In this document: piece by piece, positions 1 through 64,000 of the stretch
Numbering within the stretch: position 1 is the first letter of the stretch
Layout: each line of letters starts with the position of its first letter
Assembly: GCA_008375315.1 (NCBI GenBank)
Contig: CP032507.1
Location: 2,874,071 to 2,938,070, forward strand
Reading direction: 5' to 3'
DNA from: Ectothiorhodospiraceae bacterium BW-2
GTDB taxonomy: Bacteria; Pseudomonadota; Gammaproteobacteria; Thiohalomonadales; Thiohalomonadaceae
Length of the DNA: 64,000 bases
Translations under genes and position numbers: made by a program
The notes under the pieces: model-generated
What the model saw: only the letters and a program-made list of their open reading frames with translations
Databases searched by the model: none
Told to the model about the DNA's origin: nothing

Positions 1-186
1 GTCTATGCCGAACACCAGCTTGAGCTACTGCCTCAGGCGCGGATTCGGGGCAGCGTCTATTACGGCTACATTGAGATAGCTAAAGGGGCGGAGGTGAACG
101 GCAATTTGATTCGACTAGAGGAGGGGGGGGCAACGGGAGAGCGTGAGCTAACTCCCCCCTCTGTCGAGCAAGAGAGTGAGGCTAAA
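1..186 (+). CDS. 3' end of a CDS that begins upstream of the window. Product unknown; the C-terminus is Gly/Val-rich and possibly bactofilin-like.
   Basis: Frame +1 is open from nt 1 to a TGA at 184-186 (61 sense codons, about 5% chance occurrence). Not in the ORF track because it has no start inside the window. No recognisable motif. Confidence 0.35.
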
Positions 187-255
187 AGTTGACTAAATAG
201 GTCGGAATACAGATAATAGCTGTGGAGCAAGTGTTTAACCAAACTGGAGTAGCGT

Positions 256-597
256 ATGAGTGCAACTGAACAACCATTAATTTTTACTGAAAGTGCAGCC
301 ACCAAAGTGAAGGGGCTGATTGAAGAGGAGGGGAACGACAACCTCAAATTGCGGGTCTATGTCACCGGTGGTGGCTGTTCTGGGTTTCAGTACGGCTTTA
401 CCTTTGACGAAAATGTTAACGATGGCGATACTGCGGTCGAGACCAACGGCGTAACGCTATTAATCGATCCGATGAGTTTTCAATATATGGTCGGTGCCGA
501 AATCGACTTTAAAGAGGATCTCGAAGGGGCGCAGTTTGTGATTCGTAACCCGAATGCCACCACCACCTGCGGCTGTGGCTCCTCCTTCTCCCCCTAG
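256..597 (+). CDS. erpA: Iron-sulfur cluster insertion protein ErpA (A-type carrier)
   Basis: 113 aa with near-identity to E. coli ErpA over the conserved blocks [30 protein letters not shown] and the C-terminal CGCGSSF. All three conserved cluster-ligand Cys are present. Confidence 0.9.
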
Positions 598-697
598 TAT
601 GGCCACTGTGACTGTCACTATTAGAGCTGCGCTGAACTGAGAGCTAGCTCTGTTCCGGTTCCCATCCACTCGTTAGGTGGGAGCCGATTTCGATCGC

Positions 698-1747
698 TTA
701 GCGGTAGGTGAGTGCCCAGACAATATGCTCGGCTACCATAGGATCGGCCCCGCTTAACCGGTGCTGTAGCGCCGCTACCACCGCTTCACTTTTTGGCCCA
801 TTGCCGAGTGCAACCGCCAGATTGCGTTGCCATAGACGATAACCGAGCCGCCGCAGCACCATCCCCTCACTTTTGGCCAAAAAGGTCGCCTCATCCCACA
901 AAAAGAGCTCTAAGAGTGTGGCCTGATCGAGTCGATGTCGTGGTAAAAAGTCGTTAACGGCGGTGAGTTTAGCAAAGCGATTCCAAGGGCAGATGAGCTG
1001 ACAATCGTCGCAGCCGACAATGCGGTTACCGAGCTGTGGTCGCAGCGAGAGGGGAATCGCGCCGTGATGCTCAATAGTTAAATAGGAGAGACAGCGGCGG
1101 GCATCGAGCCGATAGGGGGCAATAATCGCCCCTGTCGGGCAGATATCGACACAGCGCTGGCAGCGACCGCAGTGGTTGCTCGCTGGCTGATCTGGTTTAA
1201 GAGGGAGATCGGTCAGCAGCGTGCCGATAAAAAACCACGATCCGCGCTCTCTGTTTACCAAATTGGTATGTTTGCCGATCCAGCCTAGGCCGGCTAGCTG
1301 AGCTAACGGCTTCTCCATGACCGGGCCACTATCGACAAATATCCGATATCCAAACGGCCGCCACGCCTGTTGCAGCGCCTCGGCGAGCTGTTTTAGACGG
1401 CGGCGCAATACTTTATGGTAGTCGCGCCCTAAACTATAGCGGGAGAGATAGGCTCCCTCTGAACGCTGTAACTGCTGCCACATCTGCGCCTGTGGTTCTG
1501 GTAGATAGTCGAGCGTCACCATGATGGCACTCACCGTTCCCGGAACTAACTGCTGCGGCTGCCACCGTTTTGCACCGTGTTTGGCCATATAGGCCATCTC
1601 GCCATGAAACTGCGCGGCGAGCCACTGCTGTAGCCGCGCCCCCGCCTCTGCTAGTGTTAGTGGGGCGATGCCGACTAGACTGAGGCCGGCTTGTTGGCAC
1701 TGCTGTTGCAAAGTCGCCTCGGGTGAGTGGGGGGGAGCGCTAATCAT
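698..1747 (-). CDS. queG: Epoxyqueuosine reductase QueG
   Basis: Two 4Fe-4S ferredoxin motifs are present (CGRCQRCVDICP and CDDCQLICPWN). The QueG N-terminal block QWLAAQFHGEMAYMAKHGAKR is present. The track ORF extends to 2071, but the QueG homology starts at the ATG at 1745-1747 (MISAPPHS...), and the extension overlaps the divergent gene at 1882. Start re-assigned to 1747. Confidence 0.85.
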   Translation of the reverse strand: MISAPPHSPEATLQQQCQQAGLSLVGIAPLTLAEAGARLQQWLAAQFHGEMAYMAKHGAKRWQPQQLVPGTVSAIMVTLDYLPEPQAQMWQQLQRSEGAYLSRYSLGRDYHKVLRRRLKQLAEALQQAWRPFGYRIFVDSGPVMEKPLAQLAGLGWIGKHTNLVNRERGSWFFIGTLLTDLPLKPDQPASNHCGRCQRCVDICPTGAIIAPYRLDARRCLSYLTIEHHGAIPLSLRPQLGNRIVGCDDCQLICPWNRFAKLTAVNDFLPRHRLDQATLLELFLWDEATFLAKSEGMVLRRLGYRLWQRNLAVALGNGPKSEAVVAALQHRLSGADPMVAEHIVWALTYR

Positions 1748-1881
1748 GGTGTCGTAGTTTACCCTAACCGAGGCGCAAATACCCTTCTCATCGCTACCTT
1801 GCCCCAATTTGGGTAGTGAAAATAGCCGCAAAAGTGATACAATTTGATTTTTAGAACAAACAGATTCTCTGGAGGTCTTGG

Positions 1882-2877
1882 ATGATAAGCAGAACTCTAC
1901 CCCAAACTCTCTGGCAGGCGCTATTACTGCTGCTGATAGTGGGCTCGGGACTCGGTGGCTCGGTGGCTGCAACGGCAGCTGAGGAGAGGTCGCTGGTCTA
2001 TCTGGTATCAGATAGACGCATTCCGTTTTGGGATATTCTCGCCCGTGGTATCGAAAACGAGGCTGCGGCACTAGGCTATCGGCTAGCGGTCTATAGCGCC
2101 GAAAATAGCGCGAAAAGGGAGATGGAGAATAGCGTTAAGGCGATCCGTCAGGGGGTCGATGGCATTATCGTCTCGCCGACTAACTCATCGGCCTGCGTCA
2201 CGATTCTAAAATTGGCTAAGGAGGCGGGTATTCCGGTGGTGATTGCCGATATTGGCACCGATGGGGGGGAGTATGTATCGTATATCTCTTCTGATAACCG
2301 TGGCGGAGCCTATCAGCTAGGGCAGATATTAGCCGCAAAGATGCAGCGCCTCGGCTGGCAAGAGGGGCGGGTCGGCATTATTGCTATTCCGCAAAAGAGG
2401 GCCAATGGCCAGGCGCGAACGGCTGGATTTATGCAGGCGCTCGCAGAGGCTGGAATTAAGGGCGGTGGACTGCGGCAGCAAGTCACCTTCTCTTATCAAG
2501 AGACCTACGACTACACTAGGGAGCTGATTCAACAGACCCCCGATCTGCGTGCTATCTGGCTGCAAGGATCAGATCGCTATCAGGGGGCGCTAGATGCGAT
2601 TGCAGCGAGTGGCAAGGAGGGGGAGATTCTGTTAATTACTTTTGATGCTGAGCCTGAATTTCTAGACCTTATCCCCACAGGGAGGCTAGTCGGTGCCGGT
2701 ATGCAGCAGCCGTTTTTAATGGGAGAGAGGGCGGTACAGATACTCAACCAGTATCGACAGGGGGAGAGGATAGAGAGCGAGATCAAGCTGCCGGTGCTGG
2801 CCATCTCTACGGAGAATATTGCCGAAAAGTTACCGCTTATCAAGCGTAATGTTTTGGGTATTGTGGCGGATAATTAG
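1882..2877 (+). CDS. Periplasmic solute-binding protein (type I sugar-binding fold, TorT/LuxP-like sensor partner)
   Basis: N-terminal signal peptide (LLLLLIVGSGLGGSVAATAA). RbsB/LacI-family periplasmic-binding fold signatures (VDGIIVSPTNSSA, IPVVIADIG). GGAGG RBS at 1871-1875. Lies immediately upstream of a hybrid histidine kinase, as in TorT/TorS. Confidence 0.75.
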   Translation: MISRTLPQTLWQALLLLLIVGSGLGGSVAATAAEERSLVYLVSDRRIPFWDILARGIENEAAALGYRLAVYSAENSAKREMENSVKAIRQGVDGIIVSPTNSSACVTILKLAKEAGIPVVIADIGTDGGEYVSYISSDNRGGAYQLGQILAAKMQRLGWQEGRVGIIAIPQKRANGQARTAGFMQALAEAGIKGGGLRQQVTFSYQETYDYTRELIQQTPDLRAIWLQGSDRYQGALDAIAASGKEGEILLITFDAEPEFLDLIPTGRLVGAGMQQPFLMGERAVQILNQYRQGERIESEIKLPVLAISTENIAEKLPLIKRNVLGIVADN

Positions 2878-2889
2878 TGTCGATTTCTG

Positions 2890-5604
2890 ATGGCTAGAGA
2901 GCGCCGGTCGCCCTCGCTCTATCTGAATCTAGCGATGACTATAATAGCTACCGTGGTGGCTATTATGGTGCTCTATTCAGTCTATCACTACGCTAATACC
3001 AAACAGGCGGTTGTCGCCTCGATGAAGCGCAGCTCATCGATGAGTATTGCGCTGTTGCAAAATAATCTCGCCCCGTTAATTGAGTCGTATGCCGTTAATG
3101 AGTACCAAAACCTGATATTTAATGAGCTAGAGCACAACCTCGACTACCTAGCCGTGGTGGTGGAAGATCTCAATATGGGGCAGATTATGGGGCAGGAGAG
3201 CGCCTATGTAAGCGGTAAAATTCGCCTCAGTGAGAGCGAGATAACTAGCTATAAACCGCAGTATCACCCCCTATTAGCTAGCAGTTTCTATAGCGATAGT
3301 GGTGATATTGTCGCTGAAAGCGGGGAGATTCTAGGGCAGATTACCCTCTATATGAGTGATGAGCTGCTCAAACGACAGCTACGCCAGACGCTGTTACAAC
3401 ATCTGGTGGTGGCGCTTGGTTTGAGCCTAATTCTGATTTTGGCGCTCTTTATCTCGATTCGCAACTTTGTATTGCGTCCGTTATCGATAATTGTCACCTC
3501 CCTCGGTGATTGTGACGAGAGCGGCATTCCACAGCACTCAATTCCATTACAAAAGTATCGTGAAATCGCCATTTTAGCTAAGGCGATTAACGCCATGCTC
3601 CAGACGATTCGACTCTCGAAACAGCAGTTAGAGGAGAACCATCAACAGCTAAAAGATGAGCGAGACCGATTTCAACTGGCGATTGAAGGAACTCAAGATG
3701 GCCTCTGGGACTGGGATCCGAAGAGCGACAAAGTCTTCTTCAGCCGCCAATGGAAACAGATGTTAGGCTATGCCGAAGAGGAGATAGGGGACTCTATTAC
3801 CGAGTGGTCGGGACGAGTCCATCCTGAGGATAAGGCGGCGACGATGCAGGCGGTGCAGGCCCACCTTAAGGGTGAGAGTATGGTTTATGAGAATCGTCAT
3901 CGACTGCGCTGTCGTGACGGCTCTTGGCGGTGGATTCTAGACCGAGGTAAAGCGCTGATTGATGAGGAGGGTAAGGTGGTGCGTATGGTCGGGTTTCATA
4001 CCGACATTACCCGCGATATAGAACATCAGCAGGCGGCAGAGAGCGCTAATCGAGCCAAATCGCTCTTTTTAGCCACCATGAGCCACGAAATTCGTACCCC
4101 GATGACCGGGATTCTTGGCATGGCAGAGCTGTTACTTGAGACCGAGTTGTCACCACAGCAGCGGCAGCAGGTGGTACTGATTACCGAATCGGGACGGAAT
4201 CTGCTCGCTATTATTAACGATATTCTCGACTTCTCTAAAATCAGCAGTGGCAAAATGGCGTTAGAGAGCCACCCCTTTAACCTACTTGAACTGGTGCGGC
4301 AGACGCTAGAGCTGTTTCAGTTTAGTACAGCTGCAAAGGGGATAGCGCTCGATTTGGTGCACAATTTTGAGCCGCAGGGGGGCTATAAACCGTTTGTGCG
4401 GGGCGACTCGACTCGTCTTAGGCAGGTGTTGGTTAATTTGATCGGCAATGCGATTAAATTCACCGAATCGGGTTCTGTGCGCTTAGAGTTACAGGTATTG
4501 AGCTGTCTTAACGAGCGATTGCGACTTGCGTTTGCGGTCGAAGATAGCGGCATAGGGATATCGACCGAGCAGCAGCAGCGGCTATTCGAACCCTTCATGC
4601 AAGCTAACCAAGATACTGCCCGTAAGTATGGCGGTTCCGGCTTAGGGCTATCGATCAGCCGCTCGCTAGTGGAGCTAATGGGAGGAGAGATTAGCCTCAA
4701 CTCAGTGGTCGGTGTCGGAACCACTTTTAGCTTTATTATTACGCTCTCTAGCTGTGATAGCCAAGAGGTCGAGAGTGAACTTCCCCGCGAGGCAAGTCAG
4801 ATCGAACCGATGCAGGGGCGGCTACTAGTAGTGGACGATATTAGCACCAATTTGATAGTGGCTGAGGGGATCCTCTCCACATTAGGTCTCACTGTTGTAA
4901 CGGCTGCCAATGGTGAGGAGGCGATAGCGCTCTGGAAAACGGGTCAGTTTGATCTACTGCTACTCGACTGCCTAATGCCGATAATGGATGGCTATACGAC
5001 CAGTCGAAAAATTCGTGAACTAGAGCAGGCGCCAAATCATATCCCGATCCTAGCGCTCACCGCCAACGCCTCTAGTGAAGATTATCAGCGCTGTATTGAA
5101 GCCGGTATGGATGGGGTGATTACCAAACCGTTTCGCAAAAACGATCTCTACCTAGCTCTACGGCGCTATCTATCGGGTAGAGAGCCTACAGCGACAGCCG
5201 TTGTTGCAACGGTCGAACCTGACTCTACCGAGCGGCAGCCGGCACTCGATACAGAACTTGACTTGACGCGGTTACAACAGCTAGTTCATGATGTTGGCAA
5301 GATGGCGCCGAGGGTGCTGAGTATCTCCATTGAGGGGCTTGAGGGGTTATTACAGCAGCTAGCACAGACAGCGCAGACGATGGATCGCAGCTCTTTAATT
5401 CGGCAGTTTCACTCCATGAAATCGACCGCTGCGATGGTCGGCGCTGTGCGGTTGAGTGAGACGGCGCGGCAGCTTGAACTGACGCTAAAGGAGCTACCGG
5501 CAGAGGAGTCGTTCAATCTACAGCCGTCGCTACAGCAGCTACAGCAGCAGTTTCAACAGGTCGTCGGAGAGATTCGACAGTGGATAGATCAATTAACAGG
5601 ATGA
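2890..5604 (+). CDS. Hybrid sensor histidine kinase (two TM helices, HAMP/coiled coil, PAS, HisKA, HATPase_c, REC, HPt)
   Basis: H-box ATMSHEIRTPMTGILGMAELL. N, G1 and G2 boxes present (NLIGNAIKFTESG, GSGLGLSISRSLVELMGGEI). Receiver domain LLVVDDISTNL...LLLLDCLMPIMDGY...KPF. C-terminal HPt block HSMKSTAAMVGAVRLSE. A periplasmic loop lies between TM1 and TM2. Confidence 0.9.
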   Translation: MARERRSPSLYLNLAMTIIATVVAIMVLYSVYHYANTKQAVVASMKRSSSMSIALLQNNLAPLIESYAVNEYQNLIFNELEHNLDYLAVVVEDLNMGQIMGQESAYVSGKIRLSESEITSYKPQYHPLLASSFYSDSGDIVAESGEILGQITLYMSDELLKRQLRQTLLQHLVVALGLSLILILALFISIRNFVLRPLSIIVTSLGDCDESGIPQHSIPLQKYREIAILAKAINAMLQTIRLSKQQLEENHQQLKDERDRFQLAIEGTQDGLWDWDPKSDKVFFSRQWKQMLGYAEEEIGDSITEWSGRVHPEDKAATMQAVQAHLKGESMVYENRHRLRCRDGSWRWILDRGKALIDEEGKVVRMVGFHTDITRDIEHQQAAESANRAKSLFLATMSHEIRTPMTGILGMAELLLETELSPQQRQQVVLITESGRNLLAIINDILDFSKISSGKMALESHPFNLLELVRQTLELFQFSTAAKGIALDLVHNFEPQGGYKPFVRGDSTRLRQVLVNLIGNAIKFTESGSVRLELQVLSCLNERLRLAFAVEDSGIGISTEQQQRLFEPFMQANQDTARKYGGSGLGLSISRSLVELMGGEISLNSVVGVGTTFSFIITLSSCDSQEVESELPREASQIEPMQGRLLVVDDISTNLIVAEGILSTLGLTVVTAANGEEAIALWKTGQFDLLLLDCLMPIMDGYTTSRKIRELEQAPNHIPILALTANASSEDYQRCIEAGMDGVITKPFRKNDLYLALRRYLSGREPTATAVVATVEPDSTERQPALDTELDLTRLQQLVHDVGKMAPRVLSISIEGLEGLLQQLAQTAQTMDRSSLIRQFHSMKSTAAMVGAVRLSETARQLELTLKELPAEESFNLQPSLQQLQQQFQQVVGEIRQWIDQLTG

Positions 5605-5612
5605 GGGATTAA

Positions 5613-6233
5613 GTGACTAGAGTAGGGATCAATCGCGTGGGAAGGGGGGCGGCAGTCGCTGTTTGTCTATGGCTAGTGGCTGTACCGCTCGCGGCGAAAG
5701 AGCTGCTCCACAATGCAACGGGGATGCTTACCGACCATTTAGGCGGCGATTTTACCCTGCAAGGGGAGGAGGGGCCGGTGACTCTAAGCGACTATCGGGG
5801 TAAGGTGGTGATCCTCTATTTTGGTTACACCTCCTGCCCCGATGTCTGCCCGATGAGCCTGTCGATTATGCGCCGCACGATGCAGCAGCTTAGTGAAGAT
5901 CAAGCTACGCAGGTGCAGGGGATCTTTGTGACAGTCGATCCTGAACGCGATAAGGGCGAGGCGCTGCAGCACTATGTGCGCTTTTTCTATCCGACCTTTA
6001 TCGGCCTGCGTGGTAGCGAGAGCGAGCTTAAACCGATTGCTAGGCAGTGGGGCGTCGGCTACCAGAAGCAGGCGTCGGGCTCTGCGCTAGGTTATCTGTT
6101 AGCTCACACTGACTATCTCTATCTGTTAGATCAGCAGGGGGAGCTAGCGGGGCTGTTTCACTCTCTTAGTCAGCCCGAAGAGTTAATCGGAGTGATAGAG
6201 GCGTTATTGAAGTCTCCACCCCATAGCAACTAA
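5613..6233 (+). CDS. SCO1/SenC family copper chaperone (thioredoxin fold)
   Basis: Hallmark motif ILYFGYTSCPDVCP (CxxxC), a downstream conserved His region, and an N-terminal membrane anchor. Starts at GTG 5613, 8 nt after the kinase stop. Confidence 0.8.
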   Translation: MTRVGINRVGRGAAVAVCLWLVAVPLAAKELLHNATGMLTDHLGGDFTLQGEEGPVTLSDYRGKVVILYFGYTSCPDVCPMSLSIMRRTMQQLSEDQATQVQGIFVTVDPERDKGEALQHYVRFFYPTFIGLRGSESELKPIARQWGVGYQKQASGSALGYLLAHTDYLYLLDQQGELAGLFHSLSQPEELIGVIEALLKSPPHSN

Positions 6234-6239
6234 GGCGAT

Positions 6240-6923
6240 TTACTCGATCTCCTCGCTCGGCTGCCGACCGCAGTAGTTATTCTCTACGGCGATAACGGCC
6301 GCTTCAACGCGGGAGTGGACTTCGAGTTTGCGTAAAATCGATTTAACATGCAGTTTAACGGTGCCATCGGAGATACCGAGATTTTTGGCGATCATCTTAT
6401 TACTCTGCCCCTCGGCCACTAGGCAGAGGATCTCCATTTCGCGGCGGGTGAGCTGCTCTGCTGGGTGGGTGGTGGCGGCGGCGCTAGCTTCAGCCGTCTG
6501 GTGTTCCCCCTGAAACAGCCGCGCGAGTAAGCCGGCGAGTTCGGGAGCAACGACACTCTTACCGGCGACGATATCTCTTAACGCTTTCACTAGCTCCATC
6601 GGCTCCATATCTTTGAGCAGGTAGCCGTTAGCCCCCTGTTGCAGGCAGGCAAGTAGATCGCGCTCCTCATTACTGGTGGTTAACATCACTATTGGGCGGG
6701 TAAAGCCGCAGGCTCGTAGCCCCGCTAACACCTCTAGCCCGCTCATCTCCGGCATACGCATATCGAGCAGAACCACATCGGGTTCGATCTCGCGGGCCTT
6801 CATAAAGCCTTCGCGACCATTGCCGGCGGTAGCGATAACATCGATATCGTGCCGCTCTAGCAGCGTCTCTAAACCGCTACGAAATAGGGTGTGATCATCG
6901 ACAATGAGAACTTTAACAGTCAT
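6240..6923 (-). CDS. NarL/FixJ-family response regulator (REC plus LuxR-type HTH)
   Basis: Receiver domain VLIVDDH...VLLDMRMPEMSG. C-terminal LuxR HTH LTRREMEILCLVAEGQSNKMIAKNLGISDGTVKLHVKSILRKL. Confidence 0.9.
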   Translation of the reverse strand: MTVKVLIVDDHTLFRSGLETLLERHDIDVIATAGNGREGFMKAREIEPDVVLLDMRMPEMSGLEVLAGLRACGFTRPIVMLTTSNEERDLLACLQQGANGYLLKDMEPMELVKALRDIVAGKSVVAPELAGLLARLFQGEHQTAEASAAATTHPAEQLTRREMEILCLVAEGQSNKMIAKNLGISDGTVKLHVKSILRKLEVHSRVEAAVIAVENNYCGRQPSEEIE

Positions 6924-6935
6924 AAGTTAGCGGCT

Positions 6936-8546
6936 CTAAATTAATGCAAAATGTTGATTATTCTGTATTTGGCTATACTTGTGCGTGGTGAAGAAGAGGT
7001 GGATTCGGGTTCCCTCCCCCGGTTCGCTCTCAATCTTTAACTCTCCGCCTAGATAGCGTGCCCGCTCCTGCATAATCGATAGGCCGAGATTTTCACCCGG
7101 GTGATCGCTAATATTGTTAAGATCGATGCCGATGCCGTCATCCTCAATGAGGACAGTATAGTCGCTCTGGTTGTGGCTGCGAAGTAGGACGCGCACCGTA
7201 TGGGCTTGGCTATGTTTGCGAATATTAGCTAGCGACTCCTGCACAATGCGTAAAATCTGTAGCTCCATATTGGCCGGTAGCTTTGCATCGTTCCACTCTC
7301 GCTGTAGCAGCACCCGCATCTGGGTCTGGGTACGGAAGTTGCTGATGAGATCTTCGAGCGCCGGCATGAGCCCCCGTTTATGCATCGGGGCACGAAAGTG
7401 GGCTAGTAGTTCACGCAGTTCAGAGTAGGCCTCATCTAATCCCCCCTTAATCTGTTGGATTTCGTGGTGAATATCTGCTAGCGCAATATGGTTAACGCTA
7501 TCATCGAGCATACTAATCTGAAACCGCAGGCTAGCTAGGGTCTGCGCTAGTGAGTCGTGTAGCTCGTGCGCGAGGGCGTTGCGCTCTTTCATTATCGATA
7601 GCCGTTTTGACTCGTCATCGAGCCGCGCCTTCTCAATCGCCATCCCTAGATGCTGCCCGACGCTAGAGAAGAGGGCACTAATTTCGCTATCGAACTCAAC
7701 CCCCTTGTCGGGATCGATAAAGAGGTTATAGATACCGAGCGCTCGCCCATGGTACTGTAGCGGCACGGCGATCATCTTATTGCCTTGATTGTTTAAAATG
7801 GGACTGCCGAGTATGCGCTGGCAGTTATTCAGATCGTGCTCTACCCCGGGTTCACCGCTACGGGAGACGCTACCGCAAAGACAGTGGTCGATCGCCAACT
7901 GCTGCTCATTTTGCAGCGTCTGCTTATCGATACCGAAACTGGAGACAATCTCCATCTTGCCGTTATCGTGAATCAGCCGTACCATGCCCGCTTTGGCGTT
8001 AATCATGTTACGCATGGTGTGGAGAAAGCGGGTGAGTAGATCGCTAGTGTCACGGGCGGTATTGATACTGGTGGCGACATCGTAGAGGAGTTGCAGCGAT
8101 TTGGTCTTCTGTTCAAACTGGGCGGTCTGTTTTTTGACCGCACTTTCGAGATCGAGTGAGACCTGATCGACATGCTGCATCATTCGATTGACATGGGCCG
8201 CACCCGCGTGTAGCGCCCCCATGCTCTTAGCTGGCAACCTAGCGGTGGTGTTGCCTTGACGAATCTGCTCCGACCAGTGATGGAACTGTTCTGAGGGGAG
8301 AATGAGCTCCTCAATCAGTCGCACCGTCTGCCATAGCATGGTTAGGGTCAGCAGGGTTGTCGCAATTAACATCCACCATAAGCCGCCTTGATGGGGGGCA
8401 AACCAGTAGAGTAGGCTTAGCTGTAACAGCGATAGGCAGAGAGTCCCTCCGAGCAGAGTGGCGAAGCGTCTGCTGCTTGATAGATGGAGGCGCCCCCTTA
8501 GAATGAGGGGGGCGATATAGCGTGTTAGAGACTCGATTCGGTTCAA
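6936..8546 (-). CDS. NarX/NarQ-type sensor histidine kinase (HisKA_3/HATPase_c) with two TM helices and a cytoplasmic GAF-like domain
   Basis: HisKA_3 H-box ALAHELHDSLAQTLASLRFQISML. ATPase boxes present (NIRKHSQAHTVRVLL, DDGIGI, GLSIMQERARYLGGEL). The two TM helices are separated by a very short loop, so there is no periplasmic sensor domain. It is 12 nt upstream of the NarL-like regulator on the same strand. The start (TTG at 8546) is uncertain. Confidence 0.85.
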   Translation of the reverse strand: MNRIESLTRYIAPLILRGRLHLSSSRRFATLLGGTLCLSLLQLSLLYWFAPHQGGLWWMLIATTLLTLTMLWQTVRLIEELILPSEQFHHWSEQIRQGNTTARLPAKSMGALHAGAAHVNRMMQHVDQVSLDLESAVKKQTAQFEQKTKSLQLLYDVATSINTARDTSDLLTRFLHTMRNMINAKAGMVRLIHDNGKMEIVSSFGIDKQTLQNEQQLAIDHCLCGSVSRSGEPGVEHDLNNCQRILGSPILNNQGNKMIAVPLQYHGRALGIYNLFIDPDKGVEFDSEISALFSSVGQHLGMAIEKARLDDESKRLSIMKERNALAHELHDSLAQTLASLRFQISMLDDSVNHIALADIHHEIQQIKGGLDEAYSELRELLAHFRAPMHKRGLMPALEDLISNFRTQTQMRVLLQREWNDAKLPANMELQILRIVQESLANIRKHSQAHTVRVLLRSHNQSDYTVLIEDDGIGIDLNNISDHPGENLGLSIMQERARYLGGELKIESEPGEGTRIHLFFTTHKYSQIQNNQHFALI

Positions 8547-8552
8547 GTCAGT

Positions 8553-8900
8553 TTAGACGGTGCCACTACCGCAAGAGGTGGCATTAGGGTTTGGAGGGAC
8601 GAAGTTAGGATCGTTGGGGTTTAGGAAGATAAAGTGATAGTCGCCCTCGCCGGGGTTGAGTTCATCGTAATCGATCTCCATCCCCTTAATGAGCGGGCCA
8701 TACTCAGGGGCGAAGATCAGGGTCACATCGTGCATGGTAAAGACCATGTCATCCTCTTTAGCCTCATCAAAACCCATACCGTACTCAATCGAGCCATCAA
8801 GACCCTTTTTGGCAGCGATACGCAGCGCCATACTTTCGGCGTTGCTCTGACGGGCGGAAATTTTAATCTGCTTAGCAGCAGGAGCGGTAACGGTAATCAT
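8553..8900 (-). CDS. HesB/IscA-fold domain protein lacking the canonical cluster-ligand cysteines
   Basis: 115 aa with IscA/HesB-like spacing and a C-terminal ...SCGSGTV. The three conserved Cys of A-type carriers are absent. The single C-terminal Cys codon is TGC, not TGA. Confidence 0.55.
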   Translation of the reverse strand: MITVTAPAAKQIKISARQSNAESMALRIAAKKGLDGSIEYGMGFDEAKEDDMVFTMHDVTLIFAPEYGPLIKGMEIDYDELNPGEGDYHFIFLNPNDPNFVPPNPNATSCGSGTV

Positions 8901-9036
8901 GGTTAAAGGTCAACTCTCACAGATGGTAGGGGATAGCCGACTCTGGCCAAGCCGACAGAATGAATTTATAGTAGTGTGCCGTAAGGGGGATTACAACCCC
9001 CGCTCATGGCTGTGACATTAACGGGAGAAGAGCAGA

Positions 9037-9873
9037 ATGACGGGCAGTGAGATCAAAAAATTGCTACAGCGCCACTTTGTGGCACAGGTGCCATTTGTGT
9101 TAACTGAGAGTGAGGCGCAGCGTAACTACCTAGAACAACTTGCAGAGGAGATTCGACAACGCTACGCTGATCACGATGTCGAAATCGGTGTTCACCAAAA
9201 TAGCTTCTATCCAGACAGAGGCACGAGTCACTACCTGTTGCGCCTTAATTTCTCCTGCCCAGATGCGAGTTACTATAGTCTGTATCAAAGAAAACTTAAG
9301 CACTACGGCTACGGTTACTACGGGCATAAGCAGGTTGCTGAAGTCAATATTCAGTTCTTTCTCCCAAGCGACCGCAGTAACAATGTCGATTTAGCTCCGG
9401 GAGAGCTCTACCTGAAGCTCAATAGTTTAATGCTGCGTTGGAGTGCTGATCGGCAACCGCTGTGGCTCTGTTTAGATAAAATTTACGAAAAATTAGAGCA
9501 GCAGCAGGGAGCGGTACAGAAGCAAGAGAAGGTGATGCAGCTACAGTTACAGGCGATAGAGGGGAAGGTAGAGCAGCTCGCTCGGCGCTATCGGCTCTAC
9601 CACAATTTTAAGGTGATGTCGAAAAAGATCCGTATCGCACTCGCGACCGAAGATATCAGCGGCTATATCGAATTTGATATTAAGTGGAGTGAGTTTCAGC
9701 AGGCGATGCGTAAGATTGAGCAGGTGTTCGATGCCTTCTTCAGCCTACACCAGCTGAAGGTGGTCAATCAGATCCGCTTTAATAAAGTGTCAGTCAAACA
9801 TTTGGTGAACACCCTGTCGCCGCCACCGGAACCAGAACCCAACGCGGAACAGATAGGAGCGATAGATGATTAA
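9037..9873 (+). CDS. Hypothetical coiled-coil protein, first gene of a MoxR/vWA cluster (candidate vWA-MoxR-associated protein)
   Basis: 278 aa with no recognisable motif. The central part is a predicted coiled coil (LEQQQGAVQKQEKVMQLQLQAIEGKVEQLARRYRL). Its stop overlaps the start of the downstream AAA+ gene by 8 nt. Confidence 0.6.
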   Translation: MTGSEIKKLLQRHFVAQVPFVLTESEAQRNYLEQLAEEIRQRYADHDVEIGVHQNSFYPDRGTSHYLLRLNFSCPDASYYSLYQRKLKHYGYGYYGHKQVAEVNIQFFLPSDRSNNVDLAPGELYLKLNSLMLRWSADRQPLWLCLDKIYEKLEQQQGAVQKQEKVMQLQLQAIEGKVEQLARRYRLYHNFKVMSKKIRIALATEDISGYIEFDIKWSEFQQAMRKIEQVFDAFFSLHQLKVVNQIRFNKVSVKHLVNTLSPPPEPEPNAEQIGAIDD

Positions 9874-10945
9874 AATCGGTGTGACGGAGCTAGAGACGAT
9901 TTTGCAGACAACCCCCGCGAGCCAAAATATTATGTTGGTTGGCCGCCACGGTATCGGCAAATCGCGCATTATTACCGACCACTTTCAGCGGCAAGGTGAG
10001 CGGGTGATTACCTTCTTTTTAGGACAGATGAGCGATCCGGGTGATCTGATAGGGTTAATGTATCGCGATGAGCAGAGCCACCGCTCCCGCTTTATGCCCC
10101 CCTACTGGTGGCCAGAGGGGGAGGAGTCGGTGGTGCTGTTTCTGGATGAGCTAAACCGAGCCCGGCCAGAGATTTTACAAGCGGTGATGGATTTAACCCT
10201 CAATCGCCGTTTAGCTGGCCGAGAGCTGCCATCGGGGAGCCGTATCCTCTCCGCTATCAATAACGGCGAGCTCTACCAGACGACCGATCTCGATCCTGCG
10301 CTGGTATCGCGCTTTAATCTCTATCAGTTTGAACCGACGCTGGAGGAGTGGCTCGACTGGGCGCATGGTGCCGCGATTCACACCTCGGTGATTCAGCTAA
10401 TTCAGAGTCAGCACCACCTGCTCGATGGCTCGTTAGCTGAGATCGAACTTAGCGGTGATCTGTTAGAGAAACAGCCCGATCGCCGCGCATGGGAGCGGGT
10501 GAGCGACTACCTCAAGGTGGTGACAGAGATTGGCCCGACCCACATTAAAGCGCTTGCCGGTATTATCGGTGTTGGGGCAGCGCTGGAGCTGCAAAGGGTG
10601 TTACAGAGCCAGCTTGCCCTAAATAGTGAGGATATTTTAGAGCGCTTTAGCCGCCAACGAGGCAAAATAAAGGCGCTATCGCTGCCTCAGTTAGCCATAC
10701 TCAACGAGCAGATCGCCCATCGTCTGAGTGAGGGGCATAAGAGTGACAAAACGGTGGCGAAGTGGCTTAAAAATCTACACGGCTATCTAAGCGAGCTACA
10801 GCAGCTAGAGCAGCGAGAAGCGGTCGCCCAGTTCGCCTCGCTCCTTGGCCGACCGAAATTTAAGCAGGTCGCCTCCCTAGTCATGATCGAGTCGGATGAG
10901 CTGATGGCGCTCTTAGCCGACTATATCGACACCATTCAACTCTAA
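9866..10945 (+). CDS. MoxR-like AAA+ ATPase (AAA_5/AAA_3 type)
   Basis: Walker A LVGRHGIGKS. Walker B VVLFLDELNRA. Sensor-1-like ILSAINNGE. Arg-finger region LVSRFNLY. The C-terminal half is an alpha-helical lid. Overlaps the upstream ORF. Confidence 0.8.
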   Translation: MIKIGVTELETILQTTPASQNIMLVGRHGIGKSRIITDHFQRQGERVITFFLGQMSDPGDLIGLMYRDEQSHRSRFMPPYWWPEGEESVVLFLDELNRARPEILQAVMDLTLNRRLAGRELPSGSRILSAINNGELYQTTDLDPALVSRFNLYQFEPTLEEWLDWAHGAAIHTSVIQLIQSQHHLLDGSLAEIELSGDLLEKQPDRRAWERVSDYLKVVTEIGPTHIKALAGIIGVGAALELQRVLQSQLALNSEDILERFSRQRGKIKALSLPQLAILNEQIAHRLSEGHKSDKTVAKWLKNLHGYLSELQQLEQREAVAQFASLLGRPKFKQVASLVMIESDELMALLADYIDTIQL

Positions 10946-10952
10946 GCCCCCT

Positions 10953-12134
10953 ATGGCCAATAGCCAACCGAGTAGCGGGGCGCTACAGCGGCAGCTACAG
11001 CAGATTGCTGAGGCGTGGTTCATTACCGAACCACTACTCTTTGCCGTCTGGACACTGCACCAGTTGCAGCCCAATAGCAAGATAGAGACGCTTCGTAGCG
11101 GTGCGGGCCGAATCGAGTATAACCCAGACTACCTAGCCACTTTTGAGCTCCCACTGTTGAGGGAGATGCTGCGAGTGGAGCTGGTGCGATTACTGCTACA
11201 ACACCCCTATAGTCGCCAGCCCGACCATGCTGAGCTGGCCTATTTAGCCAGTCATATCACTCTAAAAGAGGCGCTTCAGACGCCGTTGCTGCTGCCGAGC
11301 GCCTTTGAGCAGTTCGGCCACCATGAGTACGATAACCACTATTTTGAGTTCTACTACCAAAAACTGCTGACCGATGCCACTCTAAACCGAGGTAGTCGCC
11401 ACTCTGCGCCACCGAGCCACTTAACGGCACCGAGCCTGGCGGTTATGGCGCAAAATAGTGAGCTGTGGGGGGAGAACGACTACTTCCAGCAGCTCATAGC
11501 GCAACAGGTGGAGCAGGCCGATATTGATCATCGCAGTTGGGGCACATTAAGCGCATCGCTACAGCAGCAGATTAAGGCGAATCAGCGGCCGAAGCTCAAC
11601 TTTATCGATCAGCTAAAGCGGTTTCGATCCACACTGCTCTCGAACGAGAGGGTGGTGACCCGTATGCGACCGAACCGGCGCTACGACTTCCTCTATCCGG
11701 GCAGTCGGCGTGAGTTTACGACCAAACTGCTATTTGCGATGGATGTGAGTGGTTCAGTGACTGACCGAGAGCTCAATTTAGCGCTCTCAACGCTTAACCG
11801 ACTCTTTCTTTATGGTATTCGCACTATCGATATTGTCACCTTTGATACCGAAATTCACGATCAGTGGCGAGGGGTGAAACGGCAGCGGCCCGAGTTGACG
11901 ATAACCGGACGGGGAGGGACTTCGTTTCAGGTGGTGATCGACTATCTCAATCACAGCTCCCCCCCTTATGATGGCTGTATTATCTTTACCGATGGCTTCG
12001 CTCCGGTGCCGACTCGGCCACAACGGCGAACCCAACTACTGTGGCTGTTTAATAGCGCAGCTAACTACCGTCATCAGGTAGAGGCGTTAAAGGGGGTAGG
12101 GAGGGTGGCTTCTATTGAGCCGGTGAGGGTGTGA
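10953..12134 (+). CDS. vWA-domain protein with an N-terminal DUF2201_N-like (degenerate metallopeptidase-like) domain
   Basis: C-terminal vWA with an MIDAS motif (LLFAMDVSGSVTD ... TGRGGTSF ... IIFTDGF). The N-terminal helical domain resembles the putative-peptidase N-domain that accompanies MoxR partners, but lacks an intact HExxH (ELVRLLLQHP). It starts 8 nt after the ATPase stop and stops 1 nt before tRNA-Cys. Confidence 0.75.
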   Translation: MANSQPSSGALQRQLQQIAEAWFITEPLLFAVWTLHQLQPNSKIETLRSGAGRIEYNPDYLATFELPLLREMLRVELVRLLLQHPYSRQPDHAELAYLASHITLKEALQTPLLLPSAFEQFGHHEYDNHYFEFYYQKLLTDATLNRGSRHSAPPSHLTAPSLAVMAQNSELWGENDYFQQLIAQQVEQADIDHRSWGTLSASLQQQIKANQRPKLNFIDQLKRFRSTLLSNERVVTRMRPNRRYDFLYPGSRREFTTKLLFAMDVSGSVTDRELNLALSTLNRLFLYGIRTIDIVTFDTEIHDQWRGVKRQRPELTITGRGGTSFQVVIDYLNHSSPPYDGCIIFTDGFAPVPTRPQRRTQLLWLFNSAANYRHQVEALKGVGRVASIEPVRV

Positions 12135-12135
12135 G

Positions 12136-12209
12136 TGGAGGCCAGGAGCGGAATCGAACCGCTGTACACGGCTTTGCAGGCCGCTGCATGACCACTCTGC
12201 CACCTGGCC
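12136..12209 (-). tRNA. tRNA-Cys (anticodon GCA)
   Basis: The reverse complement folds as a 74-nt cloverleaf. It has a 7-bp acceptor stem (GGCCAGG/CCTGGCC), an anticodon stem GCGGC/GCCGT with loop CUGCAAA (anticodon GCA), a T-arm AGCGGTTCGATTCCGCT, discriminator U73 (typical of tRNA-Cys) and an encoded CCA. Confidence 0.85.
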
Positions 12210-12426
12210 ACTCGTTTGACGGGGCGCATTATAGCTAAACCGGTGCCTAGTTACCAGAGCAATCTGCGGTTGTTATATGTATCATTTTGATTTATATATA
12301 TATTTAATATAAGGAGCGCGATGATTCTATGGCTGAATACGGCGAATGATGCCATTTTTTGGCACAGTGTGGCAAACTAGGCCTCTGGGTTAATCGTAAC
12401 CGTAATGGTGGTTTGGGAGTAAATCT

Positions 12427-13575
12427 ATGAAAAAAAATGGTTTGTTGGCATGGGGAGCGGTGGTGGTGGTGTCGATCCTCTGCGGCTGCTCAGGGAGTCA
12501 GGTGAGATATGAGCCCCCCGTCACTCCCTCTGAGGCCGTATCAGAGCCAACTTCGGTCGAGCTGACGCCAACCCCCGATAGCGCGGTGGTAAAAGAGTCT
12601 GCACCGCAGCTCTATACGGTAGTCAGCGGAGATACGCTGTGGGATATTGCCAGCCGCTTTTTAACCGATCCTTGGCGCTGGCCGGAGGTGTGGCAAAGTA
12701 ACCCCCAAATTGAGAATCCCCACCTTATCTTCCCCGGAGATCAGCTTAAGCTGTTGATGGAGGGGGGGCGAGCGGTGATTCGCAAAGTGGAGGGGGAGCA
12801 GGTTCGCTGCGTGGGCTACACCGAAGAGGGGCGCTGTATTGAACGCCTATCGCCACAAGTTCGGGAGTCCTCGCTCAAAGGGGCGATTACTACCATTCCT
12901 GCCAATGTTATCACCCCCTTCTTGCGCCAACCGCGAGTCATGTCGCCTAATAGCTTAGATGATGCCCCCTATGTCCTCTCTAGCGCCGATGAACACCTCA
13001 TTGCCGGGACTGATAATCGTATCTATGCGCGAGGCATTCAGAGTAAAATGACCTCCGACTATCTAGTCGTTCGCCCCGGTACCATCTATCGTAATCCAGA
13101 CGATAGTGACGATATTTTAGGCCAAGAGGCGCTCGTGGCGGCCGAGGCGCGGCTGGTTCGGTTTGGTGATCCGGCCACGCTCGACATTGTCGATGCTGAG
13201 CGGGAGGTATTAAATGGCGACCGGCTGATTCCGCTAGTAGAGCAGGGGCATCAAAATAACTATCTGCCCCATTCACCGCCGGAGGGGGTGCGTGCCCAGA
13301 TTATGGCCGTGTTAGATGGGGATAGGTTGATTGGGCAGTACCACGTAGTGGCGCTCAATATCGGGCGAGAAGATCAGATTGAGAGTGGCCATGTGTTAGC
13401 CGCCTATGACTCGGGGCGCCAAGTGCGCGATTTTGCCACGGGGGAGTGGCTGAAGCTGCCAGATGAGCGCAGTGGGCTATTAATGGTGTTTCGGGTATTT
13501 GAACGGATGAGCTACGCGCTAGTGATGGAGGCGACACTGCCGATGCGGATAGGTGACCGAATTGGAGCGCCATAA
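12427..13575 (+). CDS. LysM-domain peptidoglycan-binding protein (TsaP-like, type IV pilus secretin-associated)
   Basis: Signal or lipoprotein-like N-terminus. LysM motif YTVVSGDTLWDIASRF...PGDQLKL. Lies immediately upstream of dprA, the position of TsaP-like LysM genes in other proteobacteria. Confidence 0.75.
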   Translation: MKKNGLLAWGAVVVVSILCGCSGSQVRYEPPVTPSEAVSEPTSVELTPTPDSAVVKESAPQLYTVVSGDTLWDIASRFLTDPWRWPEVWQSNPQIENPHLIFPGDQLKLLMEGGRAVIRKVEGEQVRCVGYTEEGRCIERLSPQVRESSLKGAITTIPANVITPFLRQPRVMSPNSLDDAPYVLSSADEHLIAGTDNRIYARGIQSKMTSDYLVVRPGTIYRNPDDSDDILGQEALVAAEARLVRFGDPATLDIVDAEREVLNGDRLIPLVEQGHQNNYLPHSPPEGVRAQIMAVLDGDRLIGQYHVVALNIGREDQIESGHVLAAYDSGRQVRDFATGEWLKLPDERSGLLMVFRVFERMSYALVMEATLPMRIGDRIGAP

Positions 13576-13581
13576 GCCACA

Positions 13582-14673
13582 ATGAGCTCGGAGCAGGCGC
13601 GGTTATGGTTTAAATTGGCGCGAGTGAGCGGGGTTGGCGCGATTCGACAGCAGCAGCTACTGCAACGCTATGGGTCGGTGGAGGCGATATTTGCCCAAGG
13701 GCCACACGATAGTAGCCTGACCGCAGCGCTGCGCCAAGCGTTAACCGAAGTCGATGAGGCGGCTGTCGATGACGATATGGCGTGGCTAGAGCAGAGTGAG
13801 CGCCACTTTCTTCTCACGGTAGCGGATGAGGCGTATCCGCCGCAGCTACGACAGCTAGAGGGGATGCCGCAACTACTCTACGGCATCGGACGGGTTGAGC
13901 TGCTGCAAAGCGCCCAAGTGGCGATGGTGGGGAGCCGCAATCCGAGTCATCAGGGGCAGGAGAGTGCCCACGCGTTTGCCCGCTACTTCGCCTCGGTCGG
14001 GCTGACGGTGACTAGCGGGTTAGCGCTAGGCATTGACGGGGCTAGCCATTGTGGTGCTCTCGATGGCGGTGGTGATACGATAGCGGTGATGGGAACTGGT
14101 ATTGATCGCATCTACCCGGCCTCACATCGCGATTTAGCCCACCGCATTGCCGCCAATGGTAGCCTACTGGTGAGTGAGTTTCCGCCGGGGGTCGGCCCAC
14201 TCGCTAGCAACTTTCCGCGCCGTAACCGGCTGCTTAGCGCCCTCTCTCTCGGAACTTTAGTGGTAGAGGCGGCGCTTAAAAGTGGTTCGCTCATCACCGC
14301 CCGCTATGCGAGTGAGCAGGGACGAGAGGTGTTTGCTATTCCCGGTTCGATTCACAATCCGCTCGCTAAAGGGTGCCATCAGCTGATTAAACAGGGGGCC
14401 AAACTAGTTGAGGGGGCGCAGGATATTATTGAGGAGATTGCGCCGCAACTACGACACTATCTAACCCAGTTAGATCAAGCCGATTCCCTCTCCGTGGCAA
14501 AAAAATTTACCGTCACCGAACAGCAGTTAATTCATGCGATAGGGGATGGGCCGACGCCGATGGATACAATCATTGCCCGGAGTGGATTGACTGCTGATCG
14601 GGTTTCCTCCATGCTGTTACAACTGGAACTGGAGGGGCATGTCTCATTCTCCCCTGCCGGATACTCGGTTTAG
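13582..14673 (+). CDS. dprA: DNA processing protein DprA (Smf)
   Basis: Conserved Rossmann-fold DprA blocks VAMVGSRNPS, VTSGLALGIDGASH, TIAVMGTGIDRIYP, REVFAIPG. C-terminal winged-helix domain. Confidence 0.9.
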   Translation: MSSEQARLWFKLARVSGVGAIRQQQLLQRYGSVEAIFAQGPHDSSLTAALRQALTEVDEAAVDDDMAWLEQSERHFLLTVADEAYPPQLRQLEGMPQLLYGIGRVELLQSAQVAMVGSRNPSHQGQESAHAFARYFASVGLTVTSGLALGIDGASHCGALDGGGDTIAVMGTGIDRIYPASHRDLAHRIAANGSLLVSEFPPGVGPLASNFPRRNRLLSALSLGTLVVEAALKSGSLITARYASEQGREVFAIPGSIHNPLAKGCHQLIKQGAKLVEGAQDIIEEIAPQLRHYLTQLDQADSLSVAKKFTVTEQQLIHAIGDGPTPMDTIIARSGLTADRVSSMLLQLELEGHVSFSPAGYSV

Positions 14674-14737
14674 CGCCGACATTCGTTGGTGAATTACCAC
14701 CGCAACTCTATAAGCTGCCGATTGATGAGGTCATTAC

Positions 14738-15223
14738 ATGAAGCAAGATATGTTCGATATCATTCTCTATCTATTTGAAAATTATATCTATGAGGATGAG
14801 GTTCTCGACTCCGAAGAGTTAGACGAAGAGCTGCTACGCGCCGGTTTTCAACCTCACCATATCGATAAAGCCTTTGACTGGATAGATAGTCTATCGGTCG
14901 CCGAACAGCTAGAGGGGCACGCTCTACCCTTTACCAGACCCCCTAGTTCAACCTCCATACGACACTATACCCCCGATGAGATGCGGTGGCTCGATCTCGA
15001 ATGTCGCGGCTTTTTACTCTATCTGGAGCAGATGGGAGTGTTAGAACATACTAGCCGTGAACGGGTGATTGATCGGGTGATGGCGCTAGAGCGGGAGCCT
15101 ATCGAGCTAGAGCAGCTAAAGTGGGTGGTACTTATGGTACTCTTTAACCAGCCAGGTAGTGAGGCGGCAGCGGCATGGATTGAAGAGGTGGTCATTGATG
15201 AGATCGCTCTCCACATCCACTAA
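14738..15223 (+). CDS. smg: Smg protein (DUF494)
   Basis: 161 aa. The characteristic N-terminus MKQDMFDIILYLFENY is present. Sits in the conserved dprA-smg-topA arrangement. Confidence 0.85.
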   Translation: MKQDMFDIILYLFENYIYEDEVLDSEELDEELLRAGFQPHHIDKAFDWIDSLSVAEQLEGHALPFTRPPSSTSIRHYTPDEMRWLDLECRGFLLYLEQMGVLEHTSRERVIDRVMALEREPIELEQLKWVVLMVLFNQPGSEAAAAWIEEVVIDEIALHIH

Positions 15224-15275
15224 TCTCGCCTTTAACCCCGATTGAGAGTCGTCAGAAAGTACAGGATAGCAGCGT

Positions 15276-17612
15276 ATGGGAAAGAGTCTGGTCATTGTTG
15301 AATCGCCGGCGAAGGCAAAAACGATCAAAAAATATCTAGGGGGTGACTATGAAGTACTCGCCTCTTATGGCCATATTCGCGATCTACTCCCTAAAGAGGG
15401 GGCGGTCGATCCGGCTAACAATTTTGCGATGAAGTATGAGTTAATTGAGCGTAACAGTCGCCATGTTGATGCCATTGTTAAGCAGCTACGCGGTGCCGAT
15501 CAGCTCCTGCTAGCGACCGACCCCGATCGCGAAGGGGAGGCGATCTCATGGCACCTGTTGCAATATCTACAGAGCCGTCGTGGCTTAATGAAAGATAAGC
15601 CGGTAGGCCGAATTCAATTTAACGAAATCACCAAACGGGCGATTCAAGAGGCGGTAGAGCACCCCCGCCCGATTGCGATGGCGCTGGTCAATGCCCAGCA
15701 GGCGAGGCGAGCGCTCGACTATCTGGTCGGCTTTAATCTGTCGCCGCTACTGTGGCGTAAAATTCGCGGTGGCCTCTCGGCGGGGAGAGTGCAGTCACCG
15801 GCGCTGCGGTTAATTGTCGAACGAGAGGAGGAGATAGAGCGCTTTATCCCGCAAGAGTACTGGACGATTGAGGCGTTAGTCGCCCAACAGGGGCAGCCGG
15901 AGCCAGAGCCGTTTAAGGCGCGTTTAATTCAGCTAGAGGGTAACAAGCTGGATCAGTTTGATCTCAATCGGGCCGAGACGGCCCACAGTGCCGAGGCAAA
16001 AATTGCTGCCGCTGCCAATGGACGGCTACAGGTAGCTAAGGTCGAAAAAAAGCAGCGTAAACGCAACCCCGCCCCCCCTTTTACCACCTCAACGCTACAG
16101 CAGGAGGCGTCACGCAAGCTCGGTTTTGGCGCTCAGCGCACCATGCGGATCGCCCAGCAGCTCTATGAGGGTATCGATATCGGTGGCGAGACGGTAGGGC
16201 TGATTACCTATATGCGTACCGACTCGGTGAACCTCGCTAGTGAAGCGATTGAGGAGCTACGACAGTTTATTGTTAGCCGCTATGGCACCGCCACTCTCCC
16301 CCCACAGCCGCGACTTTTTAAAACCAAATCAAAAAACGCCCAAGAGGCGCACGAAGCGGTACGACCGACCTCTGCGATGAGAACACCACAACAGCTCGCC
16401 TCCCATCTAACCAAAGAGCAGCTACGACTCTATGAGCTGATCTGGAAACGGACGGTGGCCTGCCAGATGAAGTCGGCGACCCTGAATACCGTCGCTATCG
16501 ATCTGATTGCCCAACAGATCGCCACTTTTCGGGCCAACGGTTCGGTGGTAGTCGATCCCGGTTTTATGACCGTCTATCAAGAGGGGCGGGACGACAGTAA
16601 AAACGATGAGGGTGAGAACCGTATTCTCCCGCCACTGCAAGAGGGAGAGTGGGTTGATCTAGTCAAACTATTGACCGAGCAGCACTTTACCGAACCGCCT
16701 CCGCGCTTCTCTGAAGCGACCTTGGTTAAGACGCTGGAGGAGTATGGCATTGGGCGCCCCTCGACCTACGCCTCGATTATTTCGACCCTACAGCAGCGCG
16801 ACTATGTCGAAATGGATAAAAAGCGCTTTATTCCGACCGATGTCGGGCGCACGGTTAACCGCTTTTTAACCGAACACTTTACCCGCTATGTCGATTATGA
16901 GTTTACCGCCCGCCTAGAGGATGAGCTCGACGCCATCTCTCGGGGGGAGGAGGAGTGGATTCCGTTACTGCACCGCTTCTGGCAGCCGTTTCATACGCTA
17001 GTCGAGGATAAAGATCAGAGCGTTAGCCGCAAAGATGTCACTGAAGAGAGGCTAGAGGAGAGTTGCCCGGAGTGTGGGCAGTATTTAGTGAAAAAGTTGG
17101 GCAAAAGGGGGCGCTTTATCGGTTGTAGTGGCTATCCCGATTGTAGTTACACCCGTAACCTAGATGGGGAGTCGAGTCAGGAGCGGGCCGAACCGGAGCT
17201 AGTTGAGGGGCGAAACTGCCCTAAGTGCAACTCCCCCTTAGTCTATCGCATCGGCCGTTACGGTAAATTTATCGGCTGTAGCGGCTATCCGCAGTGTCGC
17301 CATATCGAGTCGCTAGAGCAGCCGCAGGATACCGGAGTCGAGTGTCCAAAGTGCCATAAGGGGACGCTACAGCAGCGCAAATCGCGTCGGGGGAAGCTCT
17401 TTTACTCCTGCGCGACCTACCCTGCGTGCGACTACGCAACCTGGGATCTACCACTCGCCGAGCCGTGCCCTGAGTGTGGCTGGCCGATATTGACCCTTAA
17501 AGTGACCAAACGACGCGGTGAGGAGAGGGTCTGCCCGCAAAAAGAGTGCGGTTATCGGGTCGCGGTGGCCGGTAGCGGTGAGACGACCGCCAGTGCAGAG
17601 CAAGAGCAATGA
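15276..17612 (+). CDS. topA: DNA topoisomerase I
   Basis: TOPRIM N-terminus (LVIVESPAKAKTIKKYLG, DPDREGEAISWH). Active-site Tyr region present. The C-terminus carries multiple zinc-ribbon CxxC...CxxC repeats. Confidence 0.95.
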   Translation: MGKSLVIVESPAKAKTIKKYLGGDYEVLASYGHIRDLLPKEGAVDPANNFAMKYELIERNSRHVDAIVKQLRGADQLLLATDPDREGEAISWHLLQYLQSRRGLMKDKPVGRIQFNEITKRAIQEAVEHPRPIAMALVNAQQARRALDYLVGFNLSPLLWRKIRGGLSAGRVQSPALRLIVEREEEIERFIPQEYWTIEALVAQQGQPEPEPFKARLIQLEGNKLDQFDLNRAETAHSAEAKIAAAANGRLQVAKVEKKQRKRNPAPPFTTSTLQQEASRKLGFGAQRTMRIAQQLYEGIDIGGETVGLITYMRTDSVNLASEAIEELRQFIVSRYGTATLPPQPRLFKTKSKNAQEAHEAVRPTSAMRTPQQLASHLTKEQLRLYELIWKRTVACQMKSATLNTVAIDLIAQQIATFRANGSVVVDPGFMTVYQEGRDDSKNDEGENRILPPLQEGEWVDLVKLLTEQHFTEPPPRFSEATLVKTLEEYGIGRPSTYASIISTLQQRDYVEMDKKRFIPTDVGRTVNRFLTEHFTRYVDYEFTARLEDELDAISRGEEEWIPLLHRFWQPFHTLVEDKDQSVSRKDVTEERLEESCPECGQYLVKKLGKRGRFIGCSGYPDCSYTRNLDGESSQERAEPELVEGRNCPKCNSPLVYRIGRYGKFIGCSGYPQCRHIESLEQPQDTGVECPKCHKGTLQQRKSRRGKLFYSCATYPACDYATWDLPLAEPCPECGWPILTLKVTKRRGEERVCPQKECGYRVAVAGSGETTASAEQEQ

Positions 17613-17631
17613 ACAGTTAGGTAGAGTGTTA

Positions 17632-17823
17632 ATGGAGCAGAGTGCAGCGGGGGCTTATGAGCAGATTCTGGAGCAGGCCTGTCAAGCAGGTTGCGAGCAG
17701 GTGCGATGGATGATTACCCAATTAGAGCAGCGGCAGCTTCCAGAGCTGTTTGCGCCACTGACTATCGAGCAGCAGCGGCAGATATTGGGGGAGTTAAAAC
17801 AGATTATGAGAGTGTACGATTGA
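17632..17823 (+). CDS. Small hypothetical protein (63 aa, Gln/Glu-rich)
   Basis: The track ORF (17518..) begins inside topA. The internal ATG at 17632 lies 17 nt after the topA stop and is used as the start. No motif recognised. Confidence 0.4.
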   Translation: MEQSAAGAYEQILEQACQAGCEQVRWMITQLEQRQLPELFAPLTIEQQRQILGELKQIMRVYD

Positions 17824-17830
17824 GACTCTG

Positions 17831-17850
17831 CCCCCCAGCGGGGGGCTAGC
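17831..17850. terminator. Possible bidirectional hairpin between convergent genes (CCCCCC-AGC-GGGGGG)
   Basis: Perfect 6-bp G/C stem with a 3-nt loop between the 17632-17823 ORF (+) and folE2 (-). Followed by an interrupted T-rich tract. Confidence 0.35.
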
Positions 17851-17859
17851 GCTTATTAT

Positions 17860-18654
17860 TTATTTGGTATGCTCAATCAGAGCGTAGGCTGAGTGGTTGT
17901 GAATCGACTCAAAATTTTCTGACTCAACGATATAGCGGCTGATGCGCTGATCTTGATTGAGCTGCACCGAGACATCGCGCACCATATCTTCGACAAATTT
18001 GGGGTTATCATAAGCCCGTTCGGTGACATACTTCTCATCGGGGCGTTTTAACAGACCGTAGAGTTCACAGGAGGCCTGACTCTCGACCATATCGATAATA
18101 TCCTCTATCCAGACAAACTCTTTTGTTGCCACGGTGACGGTGACATGGGAGCGCTGATTGTGGGCACCATAATCGGAGATCTTTTTCGAGCAGGGGCAGA
18201 GGCTAGTGACCGGTACCACCACCTTTACCATCAGGGTAGGGTTATCTGCGGTAATTTCGCCAATAAAGGTCACCTCGTAGTCGAGCAGACTCTGTACCCC
18301 CGATACCGGCGCGGCCTTATTGACAAAGTAGGGGAAGGTCATCTCAATGTGGCCTGATTCGGCCTCTAGCCTTTCGGTCATTTCGACGAGCATATCCTGA
18401 AACGATGTCACCGATAGCTCGCGTTCGTGGTTGTTTAAAATCTCCACAAAACGGGACATATGGGTGCCCTTAAAGTTGTGTGGCAGATTGACATACATAT
18501 TGAAGTTGGCCACGGTGTGCTGTTCGCCGCCGGTGCGATCTTGGACCCTGACTGGGTGGCGAATATCTTTAATTCCCACTTTATCAATGGCGATGTGGCG
18601 GGTGTCTTCACTGTTTTGAACATCGGCGATGTTGTTACAATCGGCTTGATTCAT
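17860..18654 (-). CDS. folE2: GTP cyclohydrolase FolE2 (type IB, MptA/DUF198 family)
   Basis: Family blocks [17 protein letters not shown] and [12 protein letters not shown]. The conserved Cys and His metal ligands are present in the C-terminal half ([10 protein letters not shown]). Confidence 0.85.
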
Positions 18655-18737
18655 ACTCGATCCTGTCTGTTGGCTATATTCTCTATCCTAAATGCTGCAA
18701 AGTTCAGGCTAGGTTTAGAGGTCAATGTGGGGCTAGT

Positions 18738-20606
18738 TTAGTGGTTCGCAACCATCAATTTATCGATGGCAGCGCAAATACCTGCTCTGTCTAACTGGCA
18801 CTGCTGTAGCAGCTCATCACGGCTACCCTGCTCTAGGAACTCATCGGGGTGGCCGAGGGGGATAAGGCGGTTACTCAGCTGCTGCTGTTGCAGCCACTCC
18901 ATAACCGCACTGCCGGCACCGCCCTGAATGACGCCATCTTCGATAGTGATCCAAAAGGGGTGAGTGGCGGCGAGCTGTTGTAGCAGGGCCGTATCGAGCG
19001 GTTTGACAAAGCGCATATTGACCACAGTGGCGTCATAGTGCTGCGCTGCCGCAACGGCGCTATCGATAAATGGCCCAAAGACCAATATAGCGACCCTCTC
19101 TCCGTGGCGAATGAGCTCAGCTTGGCCGATAGGCAGTGAGGTTAGAGCGCTATCGATGGCAACATTCGGGCCGCTACCACGGGGATAGCGCACCGCAGCT
19201 GGCCCGTGAGGATAGTGGAGTCCGGTAGTCAGTAACTGACGGCACTCTTGTTCATTCGCCGGTGTCATAATGATGAGGTTGGGGATAGGGCGCAGCGCGG
19301 CGATATCGAAGCTGCCGATATGGGTCGGGCCATCGGGGCCGACAATGCCGGCGCGATCAATGGCAAACAGGATCGGTAACTTTTGCAACGCCACATCGTG
19401 AATCAGTTGATCATAGCCGCGCTGCAAAAAGGTGGAGTAGATAGCGACTACCGGCTTTAACCCCTCACAGGCGAGACCGGCGGCGAGGGTAACTGCGTGC
19501 TGTTCGGCAATGCCGACATCAAAATAGCGCTTAGGAAAGGTTTCGGAGAAGGCGACTAGCCCCGAACCTTCGCGCATCGCCGGTGTAATGGCCACTAGAT
19601 CGGGCTCGGCGTGGCCGCTATCGACTAGCCATTGGCTAAAGATGGCGGTAAAGGTGGGGCGATTAGAGCGGCTAATGGGTTGGCCGGTTTCGATATCGAA
19701 CGGCCCTAAGCCGTGGTAGCTACAGGGGTTATCTTCAGCCGGGGGGTAACCGCGCCCCTTTTGAGTGACCACATGTAGCAGTTGTGGGCCATCGATTTGA
19801 GCCATGTTGGTGAGTGTTTTGCGTAAATTGGTCAAATCGTGACCATCGACCGGGCCGATATAGTTAAAGCCGAGCTCTTCAAACAGCGTACCGGGCACCA
19901 CCATCCCCTTTAAATGCTCTTCAGCCCGTTTAGCTAGCTCTAGTACCGGCGGCAGGTTGCTTAACACCCGTTTGCTGTTCTGCCGTACTGAGGTGTAGAT
20001 CTGCCCCGATAGCAGCCGTGACAGATAGTTTGACATACCGCCAACATTCGGTGAAATCGACATCTCGTTATCGTTGAGAACGACCAGTAGATTAGCATCG
20101 AGATCACCGGCATGGTTTAGCGCCTCAAAGGCCATGCCCGCCCCCATGGCACCATCGCCGATAATCGCCACGACTTTACGATCCTCTTGGCGATGTTTGG
20201 CCGCTAGCGCCATCCCCAAGGCGGCGCTAATGGAGGTGCTGGAGTGGCCGGTGCCGAAGGTGTCGTACTCCGACTCCTCCCGCTTGGGAAAACCGGCCAG
20301 ACCGTGTCGCTGTCGTAAACTCGCCATCTGTTCACGCCGTCCGCTGAGAATTTTGTGCGGATAACTCTGGTGGCCCACATCCCAGACGAGGCGATCATAG
20401 GGGGTGTTAAAGACGGTGTGGAGGGCGATGGTTAGCTCGATAGTGCCGAGTCCGGCGGCTAGATGCCCTCCGGTGCGGCTAACGCTCTCAATCATGAACT
20501 GTCGTAACTCTTGGGCGAGCTGTTTCAGTTCTTGGGGAGTGAGTTTGCGACAATCTTTTGGTGTATCAATGGTTTGCAGTAGCGGGTAGGGGGTGGAGTC
20601 GGTCAT
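18738..20606 (-). CDS. dxs: 1-deoxy-D-xylulose-5-phosphate synthase
   Basis: TPP-binding blocks present ([37 protein letters not shown]). Transketolase-like pyrimidine-binding and C-terminal domains. Sits in the xseB-ispA-dxs order. Confidence 0.95.
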
Positions 20607-20688
20607 GCGGTTTCAGTATCGTGGTTAGATCAAGGAGGCCCTATGTTAGCAGCTTTTGGTGCGAATGGGGCTAAACATAATAGTGGGG

Positions 20689-21585
20689 CTAATAGGGGCG
20701 TTGGGCAATGTAGTCGGCTAGATCGCGCAGGGGGGCGGCGTGGTGATCGAACCCCTGTAGCGCTTGGTGCGCCTGCTGTTGTAGCGCTTTGAGTTCACTG
20801 TAGGCGGCATCGAGTCCGAGCAGCGCCGGATAGGTACTCTTTTGCGCTGCGGCATCAGAGCCTACTGGTTTGCCTAGGGTATCGCTATCGGCAGTGGCGT
20901 CGAGAATATCATCGCGCACCTGAAAAGCTAGCCCAATCGCGCGACTATAGTCGGCAAGCCGCTGCCGCTGTTGTGCGGTCGCTGCCGAGAGGGTAGCGGC
21001 CATGGCGATGGCGGCGTGGATTAGGGCACCGGTCTTATGGTGGTGAATCTGCTGTAGCTGGCTCAGGGAGACGCGCCGCTGTTCGGCCTCCATGTCGAGC
21101 ATCTGCCCTCCGACCATGCCGTACTCACCGCTAGCATGAGCGAGTGTGGCTATGAGCTGTAGTGCTCTGTCGGGTTGTCGCTGGAGTGCCTGATCGCCGC
21201 TTAGTTGGCTAAAGGCTAGCGTCTGTAGCGCGTCTCCGGCTAATATCGCGACCGCCTCGCCGAACTGGATATGGCAGGCGGGTCGGCCGCGACGGATATC
21301 GTCATCATCCATGGCGGGGAGATCGTCATGAATTAGCGAATAGGCGTGAACCATCTCGATCGCTGCGGCAACCGGATCGAGCTGTGGCAGAGGGGTCTGA
21401 AACAGCTCGCCGGTAAGATAGACTAGCAGCCCACGAATCCGCTTGCCGCCATTGAGGGTGGCGTACTGCATCGCGGCTGAGAGGGTGGGTGCTGGCGGAC
21501 GACTCTCGCCGTTTAATCGCTGCTGTAGTTGCTGCTCTAGCCGTTGACGGTAGCTCTCGGCTTTTTGCTGTAGCTGTGGGGTCAT
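20689..21585 (-). CDS. ispA: Farnesyl diphosphate synthase / geranyltranstransferase
   Basis: FARM motif [19 protein letters not shown] and second Asp-rich motif (VRDDILD). Its ATG overlaps the xseB stop as ATGA. Confidence 0.9.
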
Positions 21586-21839
21586 GGCCGCTGCTCAGGC
21601 TGTAGAAAGTCGCGTAGCTCCTCGCTGCCGCGCTGTTGCAGCAGAATTTGCACCCGCTGCTCCGCCTGTTGCAAAATCTGTTGGCAGTGGCGGCTTAGGG
21701 TAATGCCCCGTTCAAAATCGGCTAGAGCCTCCTCAAGTGGCTGATTGCCCTGCTCCATGCGTTGAACTAGCTGCTCTAGTTCAGCTAGATCCTTTTCAAA
21801 CTGGTGGGCAAAGGTTTGGGTCTCATTTTGTTCAGTCAT
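21582..21839 (-). CDS. xseB: Exodeoxyribonuclease VII small subunit
   Basis: Homology to XseB starts at [10 protein letters not shown]...[36 protein letters not shown]. The track ORF has a 13-codon upstream extension, so the start is re-assigned to the ATG at 21837-21839. Confidence 0.85.
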
Positions 21840-21900
21840 GATTGCTCTCAGTGAATAAATTGGGGTATGGTAGCGCAATTATTAAGAGGATGGAAAAGAG

Positions 21901-22770
21901 ATGCAAAACAGAAAGGCTATTTTGACGACCGTGGTGCTGTGGGGTATGCCGTTTGCGCTCTCGGCGCTGGAGCTACAGACAGAGGCCGAACAGATGCGTT
22001 GGCAGGAGTTTGATAAAGGGCGTGACATTGTGACCGAAAGTGGCTGGCGCTACCGTGTTGGGGTAGGGGAGTCGTGGTCGCTTGGACGAGGGGTGAGGCT
22101 GGCGCTGTCGGGCGGTTTAATGACCGGTAAGGTCGATTATGATGGGGAGACCGATAGTGATCAACCGCAAGAGGCGCAGAGCGATACCCTCTATGAGGGG
22201 TGGCAGATGGGTAGTCAGCTCTTAGGCCCGTTATGGCAAGAGAGTTGGCGCTGGAGTGCGGCGCTAATCTACGAGCGTTGGGATCGCGATATTCAGGATG
22301 TGACGATTATTAACCCCGATAGCGAGCTGACCTATGGACAGGGCTATCTGGAGCACTATGACTCACTGATTGGTCGATTGGGGGTCAACTGGGCTCGTTC
22401 TGCTCTGCAGATAGAGGCGGGGGTGGAGTATCCTTTCTACATTGATGAGCTCTATGCCGGCTCCTCATTTTCAACCGATGAGTTGGCTTTAGTCGATACG
22501 GCGCTAGAGCCTGAAGCGAAGAGCGTCCCCTATCTACAGTTGGGCTACCAGATTAACTCCCGTTTGGCTCTTAAATTTGGGTATCGGGAGCGAAAGTGGG
22601 ACGCCTCGGATAGAGCCTATGTCCGTACGGCAGCCGGTGAGATGGTATCGCTCAATAGCTCGGGTGACTTTGTCCCTTTTGTTAACGGCGGCGAGGCCGT
22701 GGCGGTGTCACAGCCGCAGAGTCAGGAGCGACTCATTTCACTCGGTGTCGTGATTCAGCTAACCGATTAG
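21901..22770 (+). CDS. Hypothetical secreted protein, possibly an outer-membrane protein
   Basis: Signal peptide (LTTVVLWGMPFALSA). Rich in Gly/Tyr/Trp and alternating hydrophobic residues, suggesting beta-strands. No family recognised. Confidence 0.55.
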   Translation: MQNRKAILTTVVLWGMPFALSALELQTEAEQMRWQEFDKGRDIVTESGWRYRVGVGESWSLGRGVRLALSGGLMTGKVDYDGETDSDQPQEAQSDTLYEGWQMGSQLLGPLWQESWRWSAALIYERWDRDIQDVTIINPDSELTYGQGYLEHYDSLIGRLGVNWARSALQIEAGVEYPFYIDELYAGSSFSTDELALVDTALEPEAKSVPYLQLGYQINSRLALKFGYRERKWDASDRAYVRTAAGEMVSLNSSGDFVPFVNGGEAVAVSQPQSQERLISLGVVIQLTD

Positions 22771-22792
22771 GGCCTTGTTCATCGCCCTACCC

Positions 22793-23785
22793 TTAAACTT
22801 TAGCCGTAGCGATGGCCCGTATCGGTGCTGGGTAACCTTCGATAGTGAGGGCAGGATTAGTCGGATCGAGATAGTCGGCTAGAGACTCAAACACCATCCA
22901 GCGGGTACGGCGCTGCTCTTCGGGGGTGGTCGGAGTGACATCGACTAACTCCACGCTATGGTAACCGCTCTGCCTAAGCCACTCTAACAGCATCGGTACT
23001 GAAGGTAGCGCATAGACATTGTGCATTTTAGCGTAGCGCTTTTTGGGTATCAGACACTCATCTACCGTACCCTCTATCACCAACCCCTCTAAAATGAGCT
23101 GCCCCCCAGGGCGCAGATAGCGCCCTAACTGGCGCAGGTGAGCTAGTGGATCGCGTTGGTGGTAGATAACCCCCATCGAAAATAGGGTATCGAAGCAGGG
23201 AATGGGAGTCGCAAGCTGTTCTAGTCGCAGCGGCAGCACCGTGTTCGCTCGATGGGCGATAAAGTGGTCGATAGCGCCAAACTGCATCAAATAGCGCAAA
23301 GTGGGATCGATACCTAGCACCTGTTTTGCCCCAGCGCCGACCATCCGCCAACCGTAGTAGCCGTTACCGCTGCCGACATCGAGAATTAATCGATCTTGCA
23401 GCGGATCGATAGCCTCGGCGAGGCGACGCCACTTCCAGTCGGAGCGCCACTCGGTATCGATAGCGATACCAAACAGCTCAAACGGCCCCTTGCGCCATGG
23501 TTGAAACTGCAACAGTAGCTGCTGTAGCTGACTCTGCTGCTCGACGCTTAGATCATCGGCTTGGCCGATGCGAATGGTGTCGCGATTTAGCTCAATCGTG
23601 GAGGGGGTGATAACCGGAAACTGGCGCAGAGTTCGTAACCACTGCGGAACATCGCCGTGGCGGGTCGGCTCAAGTGCCGAGGCCACCTGTTGTGGTAACC
23701 ACTCAAGCCAAGGGGCTAAGGGGGAGTCGGCTAACCCGTGGTAGAGGGGGGTGTAGTCGAGGATTGGGCGCTCAGCTAGGGGCAT
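22793..23785 (-). CDS. cmoB: tRNA U34 carboxymethyltransferase CmoB
   Basis: CmoB blocks LQPWRKGPF, WRSDWKW and the SAM-fold motif ILDVGSGNGYY. Lies directly downstream of cmoA. Confidence 0.9.
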   Translation of the reverse strand: MPLAERPILDYTPLYHGLADSPLAPWLEWLPQQVASALEPTRHGDVPQWLRTLRQFPVITPSTIELNRDTIRIGQADDLSVEQQSQLQQLLLQFQPWRKGPFELFGIAIDTEWRSDWKWRRLAEAIDPLQDRLILDVGSGNGYYGWRMVGAGAKQVLGIDPTLRYLMQFGAIDHFIAHRANTVLPLRLEQLATPIPCFDTLFSMGVIYHQRDPLAHLRQLGRYLRPGGQLILEGLVIEGTVDECLIPKKRYAKMHNVYALPSVPMLLEWLRQSGYHSVELVDVTPTTPEEQRRTRWMVFESLADYLDPTNPALTIEGYPAPIRAIATAKV

Positions 23786-23802
23786 GACATCAAAGGCAGA
23801 AG

Positions 23803-24534
23803 CTATTTAATCGCCACCAAAGCGGCAAAGTTAAAACACTGGTACCAGAGGTGGATTTGGCTAAATCCGGCCTGCTGTAACCGCTGATAGTGGGTGGTGA
23901 GGGGGTCGGGAAAGAGGACATTCTCCAGCGCGGCCCGTTTGCGGCTAATCTCCATGTTAGAGTAGCCGTTAGCCTGCTTAAAGGCGAGCTGCATCGACTC
24001 TTGCCACTGCTGCTCGGCGGGCTGCTCAAAGCAGATCTTCTCCGCTAGCATCAGAGCGCCACCGGGCAGTAGCTGGGTATAGATCTGATGGAGTAGCGCA
24101 AGGCGCTCAGCGGGGGGGATAAACTGCAAGGTAAAGTTGATCACCACGAGCGAGGCGTTAACTGGGGTAATATCGCGAATATCGCTGCAAATTAGGGTGA
24201 TAGGGGCCTCTGGAGCCTGTCGTTGCAGATTTTGGCGGCAATTTTGCAACATCACTAGGGAGTTATCGACCCCAAATAGGTGGTAGTCGTGGTGGAGGGT
24301 GCGGCTGACCATAGAGAGGGTTGAGGCACCGAGTGAGCAGCCTAAATCGTAGCCGTAGCTCTTCGGCTGTAGATAGCGCGAGGCAAACAGCCCTAGCAGG
24401 GCGATAATATCGCCATAACCGGGCACAGAGCGGCGGATCATGTCGGGAAAGACCGCAGCTACCTGCTCATTAAATTGAAAATCGACCAGCATCGGTTGAG
24501 GCCGGCTGAAGAGTTGATCGCGTTTGGTTTGCAT
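23803..24534 (-). CDS. cmoA: Carboxy-S-adenosyl-L-methionine synthase CmoA
   Basis: FDERVAEVFPDMI-type N-terminus (FNEQVAAVFPDMIRRSVPGYGDI). SAM-methyltransferase fold motif YDLGCSLGAS. Start re-assigned to the ATG at 24532-24534; the track ORF is 16 codons longer. Confidence 0.9.
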   Translation of the reverse strand: MQTKRDQLFSRPQPMLVDFQFNEQVAAVFPDMIRRSVPGYGDIIALLGLFASRYLQPKSYGYDLGCSLGASTLSMVSRTLHHDYHLFGVDNSLVMLQNCRQNLQRQAPEAPITLICSDIRDITPVNASLVVINFTLQFIPPAERLALLHQIYTQLLPGGALMLAEKICFEQPAEQQWQESMQLAFKQANGYSNMEISRKRAALENVLFPDPLTTHYQRLQQAGFSQIHLWYQCFNFAALVAIK

Positions 24535-24918
24535 GGGGCAATTATACCCGTTGCAATAGAAAGAGAGAATCTTTGCTCGCACTAATCGTCGATGTTGTGA
24601 ACTCTACCTTGGGGAGCATGGCTGGGCTGTCAGGGGGCTGTATTGGCTATTTTTTAGTTTATTTTTAGTCAATTAGGTTGAAACTAGAGTCGTCATGGCA
24701 CGGGGTATAAAGAATCTTTATGAGTGGCCAAGATAGTTCTGCTTGGTAAAAGCGTTACGATGCGGTTATCTTATGCGCCCCATACAAGGGGGCAGCGCTG
24801 AGAAGTTACCAGCCTGCCAATTTTAAATAGTGACGAGCTGCAGTGCCGTCAACATTTAAGGTTTCACGAGCCGCGAAAGCGGTGCAACTGCAGTTGATAG
24901 AAAACAGGAGCATACATT

Positions 24919-25392
24919 ATGCCTACATTTGTGCGTACTGATAAGTGCGATGGCTGCAAGGGTCAGGATAAGACCGCTTGCATGTACATTTGCCCACATG
25001 ATCTGATGAAACTGGACAAAGATGGTTCAGAGACTGGCCATGCCATGAAGTCCTACAACCAGGAGCCAGAGCAGTGCTGGGAATGCTACTCTTGCGTTAA
25101 AATCTGCCCACAGAACGCCATCGAAGCGCGTCATTACGCTGATGTTGTCCCTCTCGGTGGTTCTGTGCAGCCGCTGCGTGGTTCTGACTCCATCATGTGG
25201 ACTATCAAATTCCGCAACGGTACATTAAAGCGGTTTAAATTCCCCATCCGTACCACTCCCGAAGGTTCTATCGATCCTTACGGTAGCAAGCCGGAAGCCG
25301 ATATGGCTAAGATTACCGAAAACGGTTTCTTTAACCATATGGAACAGAACGGCTACCGCTCCGGTAACCCTGACGAACTGATCGCCAAGTAA
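24919..25392 (+). CDS. aprB: Adenylylsulfate (APS) reductase beta subunit AprB
   Basis: Characteristic N-terminus MPTFVRTDKCDGCKG...CMYICPHDLM and second cluster CWECYSCVKICPQNAI (two 4Fe-4S sites). AprB-specific C-terminal tail. AGGAG RBS 8 nt upstream. Confidence 0.95.
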   Translation: MPTFVRTDKCDGCKGQDKTACMYICPHDLMKLDKDGSETGHAMKSYNQEPEQCWECYSCVKICPQNAIEARHYADVVPLGGSVQPLRGSDSIMWTIKFRNGTLKRFKFPIRTTPEGSIDPYGSKPEADMAKITENGFFNHMEQNGYRSGNPDELIAK

Positions 25393-25406
25393 GAGGTATT
25401 TAGAAC

Positions 25407-27404
25407 ATGGCTGAATTTGGAAAACCTGAAGTCGTTGAAGAAGAAGTTGATGTCCTCCTCATCGGTGGTGGTATGGCTTGCTGTGGTGCAGCCTACGAAA
25501 TTATGCCTTGGGCCAAGCAGGCAGAGGCTGAGCTAGGTCGCGAGCTAAAAATTAAACTGATTGATAAAGCAGCAATGGATCGCTCCGGTGCGGTTGCTCA
25601 AGGTCTCTCTGCTATCAACACCTACATCGGTTCCGAGCAGGATCCTGCTGACTATGCTCGCATGGTCTCTAACGATCTGATGGGGATTACCCGTGATGAC
25701 CTCGCCTACGATCTTGGTCGTCATGTTGACGAGTCTGTCCATCTATTCGAAGAGTGGGGCCTACCTATCTGGAAAACAGATGAGAATGGTGAGCGCCACG
25801 ACGGTTCTAAAGGCCTGACACCATTGAAAGATGGGGGTAAGCCGGTTCGTTCTGGTAAGTGGCAGATTATGATTAACGGTGAATCCTACAAGTGGATTGT
25901 GGCCGAAGCTGCTAAAAAAGCGCTAGGTACTGAGCGTATTCAAGAGCGAGTCTTTATCGTTAAGCTATTGAACGATAAGAATGACAAGAATAAGATTGCA
26001 GGCGCTGCCGGCTTCTCTGTTCGTGATAACAAAGTTCACATCTACAAGGCTAAGACTATCCTGCTAGCCGCCGGTGGTTGTGTTAACATCTTCCGTCCTC
26101 GCTCAGTCGGTGAAGGGACTGGTCGTGCTTGGTATCCGGTATGGAACGCCGGTTCTACCTACTCAATGGCTGCTGAGGCGGGCGCTGAGTTGACCATGAT
26201 GGAGAACCGCTTCGTCCCGACCCGCTTTAAAGATGGTTACGGCCCTGTGGGCGCTTGGTTCCTGCTGTTCAAATCGAAAGCGACCAACGCCTATGGCGAA
26301 GCCTACATGGTTAAGAACAAGGATATGCTAGATGACTATCCTCCTTATGGTCAGGCAGCCGTTCCCGCCTCTTGCCTGCGTAACCACCTCATGCTCAAAG
26401 AGATGAAAGATGGTCACGGCCCAATCTGGATGGATACCGTCACCGCTCTGGCTAATCTGCGTGAGACCCTCTCACCGCGCGAAGTGAAGCACCTTGAAGC
26501 AGAAGCTTGGGAAGATTTCCTCGATATGTGTGTCGGTCAGTGCGGTATCTGGGTGGGTGAGAACATTGAGCCTGAGAAGAAGAACTCAGAGCTAATGCCG
26601 ACCGAGCCCTATCTGCTAGGCTCACACTCAGGCTGCTGCGGTATCTGGACTTCAGGTCCTACCGATGTCGGCGCACCGACTGAAGAGACCGAAGCGGGTG
26701 TTCCTGATCACCTCCCTTCAGGCTGGAACTGGGGCTATCGTGGTATGACCACCGTTAGCGGCCTCTTTACAGCGGGTGATGGCGTAGGTGCCTCTGGTCA
26801 CAAGTTCTCCTCTGGTTCACATGCTGAAGGCCGTATGGCAGCTAAGTCGATGGTTAAGTATGTGCTTGATAACAAGGACTACTCACCTGAGCTCGACACC
26901 TCAGTTGACGATCTAGTGGCTGAAATTATGCGTCCGGTTCAGACCTATCTGGAGCACAAGAACTACTCTACTGCGATTGATGTTAACCCTCACTACATCA
27001 CTCCGAAGATGTTACAGTTCCGTCTGCAGAAGATCATGGATGAGTATGTGGCGGGTGTAGCGACTTACTACACCACTAACGAGCACATGATGGCTGTGGC
27101 CGAGCAGAAGCTGGAGATGCTGAAAGAGGACTCTCTGAAGCTGCGTGCTAAGGATCTGCACGAACTACTGCGTGCGTGGGAGAACTACCACCGCATTCTG
27201 ACCGCCGAGGCGCACCTAAAGCACATCATGTTCCGTGAAGAGAGTCGCTATCCTGGCTTCTACTATCGCATGGACAAGAACTTCGTTGATGAAGAGAACT
27301 GGAAGTGCTTTGTAAACTCCATCTACGATAAAGAGACCAAACAGTGGACCTGCTTTAAGCGAGCTCACAAGGATCTGGTCGATAAGTCTAAGCTGTTCAA
27401 ATAG
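25407..27404 (+). CDS. aprA: Adenylylsulfate (APS) reductase alpha subunit AprA (FAD flavoprotein)
   Basis: FAD-binding N-terminus VDVLLIGGGMACCGAAYE. 665 aa with conserved AprA blocks throughout. 14 nt after aprB. Confidence 0.95.
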   Translation: MAEFGKPEVVEEEVDVLLIGGGMACCGAAYEIMPWAKQAEAELGRELKIKLIDKAAMDRSGAVAQGLSAINTYIGSEQDPADYARMVSNDLMGITRDDLAYDLGRHVDESVHLFEEWGLPIWKTDENGERHDGSKGLTPLKDGGKPVRSGKWQIMINGESYKWIVAEAAKKALGTERIQERVFIVKLLNDKNDKNKIAGAAGFSVRDNKVHIYKAKTILLAAGGCVNIFRPRSVGEGTGRAWYPVWNAGSTYSMAAEAGAELTMMENRFVPTRFKDGYGPVGAWFLLFKSKATNAYGEAYMVKNKDMLDDYPPYGQAAVPASCLRNHLMLKEMKDGHGPIWMDTVTALANLRETLSPREVKHLEAEAWEDFLDMCVGQCGIWVGENIEPEKKNSELMPTEPYLLGSHSGCCGIWTSGPTDVGAPTEETEAGVPDHLPSGWNWGYRGMTTVSGLFTAGDGVGASGHKFSSGSHAEGRMAAKSMVKYVLDNKDYSPELDTSVDDLVAEIMRPVQTYLEHKNYSTAIDVNPHYITPKMLQFRLQKIMDEYVAGVATYYTTNEHMMAVAEQKLEMLKEDSLKLRAKDLHELLRAWENYHRILTAEAHLKHIMFREESRYPGFYYRMDKNFVDEENWKCFVNSIYDKETKQWTCFKRAHKDLVDKSKLFK

Positions 27405-27430
27405 TCTCTATTTAAGCTTTGACTAAAAGA

Positions 27431-27462
27431 GGCCGGATGCCGCGAGGTATCCGGCCTTTTTG
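27431..27462 (+). terminator. Rho-independent terminator downstream of aprA
   Basis: 8-bp GC-rich stem GGCCGGAT/ATCCGGCC with a 10-nt loop, followed by TTTTT (27457-27461). Confidence 0.7.
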
Positions 27463-27475
27463 TATGCAAATATAA

Positions 27476-28399
27476 ATGGGTGAATGTATGTCCAAATCTC
27501 ATGTAGATATTAGTGTTAACGACTCCCCCTTTAGCGAGAGCCCCGTGGTGCCGACGCTGCTAGCGAGAGATAAAAAGATCAGTTTTCGCTGTTATAAAGG
27601 CGTTAAATGTTTTAACGCCTGTTGCAGTAATATCGATATTACCCTGACTCCCTACGATATTATTCGGCTTAAAAATCGGCTTGATGTCGATTCAGGTCAG
27701 TTTCTGCAAGAGTACACCGTGCCGTTTGAATTTGAGAAAGATGGCATTGCCGGCGTTAAAATGAAGCCGGTTGAGGGGGGCACGGCTTGCCGTTTTATGA
27801 CCGAGGAGGGGTGTTCGGTCTATGAAGATCGCCCCACCGCCTGCCGTTACTATCCGGTCGGGATGGTCTCGATGCGTAAACAGGATGAATACACCGATAG
27901 TAATGCCTATGCTCTAGTCGAGGAGGAGCACTGTTTAGGTCATCAAGAGGATCGTACGCTAACGATTGATGAGTATCGTGAAGAGCAGGGGCTATTCGAC
28001 TACGATGAGTATAGTCGCGGTTGGCGGCAGCTAATATTAAAGAAAAAGTCCTCTGGAGCCACGATTGGTAAGCCATCATTAAGAAGTCGCCAGCTCTTCT
28101 TTATGGCCTGCTATAACATCGATCAATTTCGTACCTTTGTCGCCAGTGACGGTTTTCAACAGAGCTTCGATATCGAAGAGGAGCGGATGGCCAACATTCT
28201 GCTCGACGATGTGGCGTTAATGCTGTTTGGATTCGACTTTTTAAAGCATGTCCTCTTTGGCGAGGAGCAGATTAAGCTCAAAGAGGGGGTGATGGAGCAG
28301 CGCCTTGCCAAAGATAGGGCGATACTCGAGCAGCGGATCAATCAAAAGGTGGCTGAACGCAATGTCGATGCCGATATTGAGCCGTTTGATTTAAGTTAA
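27476..28399 (+). CDS. YkgJ/UPF0153-family CxxCxxCC Fe-S (or zinc) binding protein
   Basis: N-terminal Cys cluster FRCYKGVKCFNACC. Second conserved block GTACRFMTEEGCSVYEDRPTACRYYP, typical of the PF03692 family. No TM segments. The start is ambiguous between the ATG at 27476 and the ATG at 27488. Confidence 0.75.
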   Translation: MGECMSKSHVDISVNDSPFSESPVVPTLLARDKKISFRCYKGVKCFNACCSNIDITLTPYDIIRLKNRLDVDSGQFLQEYTVPFEFEKDGIAGVKMKPVEGGTACRFMTEEGCSVYEDRPTACRYYPVGMVSMRKQDEYTDSNAYALVEEEHCLGHQEDRTLTIDEYREEQGLFDYDEYSRGWRQLILKKKSSGATIGKPSLRSRQLFFMACYNIDQFRTFVASDGFQQSFDIEEERMANILLDDVALMLFGFDFLKHVLFGEEQIKLKEGVMEQRLAKDRAILEQRINQKVAERNVDADIEPFDLS

Positions 28400-28412
28400 A
28401 TTAAATCTCGTT

Positions 28413-29117
28413 TTGGTGGCTGTGCTGTTACACTCTATTGGCTGGGTAGAGTCCTGCTTTCGAGAGAAGTTTGGCACCCCGCGCCAGCCGGGGCTGATAG
28501 CGACCGCTGAAGCGACCCTCGTGCTGCCTGCGCCCTACGGTAGCGCGGAGAGTGTGCGTGATCTGGAGCAGTTTAGCCACCTGTGGGTACTGTTTCTATT
28601 TCACCAAACCGCAGCGAAGGGGTGGCAACCGCTGGTGCGACCGCCCCGCTTGGGGGGGAATCGCAAAAGCGGTCTTTGGGCGACTAGGAGTATGTTTCGC
28701 CCCAATCCGATTGGTCTGTCGGTGGTGGAGTTAGTTGCGATTGAGATTACCAAAACGCAGGTCGAGTTGCAGATTCGGGGACAAGATATCATCGATAAGA
28801 CGCCGATTATCGATATTAAGCCCTATCTGCCGTGGGTCGATGCGGTAACCGATGCCAAAGGTGGGGAGTATCAACGCCCTCCTACAGCGACGCTCTCAAT
28901 TGAGTGGTCTCCTGCGGCGCTGCAACAGCTAGCGCAATTGAGCGACCGAGGCGAGTCGCTCCGACCGCTACTAGAGCAGGTTATCGCTCAAAATCCCCGT
29001 CCTGCTTACCAAGGGGATAGCCGAGAGTACGGTCTTTGGCTAGAGCAGTTTAACTTTCGTTGGCGAGTTGAGGAGGAGAGGGTGACAGTCATGGCGGTAG
29101 AGCGATGGGAGGGTTAA
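28413..29117 (+). CDS. trmO: tRNA (adenine37-N6)-methyltransferase TrmO (TsaA/YaeB family)
   Basis: TsaA-like beta-barrel blocks FGTPRQPGL, FSHLWVLFLFH, RPNPIGLSVVEL, IDIKPY. Plus a C-terminal extension. Confidence 0.8.
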   Translation: MVAVLLHSIGWVESCFREKFGTPRQPGLIATAEATLVLPAPYGSAESVRDLEQFSHLWVLFLFHQTAAKGWQPLVRPPRLGGNRKSGLWATRSMFRPNPIGLSVVELVAIEITKTQVELQIRGQDIIDKTPIIDIKPYLPWVDAVTDAKGGEYQRPPTATLSIEWSPAALQQLAQLSDRGESLRPLLEQVIAQNPRPAYQGDSREYGLWLEQFNFRWRVEEERVTVMAVERWEG

Positions 29118-29118
29118 C

Positions 29119-29691
29119 TTGGAACAGTTTTTTAGTCTAGTCTTCTCTTTTCCTACATTGATTTTTACTCTGCTGCTGCTATTTGCCTGCGGCTACTGGC
29201 TCTTGGCGGTTATCGGACTACTCGATATCGATATAGGAGGCTCTGAGCTGGGCGGGCTGGGGGGGGTGATGGTTACGCTAGGGTTAACGGGGGTACCGTT
29301 ACCGCTTGTGCTGACGCTGCTGTTTCTGTGGGGCTGGGTGGTGAGTTTTCTACTCTGTTATACCTTTGCCGCTTTGCCGGCACTGATCTGCCTAATCGTT
29401 GCTATGAGTGCCGCACTGCCGTTGACGGTGGTGATAGTGAAACCGTTAGCGCCGCTGTTTCGAGCGCTGCACGCAGCCCCTGAGCCAAAGCAGTTTGTCG
29501 GCAACATTTGTACCGTTCGCAGTGGCCGTGTCGATGCTAGCTTCGGTGAAGCGGTCATTACTATGAATGGAGCGGAGATTGTGCTACAGGTTCGAAGTGA
29601 AGCACATCTGTTTCAGCGTGGCGATAAGGGGCTGATTTTTGAGCAAGAAGAGCCGAAAAATATCTACTGGATTGCACCGTTAGAGGAGTAG
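29119..29691 (+). CDS. YqiJ/NfeD-like inner-membrane protein (flotillin partner, DUF1449-type)
   Basis: TTG start 1 nt after the trmO stop. The N-terminal half has four predicted TM helices. The C-terminal soluble domain (about 70 aa; VGNICTVRSGRVDASFGEAVITMNGAEIVLQVRS) resembles the NfeD OB-fold. Same relative position as E. coli yqiJ upstream of yqiK. Confidence 0.7.
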   Translation: MEQFFSLVFSFPTLIFTLLLLFACGYWLLAVIGLLDIDIGGSELGGLGGVMVTLGLTGVPLPLVLTLLFLWGWVVSFLLCYTFAALPALICLIVAMSAALPLTVVIVKPLAPLFRALHAAPEPKQFVGNICTVRSGRVDASFGEAVITMNGAEIVLQVRSEAHLFQRGDKGLIFEQEEPKNIYWIAPLEE

Positions 29692-29697
29692 GTTAAT

Positions 29698-30936
29698 TTG
29701 CCGATTACTAAGTCACTGGGTATTATATTTTTAGTCGTTTTTATTTTTTCAGTGCTGCTGTTTATACTCATATCCGATACAGTGATGGATAGAACGATAG
29801 GCGACATTGCGATTAAGGAGGAGACCCATACCTCGAAGCTGATTTTTCAGAGCCTCTACTCAGTGATGAGACGCGGATGGTCGCAGCAGGATATTGTTCA
29901 AATTGTAGGTAGCATACAGGAGACAATTCCCGATATTCGAGTTAACCTCTATCGCAGTGATGCTGTGGTTGAGCAGTATGGCGTAGCGCCGACAGAGTTT
30001 CATCCTCAGCAGTCAGATAGCCTCATTGAGCAGGTGTTCGCTTCTGGCCGGAGTCAACTGGTGGTCGAAAATGATCAGTTGCGTTTTGTGTACCCGATAA
30101 TAGCTGAAGCAGTGTGCTTAGGTTGCCATGTGACCGTTGAGGTAGGAGATCGACTCGGTTTGATAGAGATATATCAATCGACTGCCAAGCTGCGGGTACC
30201 GTTAGAGTATGCGGTTTTAAATATCATCTACATTTTTTTAAGCGCTGCGATTTTGCTTGGGATATCGCTATTTGTCGCTGTCCATATTTTTCTGGTTAAA
30301 CCGGTAAAACAGCTCGCTAGGGAGATAAATACCCTCTCTGAAAGTCACGATATCTCTCGCCGCCTTCCAGCGATGAAAACCGCTTTTTATGAGATTAAGT
30401 GGCTCCGTAAACAGTTTAATCTACTCCTAGGTCGAGTTGAGCTGTCGCTGCGGGAGTTAAGAGATCGCTCTGAGCGCGATCCCTTGACTGGGCTCTATAA
30501 CCGCAGAAAATTTGATGAGCTGGCTCTACAGGAGTTGCATCGTAGTCAACACCACCAGCACTCATTTGCGCTATTGATGGTCGATTTAAACCGCTTTAAG
30601 CCGATTAATGATACTTATGGCCATGAGGCCGGCGATGAGCTGCTTTGTGCCGTCGCTAGTGCTATGAGTCATGCGCTGAGGATGGAGGAGGTGATCTCCC
30701 GCATCGGTGGTGATGAGTTCTTGATACTGGTGCCTGAGTGCGGCACCGAGGAGGCGACTGCATTGTCTGATAAGCTATCTGCCTGTATTGAGCAGATGGC
30801 GGTGAAATATAAGGGAGATCACTTATCGGTTGGGTGTAGCCTTGGCGTTGCTATCTATCCGCATGATGGCCTGACGATGGCTGAACTTATACGAAAAGCC
30901 GATCAGAGAATGTATCGAAATAAACGGGATCGATAG
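29698..30936 (+). CDS. Membrane diguanylate cyclase (GGDEF) with a periplasmic CxxCH sensor domain
   Basis: TM1 (aa about 8-28), a periplasmic region of about 140 aa containing CLGCH (nt 30115-30129), TM2, then a GGDEF domain. The GGDEF domain has an intact active site (RIGGDEF) and upstream motifs (DPLTGLYNRR, LLMVDLNRFKPINDTYGHEAGDELL). TTG start. Confidence 0.85.
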   Translation: MPITKSLGIIFLVVFIFSVLLFILISDTVMDRTIGDIAIKEETHTSKLIFQSLYSVMRRGWSQQDIVQIVGSIQETIPDIRVNLYRSDAVVEQYGVAPTEFHPQQSDSLIEQVFASGRSQLVVENDQLRFVYPIIAEAVCLGCHVTVEVGDRLGLIEIYQSTAKLRVPLEYAVLNIIYIFLSAAILLGISLFVAVHIFLVKPVKQLAREINTLSESHDISRRLPAMKTAFYEIKWLRKQFNLLLGRVELSLRELRDRSERDPLTGLYNRRKFDELALQELHRSQHHQHSFALLMVDLNRFKPINDTYGHEAGDELLCAVASAMSHALRMEEVISRIGGDEFLILVPECGTEEATALSDKLSACIEQMAVKYKGDHLSVGCSLGVAIYPHDGLTMAELIRKADQRMYRNKRDR

Positions 30937-30991
30937 AACGATAGGGCAAGATCATTTTTTCTTTTTAACGACTATTTTGGGAGATGTGGAG

Positions 30992-33010
30992 ATGTTAGAT
31001 AGCTCAATTGCTATGCTGGTGATAACAACACTAGCGATTCTATTTGGGGTGCTCATTGTGATGCTACTGTTGATTAAGGCGTTCTATGTCAAAGTTAAGC
31101 AGGGGGAGGCATTGATTAAGAACGACACTAGCGCCACACCGAAGGTCTATTTTACCGGAGCGATGATACTACCGGTGATCCATAGTCGCGAAGTGATGAA
31201 GATTTCGGTCATTACCCTCGAAATCGACCGCCGAGCCAAAGATGGCCTGATCTGCAAAGATAATCTTCGTGCCGATATTACCGTCGCCTTCTATCTACGG
31301 GTGAATGAGACCGCCGCCGATGTACTAAAGGTAGCCAAGGCGGTCGGGGTAGAGCGAGCATCGAGTAAAGCGGCAGTGAATGAGCTCTTTAACGCCAAAT
31401 TCTCGGAGGCGTTAAAGACCGTCGGCAAGAAGATGGAGTTTTTAGAGCTATTTGAGAACCGAATTCAGTTTCGGGATCAAATTATCGAAGTGATAGGTCA
31501 GGATCTGAACGGCTATGTGCTCGAAGATGTGGCGATCGACTATCTGGAACAGACGCCAAAAACCGCCCTCGATGCCAATAATATCCTCGATTCGTTCGGG
31601 ATTCGTAAAATTACCGAAATTACCGCCGGCCAAAATATCGAAACCAATCGCTTAGAGCGTGACGAAGAGCTAGAGATGAAGCGCAAAAATGTCACCACCG
31701 AGGAGGCGATGCTAGAGCTAGAGCGACAGCAGGCCGATGCCATCGCACGGCAAAAGCGGGAGATAGGGACGATTCAGGCGCGAGAGGAGGCCGAGACCCA
31801 AAAAGTGATCGAAGAGGAGCGCCGCAAGGCGGGCGAAGCGAAACAGGAGACCGATGAGGCGCTACAGATTCGGGAGGAGAACAAACTGCGTCAAGTCGAA
31901 ATTTCGCGTAAAAATCGTGAACGAGCCATCGCTATCGAAGAGGAGAAGGTGCTCAAAGCGCGGGCGATGGAGCAGGTTAGCCGCGAGCGCGAAGTCGAAC
32001 TACAGCGAATTGAGGCCGAAAAGGCGCTAGAGATCGAACGAAAATTAATTGCCAGCACCCTTAGTGAACGGATTGCGGTCGAAAAGAGGGTCGCTGAAGA
32101 GGAGGAGCGGATTAAGGAGGTGCGTCAAATTTCCGAAGCCGAGCGAGCCAAACAGGTTCGACTGCTACAGGCCCAAGCCGAGGCGCAAGAGGCGTTAGAG
32201 AAGGAGGTACGCCAAGCGGAGGCCGATGCCCAAAAGGCGATCCATAGAGCCAAAGAGATAAACACCATCGCCCAAGCGGAGCTAGAGGCATCGGCTAAAG
32301 ATGCCGAAGCGAAGATTAAACGGGCCGAGGGGACACAGGCGGAGCAGGCCGCGAGCGGTTTAGCCGCAGCGCGGGTACAGGAGGCGAAGGCACTAGCACT
32401 AGAGAAGGAGGGCCTTGCTAAGGCGGCGGCAGATGAGGCGATTGGCATGGCCGCTGTACGAGTGACCGTCGCCGAAATAGAGGCACAAGAGCGCCAAGGG
32501 TTAACTGAGGCGAAAGTGCTAGAGGCGAGAATGGCCGCCGAAGCGCAGGGGGAAGAGAGCAAAGGGCGAGCGCTCGCAACAGCCGAGCGAGAGCGGGGGC
32601 TAGCGAGTGCCGATGTCATTCGTGAAAAGGCGAAGGCCGAAGCCGAAGGGTTAGCGGAGAAGTTCGAGGCGATGGCGCAGATGAGCCCCGAAGCGCACCA
32701 ATTTGAAGAGCTGCGAATGAAGCTCGAAATGGCCTTTGAGGAGACGATGGCGACGATTGAGGCCAATAAGAGTATCGCCGTTGAGCAAGCTGAGGTGTTA
32801 GCCAAAGCTCTTGAGGGGGCTAAAATCGAGATTGTCGGGGGGGATGGTGACTACTTTAACAACTTTGCTAAGGCGCTCTCGGTCGGCAACGCGATGAATG
32901 GTGCCCTCAGTAAGAGCCCGATGCTGCAAGCGGCGCTCAACCGTTTAGTCTCACTAGGGGAGAGGAGCTTAGAGTCATCATTAGAGTCATCAAAAGAGCG
33001 GCAAGAGTAA
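30992..33010 (+). CDS. Flotillin-family SPFH/Band-7 protein (YqiK/FloT-like)
   Basis: N-terminal TM anchor. SPFH domain alignable to E. coli YqiK (VITLEIDRRAKDGLICKDNLRADITVAFYLRV..., FRDQIIEVIGQDLNGYVLEDVAIDYLEQT). Long Ala/Glu/Lys/Arg-rich coiled-coil flotillin tail. The track starts at TTG 30977; the ATG at 30992 with a GGAG RBS is preferred. Confidence 0.85.
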   Translation: MLDSSIAMLVITTLAILFGVLIVMLLLIKAFYVKVKQGEALIKNDTSATPKVYFTGAMILPVIHSREVMKISVITLEIDRRAKDGLICKDNLRADITVAFYLRVNETAADVLKVAKAVGVERASSKAAVNELFNAKFSEALKTVGKKMEFLELFENRIQFRDQIIEVIGQDLNGYVLEDVAIDYLEQTPKTALDANNILDSFGIRKITEITAGQNIETNRLERDEELEMKRKNVTTEEAMLELERQQADAIARQKREIGTIQAREEAETQKVIEEERRKAGEAKQETDEALQIREENKLRQVEISRKNRERAIAIEEEKVLKARAMEQVSREREVELQRIEAEKALEIERKLIASTLSERIAVEKRVAEEEERIKEVRQISEAERAKQVRLLQAQAEAQEALEKEVRQAEADAQKAIHRAKEINTIAQAELEASAKDAEAKIKRAEGTQAEQAASGLAAARVQEAKALALEKEGLAKAAADEAIGMAAVRVTVAEIEAQERQGLTEAKVLEARMAAEAQGEESKGRALATAERERGLASADVIREKAKAEAEGLAEKFEAMAQMSPEAHQFEELRMKLEMAFEETMATIEANKSIAVEQAEVLAKALEGAKIEIVGGDGDYFNNFAKALSVGNAMNGALSKSPMLQAALNRLVSLGERSLESSLESSKERQE

Positions 33011-33016
33011 ACTGCC

Positions 33017-36000
33017 ATGAGCTTTGAGGCAGCAGCGAATCGAGCCGAGAGCGCGGTAGCCGCCGGTGGCGCTTATGAGATCGTTCGTAAACGGCTACTA
33101 CAGCAGGCAGGAGAGCTACAGCAGCAGATTGAGGCACTCAACCGCGCCCGTCTAGCCGAGTTCGGCTCCACCGACATGAAGGTGGTTGGCCGAGCGCGAG
33201 TGCGTACCGACAACAGCGCGATCGCCCGCGATGTGGTGCGGGTGGGGGAGTATCTTCTGCTAGGGTGTAACCTCTATCTAGGGCTCAAGCAGCAGCTAGA
33301 GGTGGCAGATATTTTTCTGCTATTTCGGCTGTTAGAGCAGCCTGATGGGATTGAGCTAGAGCCGGTCGATATTCGCCACACCTTTTTACACGATGAGCGG
33401 TTTGTGAATGAGTTTAACGAGCTGCACACCTACTACCGTGATACCCATCTCAGTCAGTTAAGGGTGATAGATGGCCGGCTACTCGCTAGCTTTCAGATGG
33501 GGGAACGGTTAAGCGATATTCGAGTCTTTCGCTGGCAACTATCGGCCGATGGGAGAGAGATTACCTATATCGATAATCGTGGCGAGCGCGATATTGCGCT
33601 ACCGCCGCCATACGATTTTGAGTGGTTAGTCGCCGGTCATGAGGCGCGGGTGGAGGGGCGATATCCCCATATCAATATTCTCGATACCCTATTTGTCGAT
33701 ACCCTTGGCGGCCAGTTAACGGTTAAAGTCGAAAACAATACCGCCTCAGGGGAGGGAATCTTCTCCGAACCGGTCGAAGATAGCCACCAGTCACTCGATG
33801 ATGCCGAGTTTCACTACGCCGCAGTCGGGCAGCTCATTCTATTAAAAATTCGTCCCTATCAGGAGCCAAAATGGCGCTATCTGCTCTTTAATCGATTGAC
33901 ACAACAGGTTGTGCGCCTTGATGCGATTGGCCACTGCTGTCGGCAACTACCGGAGGATCACGGACTTATCTTCCCCGGCGGTCTCTATCTACAAAGCGGC
34001 GAGTACAAACAGTTCGATTTAGAGCTACCAAAGGGGCGAGAGCTGGTTTTTAAACGCATGATTCGCAGCCCTAACGGTGAAGATGTGCTCTACCTCTTCT
34101 ACGAGCCCTATGCGGGGCTAGTGGCGCTCTACCCCTATAACTTAATCGATAAACAGCTACGCACCCCCCTCTATGCCCACGGCTATGGCCTATTTGAAGA
34201 TGGCCGCATGGTGCTCTTCTCTGCCGAGGGGGAGCCGACCCGCGTCCATCCGATGCAGATTTGGCAGACGCCGTTTGTCTCTGATCTTTTTGCCAGTCGC
34301 CAACCGGTATCGCAGTCGCTCTACGGTAAGATAGGCAATGCGGAGTTAGTGCGCGGCATTTCGGAGCTATTAAGCGTGGTGAAACTGGCCACGCGGGATG
34401 AGGTTCGCGCCGCCCACTACCACGAGCTGATTAAGATCAGCTCGACCCTCTTTGATCGCTACTACTGGCTCGCAGAGGCGCAGCACCAGCCGATAGCCAC
34501 CCTACTACACCAGCTACTTGAGAGTGCCGAGCTCATTCTCGATGAGTATGAGAAGGTCGAGACGATTCAAAAGAGCTCGCAAGCGGCGCTACAGCAGGCT
34601 AAGCATGAGCTAAAAACGCAGCTACGACAGCTAGAGCCGGAGGGGTGGCACACCCCACAGCCCTTCGTCGAGGGGTTAGCGGCACTGAGGCGGATGCGGG
34701 GCCATCTACTGACGATTCGCGGCTATCGCTATATCGATACCGATCAGATCGATCAACTCACCACCGAGCTGCAACAGGCGCAGCAGCAGTTAGCGACAGA
34801 GGCGGTCGATTTTCTGGCCAAAGAGGAGGCCCTAGCCCCCCTCTACAGTGAGCTAACACAGCTAAATCGCACCGCTGAGCAGAGCCGCAGTGGTGCCGAA
34901 CTAACGCCGCTACTAGCGCGGCTAGCGCAGCTTGGGGAGGGGCTCGATCTGCTGACCGAAACCATGAGCGCCATGACCGAGGCCGACCCTAATGTAAGAG
35001 CGGCCATTATTGAGGCGATTTCGGCGCTATACGCCCAGCTCAATCAGAGCAGAGCGAGGATCGATAACCGGCACCAATCGTTAGGGCTAGCTGAGGCCGA
35101 AGCGCAGTTTGGTGCCCGTTTTAAACTCCTCTCCCAAAGTGTCACCAACGGCCTATCGATGGCCACGACACCTGATAGGAGCGATGAGCAGCTAGCGCGA
35201 ATGATGGCGCAGCTACAGGAGCTGGAGAGTCAATTTGGCGACTTTGAGCGCTTTTTAGGCGATATTCTCGACAAGCGCGACGAAATTGTCGAGATCTTCG
35301 AGAGCCATAAGCAGCAGCTTATAGAACAGCGGCAGCGGCGAGCGCAGACGCTATTTGATGCCGCTGGCCGAATGTTAGCCACCCTTTTGCGCCGTAGTCA
35401 GAAGATAGCCGACGAAGATGAGCTTAACGCCCTATTTGCCGCCGATCCATTAGTGGAGAAGATTCGGCAGCTCATTGAGCAGCTACATGGACTTGATGAC
35501 TCGGTGCGGGCTGAGGAGCTAGAGTCGCAGTTTAAAACGGGGCGGGATCAGGCGCTGCGTTCGCTACGGGATCGGCGTGATATCTACGAAGAGGGGGGAG
35601 CGGTTATCAAATTGGGGCCCCGACACAAATTTAGTGTCAACACCCAGCCGCTCGATTTAACGATTTTGCCGCGTGGGCAGCGGCTCTACTACCACCTAAC
35701 CGGCACCGAGTTTTATGAAGCGGTCGGTGAGCCGATGCTAGATCAGGCCAAAGCCTACTGGCAGATGGCACTGCCGTCAGAGGATCACAACCTCTATCGT
35801 GGCGAGTATCTAGCCGGGCTCATGCTTAGCGCCGCAGAGCAGCAGCACCCCTTCACGCTAGTGCAGCTCTCTGAGTGGATAAATAGTCCGGCAGAGCTGT
35901 TGCAGCAGGTACGCCAATTTGCCGCCCCGCGCTATAAAGAGGGGTATGAGCGCGGTATTCACGACCACGATGCGGCGCTCATTCTTACCGCCTTGGTACC

Positions 36001-38209
36001 GAAACTGGTGGGGGCGGCGCAGTTACGCTTCGATCCAGAAGCACGAGCGATGGCACTACTCTACTGGGGCTCCCAACAGCGACTAGCGACCGAGCTACCG
36101 CTTAAAGCGCGAGCGGCGGCGCAGCTAAATCATCAGCTAGGCTATCGCGAAGCGCGACAGCAGCTACAGCAGCAGCTAGCGGGCGAATTAGAGGCGTTTT
36201 TGACAACCCGTTTACCCCAGTGTAGCCATGAAGTGGCACTGCGTGCCGCCGACTACCTGCTAACCGAGCTGTCGGTGGAGCAGCCGGAGTTTAGCCAGAG
36301 TCGTGAAGCGGTCGAGCTATTAGAGCGGCTACGATTAGAGCTAGGTGCCGCCTCCTCATGGCAGCTACTAGAGCAGCAGCTACGGCAGTGGCGGGAGGAG
36401 CCGCTAACCGCCTTTCAGTGGGTACGCTTCTGGTGCCGTGGTGTGGTAGAGCAACACCAGCTAAGTACGCTGGAGGAGGTGGTCGATGAGGTAGCGGCCG
36501 ATCTCGTCTGTGCTCACCAGCTACGACTGCGGCCCCACAGCTTTGATCTCAGTTACCGCATTGAGGGGCTATTAGGGAGTCATGAGACTCTAACCGAGGG
36601 GCGGTTAGAGGGGCGGCTAGATCGATTTTTGCTCCGCTTTTCGCGCCACCAGCAGGTGATCTTGCCGGCGTGGAGCGGCTACCAAACGCTACGACAGCAG
36701 GTGATAGAGCAGCAGAAGCGCCGCCTGCGGCTGGCGCAGTACCAATCGAAACCGCTCGCCTCTTTTGTCCGTAACCGACTGATTAACGAAGCCTATCTGC
36801 CCATTATCGGTGATAATTTAGCCAAACAGATGGGAACTGTCGGCGAGGGGCGTCGTAGCGATCTTATGGGGCTACTGATGGTGATCTCCCCGCCCGGTTA
36901 CGGTAAAACCACCTTGATGGAGTATGTTGCTAACCGACTTGGGCTGATCTTTATGAAGATTAACTGCCCCTCCATCGGGCACCAGATCGATGCGCTCGAT
37001 CCGGCGCAGGCACCGAATGCCACCGCCGCCCAAGAGCTGGAGAAGCTCAACTTAGCACTAGAGATGGGCAACAATACCATGCTCTATCTGGACGATATTC
37101 AGCACACCAATCCGGAGTTTTTACAAAAATTTATCTCGCTATGCGATGCCACTCGCCGTATTGAGGGGGTGTGGCGTGGCGAGACGAAAAGCTACGATCT
37201 GCGCGGTAAGAAGTTCTGTGTGGTGATGGCGGGTAACCCCTATACCGAAAGCGGCGAGCTGTTTAAGATCCCCGATATGTTGGCCAATCGCGCCGACATC
37301 TACAATTTGGGGGATGTCTTAAGCGGTATGGATGAGATATTTGCCCTAAGCTATATCGAAAACTGCCTCACCTCTAATGCGGTATTAGCACCGTTAGCAA
37401 ATCGTGAGATGGCCGACTTCTACCGCTTTATCGCCCTCATTCGGGGCGAAGAGGTCGCCGATAGTGACTTTAGCCACCCCTATAGCGGTGCTGAGATTGG
37501 GGAGATCGTCGCGACTTTAAAACGGCTCCAACAGGTGCAGCAGGTGGTGTTGCGGGTTAATCGAGCCTATATCAGCTCCGCTGCGCAGGATGAGCGCTAT
37601 CGAACCGAACCGCCCTTTAAGCTCCAGGGGAGCTACCGCAATATGAACAAAATGGCCGAAAAGATCTCAGCGGTAATGAGCGATGAGGAGCTACAACAGC
37701 TCATTGCCGACCACTATCGGGGCGAAGCACAGCTACTGACGGGGGGAACAGAGGCTAATCTGCTCAAACTAGCCGAGCTTCAAGGTAGCCTCACTCTCGA
37801 ACAGCAGCAGCGCTGGCAGGCGATTAAGGCGGAGTTTCAGCGTCAGCAGAGTCTAGGTGGCGAGGGGGAGGTGGGCGATAAGATCGTGGCGCAGCTCTAC
37901 GATCTGGTCGAGCAGGTTAAACAGCTTCGTGAGCCGCTTAACCACACGGTAGCCCCACCGCTCGAACTCCCCCCCCCGAACTACACCATAGAGATCAACA
38001 CCCCCCCTCCGGCGGGGGTCGAAGCGACTCTACAGGCGATGGTCGCTCTGCTGGAAAACACTCTGTTCCCACTGGTGAAGGCGATGGACGGCAAACTTAA
38101 CCTAGATCTAAAAACCAACGCCTATTTGCAAAATATCTTGCGGCAGATGGAGCGGTTAAGGAGCGAGATCCATGGAAAACCAAAGGGGCCAGAGTCGATA
38201 GCCCCCTAA
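33017..38209 (+). CDS. Giant (1730 aa) protein with a C-terminal MoxR/dynein-like AAA+ ATPase module. No known family recognised.
   Basis: A single uninterrupted ORF starting 7 nt after the flotillin stop. Walker A VISPPGYGKTT (nt about 36896-36913, aa about 1294). Walker B NTMLYLDDIQH (nt about 37079-37096). Sensor-1 VVMAGNPYTES, which is MoxR 'ATQNP'-like. Arg-finger region ANRADIY. The upstream about 1250 aa is largely alpha-helical/coiled-coil with a non-helical region at aa about 60-450. No TM segments. Confidence 0.85.
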   Translation: MSFEAAANRAESAVAAGGAYEIVRKRLLQQAGELQQQIEALNRARLAEFGSTDMKVVGRARVRTDNSAIARDVVRVGEYLLLGCNLYLGLKQQLEVADIFLLFRLLEQPDGIELEPVDIRHTFLHDERFVNEFNELHTYYRDTHLSQLRVIDGRLLASFQMGERLSDIRVFRWQLSADGREITYIDNRGERDIALPPPYDFEWLVAGHEARVEGRYPHINILDTLFVDTLGGQLTVKVENNTASGEGIFSEPVEDSHQSLDDAEFHYAAVGQLILLKIRPYQEPKWRYLLFNRLTQQVVRLDAIGHCCRQLPEDHGLIFPGGLYLQSGEYKQFDLELPKGRELVFKRMIRSPNGEDVLYLFYEPYAGLVALYPYNLIDKQLRTPLYAHGYGLFEDGRMVLFSAEGEPTRVHPMQIWQTPFVSDLFASRQPVSQSLYGKIGNAELVRGISELLSVVKLATRDEVRAAHYHELIKISSTLFDRYYWLAEAQHQPIATLLHQLLESAELILDEYEKVETIQKSSQAALQQAKHELKTQLRQLEPEGWHTPQPFVEGLAALRRMRGHLLTIRGYRYIDTDQIDQLTTELQQAQQQLATEAVDFLAKEEALAPLYSELTQLNRTAEQSRSGAELTPLLARLAQLGEGLDLLTETMSAMTEADPNVRAAIIEAISALYAQLNQSRARIDNRHQSLGLAEAEAQFGARFKLLSQSVTNGLSMATTPDRSDEQLARMMAQLQELESQFGDFERFLGDILDKRDEIVEIFESHKQQLIEQRQRRAQTLFDAAGRMLATLLRRSQKIADEDELNALFAADPLVEKIRQLIEQLHGLDDSVRAEELESQFKTGRDQALRSLRDRRDIYEEGGAVIKLGPRHKFSVNTQPLDLTILPRGQRLYYHLTGTEFYEAVGEPMLDQAKAYWQMALPSEDHNLYRGEYLAGLMLSAAEQQHPFTLVQLSEWINSPAELLQQVRQFAAPRYKEGYERGIHDHDAALILTALVPKLVGAAQLRFDPEARAMALLYWGSQQRLATELPLKARAAAQLNHQLGYREARQQLQQQLAGELEAFLTTRLPQCSHEVALRAADYLLTELSVEQPEFSQSREAVELLERLRLELGAASSWQLLEQQLRQWREEPLTAFQWVRFWCRGVVEQHQLSTLEEVVDEVAADLVCAHQLRLRPHSFDLSYRIEGLLGSHETLTEGRLEGRLDRFLLRFSRHQQVILPAWSGYQTLRQQVIEQQKRRLRLAQYQSKPLASFVRNRLINEAYLPIIGDNLAKQMGTVGEGRRSDLMGLLMVISPPGYGKTTLMEYVANRLGLIFMKINCPSIGHQIDALDPAQAPNATAAQELEKLNLALEMGNNTMLYLDDIQHTNPEFLQKFISLCDATRRIEGVWRGETKSYDLRGKKFCVVMAGNPYTESGELFKIPDMLANRADIYNLGDVLSGMDEIFALSYIENCLTSNAVLAPLANREMADFYRFIALIRGEEVADSDFSHPYSGAEIGEIVATLKRLQQVQQVVLRVNRAYISSAAQDERYRTEPPFKLQGSYRNMNKMAEKISAVMSDEELQQLIADHYRGEAQLLTGGTEANLLKLAELQGSLTLEQQQRWQAIKAEFQRQQSLGGEGEVGDKIVAQLYDLVEQVKQLREPLNHTVAPPLELPPPNYTIEINTPPPAGVEATLQAMVALLENTLFPLVKAMDGKLNLDLKTNAYLQNILRQMERLRSEIHGKPKGPESIAP

Positions 38210-38215
38210 CCGCCG

Positions 38216-40621
38216 CTACTGCTCAAAGACGATAGCCGCCACCTCCCTATAGTGTTTAGCGAAGTGGGCGGTGATGCCGTCACGAATGTAGTCGGGTAGC
38301 TCTTCGAAATCGCCGCGATTGGCCTCGGGGAAAATGAGCTCCACAATACCGATACGGCGGGCGGCAATCACCTTCTCCCGAATGCCGCCGACCGGTAGGA
38401 CTTGGCCGGTGAGGGTTAGCTCGCCGGTCATCGCTAGTTTGCGAGCGATCTTGTCGCCTTTGGCTAGCGAGAGTAGTGCCGTGGCCATGGTGATACCGGC
38501 ACTAGGGCCATCTTTGGGGGTCGCTCCTTCCGGCACATGGAGGTGGACAAAGGCCTCATTAAAGAACTTCTCATCGGCTCGATAGGTGTTGAGGTTAGCT
38601 GCAATATAGCTGTAGGCGATCTCGGCCGATTCGCGCATCACTTCGCCGAGCTTTCCGGTCAGTTTAAAGCCACGATTTTTGGTATGGACTTGGCTCGCCT
38701 CAATACTGAGCGTCGCTCCGCCCATCGCTGTCCAAGCGAGACCGGTGACCACACCGATCCCTTTAATCGGACTCTCTTTAGTGAAGGTAGGTTTGCCTAG
38801 ATAGTGGGTTAAATTTTTATCGGCGATTTTAATCGGGGTCTCGCTCTCCTCGACTATCTCCCGCGCCGCTTTGCGGATAATTCGTCCTAGCTGCTTCTCC
38901 AGATTACGCACGCCGGCTTCGCGGGCGTAGCCTTCGATAATTTTCCGAATCGCGGTAGGGGTAATTTTAATCTCCTGTCTGGTAAGACCATTGCGCTCTA
39001 ATTGTCGTGGCCAGAGGTGGTGTTTGGCGATCGCCAGCTTCTCTTCGGTAATATAGCCAGAGAGGCGAATGACCTCCATTCGATCCAGTAGTGGACCGGG
39101 AATGGTGTCGAGTTGATTAGCAGTGCAGACAAACAGCACCTTGGAGAGATCGAGCCGAATGTCGAGATAGTGATCTTGAAACTCGCTATTTTGCTCCGGA
39201 TCGAGAACCTCTAGGAGCGCCGAGGCCGGATCACCATGGTAGGAGGCACCGATTTTGTCGATCTCATCGAGCATAATCACCGGATTATCGGTACCACACT
39301 GTTTGAGGGCGTGGACGATTTTGCCCGGTAGGGCACCGATGTAGGTACGGCGATGGCCCTTTATTTCGGCCTCATCGCGCATCCCTCCGACCGAGAAGCG
39401 GTAGAATTTGCGTCCTAGGGTGTTGGCGATGGAGCGGCCAACAGAGGTCTTACCCACGCCGGGGGGGCCGATGAGCAGAATAATCGACCCGGAGATCGAC
39501 CCTTTTAGTTTACCGACGGCAAGAAACTCTAAGATGCGATCTTTCACATCTTCTAGCCCATCATGTTCACGGTTCAATACCCGCACAGCCCGTTTCAGAT
39601 CGAGTCTATCTTGGCTAACATTGCCCCACGGCAGCGAGGTGATCCAGTCGAGGTAGTTGCGGGTGACATTAAACTCAGCTGAACCGGACTCTAGCATTGC
39701 TAGCTTATCGAGCTCCTCTTCGACGACCTTTTGCGCCTCTTCCGAGAGGGTGAGCCTCTCTAGTCGCTGTTGAAACTTCTCGATTTCGGCGGTGCGATCA
39801 TCCTTCTCTAAGCCTAACTCTTTTTGGATCTCTTTTAGCTGCTCTTTGAGAAAGAAGCGGCGCTGGTGGGCATTCATATTCTCCTCTACCCGTTCGCGAA
39901 TACGGCTCTGAATTTTGGCTAGCTCCAGCTCTTTTTTGAGTAGGACTAGCACCTTCTGCATTCGCTTATCGAGATCAAATCTATCTAACACCTGCTGTAG
40001 CTCGTCGGCGGAGGCGGAGGTGAGGGTGGCGGCAAAGTCGGAGAGGGGCGAGGGTTCGTTAGGGCCAAAACGGTTTAAGAAGAACTTCATCTCTTCGCTA
40101 TAGAGCGGGTTAAGGTGCATGAGCTCTTTGAGGGTGTTAATAATCGCCATCGCATAGGCGCGAACCTCATCGCTCGGTTTCTGCTCTTTAGGGGGGTACT
40201 CGACTCGCACTCGGTAGGGGGGGGTGTCGTTGAGCCATTTGACGATCTTAAAACGGGTAATCCCTTCGGCGATAAACTGCATCTTACCATCAGAACGACT
40301 CGGGCGGTGGAGCCGTACTAGCGTCCCTACTTCGGCCATCTGTTCCGGGGAGGGGAGCGTTTCGTTATCGAGCTCCTCTTTAACTAATAGCAGACCGGCG
40401 CTTCGGTGTTCGGTTTCGCCTATCGCCTCAATGGTGCTCAGCCAAGGCTGCTCCTCCATCAGCAGTGGCGAGGCTTGGGCGGGGAAGAAGGGGCGCTCAA
40501 ATAGGGGTAAGAGGTGGAGCTCTTCGGGGTAACGCGCCTCAGAGACGGTGATGGCGTTACTAAGCTCCTCTTGGGAGAGCACTTCGGCGTCGAGTAGTTC
40601 CTGTTCTGTTTCGTCTGACAT
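38216..40621 (-). CDS. lon: ATP-dependent Lon protease (LonA type)
   Basis: Full-length alignment to E. coli Lon: LON N-domain, AAA+ (ILLIGPPGVGKTS, Walker B MLDEIDK), and protease domain with PKDGPSAG (catalytic Ser) and the downstream Lys. Confidence 0.95.
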   Translation of the reverse strand: MSDETEQELLDAEVLSQEELSNAITVSEARYPEELHLLPLFERPFFPAQASPLLMEEQPWLSTIEAIGETEHRSAGLLLVKEELDNETLPSPEQMAEVGTLVRLHRPSRSDGKMQFIAEGITRFKIVKWLNDTPPYRVRVEYPPKEQKPSDEVRAYAMAIINTLKELMHLNPLYSEEMKFFLNRFGPNEPSPLSDFAATLTSASADELQQVLDRFDLDKRMQKVLVLLKKELELAKIQSRIRERVEENMNAHQRRFFLKEQLKEIQKELGLEKDDRTAEIEKFQQRLERLTLSEEAQKVVEEELDKLAMLESGSAEFNVTRNYLDWITSLPWGNVSQDRLDLKRAVRVLNREHDGLEDVKDRILEFLAVGKLKGSISGSIILLIGPPGVGKTSVGRSIANTLGRKFYRFSVGGMRDEAEIKGHRRTYIGALPGKIVHALKQCGTDNPVIMLDEIDKIGASYHGDPASALLEVLDPEQNSEFQDHYLDIRLDLSKVLFVCTANQLDTIPGPLLDRMEVIRLSGYITEEKLAIAKHHLWPRQLERNGLTRQEIKITPTAIRKIIEGYAREAGVRNLEKQLGRIIRKAAREIVEESETPIKIADKNLTHYLGKPTFTKESPIKGIGVVTGLAWTAMGGATLSIEASQVHTKNRGFKLTGKLGEVMRESAEIAYSYIAANLNTYRADEKFFNEAFVHLHVPEGATPKDGPSAGITMATALLSLAKGDKIARKLAMTGELTLTGQVLPVGGIREKVIAARRIGIVELIFPEANRGDFEELPDYIRDGITAHFAKHYREVAAIVFEQ

Positions 40622-40714
40622 AACTCTGTTCCCTCATCTATGGTAATCAATGGCCATCGTGTCGATGGGTCTCTCTCCTATGTTTTGGCGTGATGATGAG
40701 AGTTCAAATATAAA

Positions 40715-42721
40715 TTAACGCCGTCTGCTGCGTCTGTTAGGCAAAATTGTCCTCTGGCGAGAGTGGTGACGGTGAGGGGGCTCGGTTTTTTTGGGGGGCG
40801 GTACTAGGTGCTGTTTACCGTGACCTATGAGATCGGCACGGCCTAGCTGTTGCAGCGCTTGACGAATGATCGGCCAGTTTTTGGGGTCGTGGTAGCGCAG
40901 CAGCGCCTTTTGTAGTCGCCTCTCGGTGAGCTTTTTGGCGCTATAGACGGTGTCGGGGTGATCGAGTTTTTTCAGTGGGTTGTAGCCGCTGTGATACATC
41001 GCGGTGGCGAGTGCTAGGGGGGCGGGTAGAAACGCCTGTACCTGATCGAGGCGAAAGCGATGCTGTTTAAGCCAGAGCGCTAGTGTGACCATCTGTTCGG
41101 TATCGCTGCCCGGGTGGGCGGCGATAAAGTAGGGGATGAGATACTGCTCTTTGCCCGCCTCTTTAGAGAAGCGATCGAATAGGCTCTTAAATCGGTAGTA
41201 GCTGCTTAAGCTCGGCTTCATCATTTTAGATAGCGTTGCACTCTCGCTATGCTCAGGGGCAATTTTTAGGTAGCCGCCGACATGGTAGGTCACTAGCTCT
41301 TTGATATAGGCGGGGCTAGTGACCGCCAGATCGTAGCGCACCCCGCTAGCGACCATCACCCGTTTAATGCCATCGATCGCTCGACTCGCGCGATAGAGCT
41401 CAATCAGTGCCGAGTGATCCGTGTTTAGGTTGGGACAGATGTCAGGATAGAGGCACGATAGTCGTCGGCATGAGGCCTCTATCTGCGGGGAGCGGCAGTG
41501 GAGGCGATACATATTGGCGGTCGGGCCGCCGATATCGGAGATGGTGCCGGTAAAGCCGGGCACCTCATCGCGAATGGTTTCAATCTCCCGCATAATGGAG
41601 CCTTGGGAGCGATTTTGGATAATGCGCCCCTCATGTTCGGTGATGGAGCAGAAGGTGCAGCCGCCAAAGCAGCCGCGCATGATATTAACCGAAAAGCGGA
41701 TCATCTCGTAGGCGGGAATGCGGGCCTCTCCATAGCGGGGGTGGGGGCGGCGGGTGTAGGGGAGTTCATAGATCCTATCGAGCTCATCGGTGGTGAGCGG
41801 TATGGGGGGGGGATTGACTACTAGGAGTCGATTTTGGTGCGGTTGCAGCAGGCGACGGGCGTTATGGGGGTTGGTCTCTAGGTGGAGCCAACGCGAGGCT
41901 TGGGCGTAGAGGCGTCTATCGCTACGAACCTGCTCATAAGAGGGGAGCTGTAGTGCGATGTGAGGGTGGTGAGCTGCCGCCGGCCCCATGCTATCGGGGT
42001 CGTTTACTGTGTGAATTTGCCACTCATTGGGCGCTTTTTTACAGACATAGGCGCTGCCACGAAGGTCACGAATGGTATGGATAGGCTCTTTACGCGCTAA
42101 GCGATGGGTTAACTCCACCACCGCCCGCTCTGCATTGCCGTAGAGTAGTAGATCGGCGCGAGTATCGAGCAAAAGGGAGCGCCGAACCTTCTCCGACCAG
42201 TAGTCGAAGTGGGCAAAGCGGCGCAGACTCGCCTCAATGCCGCCAATGACAAGCGGTATCTCGGGGAACGCCTCTCGGCAGCGCTGGGCATAGACAAGGG
42301 TGGCTCTATCTGGGCGGGCATTGGCTGCGCCGTTGGGGGTATAGGCGTCATCACTACGGGGGAGACGATCGGCGGTATAGCGATTGACCATCGAATCCAT
42401 GTTACCGGCGGTAATACCGAACCAGAGGGTCGGGGGGCCGAGCGTTTGAAAGGCGCTGCTATCTTGCCAGTTAGGTTGAGGAATCACGCCGACCCTAAAG
42501 CCGTGCGCTTCGAGGAGGCGGCCGATGAGGGCCGCCCCGAAGCTAGGGTGATCGACCAGAGCATCGCCTGAGATAATAATGACATCACAAGCCTCCCAGC
42601 CGAGCTGATCCAGCTCCTCCCGAGTGGTCGGTAGCACGGGGGCCGGTAGCAGCCGTTTAGCCCAGTAGGGGCGGTAGCTTGTAAAGAGATCGGGCGCTGT
42701 CAGTGGTGTGGTAGCCATCAA
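40715..42721 (-). CDS. ygiQ: YgiQ-family radical SAM protein (UPF0313)
   Basis: End-to-end similarity to E. coli YgiQ ([27 protein letters not shown], radical-SAM core [27 protein letters not shown]). Basic C-terminal tail. Confidence 0.9.
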
Positions 42722-42724
42722 TCA

Positions 42725-44848
42725 CTAAAACGAGTTAAAGTCATAATCCATCTGTCGGCTCGGTTTTTGAATAAAGAAACCGACGATATAGTTGATTCCG
42801 GTAGCGTAGAGCCGAGAGAGAGTCTGCGGGTTTTCGACTGCGTTGGCAATGACTTGAATGTCGTATTGCTGCGCGTGTTGAACGATATTGTTAATCTGTT
42901 CGACCGCCTGAGGACTCTCTGCGAGTTGGTTAATCAGCCCTTGGGATATTTTGATATAGCACGAGTCGTAGTGTTGCAAAATAGTGAGATGGTTACTCTG
43001 TTCGCCAAATTGGTTGATCGCCAAGGCTATTTTGAGCTTCTCTAGCATGGTACGAAACTGCTTCACCTGCTTTAACTGCTCAGTCGCTACCTGCTCGCTT
43101 ATCTCAAAGACCAGCTCCCAAGGTCGCAGTTGAGCGCTCTTGAGTCGGGGTAGCATCCAGTGGAACAGTTTGGTCTGATTGACTAGGCTCTGCTCAGAGA
43201 GTTTGATAAAGAGGCGAGGATACTGCTGTCGCTGGCGCTGCTCTTTAAGCACGAGTAGCGCGTGGGCTATCACCCAGCGATCGACGATCTCAGAGAGACC
43301 ACAGTGGTGCACTGCGGCAAAAAACTCATTGGCAGCGACAAACTCCTGCTCCCCTCGTAGATCGGGCATCCGTAACATGACCTCATAGGTGGCGTGGGGA
43401 TCGTCATTGAGGCTAATAATCGGCTGATAGACTAGCAGCAGTCGGTTATTTTGTAGCGCTTGGCGAATTTCGATGGCCAGCAGTTTCTCCTTTTCGCGCT
43501 GGGTGAGTTGATCGACATCGGGGGTATAGAGCTCATAGCGATTGCCGCCGGCGGCGGTGAGCTGCTCTAGTAATCTATCGGCTTCGCCAATGACCTGCTG
43601 GTAGTTCGACTCTTTGCCGTGATAGGGGGTGATGGCGATGGAGAAGGTGGTCTGGGTAGTACGCCCCTCTAAATCAAAAATGGTGTCACGACCGGTAGCT
43701 GTCAGCAGGGCGGCCACTTTTTCGCTGCGATGGGCATCGACCCCGGTCAGAGAGAGGATAAAGCCGCTAGCCCCGAATCGAGCTAGTAGCAGCGGTTCAC
43801 TCTCCTCGGTGCGTAAAATAAGCTGTTTTATCGAGGAGGAGTCGAGCTCTTGGCTTAAAAAGTGGTAAATTTCACTCATTAAGGCCTCGATGGCCGAAAA
43901 GCCGAGTCGTTGGCGCAGATCGTTAAGATTGTCGGGGGAGATGAGCAGCAGATGCCCCGAGCGGTTCTGTTGGTGCACGATAGCGCGAAACTGCTCCACA
44001 AAGTATTGCTGAGTGTAGGCACCGGTGACGCTGTCGCGCTGTTTAGCCTCCTCTAGCCGTCGCACTAGCTCCTGACTATCCTCTTTGTTGTAGAGCACAA
44101 TCTGAGTACAGGCCTCCCCTTCGTAAGAGATGCGAGAGAGGGAGAGTTGTAGCGGAAACGATTTGGTGGCCAGATCGATCCCTTCAGCCTCAAACAGCTC
44201 CTCTATCGGTCTGCCCTGCTGAAACTGACGCAGATAGCTTTTGAAGCTGTTTTGGGAGTCGGCATGGAGCATATCGAGAAAGGGGACACCGAGTAGATCA
44301 TCGAAATCGTCGTAGCCAAACAGGGTAAGATAGCTGTCGTTAGCATAGATGTGCATCCCCTCATCAATATAGGCGATCGCCTCTTTCGATTGGTTGGCGA
44401 GAATTTGGGCCCGATGGTTCGACTCTTGCAGCAGCGTGCGGCAGTGGAGTAGCTCATTATGAAACCGAGTGGCGGCGCTCTCGCGCCGAAAGATATGGCT
44501 GGCTCGGGACGGATTGGCGATATCGATAATATCTTTGGCTCCCCCTTCGAGCAGATCATCGAGATTGATGCGCACTGTCGCCATATTCGCCACGATGACG
44601 ATCCCTAGCTGGGGCTGCTGCTCTAACACTGTGCGCATCACGGCGATAGGCTCGAAGTGTTCGCACTCGGGAGTGAGCAGGAGTAGATCCCACGCCTTTT
44701 GCCGTAGCAGTGTGGTGAGCTGTGCAAACGAGTCAACGCTTTCGGTATGAATCGCCAGCCCCTGATTGCGTAGCTGGTTAGCTACCGCTTCACCATGGTT
44801 GGCAGAGTCGTCGATGACGACAATTTCCAGTATCTCTTCCAGAGCCAT
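42725..44848 (-). CDS. FimX-like c-di-GMP signalling protein (REC, PAS, degenerate GGDEF, EAL with an EVM motif)
   Basis: N-terminal receiver (VVIDDS...DLLLLT). PAS region (IDEGMHIYANDSYLTLFGY). The GGDEF position reads RFGASGF, which is degenerate. The EAL domain has EVMLR in place of EALxR (YQPIISL...YEVMLRM), echoing the EVL motif of the Pseudomonas/Xanthomonas c-di-GMP receptor FimX. Stop is 4 nt before the ygiQ start. Confidence 0.8.
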   Translation of the reverse strand: MALEEILEIVVIDDSANHGEAVANQLRNQGLAIHTESVDSFAQLTTLLRQKAWDLLLLTPECEHFEPIAVMRTVLEQQPQLGIVIVANMATVRINLDDLLEGGAKDIIDIANPSRASHIFRRESAATRFHNELLHCRTLLQESNHRAQILANQSKEAIAYIDEGMHIYANDSYLTLFGYDDFDDLLGVPFLDMLHADSQNSFKSYLRQFQQGRPIEELFEAEGIDLATKSFPLQLSLSRISYEGEACTQIVLYNKEDSQELVRRLEEAKQRDSVTGAYTQQYFVEQFRAIVHQQNRSGHLLLISPDNLNDLRQRLGFSAIEALMSEIYHFLSQELDSSSIKQLILRTEESEPLLLARFGASGFILSLTGVDAHRSEKVAALLTATGRDTIFDLEGRTTQTTFSIAITPYHGKESNYQQVIGEADRLLEQLTAAGGNRYELYTPDVDQLTQREKEKLLAIEIRQALQNNRLLLVYQPIISLNDDPHATYEVMLRMPDLRGEQEFVAANEFFAAVHHCGLSEIVDRWVIAHALLVLKEQRQRQQYPRLFIKLSEQSLVNQTKLFHWMLPRLKSAQLRPWELVFEISEQVATEQLKQVKQFRTMLEKLKIALAINQFGEQSNHLTILQHYDSCYIKISQGLINQLAESPQAVEQINNIVQHAQQYDIQVIANAVENPQTLSRLYATGINYIVGFFIQKPSRQMDYDFNSF

Positions 44849-44875
44849 AATCTTTAATCGCCGTACTTTTGCTAG

Positions 44876-45838
44876 CTAAATGGGTAAGGGGACGGTTAAC
44901 GGGGTCTTACCGCCGTCGCTGCCGGTGTCACGAACCAGTCGCGGCAAGAGGTAGCCGGGGAGTCGCTGGTGTAGTGTCGCCATAATCTGTTGGGCTTGTT
45001 GGTCACTGACCTCAAAATGGGCTACCCCCACCGCCCGATCAAGTTGGTTGAGATAGTAGGGGATTACACCGTGCTTGAATAGTATTTTACTCAAATCGGC
45101 CAAAATTTCGGCGCTATCGTTGATGCGGCGCAGCAGCACCGCTTGGTTAAATAGCGCCGCTCCCGTTTGGCGTAGTCGGGTTAACGCGGCACCGACAGCG
45201 GGATCGATTTCAGCCGGATGGTTGCAGTGGATGACAATGGCCAGCGGCAGCTCTAGGCTGGAGAGCCACTCGATATGGGCCTCACTCACCCCCTTTGGCC
45301 AAGCAACCGGCACTCGGGTGTGGAGCCGCAGCCGCTGAATAGAGGGGAGTGCGAGCAGGCGGTGGGTGAACTGTTGCAAAAAACCTCCGCTTAACATCAG
45401 AGGATCTCCCCCGCTAAAAATTAGCTCCTCTATCTCTGGGTGTTCGCCGAGATAGTCGATAATGGCGGCTAGCTGCTGCTGTTTCGGGTTCGCCTCGGGG
45501 TAGGGAAAGTGGCGTCGAAAACAGTAGCGGCAGTGGATCGGGCACTGACCCGTTAAGGTGAGCAGGGCGCGATGGCGATATTTATGGATAAGTCCCGGCA
45601 CTACCATGTGGGAGAGCTCATCGACTGGATCTTGGCGGTCGCCCGGGGAGTGGTGCTGCTCTGCTGCTTGGGGCCAGATCTGTAGTAGCAGCGGATCGGT
45701 CGGGTCACCGCTAGCGATCCGTTCGGCAAAGGAGCGGCTGACTTTAAAGGGGAAGGGCGTCTCAGTCGCGCTCAGCCCCGAGAGCTGGCGTAGCTGTTGT
45801 AAACACTCTGGAGAGTGGATAAAAGGGGAGGCGGTCAC
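44876..45838 (-). CDS. epmB: EF-P beta-lysylation enzyme EpmB (lysine 2,3-aminomutase-like radical SAM)
   Basis: Radical-SAM motif TGQCPIHCRYCFRRHFPY plus KamA-family blocks alignable to E. coli EpmB from about TAIVTASP onward. The track ORF runs to 46309 and overlaps the divergent efp. The start is uncertain: there is no in-frame ATG near the homology start, so the GTG at 45836-45838 was chosen. Confidence 0.8.
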   Translation of the reverse strand: MTASPFIHSPECLQQLRQLSGLSATETPFPFKVSRSFAERIASGDPTDPLLLQIWPQAAEQHHSPGDRQDPVDELSHMVVPGLIHKYRHRALLTLTGQCPIHCRYCFRRHFPYPEANPKQQQLAAIIDYLGEHPEIEELIFSGGDPLMLSGGFLQQFTHRLLALPSIQRLRLHTRVPVAWPKGVSEAHIEWLSSLELPLAIVIHCNHPAEIDPAVGAALTRLRQTGAALFNQAVLLRRINDSAEILADLSKILFKHGVIPYYLNQLDRAVGVAHFEVSDQQAQQIMATLHQRLPGYLLPRLVRDTGSDGGKTPLTVPLPI

Positions 45839-45919
45839 AATGGCAGTTTTCTCTGTGGTGGCAAGTTGTGGGATAATAGGCGTTTTAATTGAAGCATACA
45901 AATTGAGGAAACGATAGTT

Positions 45920-46489
45920 ATGGCCAACTACAGTACCAGTGAATTTCGCCGTGGACTGAAAATTATGCAAGATGGCGATCCCTGCACGATTGTCGACAAC
46001 GAGTTTGTTAAGCCGGGCAAGGGGCAGGCCTTTAGTCGGGTCAAAATTCGTAACCTGAAAACCGGTCGGGTGGTCGAGCGAACCTTTAAGTCGGGCGATT
46101 CGGTAGAGGCTGCCGATGTGGTCGATAGCGAAATGCAGTATCTCTACAACGATGGTCAGATGTGGCACTTTATGGATCAGGAGAGCTTTGAGCAGATTGC
46201 CGCCGATGCGGCCATTGTCGGTGAGGAGAGGCTGTGGCTTAAAGATCAAGATATCTGCACCGTGACGCTCTGGAATGGGCAACCGATCTCGGTGACGCCA
46301 CCTAATCATGTCATCTTGCGGGTGGCGGAGACTGAGCCGGGGGTGCGCGGCGATACCGCTACCGGAGCGACTAAACCGGCCACACTGGAGACGGGGGCCG
46401 TGATTCAGGTACCGCTGTTTGTCGAGATCGATGAGATGTTAAAGGTCGATACTCGCAGTGGCGAGTATATCTCCCGAGTACGCGATTAG
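45920..46489 (+). CDS. efp: Elongation factor P
   Basis: 189 aa. Conserved EF-P N-terminus ([48 protein letters not shown]) with the modified Lys in the KPGKG loop. Divergent from epmB, as in E. coli. Confidence 0.95.
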
Positions 46490-46504
46490 CCTCCGTCCCC
46501 CTCG

Positions 46505-47467
46505 ATGTGGCAACCCTCGGCTGATATCGCCCGACTGCGTCAGCGAGCTAGGCTGTTACACTCTCTGCGCCAATTTTTTGCCGAGCGGGAGGTGATGGAG
46601 GTCGATACCCCGGCGCTATCACAGTTTGCCACGGTCGATCCCCATATCGACTCCTTTGTTGTGACCGCGCCTGGTGGAGGGGAGAGGCGCTACCTTCACA
46701 CCTCGCCTGAGTTTGCTATGAAGCGACTCTTAGCCGCCGGCAGCGGCGATATCTATCAACTAAGCCATGTCTTTCGGGTCGGGGAGAGTGGGCGCTACCA
46801 TAACAGCGAATTTATGCTGTTAGAGTGGTATCGAACCGGCTGGCACTACCGGCAGTTAATTGATGAGGTGGGTGAGCTGCTACAGAGGGTGGGGCTGGTG
46901 GCTCTGGCGACAGTCGATACGCTCGACTATCGGCAGCTATTTATGGCTAAACTGACTATCGATCCTGTTGCCGCGACCGACCAGGAGCTACAACAGCTAG
47001 CAGAGGCGCTGAGCCCTAAGATCGATCTTACGGCGCTGCGGCTATCGAGATCGGGGTGGCTCGACTGGCTCTTTAGTCAACATATTCAGCCGCAGCTCGG
47101 AGGGGAGGGGAGGGCGGTCGCGCTCATTCGCTACCCCGCCTCTCAAGCCTCTTTAGCGCAGTTAGAGCCGAATGATTCTGCCGTGGCGCAGCGGTTTGAG
47201 ATCTTCTATCGTGGTGTAGAGCTAGCCAACGGCTTTGGGGAGCTGACCGATGCGGTGCAGCAGCGGCAGCGATTTGAGGCGGAGTGGCGGCAGCGGCGAG
47301 ATGAGGCGAAACCGCTCTACCCTATCGATCAACATCTTCTCGCAGCGCTAGCACAGGGGCTACCTGAGTGTAGCGGCGTGGCTGTCGGAGTCGATCGACT
47401 GCTGATGCAGCTCAGCGAGAGTGACCAGATAGATCAGGTGCTGTCGTTTGGTTGGCGGCGGGCCTGA
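46505..47467 (+). CDS. epmA: EF-P--(R)-beta-lysine ligase EpmA (GenX/PoxA, LysRS class II paralog)
   Basis: Class II aaRS catalytic-core blocks (RARLLHSLRQFFAEREVMEVDTP, FRVGESGRYHNSEFMLLEWY, GVAVGVDRLLM). About 320 aa with no anticodon-binding domain. 15 nt after efp. Confidence 0.9.
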   Translation: MWQPSADIARLRQRARLLHSLRQFFAEREVMEVDTPALSQFATVDPHIDSFVVTAPGGGERRYLHTSPEFAMKRLLAAGSGDIYQLSHVFRVGESGRYHNSEFMLLEWYRTGWHYRQLIDEVGELLQRVGLVALATVDTLDYRQLFMAKLTIDPVAATDQELQQLAEALSPKIDLTALRLSRSGWLDWLFSQHIQPQLGGEGRAVALIRYPASQASLAQLEPNDSAVAQRFEIFYRGVELANGFGELTDAVQQRQRFEAEWRQRRDEAKPLYPIDQHLLAALAQGLPECSGVAVGVDRLLMQLSESDQIDQVLSFGWRRA

Positions 47468-48534
47468 TGTGCGAGCATAAGCGGGTTATCGGGATCGACC
47501 CACGGCATAAACGGCTTATCTCGATCACTGTGGGTTAGTTGATAGACCAGCCCGATCCAGTTGCCGACCACCGCCGCGCCACTATCGTGCCAAGTGTTAT
47601 TGAGTCTAGGGGTTAACAGCCGCTCCGGAAAGGGGGGCGGGGTCACGCCGCTAGCTAACGCCTGTTCGGTACGGTAGCGGTACTCATTGAGGATAGCCTG
47701 TGAGTAGTTATCGAAGTAGTCTTGCGGAAAGGGGGGGTAGTGGCTATTTTTGCCCTGCTGGTAGAGGATCACTTCGCGTTTATACTCTTTCAGTAGCGAG
47801 ATGGTGTCATACTCAGGGTGGCCCTGAAACAGCACCAGCCGTAGGCCATCGCTACTGGTGGCGAGGTGGAGACAGCCGTCATCGCCGCTCACCAATAGCC
47901 GCAACCCCGCCTGCTGTAACTGCTCTGCCGAGATAGCATTCCAGCGCGAGTGGGGGACATCAAAGCGGCTATTAATATCGCATACCAGCGGATGGCTGGG
48001 ATCGACAACCCGATGGGGAAAGACCCCCCACTTCTTCTGCATCTGGCGCACCCGCGTCTGCTGGTAGCGAAACTGCAACACCGCATGGGTCGCTAGACAG
48101 GAGCAGAGGGTTGAGGTGACATGGTGCCAAGCCCAGTCGGCGATCTCGATTAATGGGTGCCAGAACGGCTGCTGCTCCAGCTCTGCACCAACCACATTCG
48201 CACCGGTAATAATGAGCGCATCAAGCCCCTGTTGGCGAATCGTGGCAAAATGATCGTAGTAGGCGCTGATATAGGCTTTGGCCTCATCGCTGCGTGGCAG
48301 CTCATCAAGGGTAAACAGGTGGACATAGAACTGAGCAATCGGGTTACTCTCGCCGATGAGGCGCAGAAACTGGCGTTCAGTCGCTGCCAGTGCCGCATCG
48401 GGCATCATATTGAGTAACCCGATGTGGAGTTCGCGAATATCCTGATGTCGAGCCGCCTCCGGGGTCAGTACCCGTACCCCCTCCTGACGCAGCCGCTCAA
48501 AGGTAGGGAGGTGATTATGGGCAACCAGTGGCAT
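47434..48534 (-). CDS. metA: Homoserine O-acyltransferase (MetA family; succinyl- or acetyltransferase)
   Basis: Alignable to E. coli MetA along its full length (MPxxVxxxLP N-terminus, LNMMPD, ITGANV, HVTSTL, FQGHPEY). Start assigned to the ATG at 48532-48534, which overlaps the upstream stop as TAATG. The 3' end overlaps epmA by 34 nt. Confidence 0.85.
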   Translation of the reverse strand: MPLVAHNHLPTFERLRQEGVRVLTPEAARHQDIRELHIGLLNMMPDAALAATERQFLRLIGESNPIAQFYVHLFTLDELPRSDEAKAYISAYYDHFATIRQQGLDALIITGANVVGAELEQQPFWHPLIEIADWAWHHVTSTLCSCLATHAVLQFRYQQTRVRQMQKKWGVFPHRVVDPSHPLVCDINSRFDVPHSRWNAISAEQLQQAGLRLLVSGDDGCLHLATSSDGLRLVLFQGHPEYDTISLLKEYKREVILYQQGKNSHYPPFPQDYFDNYSQAILNEYRYRTEQALASGVTPPPFPERLLTPRLNNTWHDSGAAVVGNWIGLVYQLTHSDRDKPFMPWVDPDNPLMLAHQARRQPNDST

Positions 48535-49382
48535 TAGCAAACCTCCGCGATGGCTGACTCAAGCAGTTCGATAAAGTCGGCCTCATCTCGCACCTGGCCG
48601 ACCTGCTCTGAGGTAACGGTGTAGCCGTGTGGTGCGGCAATCGCTTCATACTTAGGGATACGGGAGTGGAATAGGCGCGGAAATATCCAGCGGGTAAACT
48701 CATCGGGATCCATTTCGGCGGCAAACTGTAACTGCTGCTGCTCTAAATAGCTCGCTAGCTGCTGCTGCAGAAAGTCGGGGTTATAGTAGAGCGGTTTAGG
48801 ATCGCTTTGGGCTCTTTCGATCAATTTTTGCGCCTCCGCCTCATTAGTCACCTCAATATAGAGGATGAGGGTATGATCAATCAGCGTCTTTAGCACCCGA
48901 TCGTCATCGAGCTCACACAGACTGCCGCCGACATCGTTGACAAAGTGTTGGTAGCCGTAAATCTCCTGCCCTTTGCGAATAAAATCGGGCACATCGAGCA
49001 TCGCATCCACCTCCGCTTGCCGATATCGAGCCTGATGCTCGATAAAGGTCTCTAGTTCCAGACCGCCGAGCTGTGGATTACCGGGTTTGCCAACATAGCT
49101 TAGCACCGGCCCTAAGTCGTGTACTTTGATATTGTTGCGAATCGAAATCCAGTCGCGGCGCAGCAGATCACACAAAAACGGCACCTGCATCGCCTGCCGC
49201 TTAATCATATCGATAATCGGCTCATCCAGATAGCGGGTACCGATACGGTAGTCGCCTGAGTAGTGGAACCAGTTGTGGCGGCGCAGCAGGGTCGAGAGGT
49301 GGGTCTTACCGACGCCCGACATACCGAGCAGGGTAATGCGCTTCTCTGGCCACTGTGTAAACTCTTGTGGGGTTAATTTCAT
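48534..49382 (-). CDS. P-loop NTPase of unknown function, co-operonic with metA
   Basis: Walker A LLGMSGVGKTHLSTLL. No other recognised family blocks. The track ORF starts at 49487. The internal ATG at 49380-49382 (MKLTPQEF...) is preferred because a purine-rich GAGAGAGAG RBS precedes it and it leaves a 123-nt divergent promoter region. Confidence 0.55.
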   Translation of the reverse strand: MKLTPQEFTQWPEKRITLLGMSGVGKTHLSTLLRRHNWFHYSGDYRIGTRYLDEPIIDMIKRQAMQVPFLCDLLRRDWISIRNNIKVHDLGPVLSYVGKPGNPQLGGLELETFIEHQARYRQAEVDAMLDVPDFIRKGQEIYGYQHFVNDVGGSLCELDDDRVLKTLIDHTLILYIEVTNEAEAQKLIERAQSDPKPLYYNPDFLQQQLASYLEQQQLQFAAEMDPDEFTRWIFPRLFHSRIPKYEAIAAPHGYTVTSEQVGQVRDEADFIELLESAIAEVC

Positions 49383-49505
49383 CTCTCTCTCACAGTCGGT
49401 CAAGTGTGTAGGGAGATAGTGTAGCGTTAACCCTGCTCGCTTGCATCCCTGAATTGAGGTAAGATCTGCCACAATGTTTTTAGCCACTAACCCAAAGATA
49501 GTGAA

Positions 49506-50210
49506 TTGAGTATGAGCCAGAAAAAAAATAGCCCCTTCCTTGAGCTGCTAATCACGATTGTGATTCCGTCGATCATCCTAATGAAGCTAAGTGGTGAGGA
49601 GGCGTTAGGGCCGGTATGGGCACTCATTGTGGCGCTATCGCTGCCGTTAGGGTGGGGGGGGTATGATCTGCTACGACACCGTCAATTTAACTTTTTTGCT
49701 ATCTTAGGGCTCATTAGCGTGCTGTTGACCGGGGGGATCGGGCTGTTAAAGCTCGATAATGAGTGGCTGGCGGTTAAAGAGGCGGCGATTCCGGGCCTGA
49801 TCGGCCTATTTGTGATCGCCTCTACCTTTACCCGCTACTCTGTGATTCGGCTGCTACTATTTAATCCGCAGCTCATTAATCTCCCCTTAGTGATGCAGCG
49901 GCTGGAGCAGCGCGGCAATCGAGAGCTATTTGAGCGGCGGTTAACGCGCTCGACTTGGTTTTTGGGGGGGACCTTTTTCTTCTCATCGGTAATGAACTAT
50001 TTCTTAGCCACTTGGATTGTGACCAGCCCCTCAGGGAGCGAGGCCTTTAATGAGGAGTTAGGGCGGCTTACTCTGCTAAGTTATCCGATGATCGCGCTCC
50101 CCTCGATGGTGATGATGTTTATTATCCTCTGGTATATCGGCCGCTCGGTACGGCAGTTAGCCGGACTGAGTTTTACGCAGATGCTAAACGAGGAGCTGCA
50201 GGGAGAGTGA
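49506..50210 (+). CDS. Polytopic inner-membrane protein of unknown function
   Basis: 234 aa with 5-6 predicted TM helices. No motif recognised. Divergent from the P-loop/metA operon. Confidence 0.6.
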   Translation: MSMSQKKNSPFLELLITIVIPSIILMKLSGEEALGPVWALIVALSLPLGWGGYDLLRHRQFNFFAILGLISVLLTGGIGLLKLDNEWLAVKEAAIPGLIGLFVIASTFTRYSVIRLLLFNPQLINLPLVMQRLEQRGNRELFERRLTRSTWFLGGTFFFSSVMNYFLATWIVTSPSGSEAFNEELGRLTLLSYPMIALPSMVMMFIILWYIGRSVRQLAGLSFTQMLNEELQGE

Positions 50211-50229
50211 ACGGTTACAGGACAGGCTG

Positions 50230-52217
<1,988 letters not shown>

Positions 52218-52243
52218 TTAATTGCTCTCATTTCATTCTAAGG

Positions 52244-52594
52244 TTAACTTGCCTCAAAGGCGTGCTGTATCCAGTTAAGATCACCCCCATCAATCGCGAT
52301 GACATCAAAGCGACACGGCCGATTCATGGGGTGGTATTGTAGCCAAAACTTTGCGGCTCGAATCAACTTTTGCTGTTTGTTGCGGGTAACGGTGGCAGCG
52401 CTGGTGCCGTGTGAGAGGGTATGTCGGTAGCGCACTTCAATAAACAGTAGCTGTTCACCTAGCTCCATAATGAGATCAATTTCGCCGACTTTGCAGCGAA
52501 AGTTGCGTTGTAGTAGCCGACACCCCTGCTGCTGTAGGTAGGTCAGCGCCTGCTGTTCATAGTGGTCTCCCCGCTGTTGTGGTGCCGATCTCAA
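52244..52594 (-). CDS. yraN: UPF0102 endonuclease-like protein YraN
   Basis: 116 aa. Conserved YraN core (GEIDLIM...LLFIEVRYR...AAT). Confidence 0.85.
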   Translation of the reverse strand: MRSAPQQRGDHYEQQALTYLQQQGCRLLQRNFRCKVGEIDLIMELGEQLLFIEVRYRHTLSHGTSAATVTRNKQQKLIRAAKFWLQYHPMNRPCRFDVIAIDGGDLNWIQHAFEAS

Positions 52595-54402
52595 AACATC
52601 GCTCCATACTCATCTAGGCTACTTTCGGTTTCCGGTTCGGCGACCGCACTGCCATCGATAAAGGTAGCCCAGCGACTTTGACGCACGATTTTACCCTCCT
52701 CTGAGAGTCGCAGACGACCGGTGAGGCCGTTGTAGTGGTGGCGACGATTCTCACTCAGATAGGGGAGCTGTGGCAGCAGGCCATAGGCATCGGCTCCCAT
52801 CGCGGCGAGTCGCCCTAACTGACCGCTATAGTGGCGCTTTAATAGCTGATAGATAGGCTCTTGTTGGATGTCAGGATCGATATTCCACGGCATATCTTCA
52901 AACAGAATGCCGTTGAGATCGCTATCTGCTTTAGGTTCACTCCGGCCAGCATAGATGTGGTTCGTCGCTAATAGTGGGATGGTATCGGCACGGTGAAACT
53001 TAAGTAGCGGCCAAATGAGCCGCCCCTCATCGGGCAGAGCGGTCAGGAAGATAACATCGATATCGTGTCGCAACCACGGCTCAAACTCTATTTGCAGGTT
53101 ATAGCCGATAATGGCGCGGAAGATATCGAGCCGTTTATAGCTCTCATCAATACCTAACAGCGCCTTAATCGCGTCGCCATGGTTTTGACTATCGGGATCA
53201 AAGCGCTGCTCAGTGACGATCGTACCACCTAAGCGCTGCCACTCCTGTTGCAGTTCGGTGGCCATGCGATCCCCTAAGCTACTCTTTGGCAGTAGCAGCG
53301 CGGCACGGGTATGGCCATCAAACCAGGCGCGGCGGACTAGATTATCGGCCTCATCCTCCGGTAGTAGCGAGAACTGGTAGGTGTGTGGCGGTAGTTCTCG
53401 CTCAGTTGAGGCGTGGTTGAGTAGTAGCTGTGGCCGCTTACCCCCCTCGTCAGAGAGCTCGACAATGGCGTTAACCACCTCCCGATTCAGTGGTCCGATA
53501 ATCGCCTCGGCACCGTTGTCGATGGCTTTGAAATAGGCATCGACACCTAGGTTGGGATCGCCGCCTGTATCGTAAAAGCGTATGGTGGCTGAGTTCGGCT
53601 CCTGCGGTTGCAGATAACGAAACAGAATCCCCTCACGAATGGCATTAGCCGCTTGGCTAAATCGGCCACTAAAGGGGAGGAGGACGGCGATATGGTTGAC
53701 CGAGAGCGCGAGCTGCTGTTCGGTTGTGGTGAAAGTCTCAAGTAGCCTATCGGTTAGGGGGTGGTCGCGATAGTCGGCTCGCCACTGCTGTAGGGCGGTT
53801 GCTAGCTTTTGGGGTTGGTGACGCAGATCTTGATATATCTTTTGCAGCGCTAACCACCCCTGTAGGGTGGGTTCATGGTCGATAAGATAGTCGAGGGTAT
53901 CTAGCTCCTCACGCATTAGCTCAGAGAGGTAGCCCCATAGCTGCCGCTGGTTAGCCTCAATCTCCTCTGGCAGGGTGAGATAGCGCTCGCGTTGAATGAG
54001 CTCTCGGGCCGCTTCGAGGGGATCAAACTGTCGCTTAAATAGCTCGCTACGAAGTTGATGGTAGGCCTGTCGTTCGGCGGCGGCGGTGGTAGGAGGCAGA
54101 GAGGCGGGATTGAGTTGCGATAAAATCTGCTCCGCCTCCTCCAGACTCTGTCGAGCCATCGCCTCGGCGGCGCGATCGAGCTGCTGCTGAAACGGCGTCG
54201 CACTACGATCTGCATCGGTAGCTGAGGCCGTTTGGGGGCGGTTAGAGGGGGTGTCGTAGGGGAGGGGATCGGGGCTAATCACCCGCTCGCCACTGGAACT
54301 GATACCGAGCGCTGGATTGGAGGAGGGCCGCTCAACTCGGTTGCCGCAGCCGAATATCAGTAGGGTAGCGATGAGAGTGACAGAGATAAAAAATTGCTGC
54401 AT
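52591..54402 (-). CDS. lpoA: Penicillin-binding protein activator LpoA (outer-membrane lipoprotein)
   Basis: Lipoprotein signal with lipobox LLIFGC. N-terminal TPR-like helical domain. C-terminal periplasmic-binding-protein-like domain (IAVLLPFSGRFSQAANAIREG...RFYDTGGD). Divergent from rsmI, as yraM is in E. coli. Confidence 0.85.
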   Translation of the reverse strand: MQQFFISVTLIATLLIFGCGNRVERPSSNPALGISSSGERVISPDPLPYDTPSNRPQTASATDADRSATPFQQQLDRAAEAMARQSLEEAEQILSQLNPASLPPTTAAAERQAYHQLRSELFKRQFDPLEAARELIQRERYLTLPEEIEANQRQLWGYLSELMREELDTLDYLIDHEPTLQGWLALQKIYQDLRHQPQKLATALQQWRADYRDHPLTDRLLETFTTTEQQLALSVNHIAVLLPFSGRFSQAANAIREGILFRYLQPQEPNSATIRFYDTGGDPNLGVDAYFKAIDNGAEAIIGPLNREVVNAIVELSDEGGKRPQLLLNHASTERELPPHTYQFSLLPEDEADNLVRRAWFDGHTRAALLLPKSSLGDRMATELQQEWQRLGGTIVTEQRFDPDSQNHGDAIKALLGIDESYKRLDIFRAIIGYNLQIEFEPWLRHDIDVIFLTALPDEGRLIWPLLKFHRADTIPLLATNHIYAGRSEPKADSDLNGILFEDMPWNIDPDIQQEPIYQLLKRHYSGQLGRLAAMGADAYGLLPQLPYLSENRRHHYNGLTGRLRLSEEGKIVRQSRWATFIDGSAVAEPETESSLDEYGAMF

Positions 54403-54462
54403 GAGGTGTAAATAGAGCTCCAGCTTGGCACAATGGGAGGCTCCATAGTATCGGCATGAGGA

Positions 54463-55335
54463 GTGAGCGTGTCAAACAGCAGTGTTAAGGTCGATGCGGC
54501 AACGGTCTATATTGTCGCCACCCCCATCGGTAATTTGGGTGATATTACCCTGCGGGCGCTAGAGGTGTTGCGGCAGGTCGATTGTATCGCCGCTGAAGAT
54601 ACCCGCCATAGCCTGCGACTGCTGCACCACTACGCTATTAACCGCCCGCTGCTAGCGCTGCACCAACACAACGAAAACAGTGCCGCGGCACAGCTACTTA
54701 AACGGCTCTTAGCCGGTGAGTCGGTGGCACTGATTAGTGATGCCGGTACCCCACTGATTAGTGACCCGGGGGTTCGGCTATTGCAGCAGCTACACCAGCA
54801 CCGGCTAAAGGTGGTGCCGATCCCCGGCCCCTCGGCACTGACCACAGCGCTCTCAGTCGCCGCTATCGACACGACCCACTTCTGCTTTTACGGTTTTTTG
54901 GCGGCTAAAGCGGGGCAGCGCCGACAGCAGCTACAGCAACTGGCCGATAGGGAGGAGGCGCTGGTGTTCTACGAGTCGCCCCATCGTATTCTCGATAGCC
55001 TCACCGACATGGCCGACATTTTCGGCGCTAGCCGACTAGCCGTCGTGGCACGAGAGCTGACGAAACGGTATGAGACGGTACTGCACGGCTCACTCGAACA
55101 GCTACAGCAGCAGCTACGGCTCGATAGTGAGCAGCAGCGGGGAGAGTTTGTGATTCTCATTGCCGCCGCCGATAAGGTGGCCCAGAGTGAGGTGTTTACC
55201 CCACAGGAGTTGCAGCTAATGCAACTCCTCTTGGCGGAAAAAGTAGCGTTAAAACAGGCGGCAAGAGTTATGTCAGGCCATAGCGGCAAGAGTAAAAATC
55301 TCTGCTATCAACGGCTGTTAGCGCTGCAACAGTGA
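54463..55335 (+). CDS. rsmI: 16S rRNA (cytidine1402-2'-O)-methyltransferase RsmI
   Basis: TP-methylase fold N-terminus (VYIVATPIGNLGDITLRALEVL) with DCIAAEDTRHS. GTG start. Confidence 0.9.
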   Translation: MSVSNSSVKVDAATVYIVATPIGNLGDITLRALEVLRQVDCIAAEDTRHSLRLLHHYAINRPLLALHQHNENSAAAQLLKRLLAGESVALISDAGTPLISDPGVRLLQQLHQHRLKVVPIPGPSALTTALSVAAIDTTHFCFYGFLAAKAGQRRQQLQQLADREEALVFYESPHRILDSLTDMADIFGASRLAVVARELTKRYETVLHGSLEQLQQQLRLDSEQQRGEFVILIAAADKVAQSEVFTPQELQLMQLLLAEKVALKQAARVMSGHSGKSKNLCYQRLLALQQ

Positions 55336-55494
55336 GTTGCGTGCCTGCCGAATACCACAGTGCGAGGATTAAATTTTAGTGAAAGCGGTTGTTTTCACCC
55401 CCGTTTTCGGAGAGAATCTAGCGCCCATTGAGGCACAGCATGGATGGCGTGTCCACCTGGAACATTAAATTTCGGTTTTTTTAGGGATTTAGTG

Positions 55495-55525
55495 CTGTTA
55501 CTGTCAGGTGTGGTAACAGTTTTTC
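55495..55525 (+). promoter_or_regulatory. Hairpin plus U-tract in the leader 25 nt upstream of the tkt start (candidate attenuator or upstream terminator)
   Basis: 7-bp stem CTGTTAC/GTAACAG with an 11-nt loop, followed by TTTTT at 55520-55524. A second T7 run lies at 55475-55481. It sits inside the 215-nt rsmI-tkt spacer, just before the GAGGAGAG RBS of tkt. Confidence 0.4.
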
Positions 55526-55550
55526 AATTTTCTGTTTTTGAGGAGAGACT

Positions 55551-57554
55551 ATGCCAAGTCGTAGAGATTTAGCCAATGCGATTCGTGCCCTAAGTATGGA
55601 TGCGGTGCAAAAGGCCAACTCGGGTCACCCCGGAGCCCCTATGGGAATGGCCGACATCGCTGAGGTGTTGTGGAATGGCCACCTAAAACACAATCCCGCC
55701 AATCCTGACTGGGCTGATCGTGATCGATTTATCCTCTCCAACGGTCACGGCTCAATGTTAATCTACTCTCTGCTCCATCTGAGCGGTTACGATTTGAGCA
55801 TGGAGGATCTAAAAAACTTTCGTCAACTCCACTCCAAGACCCCAGGTCACCCTGAGTATGGCTACGCCCCAGGCGTTGAGACCACCACCGGCCCGTTAGG
55901 TCAAGGGATATCCAACGGCGTCGGTATGGCGCTAGCGGAGAAGATTCTGGCGGGTCAGTTTAACCAGCCGGGGCACTCAATTGTCGATCACTACACCTAT
56001 GTCTTCCTAGGTGACGGCTGTCTAATGGAGGGGATCTCCCACGAAACCTGCTCCTTTGCCGGCACCATGAAGCTCGGCAAGCTCATCGCCTTTTGGGACG
56101 ATAACGGCATCTCCATTGATGGCGACACCGAAGGGTGGTTTACCGATGATACCCCCGCACGGTTTGACGCCTATGGGTGGCAGGTGATTCGTGGTGTCGA
56201 TGGCCACGATGCCGCCGCCATCGACGCCGCGATTGCGGAGGCGAGGCGCGATAGCGACCGACCGACCCTCATCTGCTGTAAGACCACCATCGGGTTTGGT
56301 TCGCCGAACAAGGCCGGTAGCCATGACTGCCACGGAGCGCCTTTAGGTGCCGATGAGATTGCCCTAACCCGTCAAGCGCTAGGCTGGGCGCATGAGCCGT
56401 TTGTGATCCCCGATGAGATCTATGTCGGCTGGGATGCGAAAGCGACTGGCGCAGCGGTTGAGCAGAGCTGGCAGCAGCGGTTTGACGCCTATAGAGCGGC
56501 TCATCCAGAGTTGGCAGCTGAGTTTGAGCGCCGCATGGCCGGTGAGCTACCCGCTGATTGGGACGAGAGAGCGAACGCCTTTATCCAGAGCGTGGCTGAG
56601 AAGGCAGAGAAGATGGCCACCCGTCAACACTCAAAAGCGTCCCTAGATGGCTTTGCGCCGCTACTGCCCGAATTGGTTGGCGGATCAGCCGATCTAACCC
56701 CCTCTAATAACACCTTCAATAGCTGCTCTAACTACATTAACGCCGACCACGGCAAGCCGCAGAATTTTGGGGGTAACTACCTCTCCTACGGTGTGCGTGA
56801 GTTCGGTATGTCAGCGATAATGAACGGCATGGCGCTACATGGGGGCGTGCGTCCTTATGGGGCGACCTTCCTGATGTTCTCTGAGTATGCGCGTAACGCA
56901 CTGCGGATGGCGGCACTGATGAAGATTAACCCCATCTTCGTCTATACCCACGACTCTATCGGTCTGGGCGAAGATGGGCCGACCCACCAGCCGATTGAGC
57001 AGATCCCAACGCTGCGAATGATTCCCAACATGTCCAACTGGCGCCCCTGTGATGGGACTGAGACAGCGGTTGCTTGGAGAGCGGCAATTGAGCGCAAAGA
57101 TGGCCCAAGCTGCCTCATCTTCACCCGTCAGGCTCTCACCCCGATGGCTCGCTCCGCAGCGCAGATCGCCAATATTGCCCGTGGTGGCTATGTCCTGCGC
57201 GACTGTGATGGCGCTCCCGAGGCGATTATTATCGCTACCGGTTCAGAGGTAGAGATCGCCATGCAGGCGGCCGAGTCACTGAGTGGTCACAACATTCGTG
57301 TCGTCTCCATGCCCTCGACCGATCTCTTTGACGCCCAGGATGCCGACTACAGAGAGTCGGTACTCCCCTCATCCTGTACCGCTCGGGTGGCGGTAGAGGC
57401 GGCTGTTACCGATGGTTGGTACAAATATGTCGGCTTAAACGGTAAGGTGGTCGGCATTAACCGTTTTGGTGAGTCGGCTCCGGCGGGGCTACTATTTAAA
57501 GAGTTTGGTTTTACCGCTGAGAGTGTTGCCGAAGCGGTTAAGAGTATTCTATAA
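55551..57554 (+). CDS. tkt: Transketolase
   Basis: TPP-binding N-terminus ([29 protein letters not shown]). Pyrimidine-binding and C-terminal domains. 667 aa. Confidence 0.95.
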
Positions 57555-57622
57555 CGCTCATTCATCCCATTGTTTGTCCGCTGGCAGAGTGAGTTAACTC
57601 TGCCGCCCCTAGCCTTAACTAA

Positions 57623-58645
<1,023 letters not shown>

Positions 58646-58708
58646 TACTAAACGACTCTAGTTTGAACTCTCTACTCGGGGTAATTGACTCTCACCCCGA
58701 GGGAGAAT

Positions 58709-58753
58709 AATTTGCCAAATTCAAACAGTTGACTATTGGCAAATTGTTTTTTG
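58709..58753 (+). terminator. Intra-cluster hairpin plus U-tract between gap and pgk (candidate attenuating terminator)
   Basis: Perfect 10-bp stem AATTTGCCAA/TTGGCAAATT (58709-58718 and 58736-58745) with a 17-nt loop, followed by GTTTTTTG. A second hairpin CTCGGGGT/ACCCCGAG lies at 58675-58701. Confidence 0.5.
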
Positions 58754-58777
58754 TTTAATGTTTATTAGGAGCTCTCC

Positions 58778-59962
58778 ATGTCTTTCATCAAGCTGACTGA
58801 TCTCGACCTAGCTGGAAAACGGGTACTCATTCGTGCCGATCTGAATGTACCGGTCAAAGAGGGGAGGGTCACCTCCGATGCCCGCATTACCGCCTCCATG
58901 CCGACTATTGAGCACTGCGTTAAAGCGGGAGCTAAGGTGATGCTCTTCTCCCACCGCGGTCGTCCGGAAGAGGGCAAAGTGGATGAAGAGAACTCAATGC
59001 AGCCGATTGCCGCTGATCTCTCGGCCAAAATGGGCAAAGAGGTGCGGCTGATTAAAGCGTACCTTGAGGGCGATTTTGAGGTTGCCGAAGGGGAGGTAGT
59101 CCTGTTAGAGAATGTCCGCTTTAATAGCGGCGAGGGTAAAGATAACGAAGAGTTAGCGAAGCGATATGCCGCCCTGTGCGATATCTTCGTCATGGACGCC
59201 TTTGGTACTGCCCACCGCGCCCAAGCCTCGACCCACGGCGTCGGTAAGTTTGCCCCTGTCGCCTGTGCCGGTCTGCTACTAGCCGAAGAGCTAGATGCGC
59301 TAGCTAAAGCGCTAGCACAGCCGGCTCGCCCGATGGTCGCGATTGTCGGCGGCTCTAAAGTGTCAACCAAATTGACCGTCTTAGAGGCGCTGTCGGAGAA
59401 GGTGGATCAACTGGTCGTCGGTGGCGGTATCGCCAACACCTTTTTGGCCGCTAGCGGAAAAAATGTCGGTCAATCGCTCTGTGAGCACGATCTGATCCCG
59501 ACTGCTAAAGCACTCATTGAGAAGATGGAGGCACGGGGTGCCTCAATTCCTATCGCCGTCGATGTTGTCTGCGGTAAAGCGTTTAGTGAAGATGCCGAAG
59601 CGACCCTAAAAGAGGCGGATGAGGTGGCTGATGACGATATGATTTTCGACATCGGCCCCAAATCGGCGCAAGCACTAGCCGATATTATCGCCAAAGCGGG
59701 CACCATCGTCTGGAATGGCCCAGTTGGGGTGTTTGAGTTTGATCAATTTGGTGAGGGGACTCAAACCATCTCAATGGCGATTGCCAATGCTGACGGCTTT
59801 AGTCTTGCCGGCGGCGGTGACACCATTGCCGCGATTCAAAAGTATGGTATCTATGACAAAATCTCCTATATCTCTACCGCAGGCGGTGCCTTCCTAGAGT
59901 ACCTAGAGGGCAAAACGCTACCGGCAGTCGCCATGCTTGAGGAGTGTGCTAACAAGGGTTAG
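58778..59962 (+). CDS. pgk: Phosphoglycerate kinase
   Basis: Conserved Pgk N-terminus ([17 protein letters not shown]) and the glycine-rich nucleotide loop (GGGIANTF, in [15 protein letters not shown]). Confidence 0.95.
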
Positions 59963-59973
59963 GGAGAGAGCTT

Positions 59974-61419
59974 GTGCAGCGTCGTACCAAAATAATCGCC
60001 ACTCTCGGGCCGGCGACCGACGATCCTAAAGTGATGGATCGAATTATCGAAGCGGGGGTCGATTTGGTGCGAATCAACTTCTCTCATGGCTCCCCCGAAG
60101 AGCATCTACAGCGGGCGGAGAAGATTCGTAACCGCGCTCAGGCGCACGGACGACAGCTCGGTGTCCTAGCCGATCTACAAGGGCCTAAAATTCGTATTGA
60201 GGCGTTTGCTAATAGCGGCTCGATTGAGCTGACCGAGGGGGATCGCTTTACTCTCGACAGCCGTCACGACAAGGCGAATGGGGCGGTCGATAGGGTAGGC
60301 GTTAACTATCCCCCATTACCCGCCGATGTGGTTCGCGGTGATACGCTGCTGCTCGATGATGGTCGAGTCGTACTATGGGTCGATGGCGTTGATGAGTTCG
60401 AGATTAGCTGCCGTGTCGTCGTCGGCGGCCTACTTAAGAGCTACAAAGGGATCAATCGCTTAGGCGGTGGCCTCTCGGCGGCGGCGCTAACCGAAAAAGA
60501 TCGGGCCGATATTGCAGTTGCCGCAGAGATGAAGGCCGACTATGTCGCCGTCTCCTTTGCCCGTAGCGCCGATGATGTGATCGAAGCGCGGCAGTTACTG
60601 CTTGATGCTGGCGGCAAGAGTCGTATTGTCGCCAAAATAGAACGGGCCGAGGCGTTAGAGGTGATCGATGAGATTATTCGCGCCTCCGATGCCATTATGT
60701 TAGTGCGGGGGGAGTTAGGGGTTGAGGTCGGTGATGCGGCGCTGCCGCCGATTCAAAAACGGCTAATTCAGCGGGCGCGGCTGCTCAATCGGGTGGTGAT
60801 TACCGCCACTCAGATGATGGAGTCGATGCAACGCAACCCTCTGCCGACTCGGGCGGAGGTGTTTGATGTCGCTAATGCGGTGCTCGATGGCACCGATGCG
60901 GTGATGCTCTGTGCCGAAACCGCCGTCGGACTCTATCCTGATCGGGCGATTGAGGCGATGCACCGAGTCTGTCTGGAGGCTGAAAAGCAGCCCGAGGCGG
61001 TCACTGAGAGCCATCAGCAGCGGATTCATAGCGACTGCCACTATGTCGATGAGGCGATTGCGATGGCGACAATGTACACCGCTAACCACCTTAATGTGAA
61101 AGCGATTGCGGCTATGACCGAATCGGGATCGACCCCGTTATGGATGTCTCGGATTAGCTCCGGTATCCCCATCTACGCCCTGACTCGACGAGTCAGTACC
61201 CGTCGTCGCGTGAGCCTCTATCGCGGGGTCTATCCGGTCAGTTTTGATCCGACCACCTATAGCGACCATGCTGAAGTTAATCGTGAAATTATCGATGAGC
61301 TGCTGCGTCGCGGTGCGGTGCGTGACGGCGATTTAGTGATTATTACCAAAGGTGATCTAATGGGTGTCAATGGTGGCACCAATGCGATGAAAATTGTTAA
61401 AGTGGGGGAGTTAAGCTAG
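59974..61419 (+). CDS. pyk: Pyruvate kinase
   Basis: RTKIIATLGP N-terminus with a GTG start. Active-site blocks present (MLVRGELGVE, KRLIQRARLLNRVVITATQMMESM). Confidence 0.9.
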   Translation: MQRRTKIIATLGPATDDPKVMDRIIEAGVDLVRINFSHGSPEEHLQRAEKIRNRAQAHGRQLGVLADLQGPKIRIEAFANSGSIELTEGDRFTLDSRHDKANGAVDRVGVNYPPLPADVVRGDTLLLDDGRVVLWVDGVDEFEISCRVVVGGLLKSYKGINRLGGGLSAAALTEKDRADIAVAAEMKADYVAVSFARSADDVIEARQLLLDAGGKSRIVAKIERAEALEVIDEIIRASDAIMLVRGELGVEVGDAALPPIQKRLIQRARLLNRVVITATQMMESMQRNPLPTRAEVFDVANAVLDGTDAVMLCAETAVGLYPDRAIEAMHRVCLEAEKQPEAVTESHQQRIHSDCHYVDEAIAMATMYTANHLNVKAIAAMTESGSTPLWMSRISSGIPIYALTRRVSTRRRVSLYRGVYPVSFDPTTYSDHAEVNREIIDELLRRGAVRDGDLVIITKGDLMGVNGGTNAMKIVKVGELS

Positions 61420-61484
61420 CGGCTAGCGCCTCTTTTGGTTCAAATATCTGTTTTTAATCCAACCCTAAAATCGAAGGAGTTTAT

Positions 61485-62549
61485 ATGGCTCTCGTTTCAA
61501 TGCGTCAACTTCTCGACCATGCTGCTGAAAACGGTTATGGTCTGCCTGCCTTTAATGTGAATAACATGGAGCAGGTTCATGCGATTATGATGGCTGCCGA
61601 CGTGGTTGACAGCCCCGTTATTCTGCAAGGCTCCGCCGGTGCTCGCTCCTATGCGGGCGAGCCGTTTTTGCGCCACCTTATCTCGGCAGCAGTCGAGATG
61701 TATCCCCACATTCCGGTGGTGATGCATCAAGATCACGGCGCCTCCCCCGATGTCTGCCTGCGTTCGATTCAATCTGGCTTTTCGTCGGTGATGATGGATG
61801 GCTCACTCATGAGCGATGCGAAGACCCCCGCAACCTACGAATACAATGTGGAGGTAACTCGCAAGGTGGTTGAGATGGCCCATGCCGGCGGGGTGTCGGT
61901 TGAAGGGGAGCTCGGTTGCCTCGGTTCACTCGAAACAGGTGAGATGGGTGAAGAGGATGGGCACGGTGCTGAGGGTAAGCTCGATATGGATATGCTGCTG
62001 ACCGACCCCGAGCAGGCAGCCGACTTTGTCAAGCAGACCGGTGTCGATGCGCTGGCGATTGCGATTGGGACCTCTCACGGTGCCTATAAGTTCACCAAGG
62101 AGCCGACTGGTGAGATCCTGCGGATTGACCGAATTAAAGAGATCCACGCCCGTATCCCCGATACCCATCTGGTGATGCACGGCTCCTCTTCGGTTCCGCA
62201 AGATTGGCTACAGATTATTAACAGCTATGGCGGCGACATGGGGCAGACCTATGGCGTACCGGTAGAAGAGATTGTTGAAGGCATCAAAAGTGGTGTGCGT
62301 AAAGTCAATATCGATACCGACTTGAGAATGGCCTCAACCGGTTCGATTCGTCGCCACTTAGCCGAAAATAGCAGCAATTTCGACCCGCGTAAGTTCCTGA
62401 AAGAGGCGACCAAAGCGATGAGCGAAATCTGTAAAGCCCGCTACGAAGCCTTTGGTACGGCGGGGATGGCCTCCAAAATCAAGCCAGTCTCACTTGAGGT
62501 GATGTTTGGCAGATATGCCTCCGGTGAGCTGGATCCGAAAATTAACTAA
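61485..62549 (+). CDS. fba: Fructose-bisphosphate aldolase, class II
   Basis: Class II motifs ([39 protein letters not shown]). Confidence 0.95.
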
Positions 62550-62570
62550 ACTTAATTTTTAGTCCGCTTG

Positions 62571-62597
62571 AAAACGGCTCTTCGGAGCCGTTTTTTG
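62571..62597 (+). terminator. Rho-independent terminator after fba
   Basis: 9-bp stem AAACGGCTC/GAGCCGTTT with loop TTCG, followed by TTTTTT. Confidence 0.75.
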
Positions 62598-62625
62598 ATT
62601 GACTTCTCATCAAAGGGGGCTGTCC

Positions 62626-64000
62626 GTGAGTGATACATTAAATCCGCGCCAAAAGGAGGCCGTGCGCTATATCGATGGCCCACTACTGGTGTTGGCTGGT
62701 GCCGGTAGCGGTAAGACCCGCGTCATTACCCGCAAAATCGCTTGGCTAATCAATCAGTGTGACTATGCGCCGCACCATATCGCCGCCGTGACCTTTACCA
62801 ATAAAGCGGCTAGAGAGATGAAGCAGCGGGTCGGGGAGCTGATGGCGGGCAAAAATAGTCGCGGTCTCAGAGTCTCTACCTTTCATACCTTAGGGCTCGA
62901 TATGATTCGCCAGCAGCTAGGCGAACTCGGCTATAAAGCCGGTTTTTCGATCTTCGATACCGGTGATAGCGTGGCGTTAATTAAAGAGCTATTAAGACGC
63001 CACCAAGCGAATGAAGAGTTGGCGCAGGAGCTACAGCAGCAGTTTTCGAGCTGGAAAGGGGAGGCTCTAACGCAGGAGGCGCTCTACCGCCACCCCCCTG
63101 ACGGAGTCGATAGCGCAATTATCGAGCTATTTGGTGACTATAATCGCCACCTAAAGGCGTTTAACGCGGTCGATTTTGATGATCTTATCGCCCTGCCGCT
63201 ACAGCTACTGCAACAACATAGCGAGGTGCGGGAGAGGTGGCAGAACAGAATTCGCTACCTGCTAGTCGATGAGTATCAGGATACTAACTCGACCCAATAC
63301 CAGTTAGTCCGCCTCCTAGTCGGGCCGAGGCAGAATTTGACCGTCGTTGGCGATGATGATCAGTCGATTTACGCTTGGCGCGGGGCGCAGCCGGAGAATC
63401 TATCGCTGCTAAAAGAGGACTTTCCCCGTCTAAGGGTGATCAAACTGGAGCAGAACTACCGTTCTATGGGGCGTATTTTAAAGGTCGCCAATGCCTTAAT
63501 CGCCCATAATGTGCACCTATTTGAGAAAAAATTGTGGTCTGATAAGGGGCATGGCGAGCCGATTCAGGTGGTCGCGGCGGTCGATGGAGAGGATGAGGCG
63601 CTCCAGGTCGTGACCGATATTATGCACCAAACCGTGCGTTCTGCCTCTGGCTATCGCGATTTTGCGATTCTCTACCGTAGTAACCACCAATCGCGACTAT
63701 TTGAGAAGGCGCTGCGAGAGCATCGTATCCCCTACCATCTAAGTGGCGGCACCTCTTTTTTCTCACTCATGGAGATAAAAGATGTGATGGCCTACCTACG
63801 GCTGCTGATCAACCCCGATGATGACACCGCCTTTTTGCGGGTGGTCAATACTCCCCGACGGGAGATCGGTGCGTCAACCCTGGAGAAGCTGGGTCACTAT
63901 GCCGGTGAACGGGGGGTGACCCTCTTTACCGCCTGTTTTGAGCTGGGGTTAAAGCAGCAGTTAAGCGAACGGGCCTGGGGTCGGCTCGACACCTTTGCTA
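62626..64000 (+). CDS. rep: ATP-dependent DNA helicase Rep (UvrD/Rep family, SF1A), 5' portion running off the window
   Basis: GTG start with an AGGGGG RBS. Motif I AGAGSGKTRVIT, then AAVTFTNKAAREMK, RWQNRIRYLLVDEYQDTNSTQY, VVGDDDQSIYAWRGA, KLEQNYRS. Closer to E. coli Rep than to UvrD. Confidence 0.9.
   Translation, partial: MSDTLNPRQKEAVRYIDGPLLVLAGAGSGKTRVITRKIAWLINQCDYAPHHIAAVTFTNKAAREMKQRVGELMAGKNSRGLRVSTFHTLGLDMIRQQLGELGYKAGFSIFDTGDSVALIKELLRRHQANEELAQELQQQFSSWKGEALTQEALYRHPPDGVDSAIIELFGDYNRHLKAFNAVDFDDLIALPLQLLQQHSEVRERWQNRIRYLLVDEYQDTNSTQYQLVRLLVGPRQNLTVVGDDDQSIYAWRGAQPENLSLLKEDFPRLRVIKLEQNYRSMGRILKVANALIAHNVHLFEKKLWSDKGHGEPIQVVAAVDGEDEALQVVTDIMHQTVRSASGYRDFAILYRSNHQSRLFEKALREHRIPYHLSGGTSFFSLMEIKDVMAYLRLLINPDDDTAFLRVVNTPRREIGASTLEKLGHYAGERGVTLFTACFELGLKQQLSERAWGRLDTFA

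What the first reader, a model, noticed from the sequence alone, without database searches (positions are those of the whole stretch)
33017..38209. 1730-aa ORF with a single C-terminal MoxR/dynein-like AAA+ module and about 1250 aa of unassigned upstream sequence
The only recognisable domain is an AAA+ module at aa about 1280-1480. Its elements are a Walker A GYGKTT, a Walker B LYLDD, the MoxR-like sensor-1 'AGNP', and an arginine-finger region NRAD.

Everything N-terminal is long helical or coiled-coil sequence, plus a region of about 400 aa that is non-helical and possibly beta-rich (aa about 60-450). There are no TM segments and no protease, nuclease or other effector motifs.

A C9 homopolymer (37965-37973) lies inside the C-terminal Pro-rich segment LELPPPNYTIEINTPPPAG.

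I cannot assign this architecture to a characterised family. If the ORF is intact, it is a candidate new giant AAA+ mechanoenzyme.
Basis: seen in the sequence. Interest (0 to 1): 0.8.

Follow-up and report, generated by a model that had tools for sequence, protein, structure and literature searches.

The report
Flotillin-linked giant AAA+ ATPase (BacE family)
The 1730-residue gene is real and intact, but it is not a new architecture: it is an ordinary member of a widespread, already catalogued yet biochemically unstudied family of giant ATPases (Pfam DUF3686, 'DNA repair ATPase', P. aeruginosa BacE/PA3728) that almost always sits directly behind a membrane flotillin gene.

Summary
The C9 tract is 4 nt off (37969-37977) and does not break the frame, because residues downstream of it are conserved in 30 homologues.

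The claim of about 1250 aa of unassigned sequence is wrong. Pfam DUF3686 covers aa 33-483 (E 1e-187) and DUF7902 covers aa 604-687.

More than 4000 full-length homologues exist (52-61% identity), which NCBI names 'DNA repair ATPase'. The P. aeruginosa orthologue is PA3728/PA14_16190, named BacE in 2024. It is co-transcribed with bacABCD: a CesT-like protein, PspA, a short NfeD and a flotillin.

In 71-73 of 74 species genomes with upstream sequence, a YqiK-type flotillin gene lies directly upstream, preceded by a short NfeD/YqiJ-like membrane protein. The window has the same triad. This operon was described computationally by Ravi et al. 2024.

The N-terminal domain models confidently as a beta-rich domain with weak propeller resemblance. 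The AAA+ core is divergent, and MoxR-type ATPases are only marginally its nearest structures.

The best reading is a cytoplasmic ATP-driven remodeller of flotillin/NfeD (and PspA) membrane assemblies, inferred from synteny only. It is a new member of a known but uncharacterised kind, of modest interest.

The parts
29119..29691 (+). Short NfeD/YqiJ-like membrane protein of 190 aa. It has about 3 N-terminal TM segments and a C-terminal soluble domain. It is the homologue of P. aeruginosa PA3730/BacC.
   Evidence: It is 34% identical over 210 aa to PA3730. TM segments were found by hydropathy. A homologue sits in this position in 70 of 74 loci. There is no significant BLASTP match to E. coli YqiJ itself and no Pfam hit. 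PA14_16160 is called a 'short NfeD' in PMC13086221.
29698..30936 (+). Diguanylate cyclase of 412 aa: TM, a periplasmic segment of about 135 aa with a CLGCH (CxxCH) motif, a second TM, then a GGDEF domain. It is inserted between the NfeD-like and flotillin genes and is not part of the conserved triad.
   Evidence: Pfam GGDEF E 1e-45. TM segments lie at about aa 1-34 and 167-204, CLGCH at aa 140 and GGDEF at aa 337. None of 70 related loci has a gene in this position; the largest gap is 455 nt.
30977..33010 (+). YqiK-type flotillin (SPFH) protein of 677 aa with one N-terminal TM segment. It is the homologue of PA3729/BacD/PaFlo3. Its stop codon lies 6 nt before the giant ORF.
   Evidence: It is 28% identical over 483 aa to E. 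coli YqiK, E 4e-35, and 63% identical to PA3729. It has one TM segment. A homologue lies directly upstream on the same strand in 71 of 74 loci, or 73 after inspecting L034 and L079. Pfam Band_7 does not hit this copy but does hit the distant orthologue in L084.
33017..38209 (+). Giant cytoplasmic AAA+ ATPase of 1730 aa, DUF3686/BacE family (orthologue of PA3728/PA14_16190).
33113..34465 (+). DUF3686 domain (aa 33-483). A helix (aa 19-49) leads into a beta-rich, weakly propeller-like module (aa 55-417), followed by helices.
34826..35077 (+). DUF7902 (aa 604-687), inside the long central region (aa about 500-1240), which I could not model.
   Evidence: Pfam E 1e-21.
36749..37786 (+). AAA+ core plus lid (aa about 1245-1590), the most conserved part of the protein. 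Motifs: Walker A SPPGYGKTT (36887-36913), Walker B LYLDD (37082-37096, DD rather than DE), a predicted pre-sensor-1 beta-hairpin (aa 1381-1394), sensor-1 AGNP (37229-37240), arginine-finger candidate R1425 in NRAD (37286-37297), and sensor-2 candidate R1541 in LQGSYRNM.
   Evidence: The motifs are near-invariant in 68 full-length cluster representatives. Secondary structure comes from the AlphaFold2 model, pLDDT 71. Pfam AAA and AAA_5 both score about 28 bits.
37969..37977 (+). C9 homopolymer encoding PPP in a poorly conserved Pro-rich linker. A second C7 run lies at 38001-38007.
   Evidence: The frame is kept, because residues after both runs (for example A2 positions V460, P464, P466, G467, L472, M490, D491, T500, H501) are invariant or at least 90% conserved in 30 homologues.

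Best explanation
The ORF encodes the cytoplasmic AAA+ subunit of a conserved three-gene membrane module: a short NfeD/YqiJ-like membrane protein, a YqiK-type flotillin (SPFH) and the DUF3686 ATPase. In many bacteria the module is extended by a CesT-like protein plus PspA (an ESCRT-III homologue) upstream and a phospholipase-D-family protein downstream. In P. aeruginosa this is the bacABCDEF operon.

The likely mechanism is as follows. The flotillin and NfeD proteins build an oligomeric scaffold on the inner face of the cytoplasmic membrane. The soluble giant protein docks on that scaffold, or on PspA polymers, through its N-terminal beta-rich domain and long helical middle. It oligomerises through its AAA+ domain and uses ATP binding and hydrolysis to assemble, disassemble or reshape the scaffold during envelope stress.

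What is shown: the domain composition, strict conservation of the catalytic motifs, gene order across phyla, and co-transcription and co-regulation in P. aeruginosa (from the literature).

What is inferred: physical interaction with flotillin or PspA, oligomeric state, the remodelling activity and the stress role. The absence of an aromatic pore loop and the invariant DD Walker B suggest a MoxR/RuvB-style remodeller or a slow switch rather than a Clp/Vps4-style polypeptide threader. This last point is inference only.
For: **Family membership**
- DUF3686 matches at E 1e-187, DUF7902 at E 1e-21, and AAA is present.
- Homologues cover 98-100% of the query at 52-61% identity.

**Synteny**
- In 71 of 74 species-level genomes with at least 2.8 kb upstream, a flotillin gene lies directly upstream on the same strand. 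In 70 it is preceded by the NfeD-like gene.
- PspA plus DUF2170 lie upstream in 35 of 69 loci. PLD lies downstream in 22 of 69.
- The triad persists in the most distant members (31% identity; L083-L085, with PspA or TelA adjacent). It also persists in Streptomyces and Deinococcus.
- In the window the intergenic gaps are 1, 6, 40 and 6 nt, which suggests one transcription unit.

**Partners**
- The upstream protein matches E. coli flotillin YqiK at E 4e-35.
- The giant protein has no TM segment, whereas its two partners are membrane proteins.

**Catalytic motifs**
- They are nearly invariant across 68 divergent full-length representatives.

**Literature**
- RT-PCR shows the bacA-F genes are one operon, and BacE (PA14_16190) rises 8.9-fold with BacB, BacC and BacD in a bacA mutant (PMC10948618).
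- PA3728-PA3732 are co-induced by phage infection (PMC12041424).
- Ravi et al. 2024 describe the same operon and propose ATP-dependent or chaperone-like membrane-complex dynamics (PMC11237479).
- SPFH-AAA+ partnerships are established elsewhere, for example HflK/C-FtsH (established knowledge; cited in PMC13086221).
Against: - No experiment links any family member to flotillin or PspA physically or functionally.
- A paFlo3 (flotillin) deletion has only marginal phenotypes in PA14 (PMC13086221).
- The window has no PspA or DUF2170 gene anywhere in its 64 kb, so the PspA link is optional.
- Many flotillin operons, including E. coli yqiJK, work without this ATPase.
- The AAA+ clade is unresolved, and no canonical pore loop is evident. 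The kind of mechanical work it does is therefore unknown.
- The C-terminal model is only moderate (pLDDT 71, pTM 0.42).
Confidence: 0.55

Rival explanations
1. It is what the database label says: a DNA-repair ATPase, an SMC/RecN/SbcC-like long coiled-coil protein acting on DNA.
For: Pfam calls DUF3686 'ATPase involved in DNA repair' and NCBI names the family 'DNA repair ATPase'. The weak best sequence hits include RuvB's P-loop (NCBIfam E 0.009; PDB E 0.064; E 2.6e-4). recJ lies two genes downstream in P. aeruginosa.
Against: - The ATPase is a single C-terminal AAA+ domain, not a split ABC/SMC head.
- There is only one GK[ST] motif, at aa 1296, and no LSGG signature.
- Pfam finds no SMC, RecN, nuclease or DNA-binding domain.
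- recJ adjacency is confined to 6 Pseudomonas loci out of 80.
- The conserved neighbours are all membrane or envelope-stress proteins.
- I found no paper with experimental support for the label.
- The name most likely came from spurious coiled-coil similarity to COG0419/COG0497. This is my inference and is not tested.
Confidence: 0.04
2. It is the NTPase of an anti-phage or inter-bacterial conflict system. A giant sensor ATPase with a beta-propeller would control a phospholipase-D-family effector at the membrane.
For: PA3728-PA3732 are induced in all phage-infected P. aeruginosa samples (PMC12041424). A PLD/HKD-family gene follows the ATPase in 22 of 69 loci. Large AAA+/propeller proteins are common in conflict systems (general knowledge).
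Against: - No PADLOC model hits any of the four proteins.
- No homologue occurs in 50,697 phage genomes. Only 13 of 72,556 plasmid records carry one, and most of those are megaplasmids or chromids.
- The gene is core-like: one 90% cluster holds 3222 P. aeruginosa sequences, in a stable chromosomal context (23 similar places not shown).
- The window copy has no PLD gene. Instead, Lon converges 6 nt downstream.
- PspA-type operons are classic phage-induced membrane-stress responses without being immunity systems (established knowledge).
Confidence: 0.1
3. It works at the membrane with flotillin but not as a remodeller. It would be a MoxR-like maturation or insertion chaperone for a membrane client held inside the flotillin microdomain, or a nucleotide-dependent scaffold or switch.
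Confidence: 0.2
4. The long ORF is an assembly or frameshift artefact that fuses separate genes, for example at the C9 tract.
For: A C9 and a C7 homopolymer lie in the 3' part of the ORF.
Against: More than 100 listed homologues of 1740-1810 aa align over 98-100% of the ORF. Seventy-three complete genes in other genomes have a median length of 1781 aa. Conserved residues continue after both tracts.
Confidence: 0.01

Closest known systems
P. aeruginosa BacE (PA3728 / PA14_16190) and the bacABCDEF operon; Pfam architecture DUF3686 + DUF7902 + AAA; NCBI 'DNA repair ATPase'
   Same: It is an orthologue: about 53% identity over 99% of the length (P0114). The domain order and the invariant AAA+ motifs are the same. 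The upstream NfeD-like (BacC) and flotillin (BacD/PaFlo3) genes are the same.
   Different: The window lacks bacA (DUF2170/CesT-like), bacB (PspA) and bacF (PLD). It carries a GGDEF cyclase gene between the NfeD-like and flotillin genes, which none of about 70 other loci has. No sigma-54 promoter motif lies upstream. This matches the 'abbreviated operon' of Ravi et al. 2024 (PMC11237479).
HflK/C-FtsH and related SPFH-AAA+ protease assemblies (prohibitin with m-AAA, SLP2 with YME1L)
   Same: An SPFH-family scaffold is genetically coupled to an AAA+ ATPase at the cytoplasmic membrane. An NfeD-type partner accompanies the SPFH protein.
   Different: The giant ATPase has no protease domain and no TM anchor, and it is about 1700 aa long with a beta-rich N-terminal domain. 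The flotillin is YqiK-type, not HflK/C. No physical complex has been shown.
Vps4 / ESCRT-III (and PspA as the bacterial ESCRT-III homologue)
   Same: An AAA+ ATPase is encoded next to a polymer-forming membrane-remodelling protein: PspA lies in 35 of 69 related loci. The P-loop half of the AAA+ domain is most similar in sequence to classical AAA proteins (Rix7/p97, E 2e-7).
MoxR-family AAA+ (RavA, CbbQ, NorQ) and AAA_5 dynein/midasin modules
   Different: There is no VWA partner, no helix-2 insert in the model, a DD Walker B, and a single module embedded in a 1730-aa protein. The margin over other AAA+ clades is negligible.

Membership tests
DUF3686 / BacE ('DNA repair ATPase') family | N-terminal DUF3686 domain matched end to end above Pfam's gathering score | tested here: met
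   PF12458 scores 624 bits against a cut-off of 25. It covers aa 33-483 and profile positions 1-448 of 448.
DUF3686 / BacE ('DNA repair ATPase') family | Central DUF7902 and a single C-terminal AAA+ module, collinear with full-length family members | tested here: met
   PF25472 scores 77 bits. AAA and AAA_5 match at aa 1288-1414. Homologues cover 98-100% of the query, and their precomputed Pfam domains include PF12458, PF25472 and PF00004, usually with PF07728 and/or PF13401.
DUF3686 / BacE ('DNA repair ATPase') family | Family-invariant motifs SPPGYGKTT, hhhhDDIQH, AGNPYTE, PDMLANRAD and LQGSYRNM | tested here: met
   All are present in the window protein, and each is conserved in at least 64 of 69 aligned sequences.
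DUF3686 / BacE ('DNA repair ATPase') family | Gene order: NfeD/YqiJ-like, then flotillin, then ATPase, on one strand | tested here: met
   The window has 29119-29691, 30977-33010 and 33017-38209 in this order, with an extra GGDEF gene between the first two. The order holds in 70-73 of 74 other genomes.
MoxR-family AAA+ | Significant match to MoxR-specific models or structures, clearly ahead of other AAA+ clades | tested here: inconclusive
MoxR-family AAA+ | Helix-2 insert plus pre-sensor-1 beta-hairpin | tested here: inconclusive
   The model shows a hairpin at aa 1381-1394 before sensor-1. It shows only a loop plus a long helix between beta2 and Walker B, with no helix-2 hairpin. Model confidence is moderate (pLDDT 71).
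MoxR-family AAA+ | Cognate VWA/MIDAS-domain partner encoded alongside | tested here: not met
   No VWA domain is found in the window neighbours or in the related loci whose genes carry Pfam or product annotation.
Classical AAA clade (Vps4, p97, FtsH) | Second region of homology with two arginines, an aromatic pore loop 1, and no pre-sensor-1 hairpin | tested here: not met
   Only R1425 is present in NRAD. The conserved segment after beta2 (N-C/G-P-S/A-I/L-G-H...SLDP) has no aromatic residue. A hairpin is predicted. Profile similarity to Rix7/p97 is limited to positions 14-86.
SMC/RecN/SbcC-type DNA-repair ATPases | Split ABC head: N-terminal Walker A, with the C-terminal signature motif and Walker B separated by a coiled coil | tested here: not met
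   The single P-loop lies at aa 1291-1299, there is no LSGG motif, and Pfam finds no SMC_N, AAA_23 or RecN domain.
Known anti-phage defence systems (PADLOC-DB 2.0) | Match of the ATPase or its neighbours to a defence-system protein model | tested here: not met
   None of the four proteins matches any family at E 0.01 or better. The family is absent from the phage collection.

The most novel reading that the evidence does not exclude
The DUF3686/BacE ATPase would be the dedicated ATP-driven assembly and disassembly motor for bacterial flotillin cages and, where co-encoded, for PspA (ESCRT-III-like) polymers. That would make it a bacterial functional counterpart of Vps4 built on a different AAA+ lineage. 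In this genome it would be wired to c-di-GMP signalling through a haem-type sensor diguanylate cyclase inserted into the operon.
Probability: 0.2. Interest if true: 0.7.

Novelty: new member of a known kind. Interest (0 to 1): 0.3.

Why it matters
For this window the result is mainly corrective. The gene is a normal orthologue of a catalogued family, and the 'DNA repair' label attached to that family has no support from domain content or gene context.

The family itself remains a real gap. It is a 1600-2100 aa AAA+ protein found in Pseudomonadota, Actinomycetota, Bacteroidota, Deinococcota and Gemmatimonadota. It is locked to a flotillin/NfeD pair and often to PspA, and it has no structure, no biochemistry and no mutant phenotype.

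How bacterial flotillin and PspA assemblies are turned over is an open question. This ATPase is the obvious candidate, and P. aeruginosa PA3728 is a tractable test case.

Tried and rejected
- **PADLOC scan** of the ATPase and its three upstream proteins: no hit.
- **PDB by sequence.** The single sequence and the whole-family profile gave only insignificant P-loop matches. A focused AAA+ profile reached classical AAA proteins, but only over the P-loop half. It cannot assign a clade.
- **Pfam and PDB on the 677-aa upstream protein** gave nothing. Its flotillin identity had to be shown by direct comparison with E. coli YqiK.
- **The 190-aa protein against E. coli YqiJ** was not significant. It is assigned through PA3730 and through position only.
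- **Sigma-54 promoter motif search**: not enriched, and no site upstream of the cluster.
- **Sigma-70 promoter and terminator scans** were uninformative.
- **Exact-sequence look-up of the window protein**: not on record, so the source organism was not identified.
- **Full-text searches** for DUF3686, PF12458 and 'DNA repair ATPase' together with flotillin found nothing.
Full report
**1. Observation**

The window has an ATG-initiated ORF at 33017..38209 (+) of 1730 codons. A script located GYGKTT at aa 1294, LYLDD at aa 1356, AGNP at aa 1405, NRAD at aa 1424 and the Pro-rich LELPPPNYTIEINTPPPAG at aa 1649.

The C9 run is at 37969-37977, 4 nt from the stated position. A C7 run follows at 38001-38007.

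Hydropathy finds no TM segment: the maximum 19-residue Kyte-Doolittle mean is 1.44. The protein has a single GK[ST] motif and no ABC signature.

**2. The N-terminal 1250 aa are not unassigned**

Pfam matches DUF3686 ('ATPase involved in DNA repair') over aa 33-483, end to end, at E 1.2e-187. It matches DUF7902 over aa 604-687 at E 1e-21. Generic AAA and AAA_5 match at about 28 bits each over aa 1288-1414.

A search of the 5.8-billion-protein collection returned 4188 significant homologues among the 8000 candidates scored. The best 120 are 1566-1808 aa long (all but one at least 1738 aa), cover 88-100% of the query (98-100% for nearly all) at 51-61% identity, and share its Pfam domains. NCBI calls them 'DNA repair ATPase'.

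An exhaustive phmmer search with aa 1-510 found 709 clusters at 50% identity. Full-length members are 1590-2120 aa, down to 31% identity. Named members come from these groups:
- Gamma- and Betaproteobacteria
- Myxococcales
- Longimicrobium (Gemmatimonadota)
- Flammeovirga, Niabella and Hymenobacter (Bacteroidota)
- Streptomyces and Nonomuraea (Actinomycetota)
- Deinococcus

**3. Intactness**

Thirty homologues align across the whole ORF. Residues after both C tracts are invariant or at least 90% conserved. Seventy-three complete genes in other genomes have a median length of 1781 aa. A fusion or frameshift artefact is excluded. The Pro-rich linker and C-terminal tail are simply the least conserved part of the family.

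**4. Gene context**

The P. aeruginosa orthologue P0114 (a cluster of 3222 sequences) lies in this gene order:
- DUF2170
- PspA_IM30
- a 213-aa protein
- a 688-aa protein
- the ATPase
- PLDc_2
- YaeQ
- RecJ
- an M4-family peptidase

From my knowledge of the PAO1 map (recJ = PA3725, the M4 peptidase = lasB = PA3724), this is PA3732 to PA3724, which makes the ATPase PA3728.

I fetched 80 loci from one genome per species and scored their ORFs by BLASTP against the window and P. aeruginosa neighbours:
- Of 74 loci with at least 2.8 kb upstream, 71 have the flotillin homologue directly upstream on the same strand. L034 has an insertion, and in L079 the ATPase ORF call is truncated but the flotillin gene is present. 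That gives 73.
- 70 have the NfeD/YqiJ-like gene before the flotillin.
- PspA and DUF2170 are present upstream in 35 of 69 loci.
- A PLD-family gene follows in 22 of 69.

The most distant members keep the triad, with PspA or TelA next to it. So do Streptomyces ('flotillin family protein' then 'DNA repair ATPase') and Deinococcus.

The window carries the same triad: 29119-29691 (190 aa, about 3 TM segments), 30977-33010 (677 aa, one TM segment) and the ATPase. The 677-aa protein is 28% identical to E. coli flotillin YqiK over 483 aa, E 4e-35. Gaps between consecutive genes from trmO to the ATPase are 1, 6, 40 and 6 nt.

**5. What is already published**

- Mace et al. 2008 defined the bac cluster PA3729-PA3732 (PMC2587700).
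- Wallart et al. 2024 showed by RT-PCR that PA14_16140-16200 form one operon, bacABCDEF. They named PA14_16190 BacE and found it 8.9-fold up in a bacA mutant, together with BacB, BacC, BacD and BacF (PMC10948618).
- PA3728-PA3732 are induced in phage-infected cells (PMC12041424).
- PA14_16180 is the SPFH protein PaFlo3, with the short NfeD PA14_16160. Its deletion has marginal phenotypes (PMC13086221).
- Ravi et al. [quoted passage not shown] They note that abbreviated versions without PspA are widespread (PMC11237479).

I found no paper that tests the ATPase itself.

**6. Structure**

*C-terminal 530 aa.* The model is moderate (pLDDT 71, pTM 0.42). It shows the AAA+ strand order and a beta-hairpin (aa 1381-1394) immediately before the sensor-1 strand. 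There is no hairpin in helix 2.
- Foldseek returned MCM, NorQ, Lon, ClpB, RuvB and CbbQ at E 4e-5 to 1e-2 with low TM-scores.
- A 15-sequence profile of the AAA+ region hit classical AAA proteins best (Rix7 at E 2e-7, p97 at about 1e-5), but only over alpha0 to beta2.

The module is therefore a divergent AAA+ that probably belongs to the pre-sensor-1-hairpin group. 'MoxR-like' is the marginal front-runner and is not established. The MoxR hallmark VWA partner is absent.

*Motif conservation.* Across 68 full-length representatives these motifs are nearly invariant: SPPGYGKTT, hhhhDDIQH, AGNPYTE, PDMLANRAD and F.LQGSYRNM. The last is a plausible sensor-2. The enzyme is therefore under selection as an active or at least nucleotide-binding ATPase. 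Its Walker B is DD rather than DE throughout the family.

**7. Mechanism**

The only strong functional evidence is genomic. The soluble giant ATPase is tied to two membrane proteins that form SPFH/NfeD assemblies, and frequently to PspA.

I therefore favour an ATP-driven assembly, disassembly or remodelling role on these sub-membrane scaffolds, with confidence 0.55 for this general statement. A non-threading, MoxR-like chaperone or switch is the main variant.

The 'DNA repair' label fails every structural test I could apply, and its only contextual support (recJ) is confined to Pseudomonas.

A defence-system reading has little support: no PADLOC hit, no phage copies, rare on plasmids, and core-like conservation.

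**8. Verdict**

The interpretation as a candidate new giant AAA+ mechanoenzyme is not, because the protein is an orthologue of a catalogued family that has already been discussed and is still uncharacterised. The one window-specific oddity is the GGDEF gene inserted inside the triad.

Noticed in passing
window 29698-30936 (+): A 412-aa diguanylate cyclase sits between the NfeD-like and flotillin genes. It has an intact GGDEF motif, two TM segments and a periplasmic segment of about 135 aa carrying CLGCH, a c-type-haem CxxCH motif. None of about 70 related loci has any gene there; the largest gap is 455 nt. GGDEF genes do lie next to the triad in Deinococcus (L087) and near it in L010, L015, L039, L075 and L084, which may be chance.
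   Followed up: partly
window 38183-38218: The giant ORF and the convergent Lon protease gene (38216-40621, -) end only 6 nt apart. The only terminator-like hairpin for lon (38207-38183, minus strand) lies inside the last codons of the giant ORF. Lon adjacency is not seen in any of the 80 related loci.
   Followed up: partly
window 24919-27404 (+): Two genes resemble adenylylsulfate (APS) reductase subunits. The beta-like subunit has APS-reductase_C and 4Fe-4S domains. The alpha-like subunit has an FAD_binding_2 domain. This suggests a sulfur-oxidising or sulfate-reducing host. The best homologues of the giant ORF come from Pseudomonadales and other Gammaproteobacteria metagenome-assembled genomes at only about 60% identity, and the exact protein is not on record.
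   Followed up: partly
window 30977-33010 (+): This YqiK-type flotillin gets no Pfam Band_7 or Flotillin hit even at E = 10, and no PDB sequence hit. It nevertheless aligns with E. coli YqiK at E 4e-35. The P. aeruginosa orthologue likewise has no precomputed Pfam family. This flotillin subfamily is poorly covered by current profiles.
   Followed up: yes
window 37082-37105 (aa 1356-1363) and 68 homologues: The Walker B motif is hhhhDD followed by IQH in every family member, instead of the usual DE. From memory this resembles DnaA's LIDDIQF and may indicate slow or switch-like hydrolysis.
   Followed up: partly
window 35600-36000 (aa about 862-990): Two strongly conserved, non-repetitive blocks lie in the supposedly coiled-coil middle of the protein: IKLGPRHKFSVNTQ.LDLT..PR and PRYKEGYE.GIHDHDAALIL. 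They suggest an additional globular domain that no Pfam model covers.
   Followed up: no
window 42725-44848 (-) and 40715-42721 (-): A PAS-GGDEF-EAL protein and a radical-SAM protein (Radical_SAM_N plus DUF3362) lie just beyond lon. With the inserted cyclase, this makes two c-di-GMP genes within 15 kb.
   Followed up: no
L083 13001-14221; L084 12902-13648: In the most distant family members, the gene next to the ATPase is TelA (toxic-anion resistance) or a convergent PspA. The envelope-stress theme therefore persists outside Proteobacteria.
   Followed up: partly
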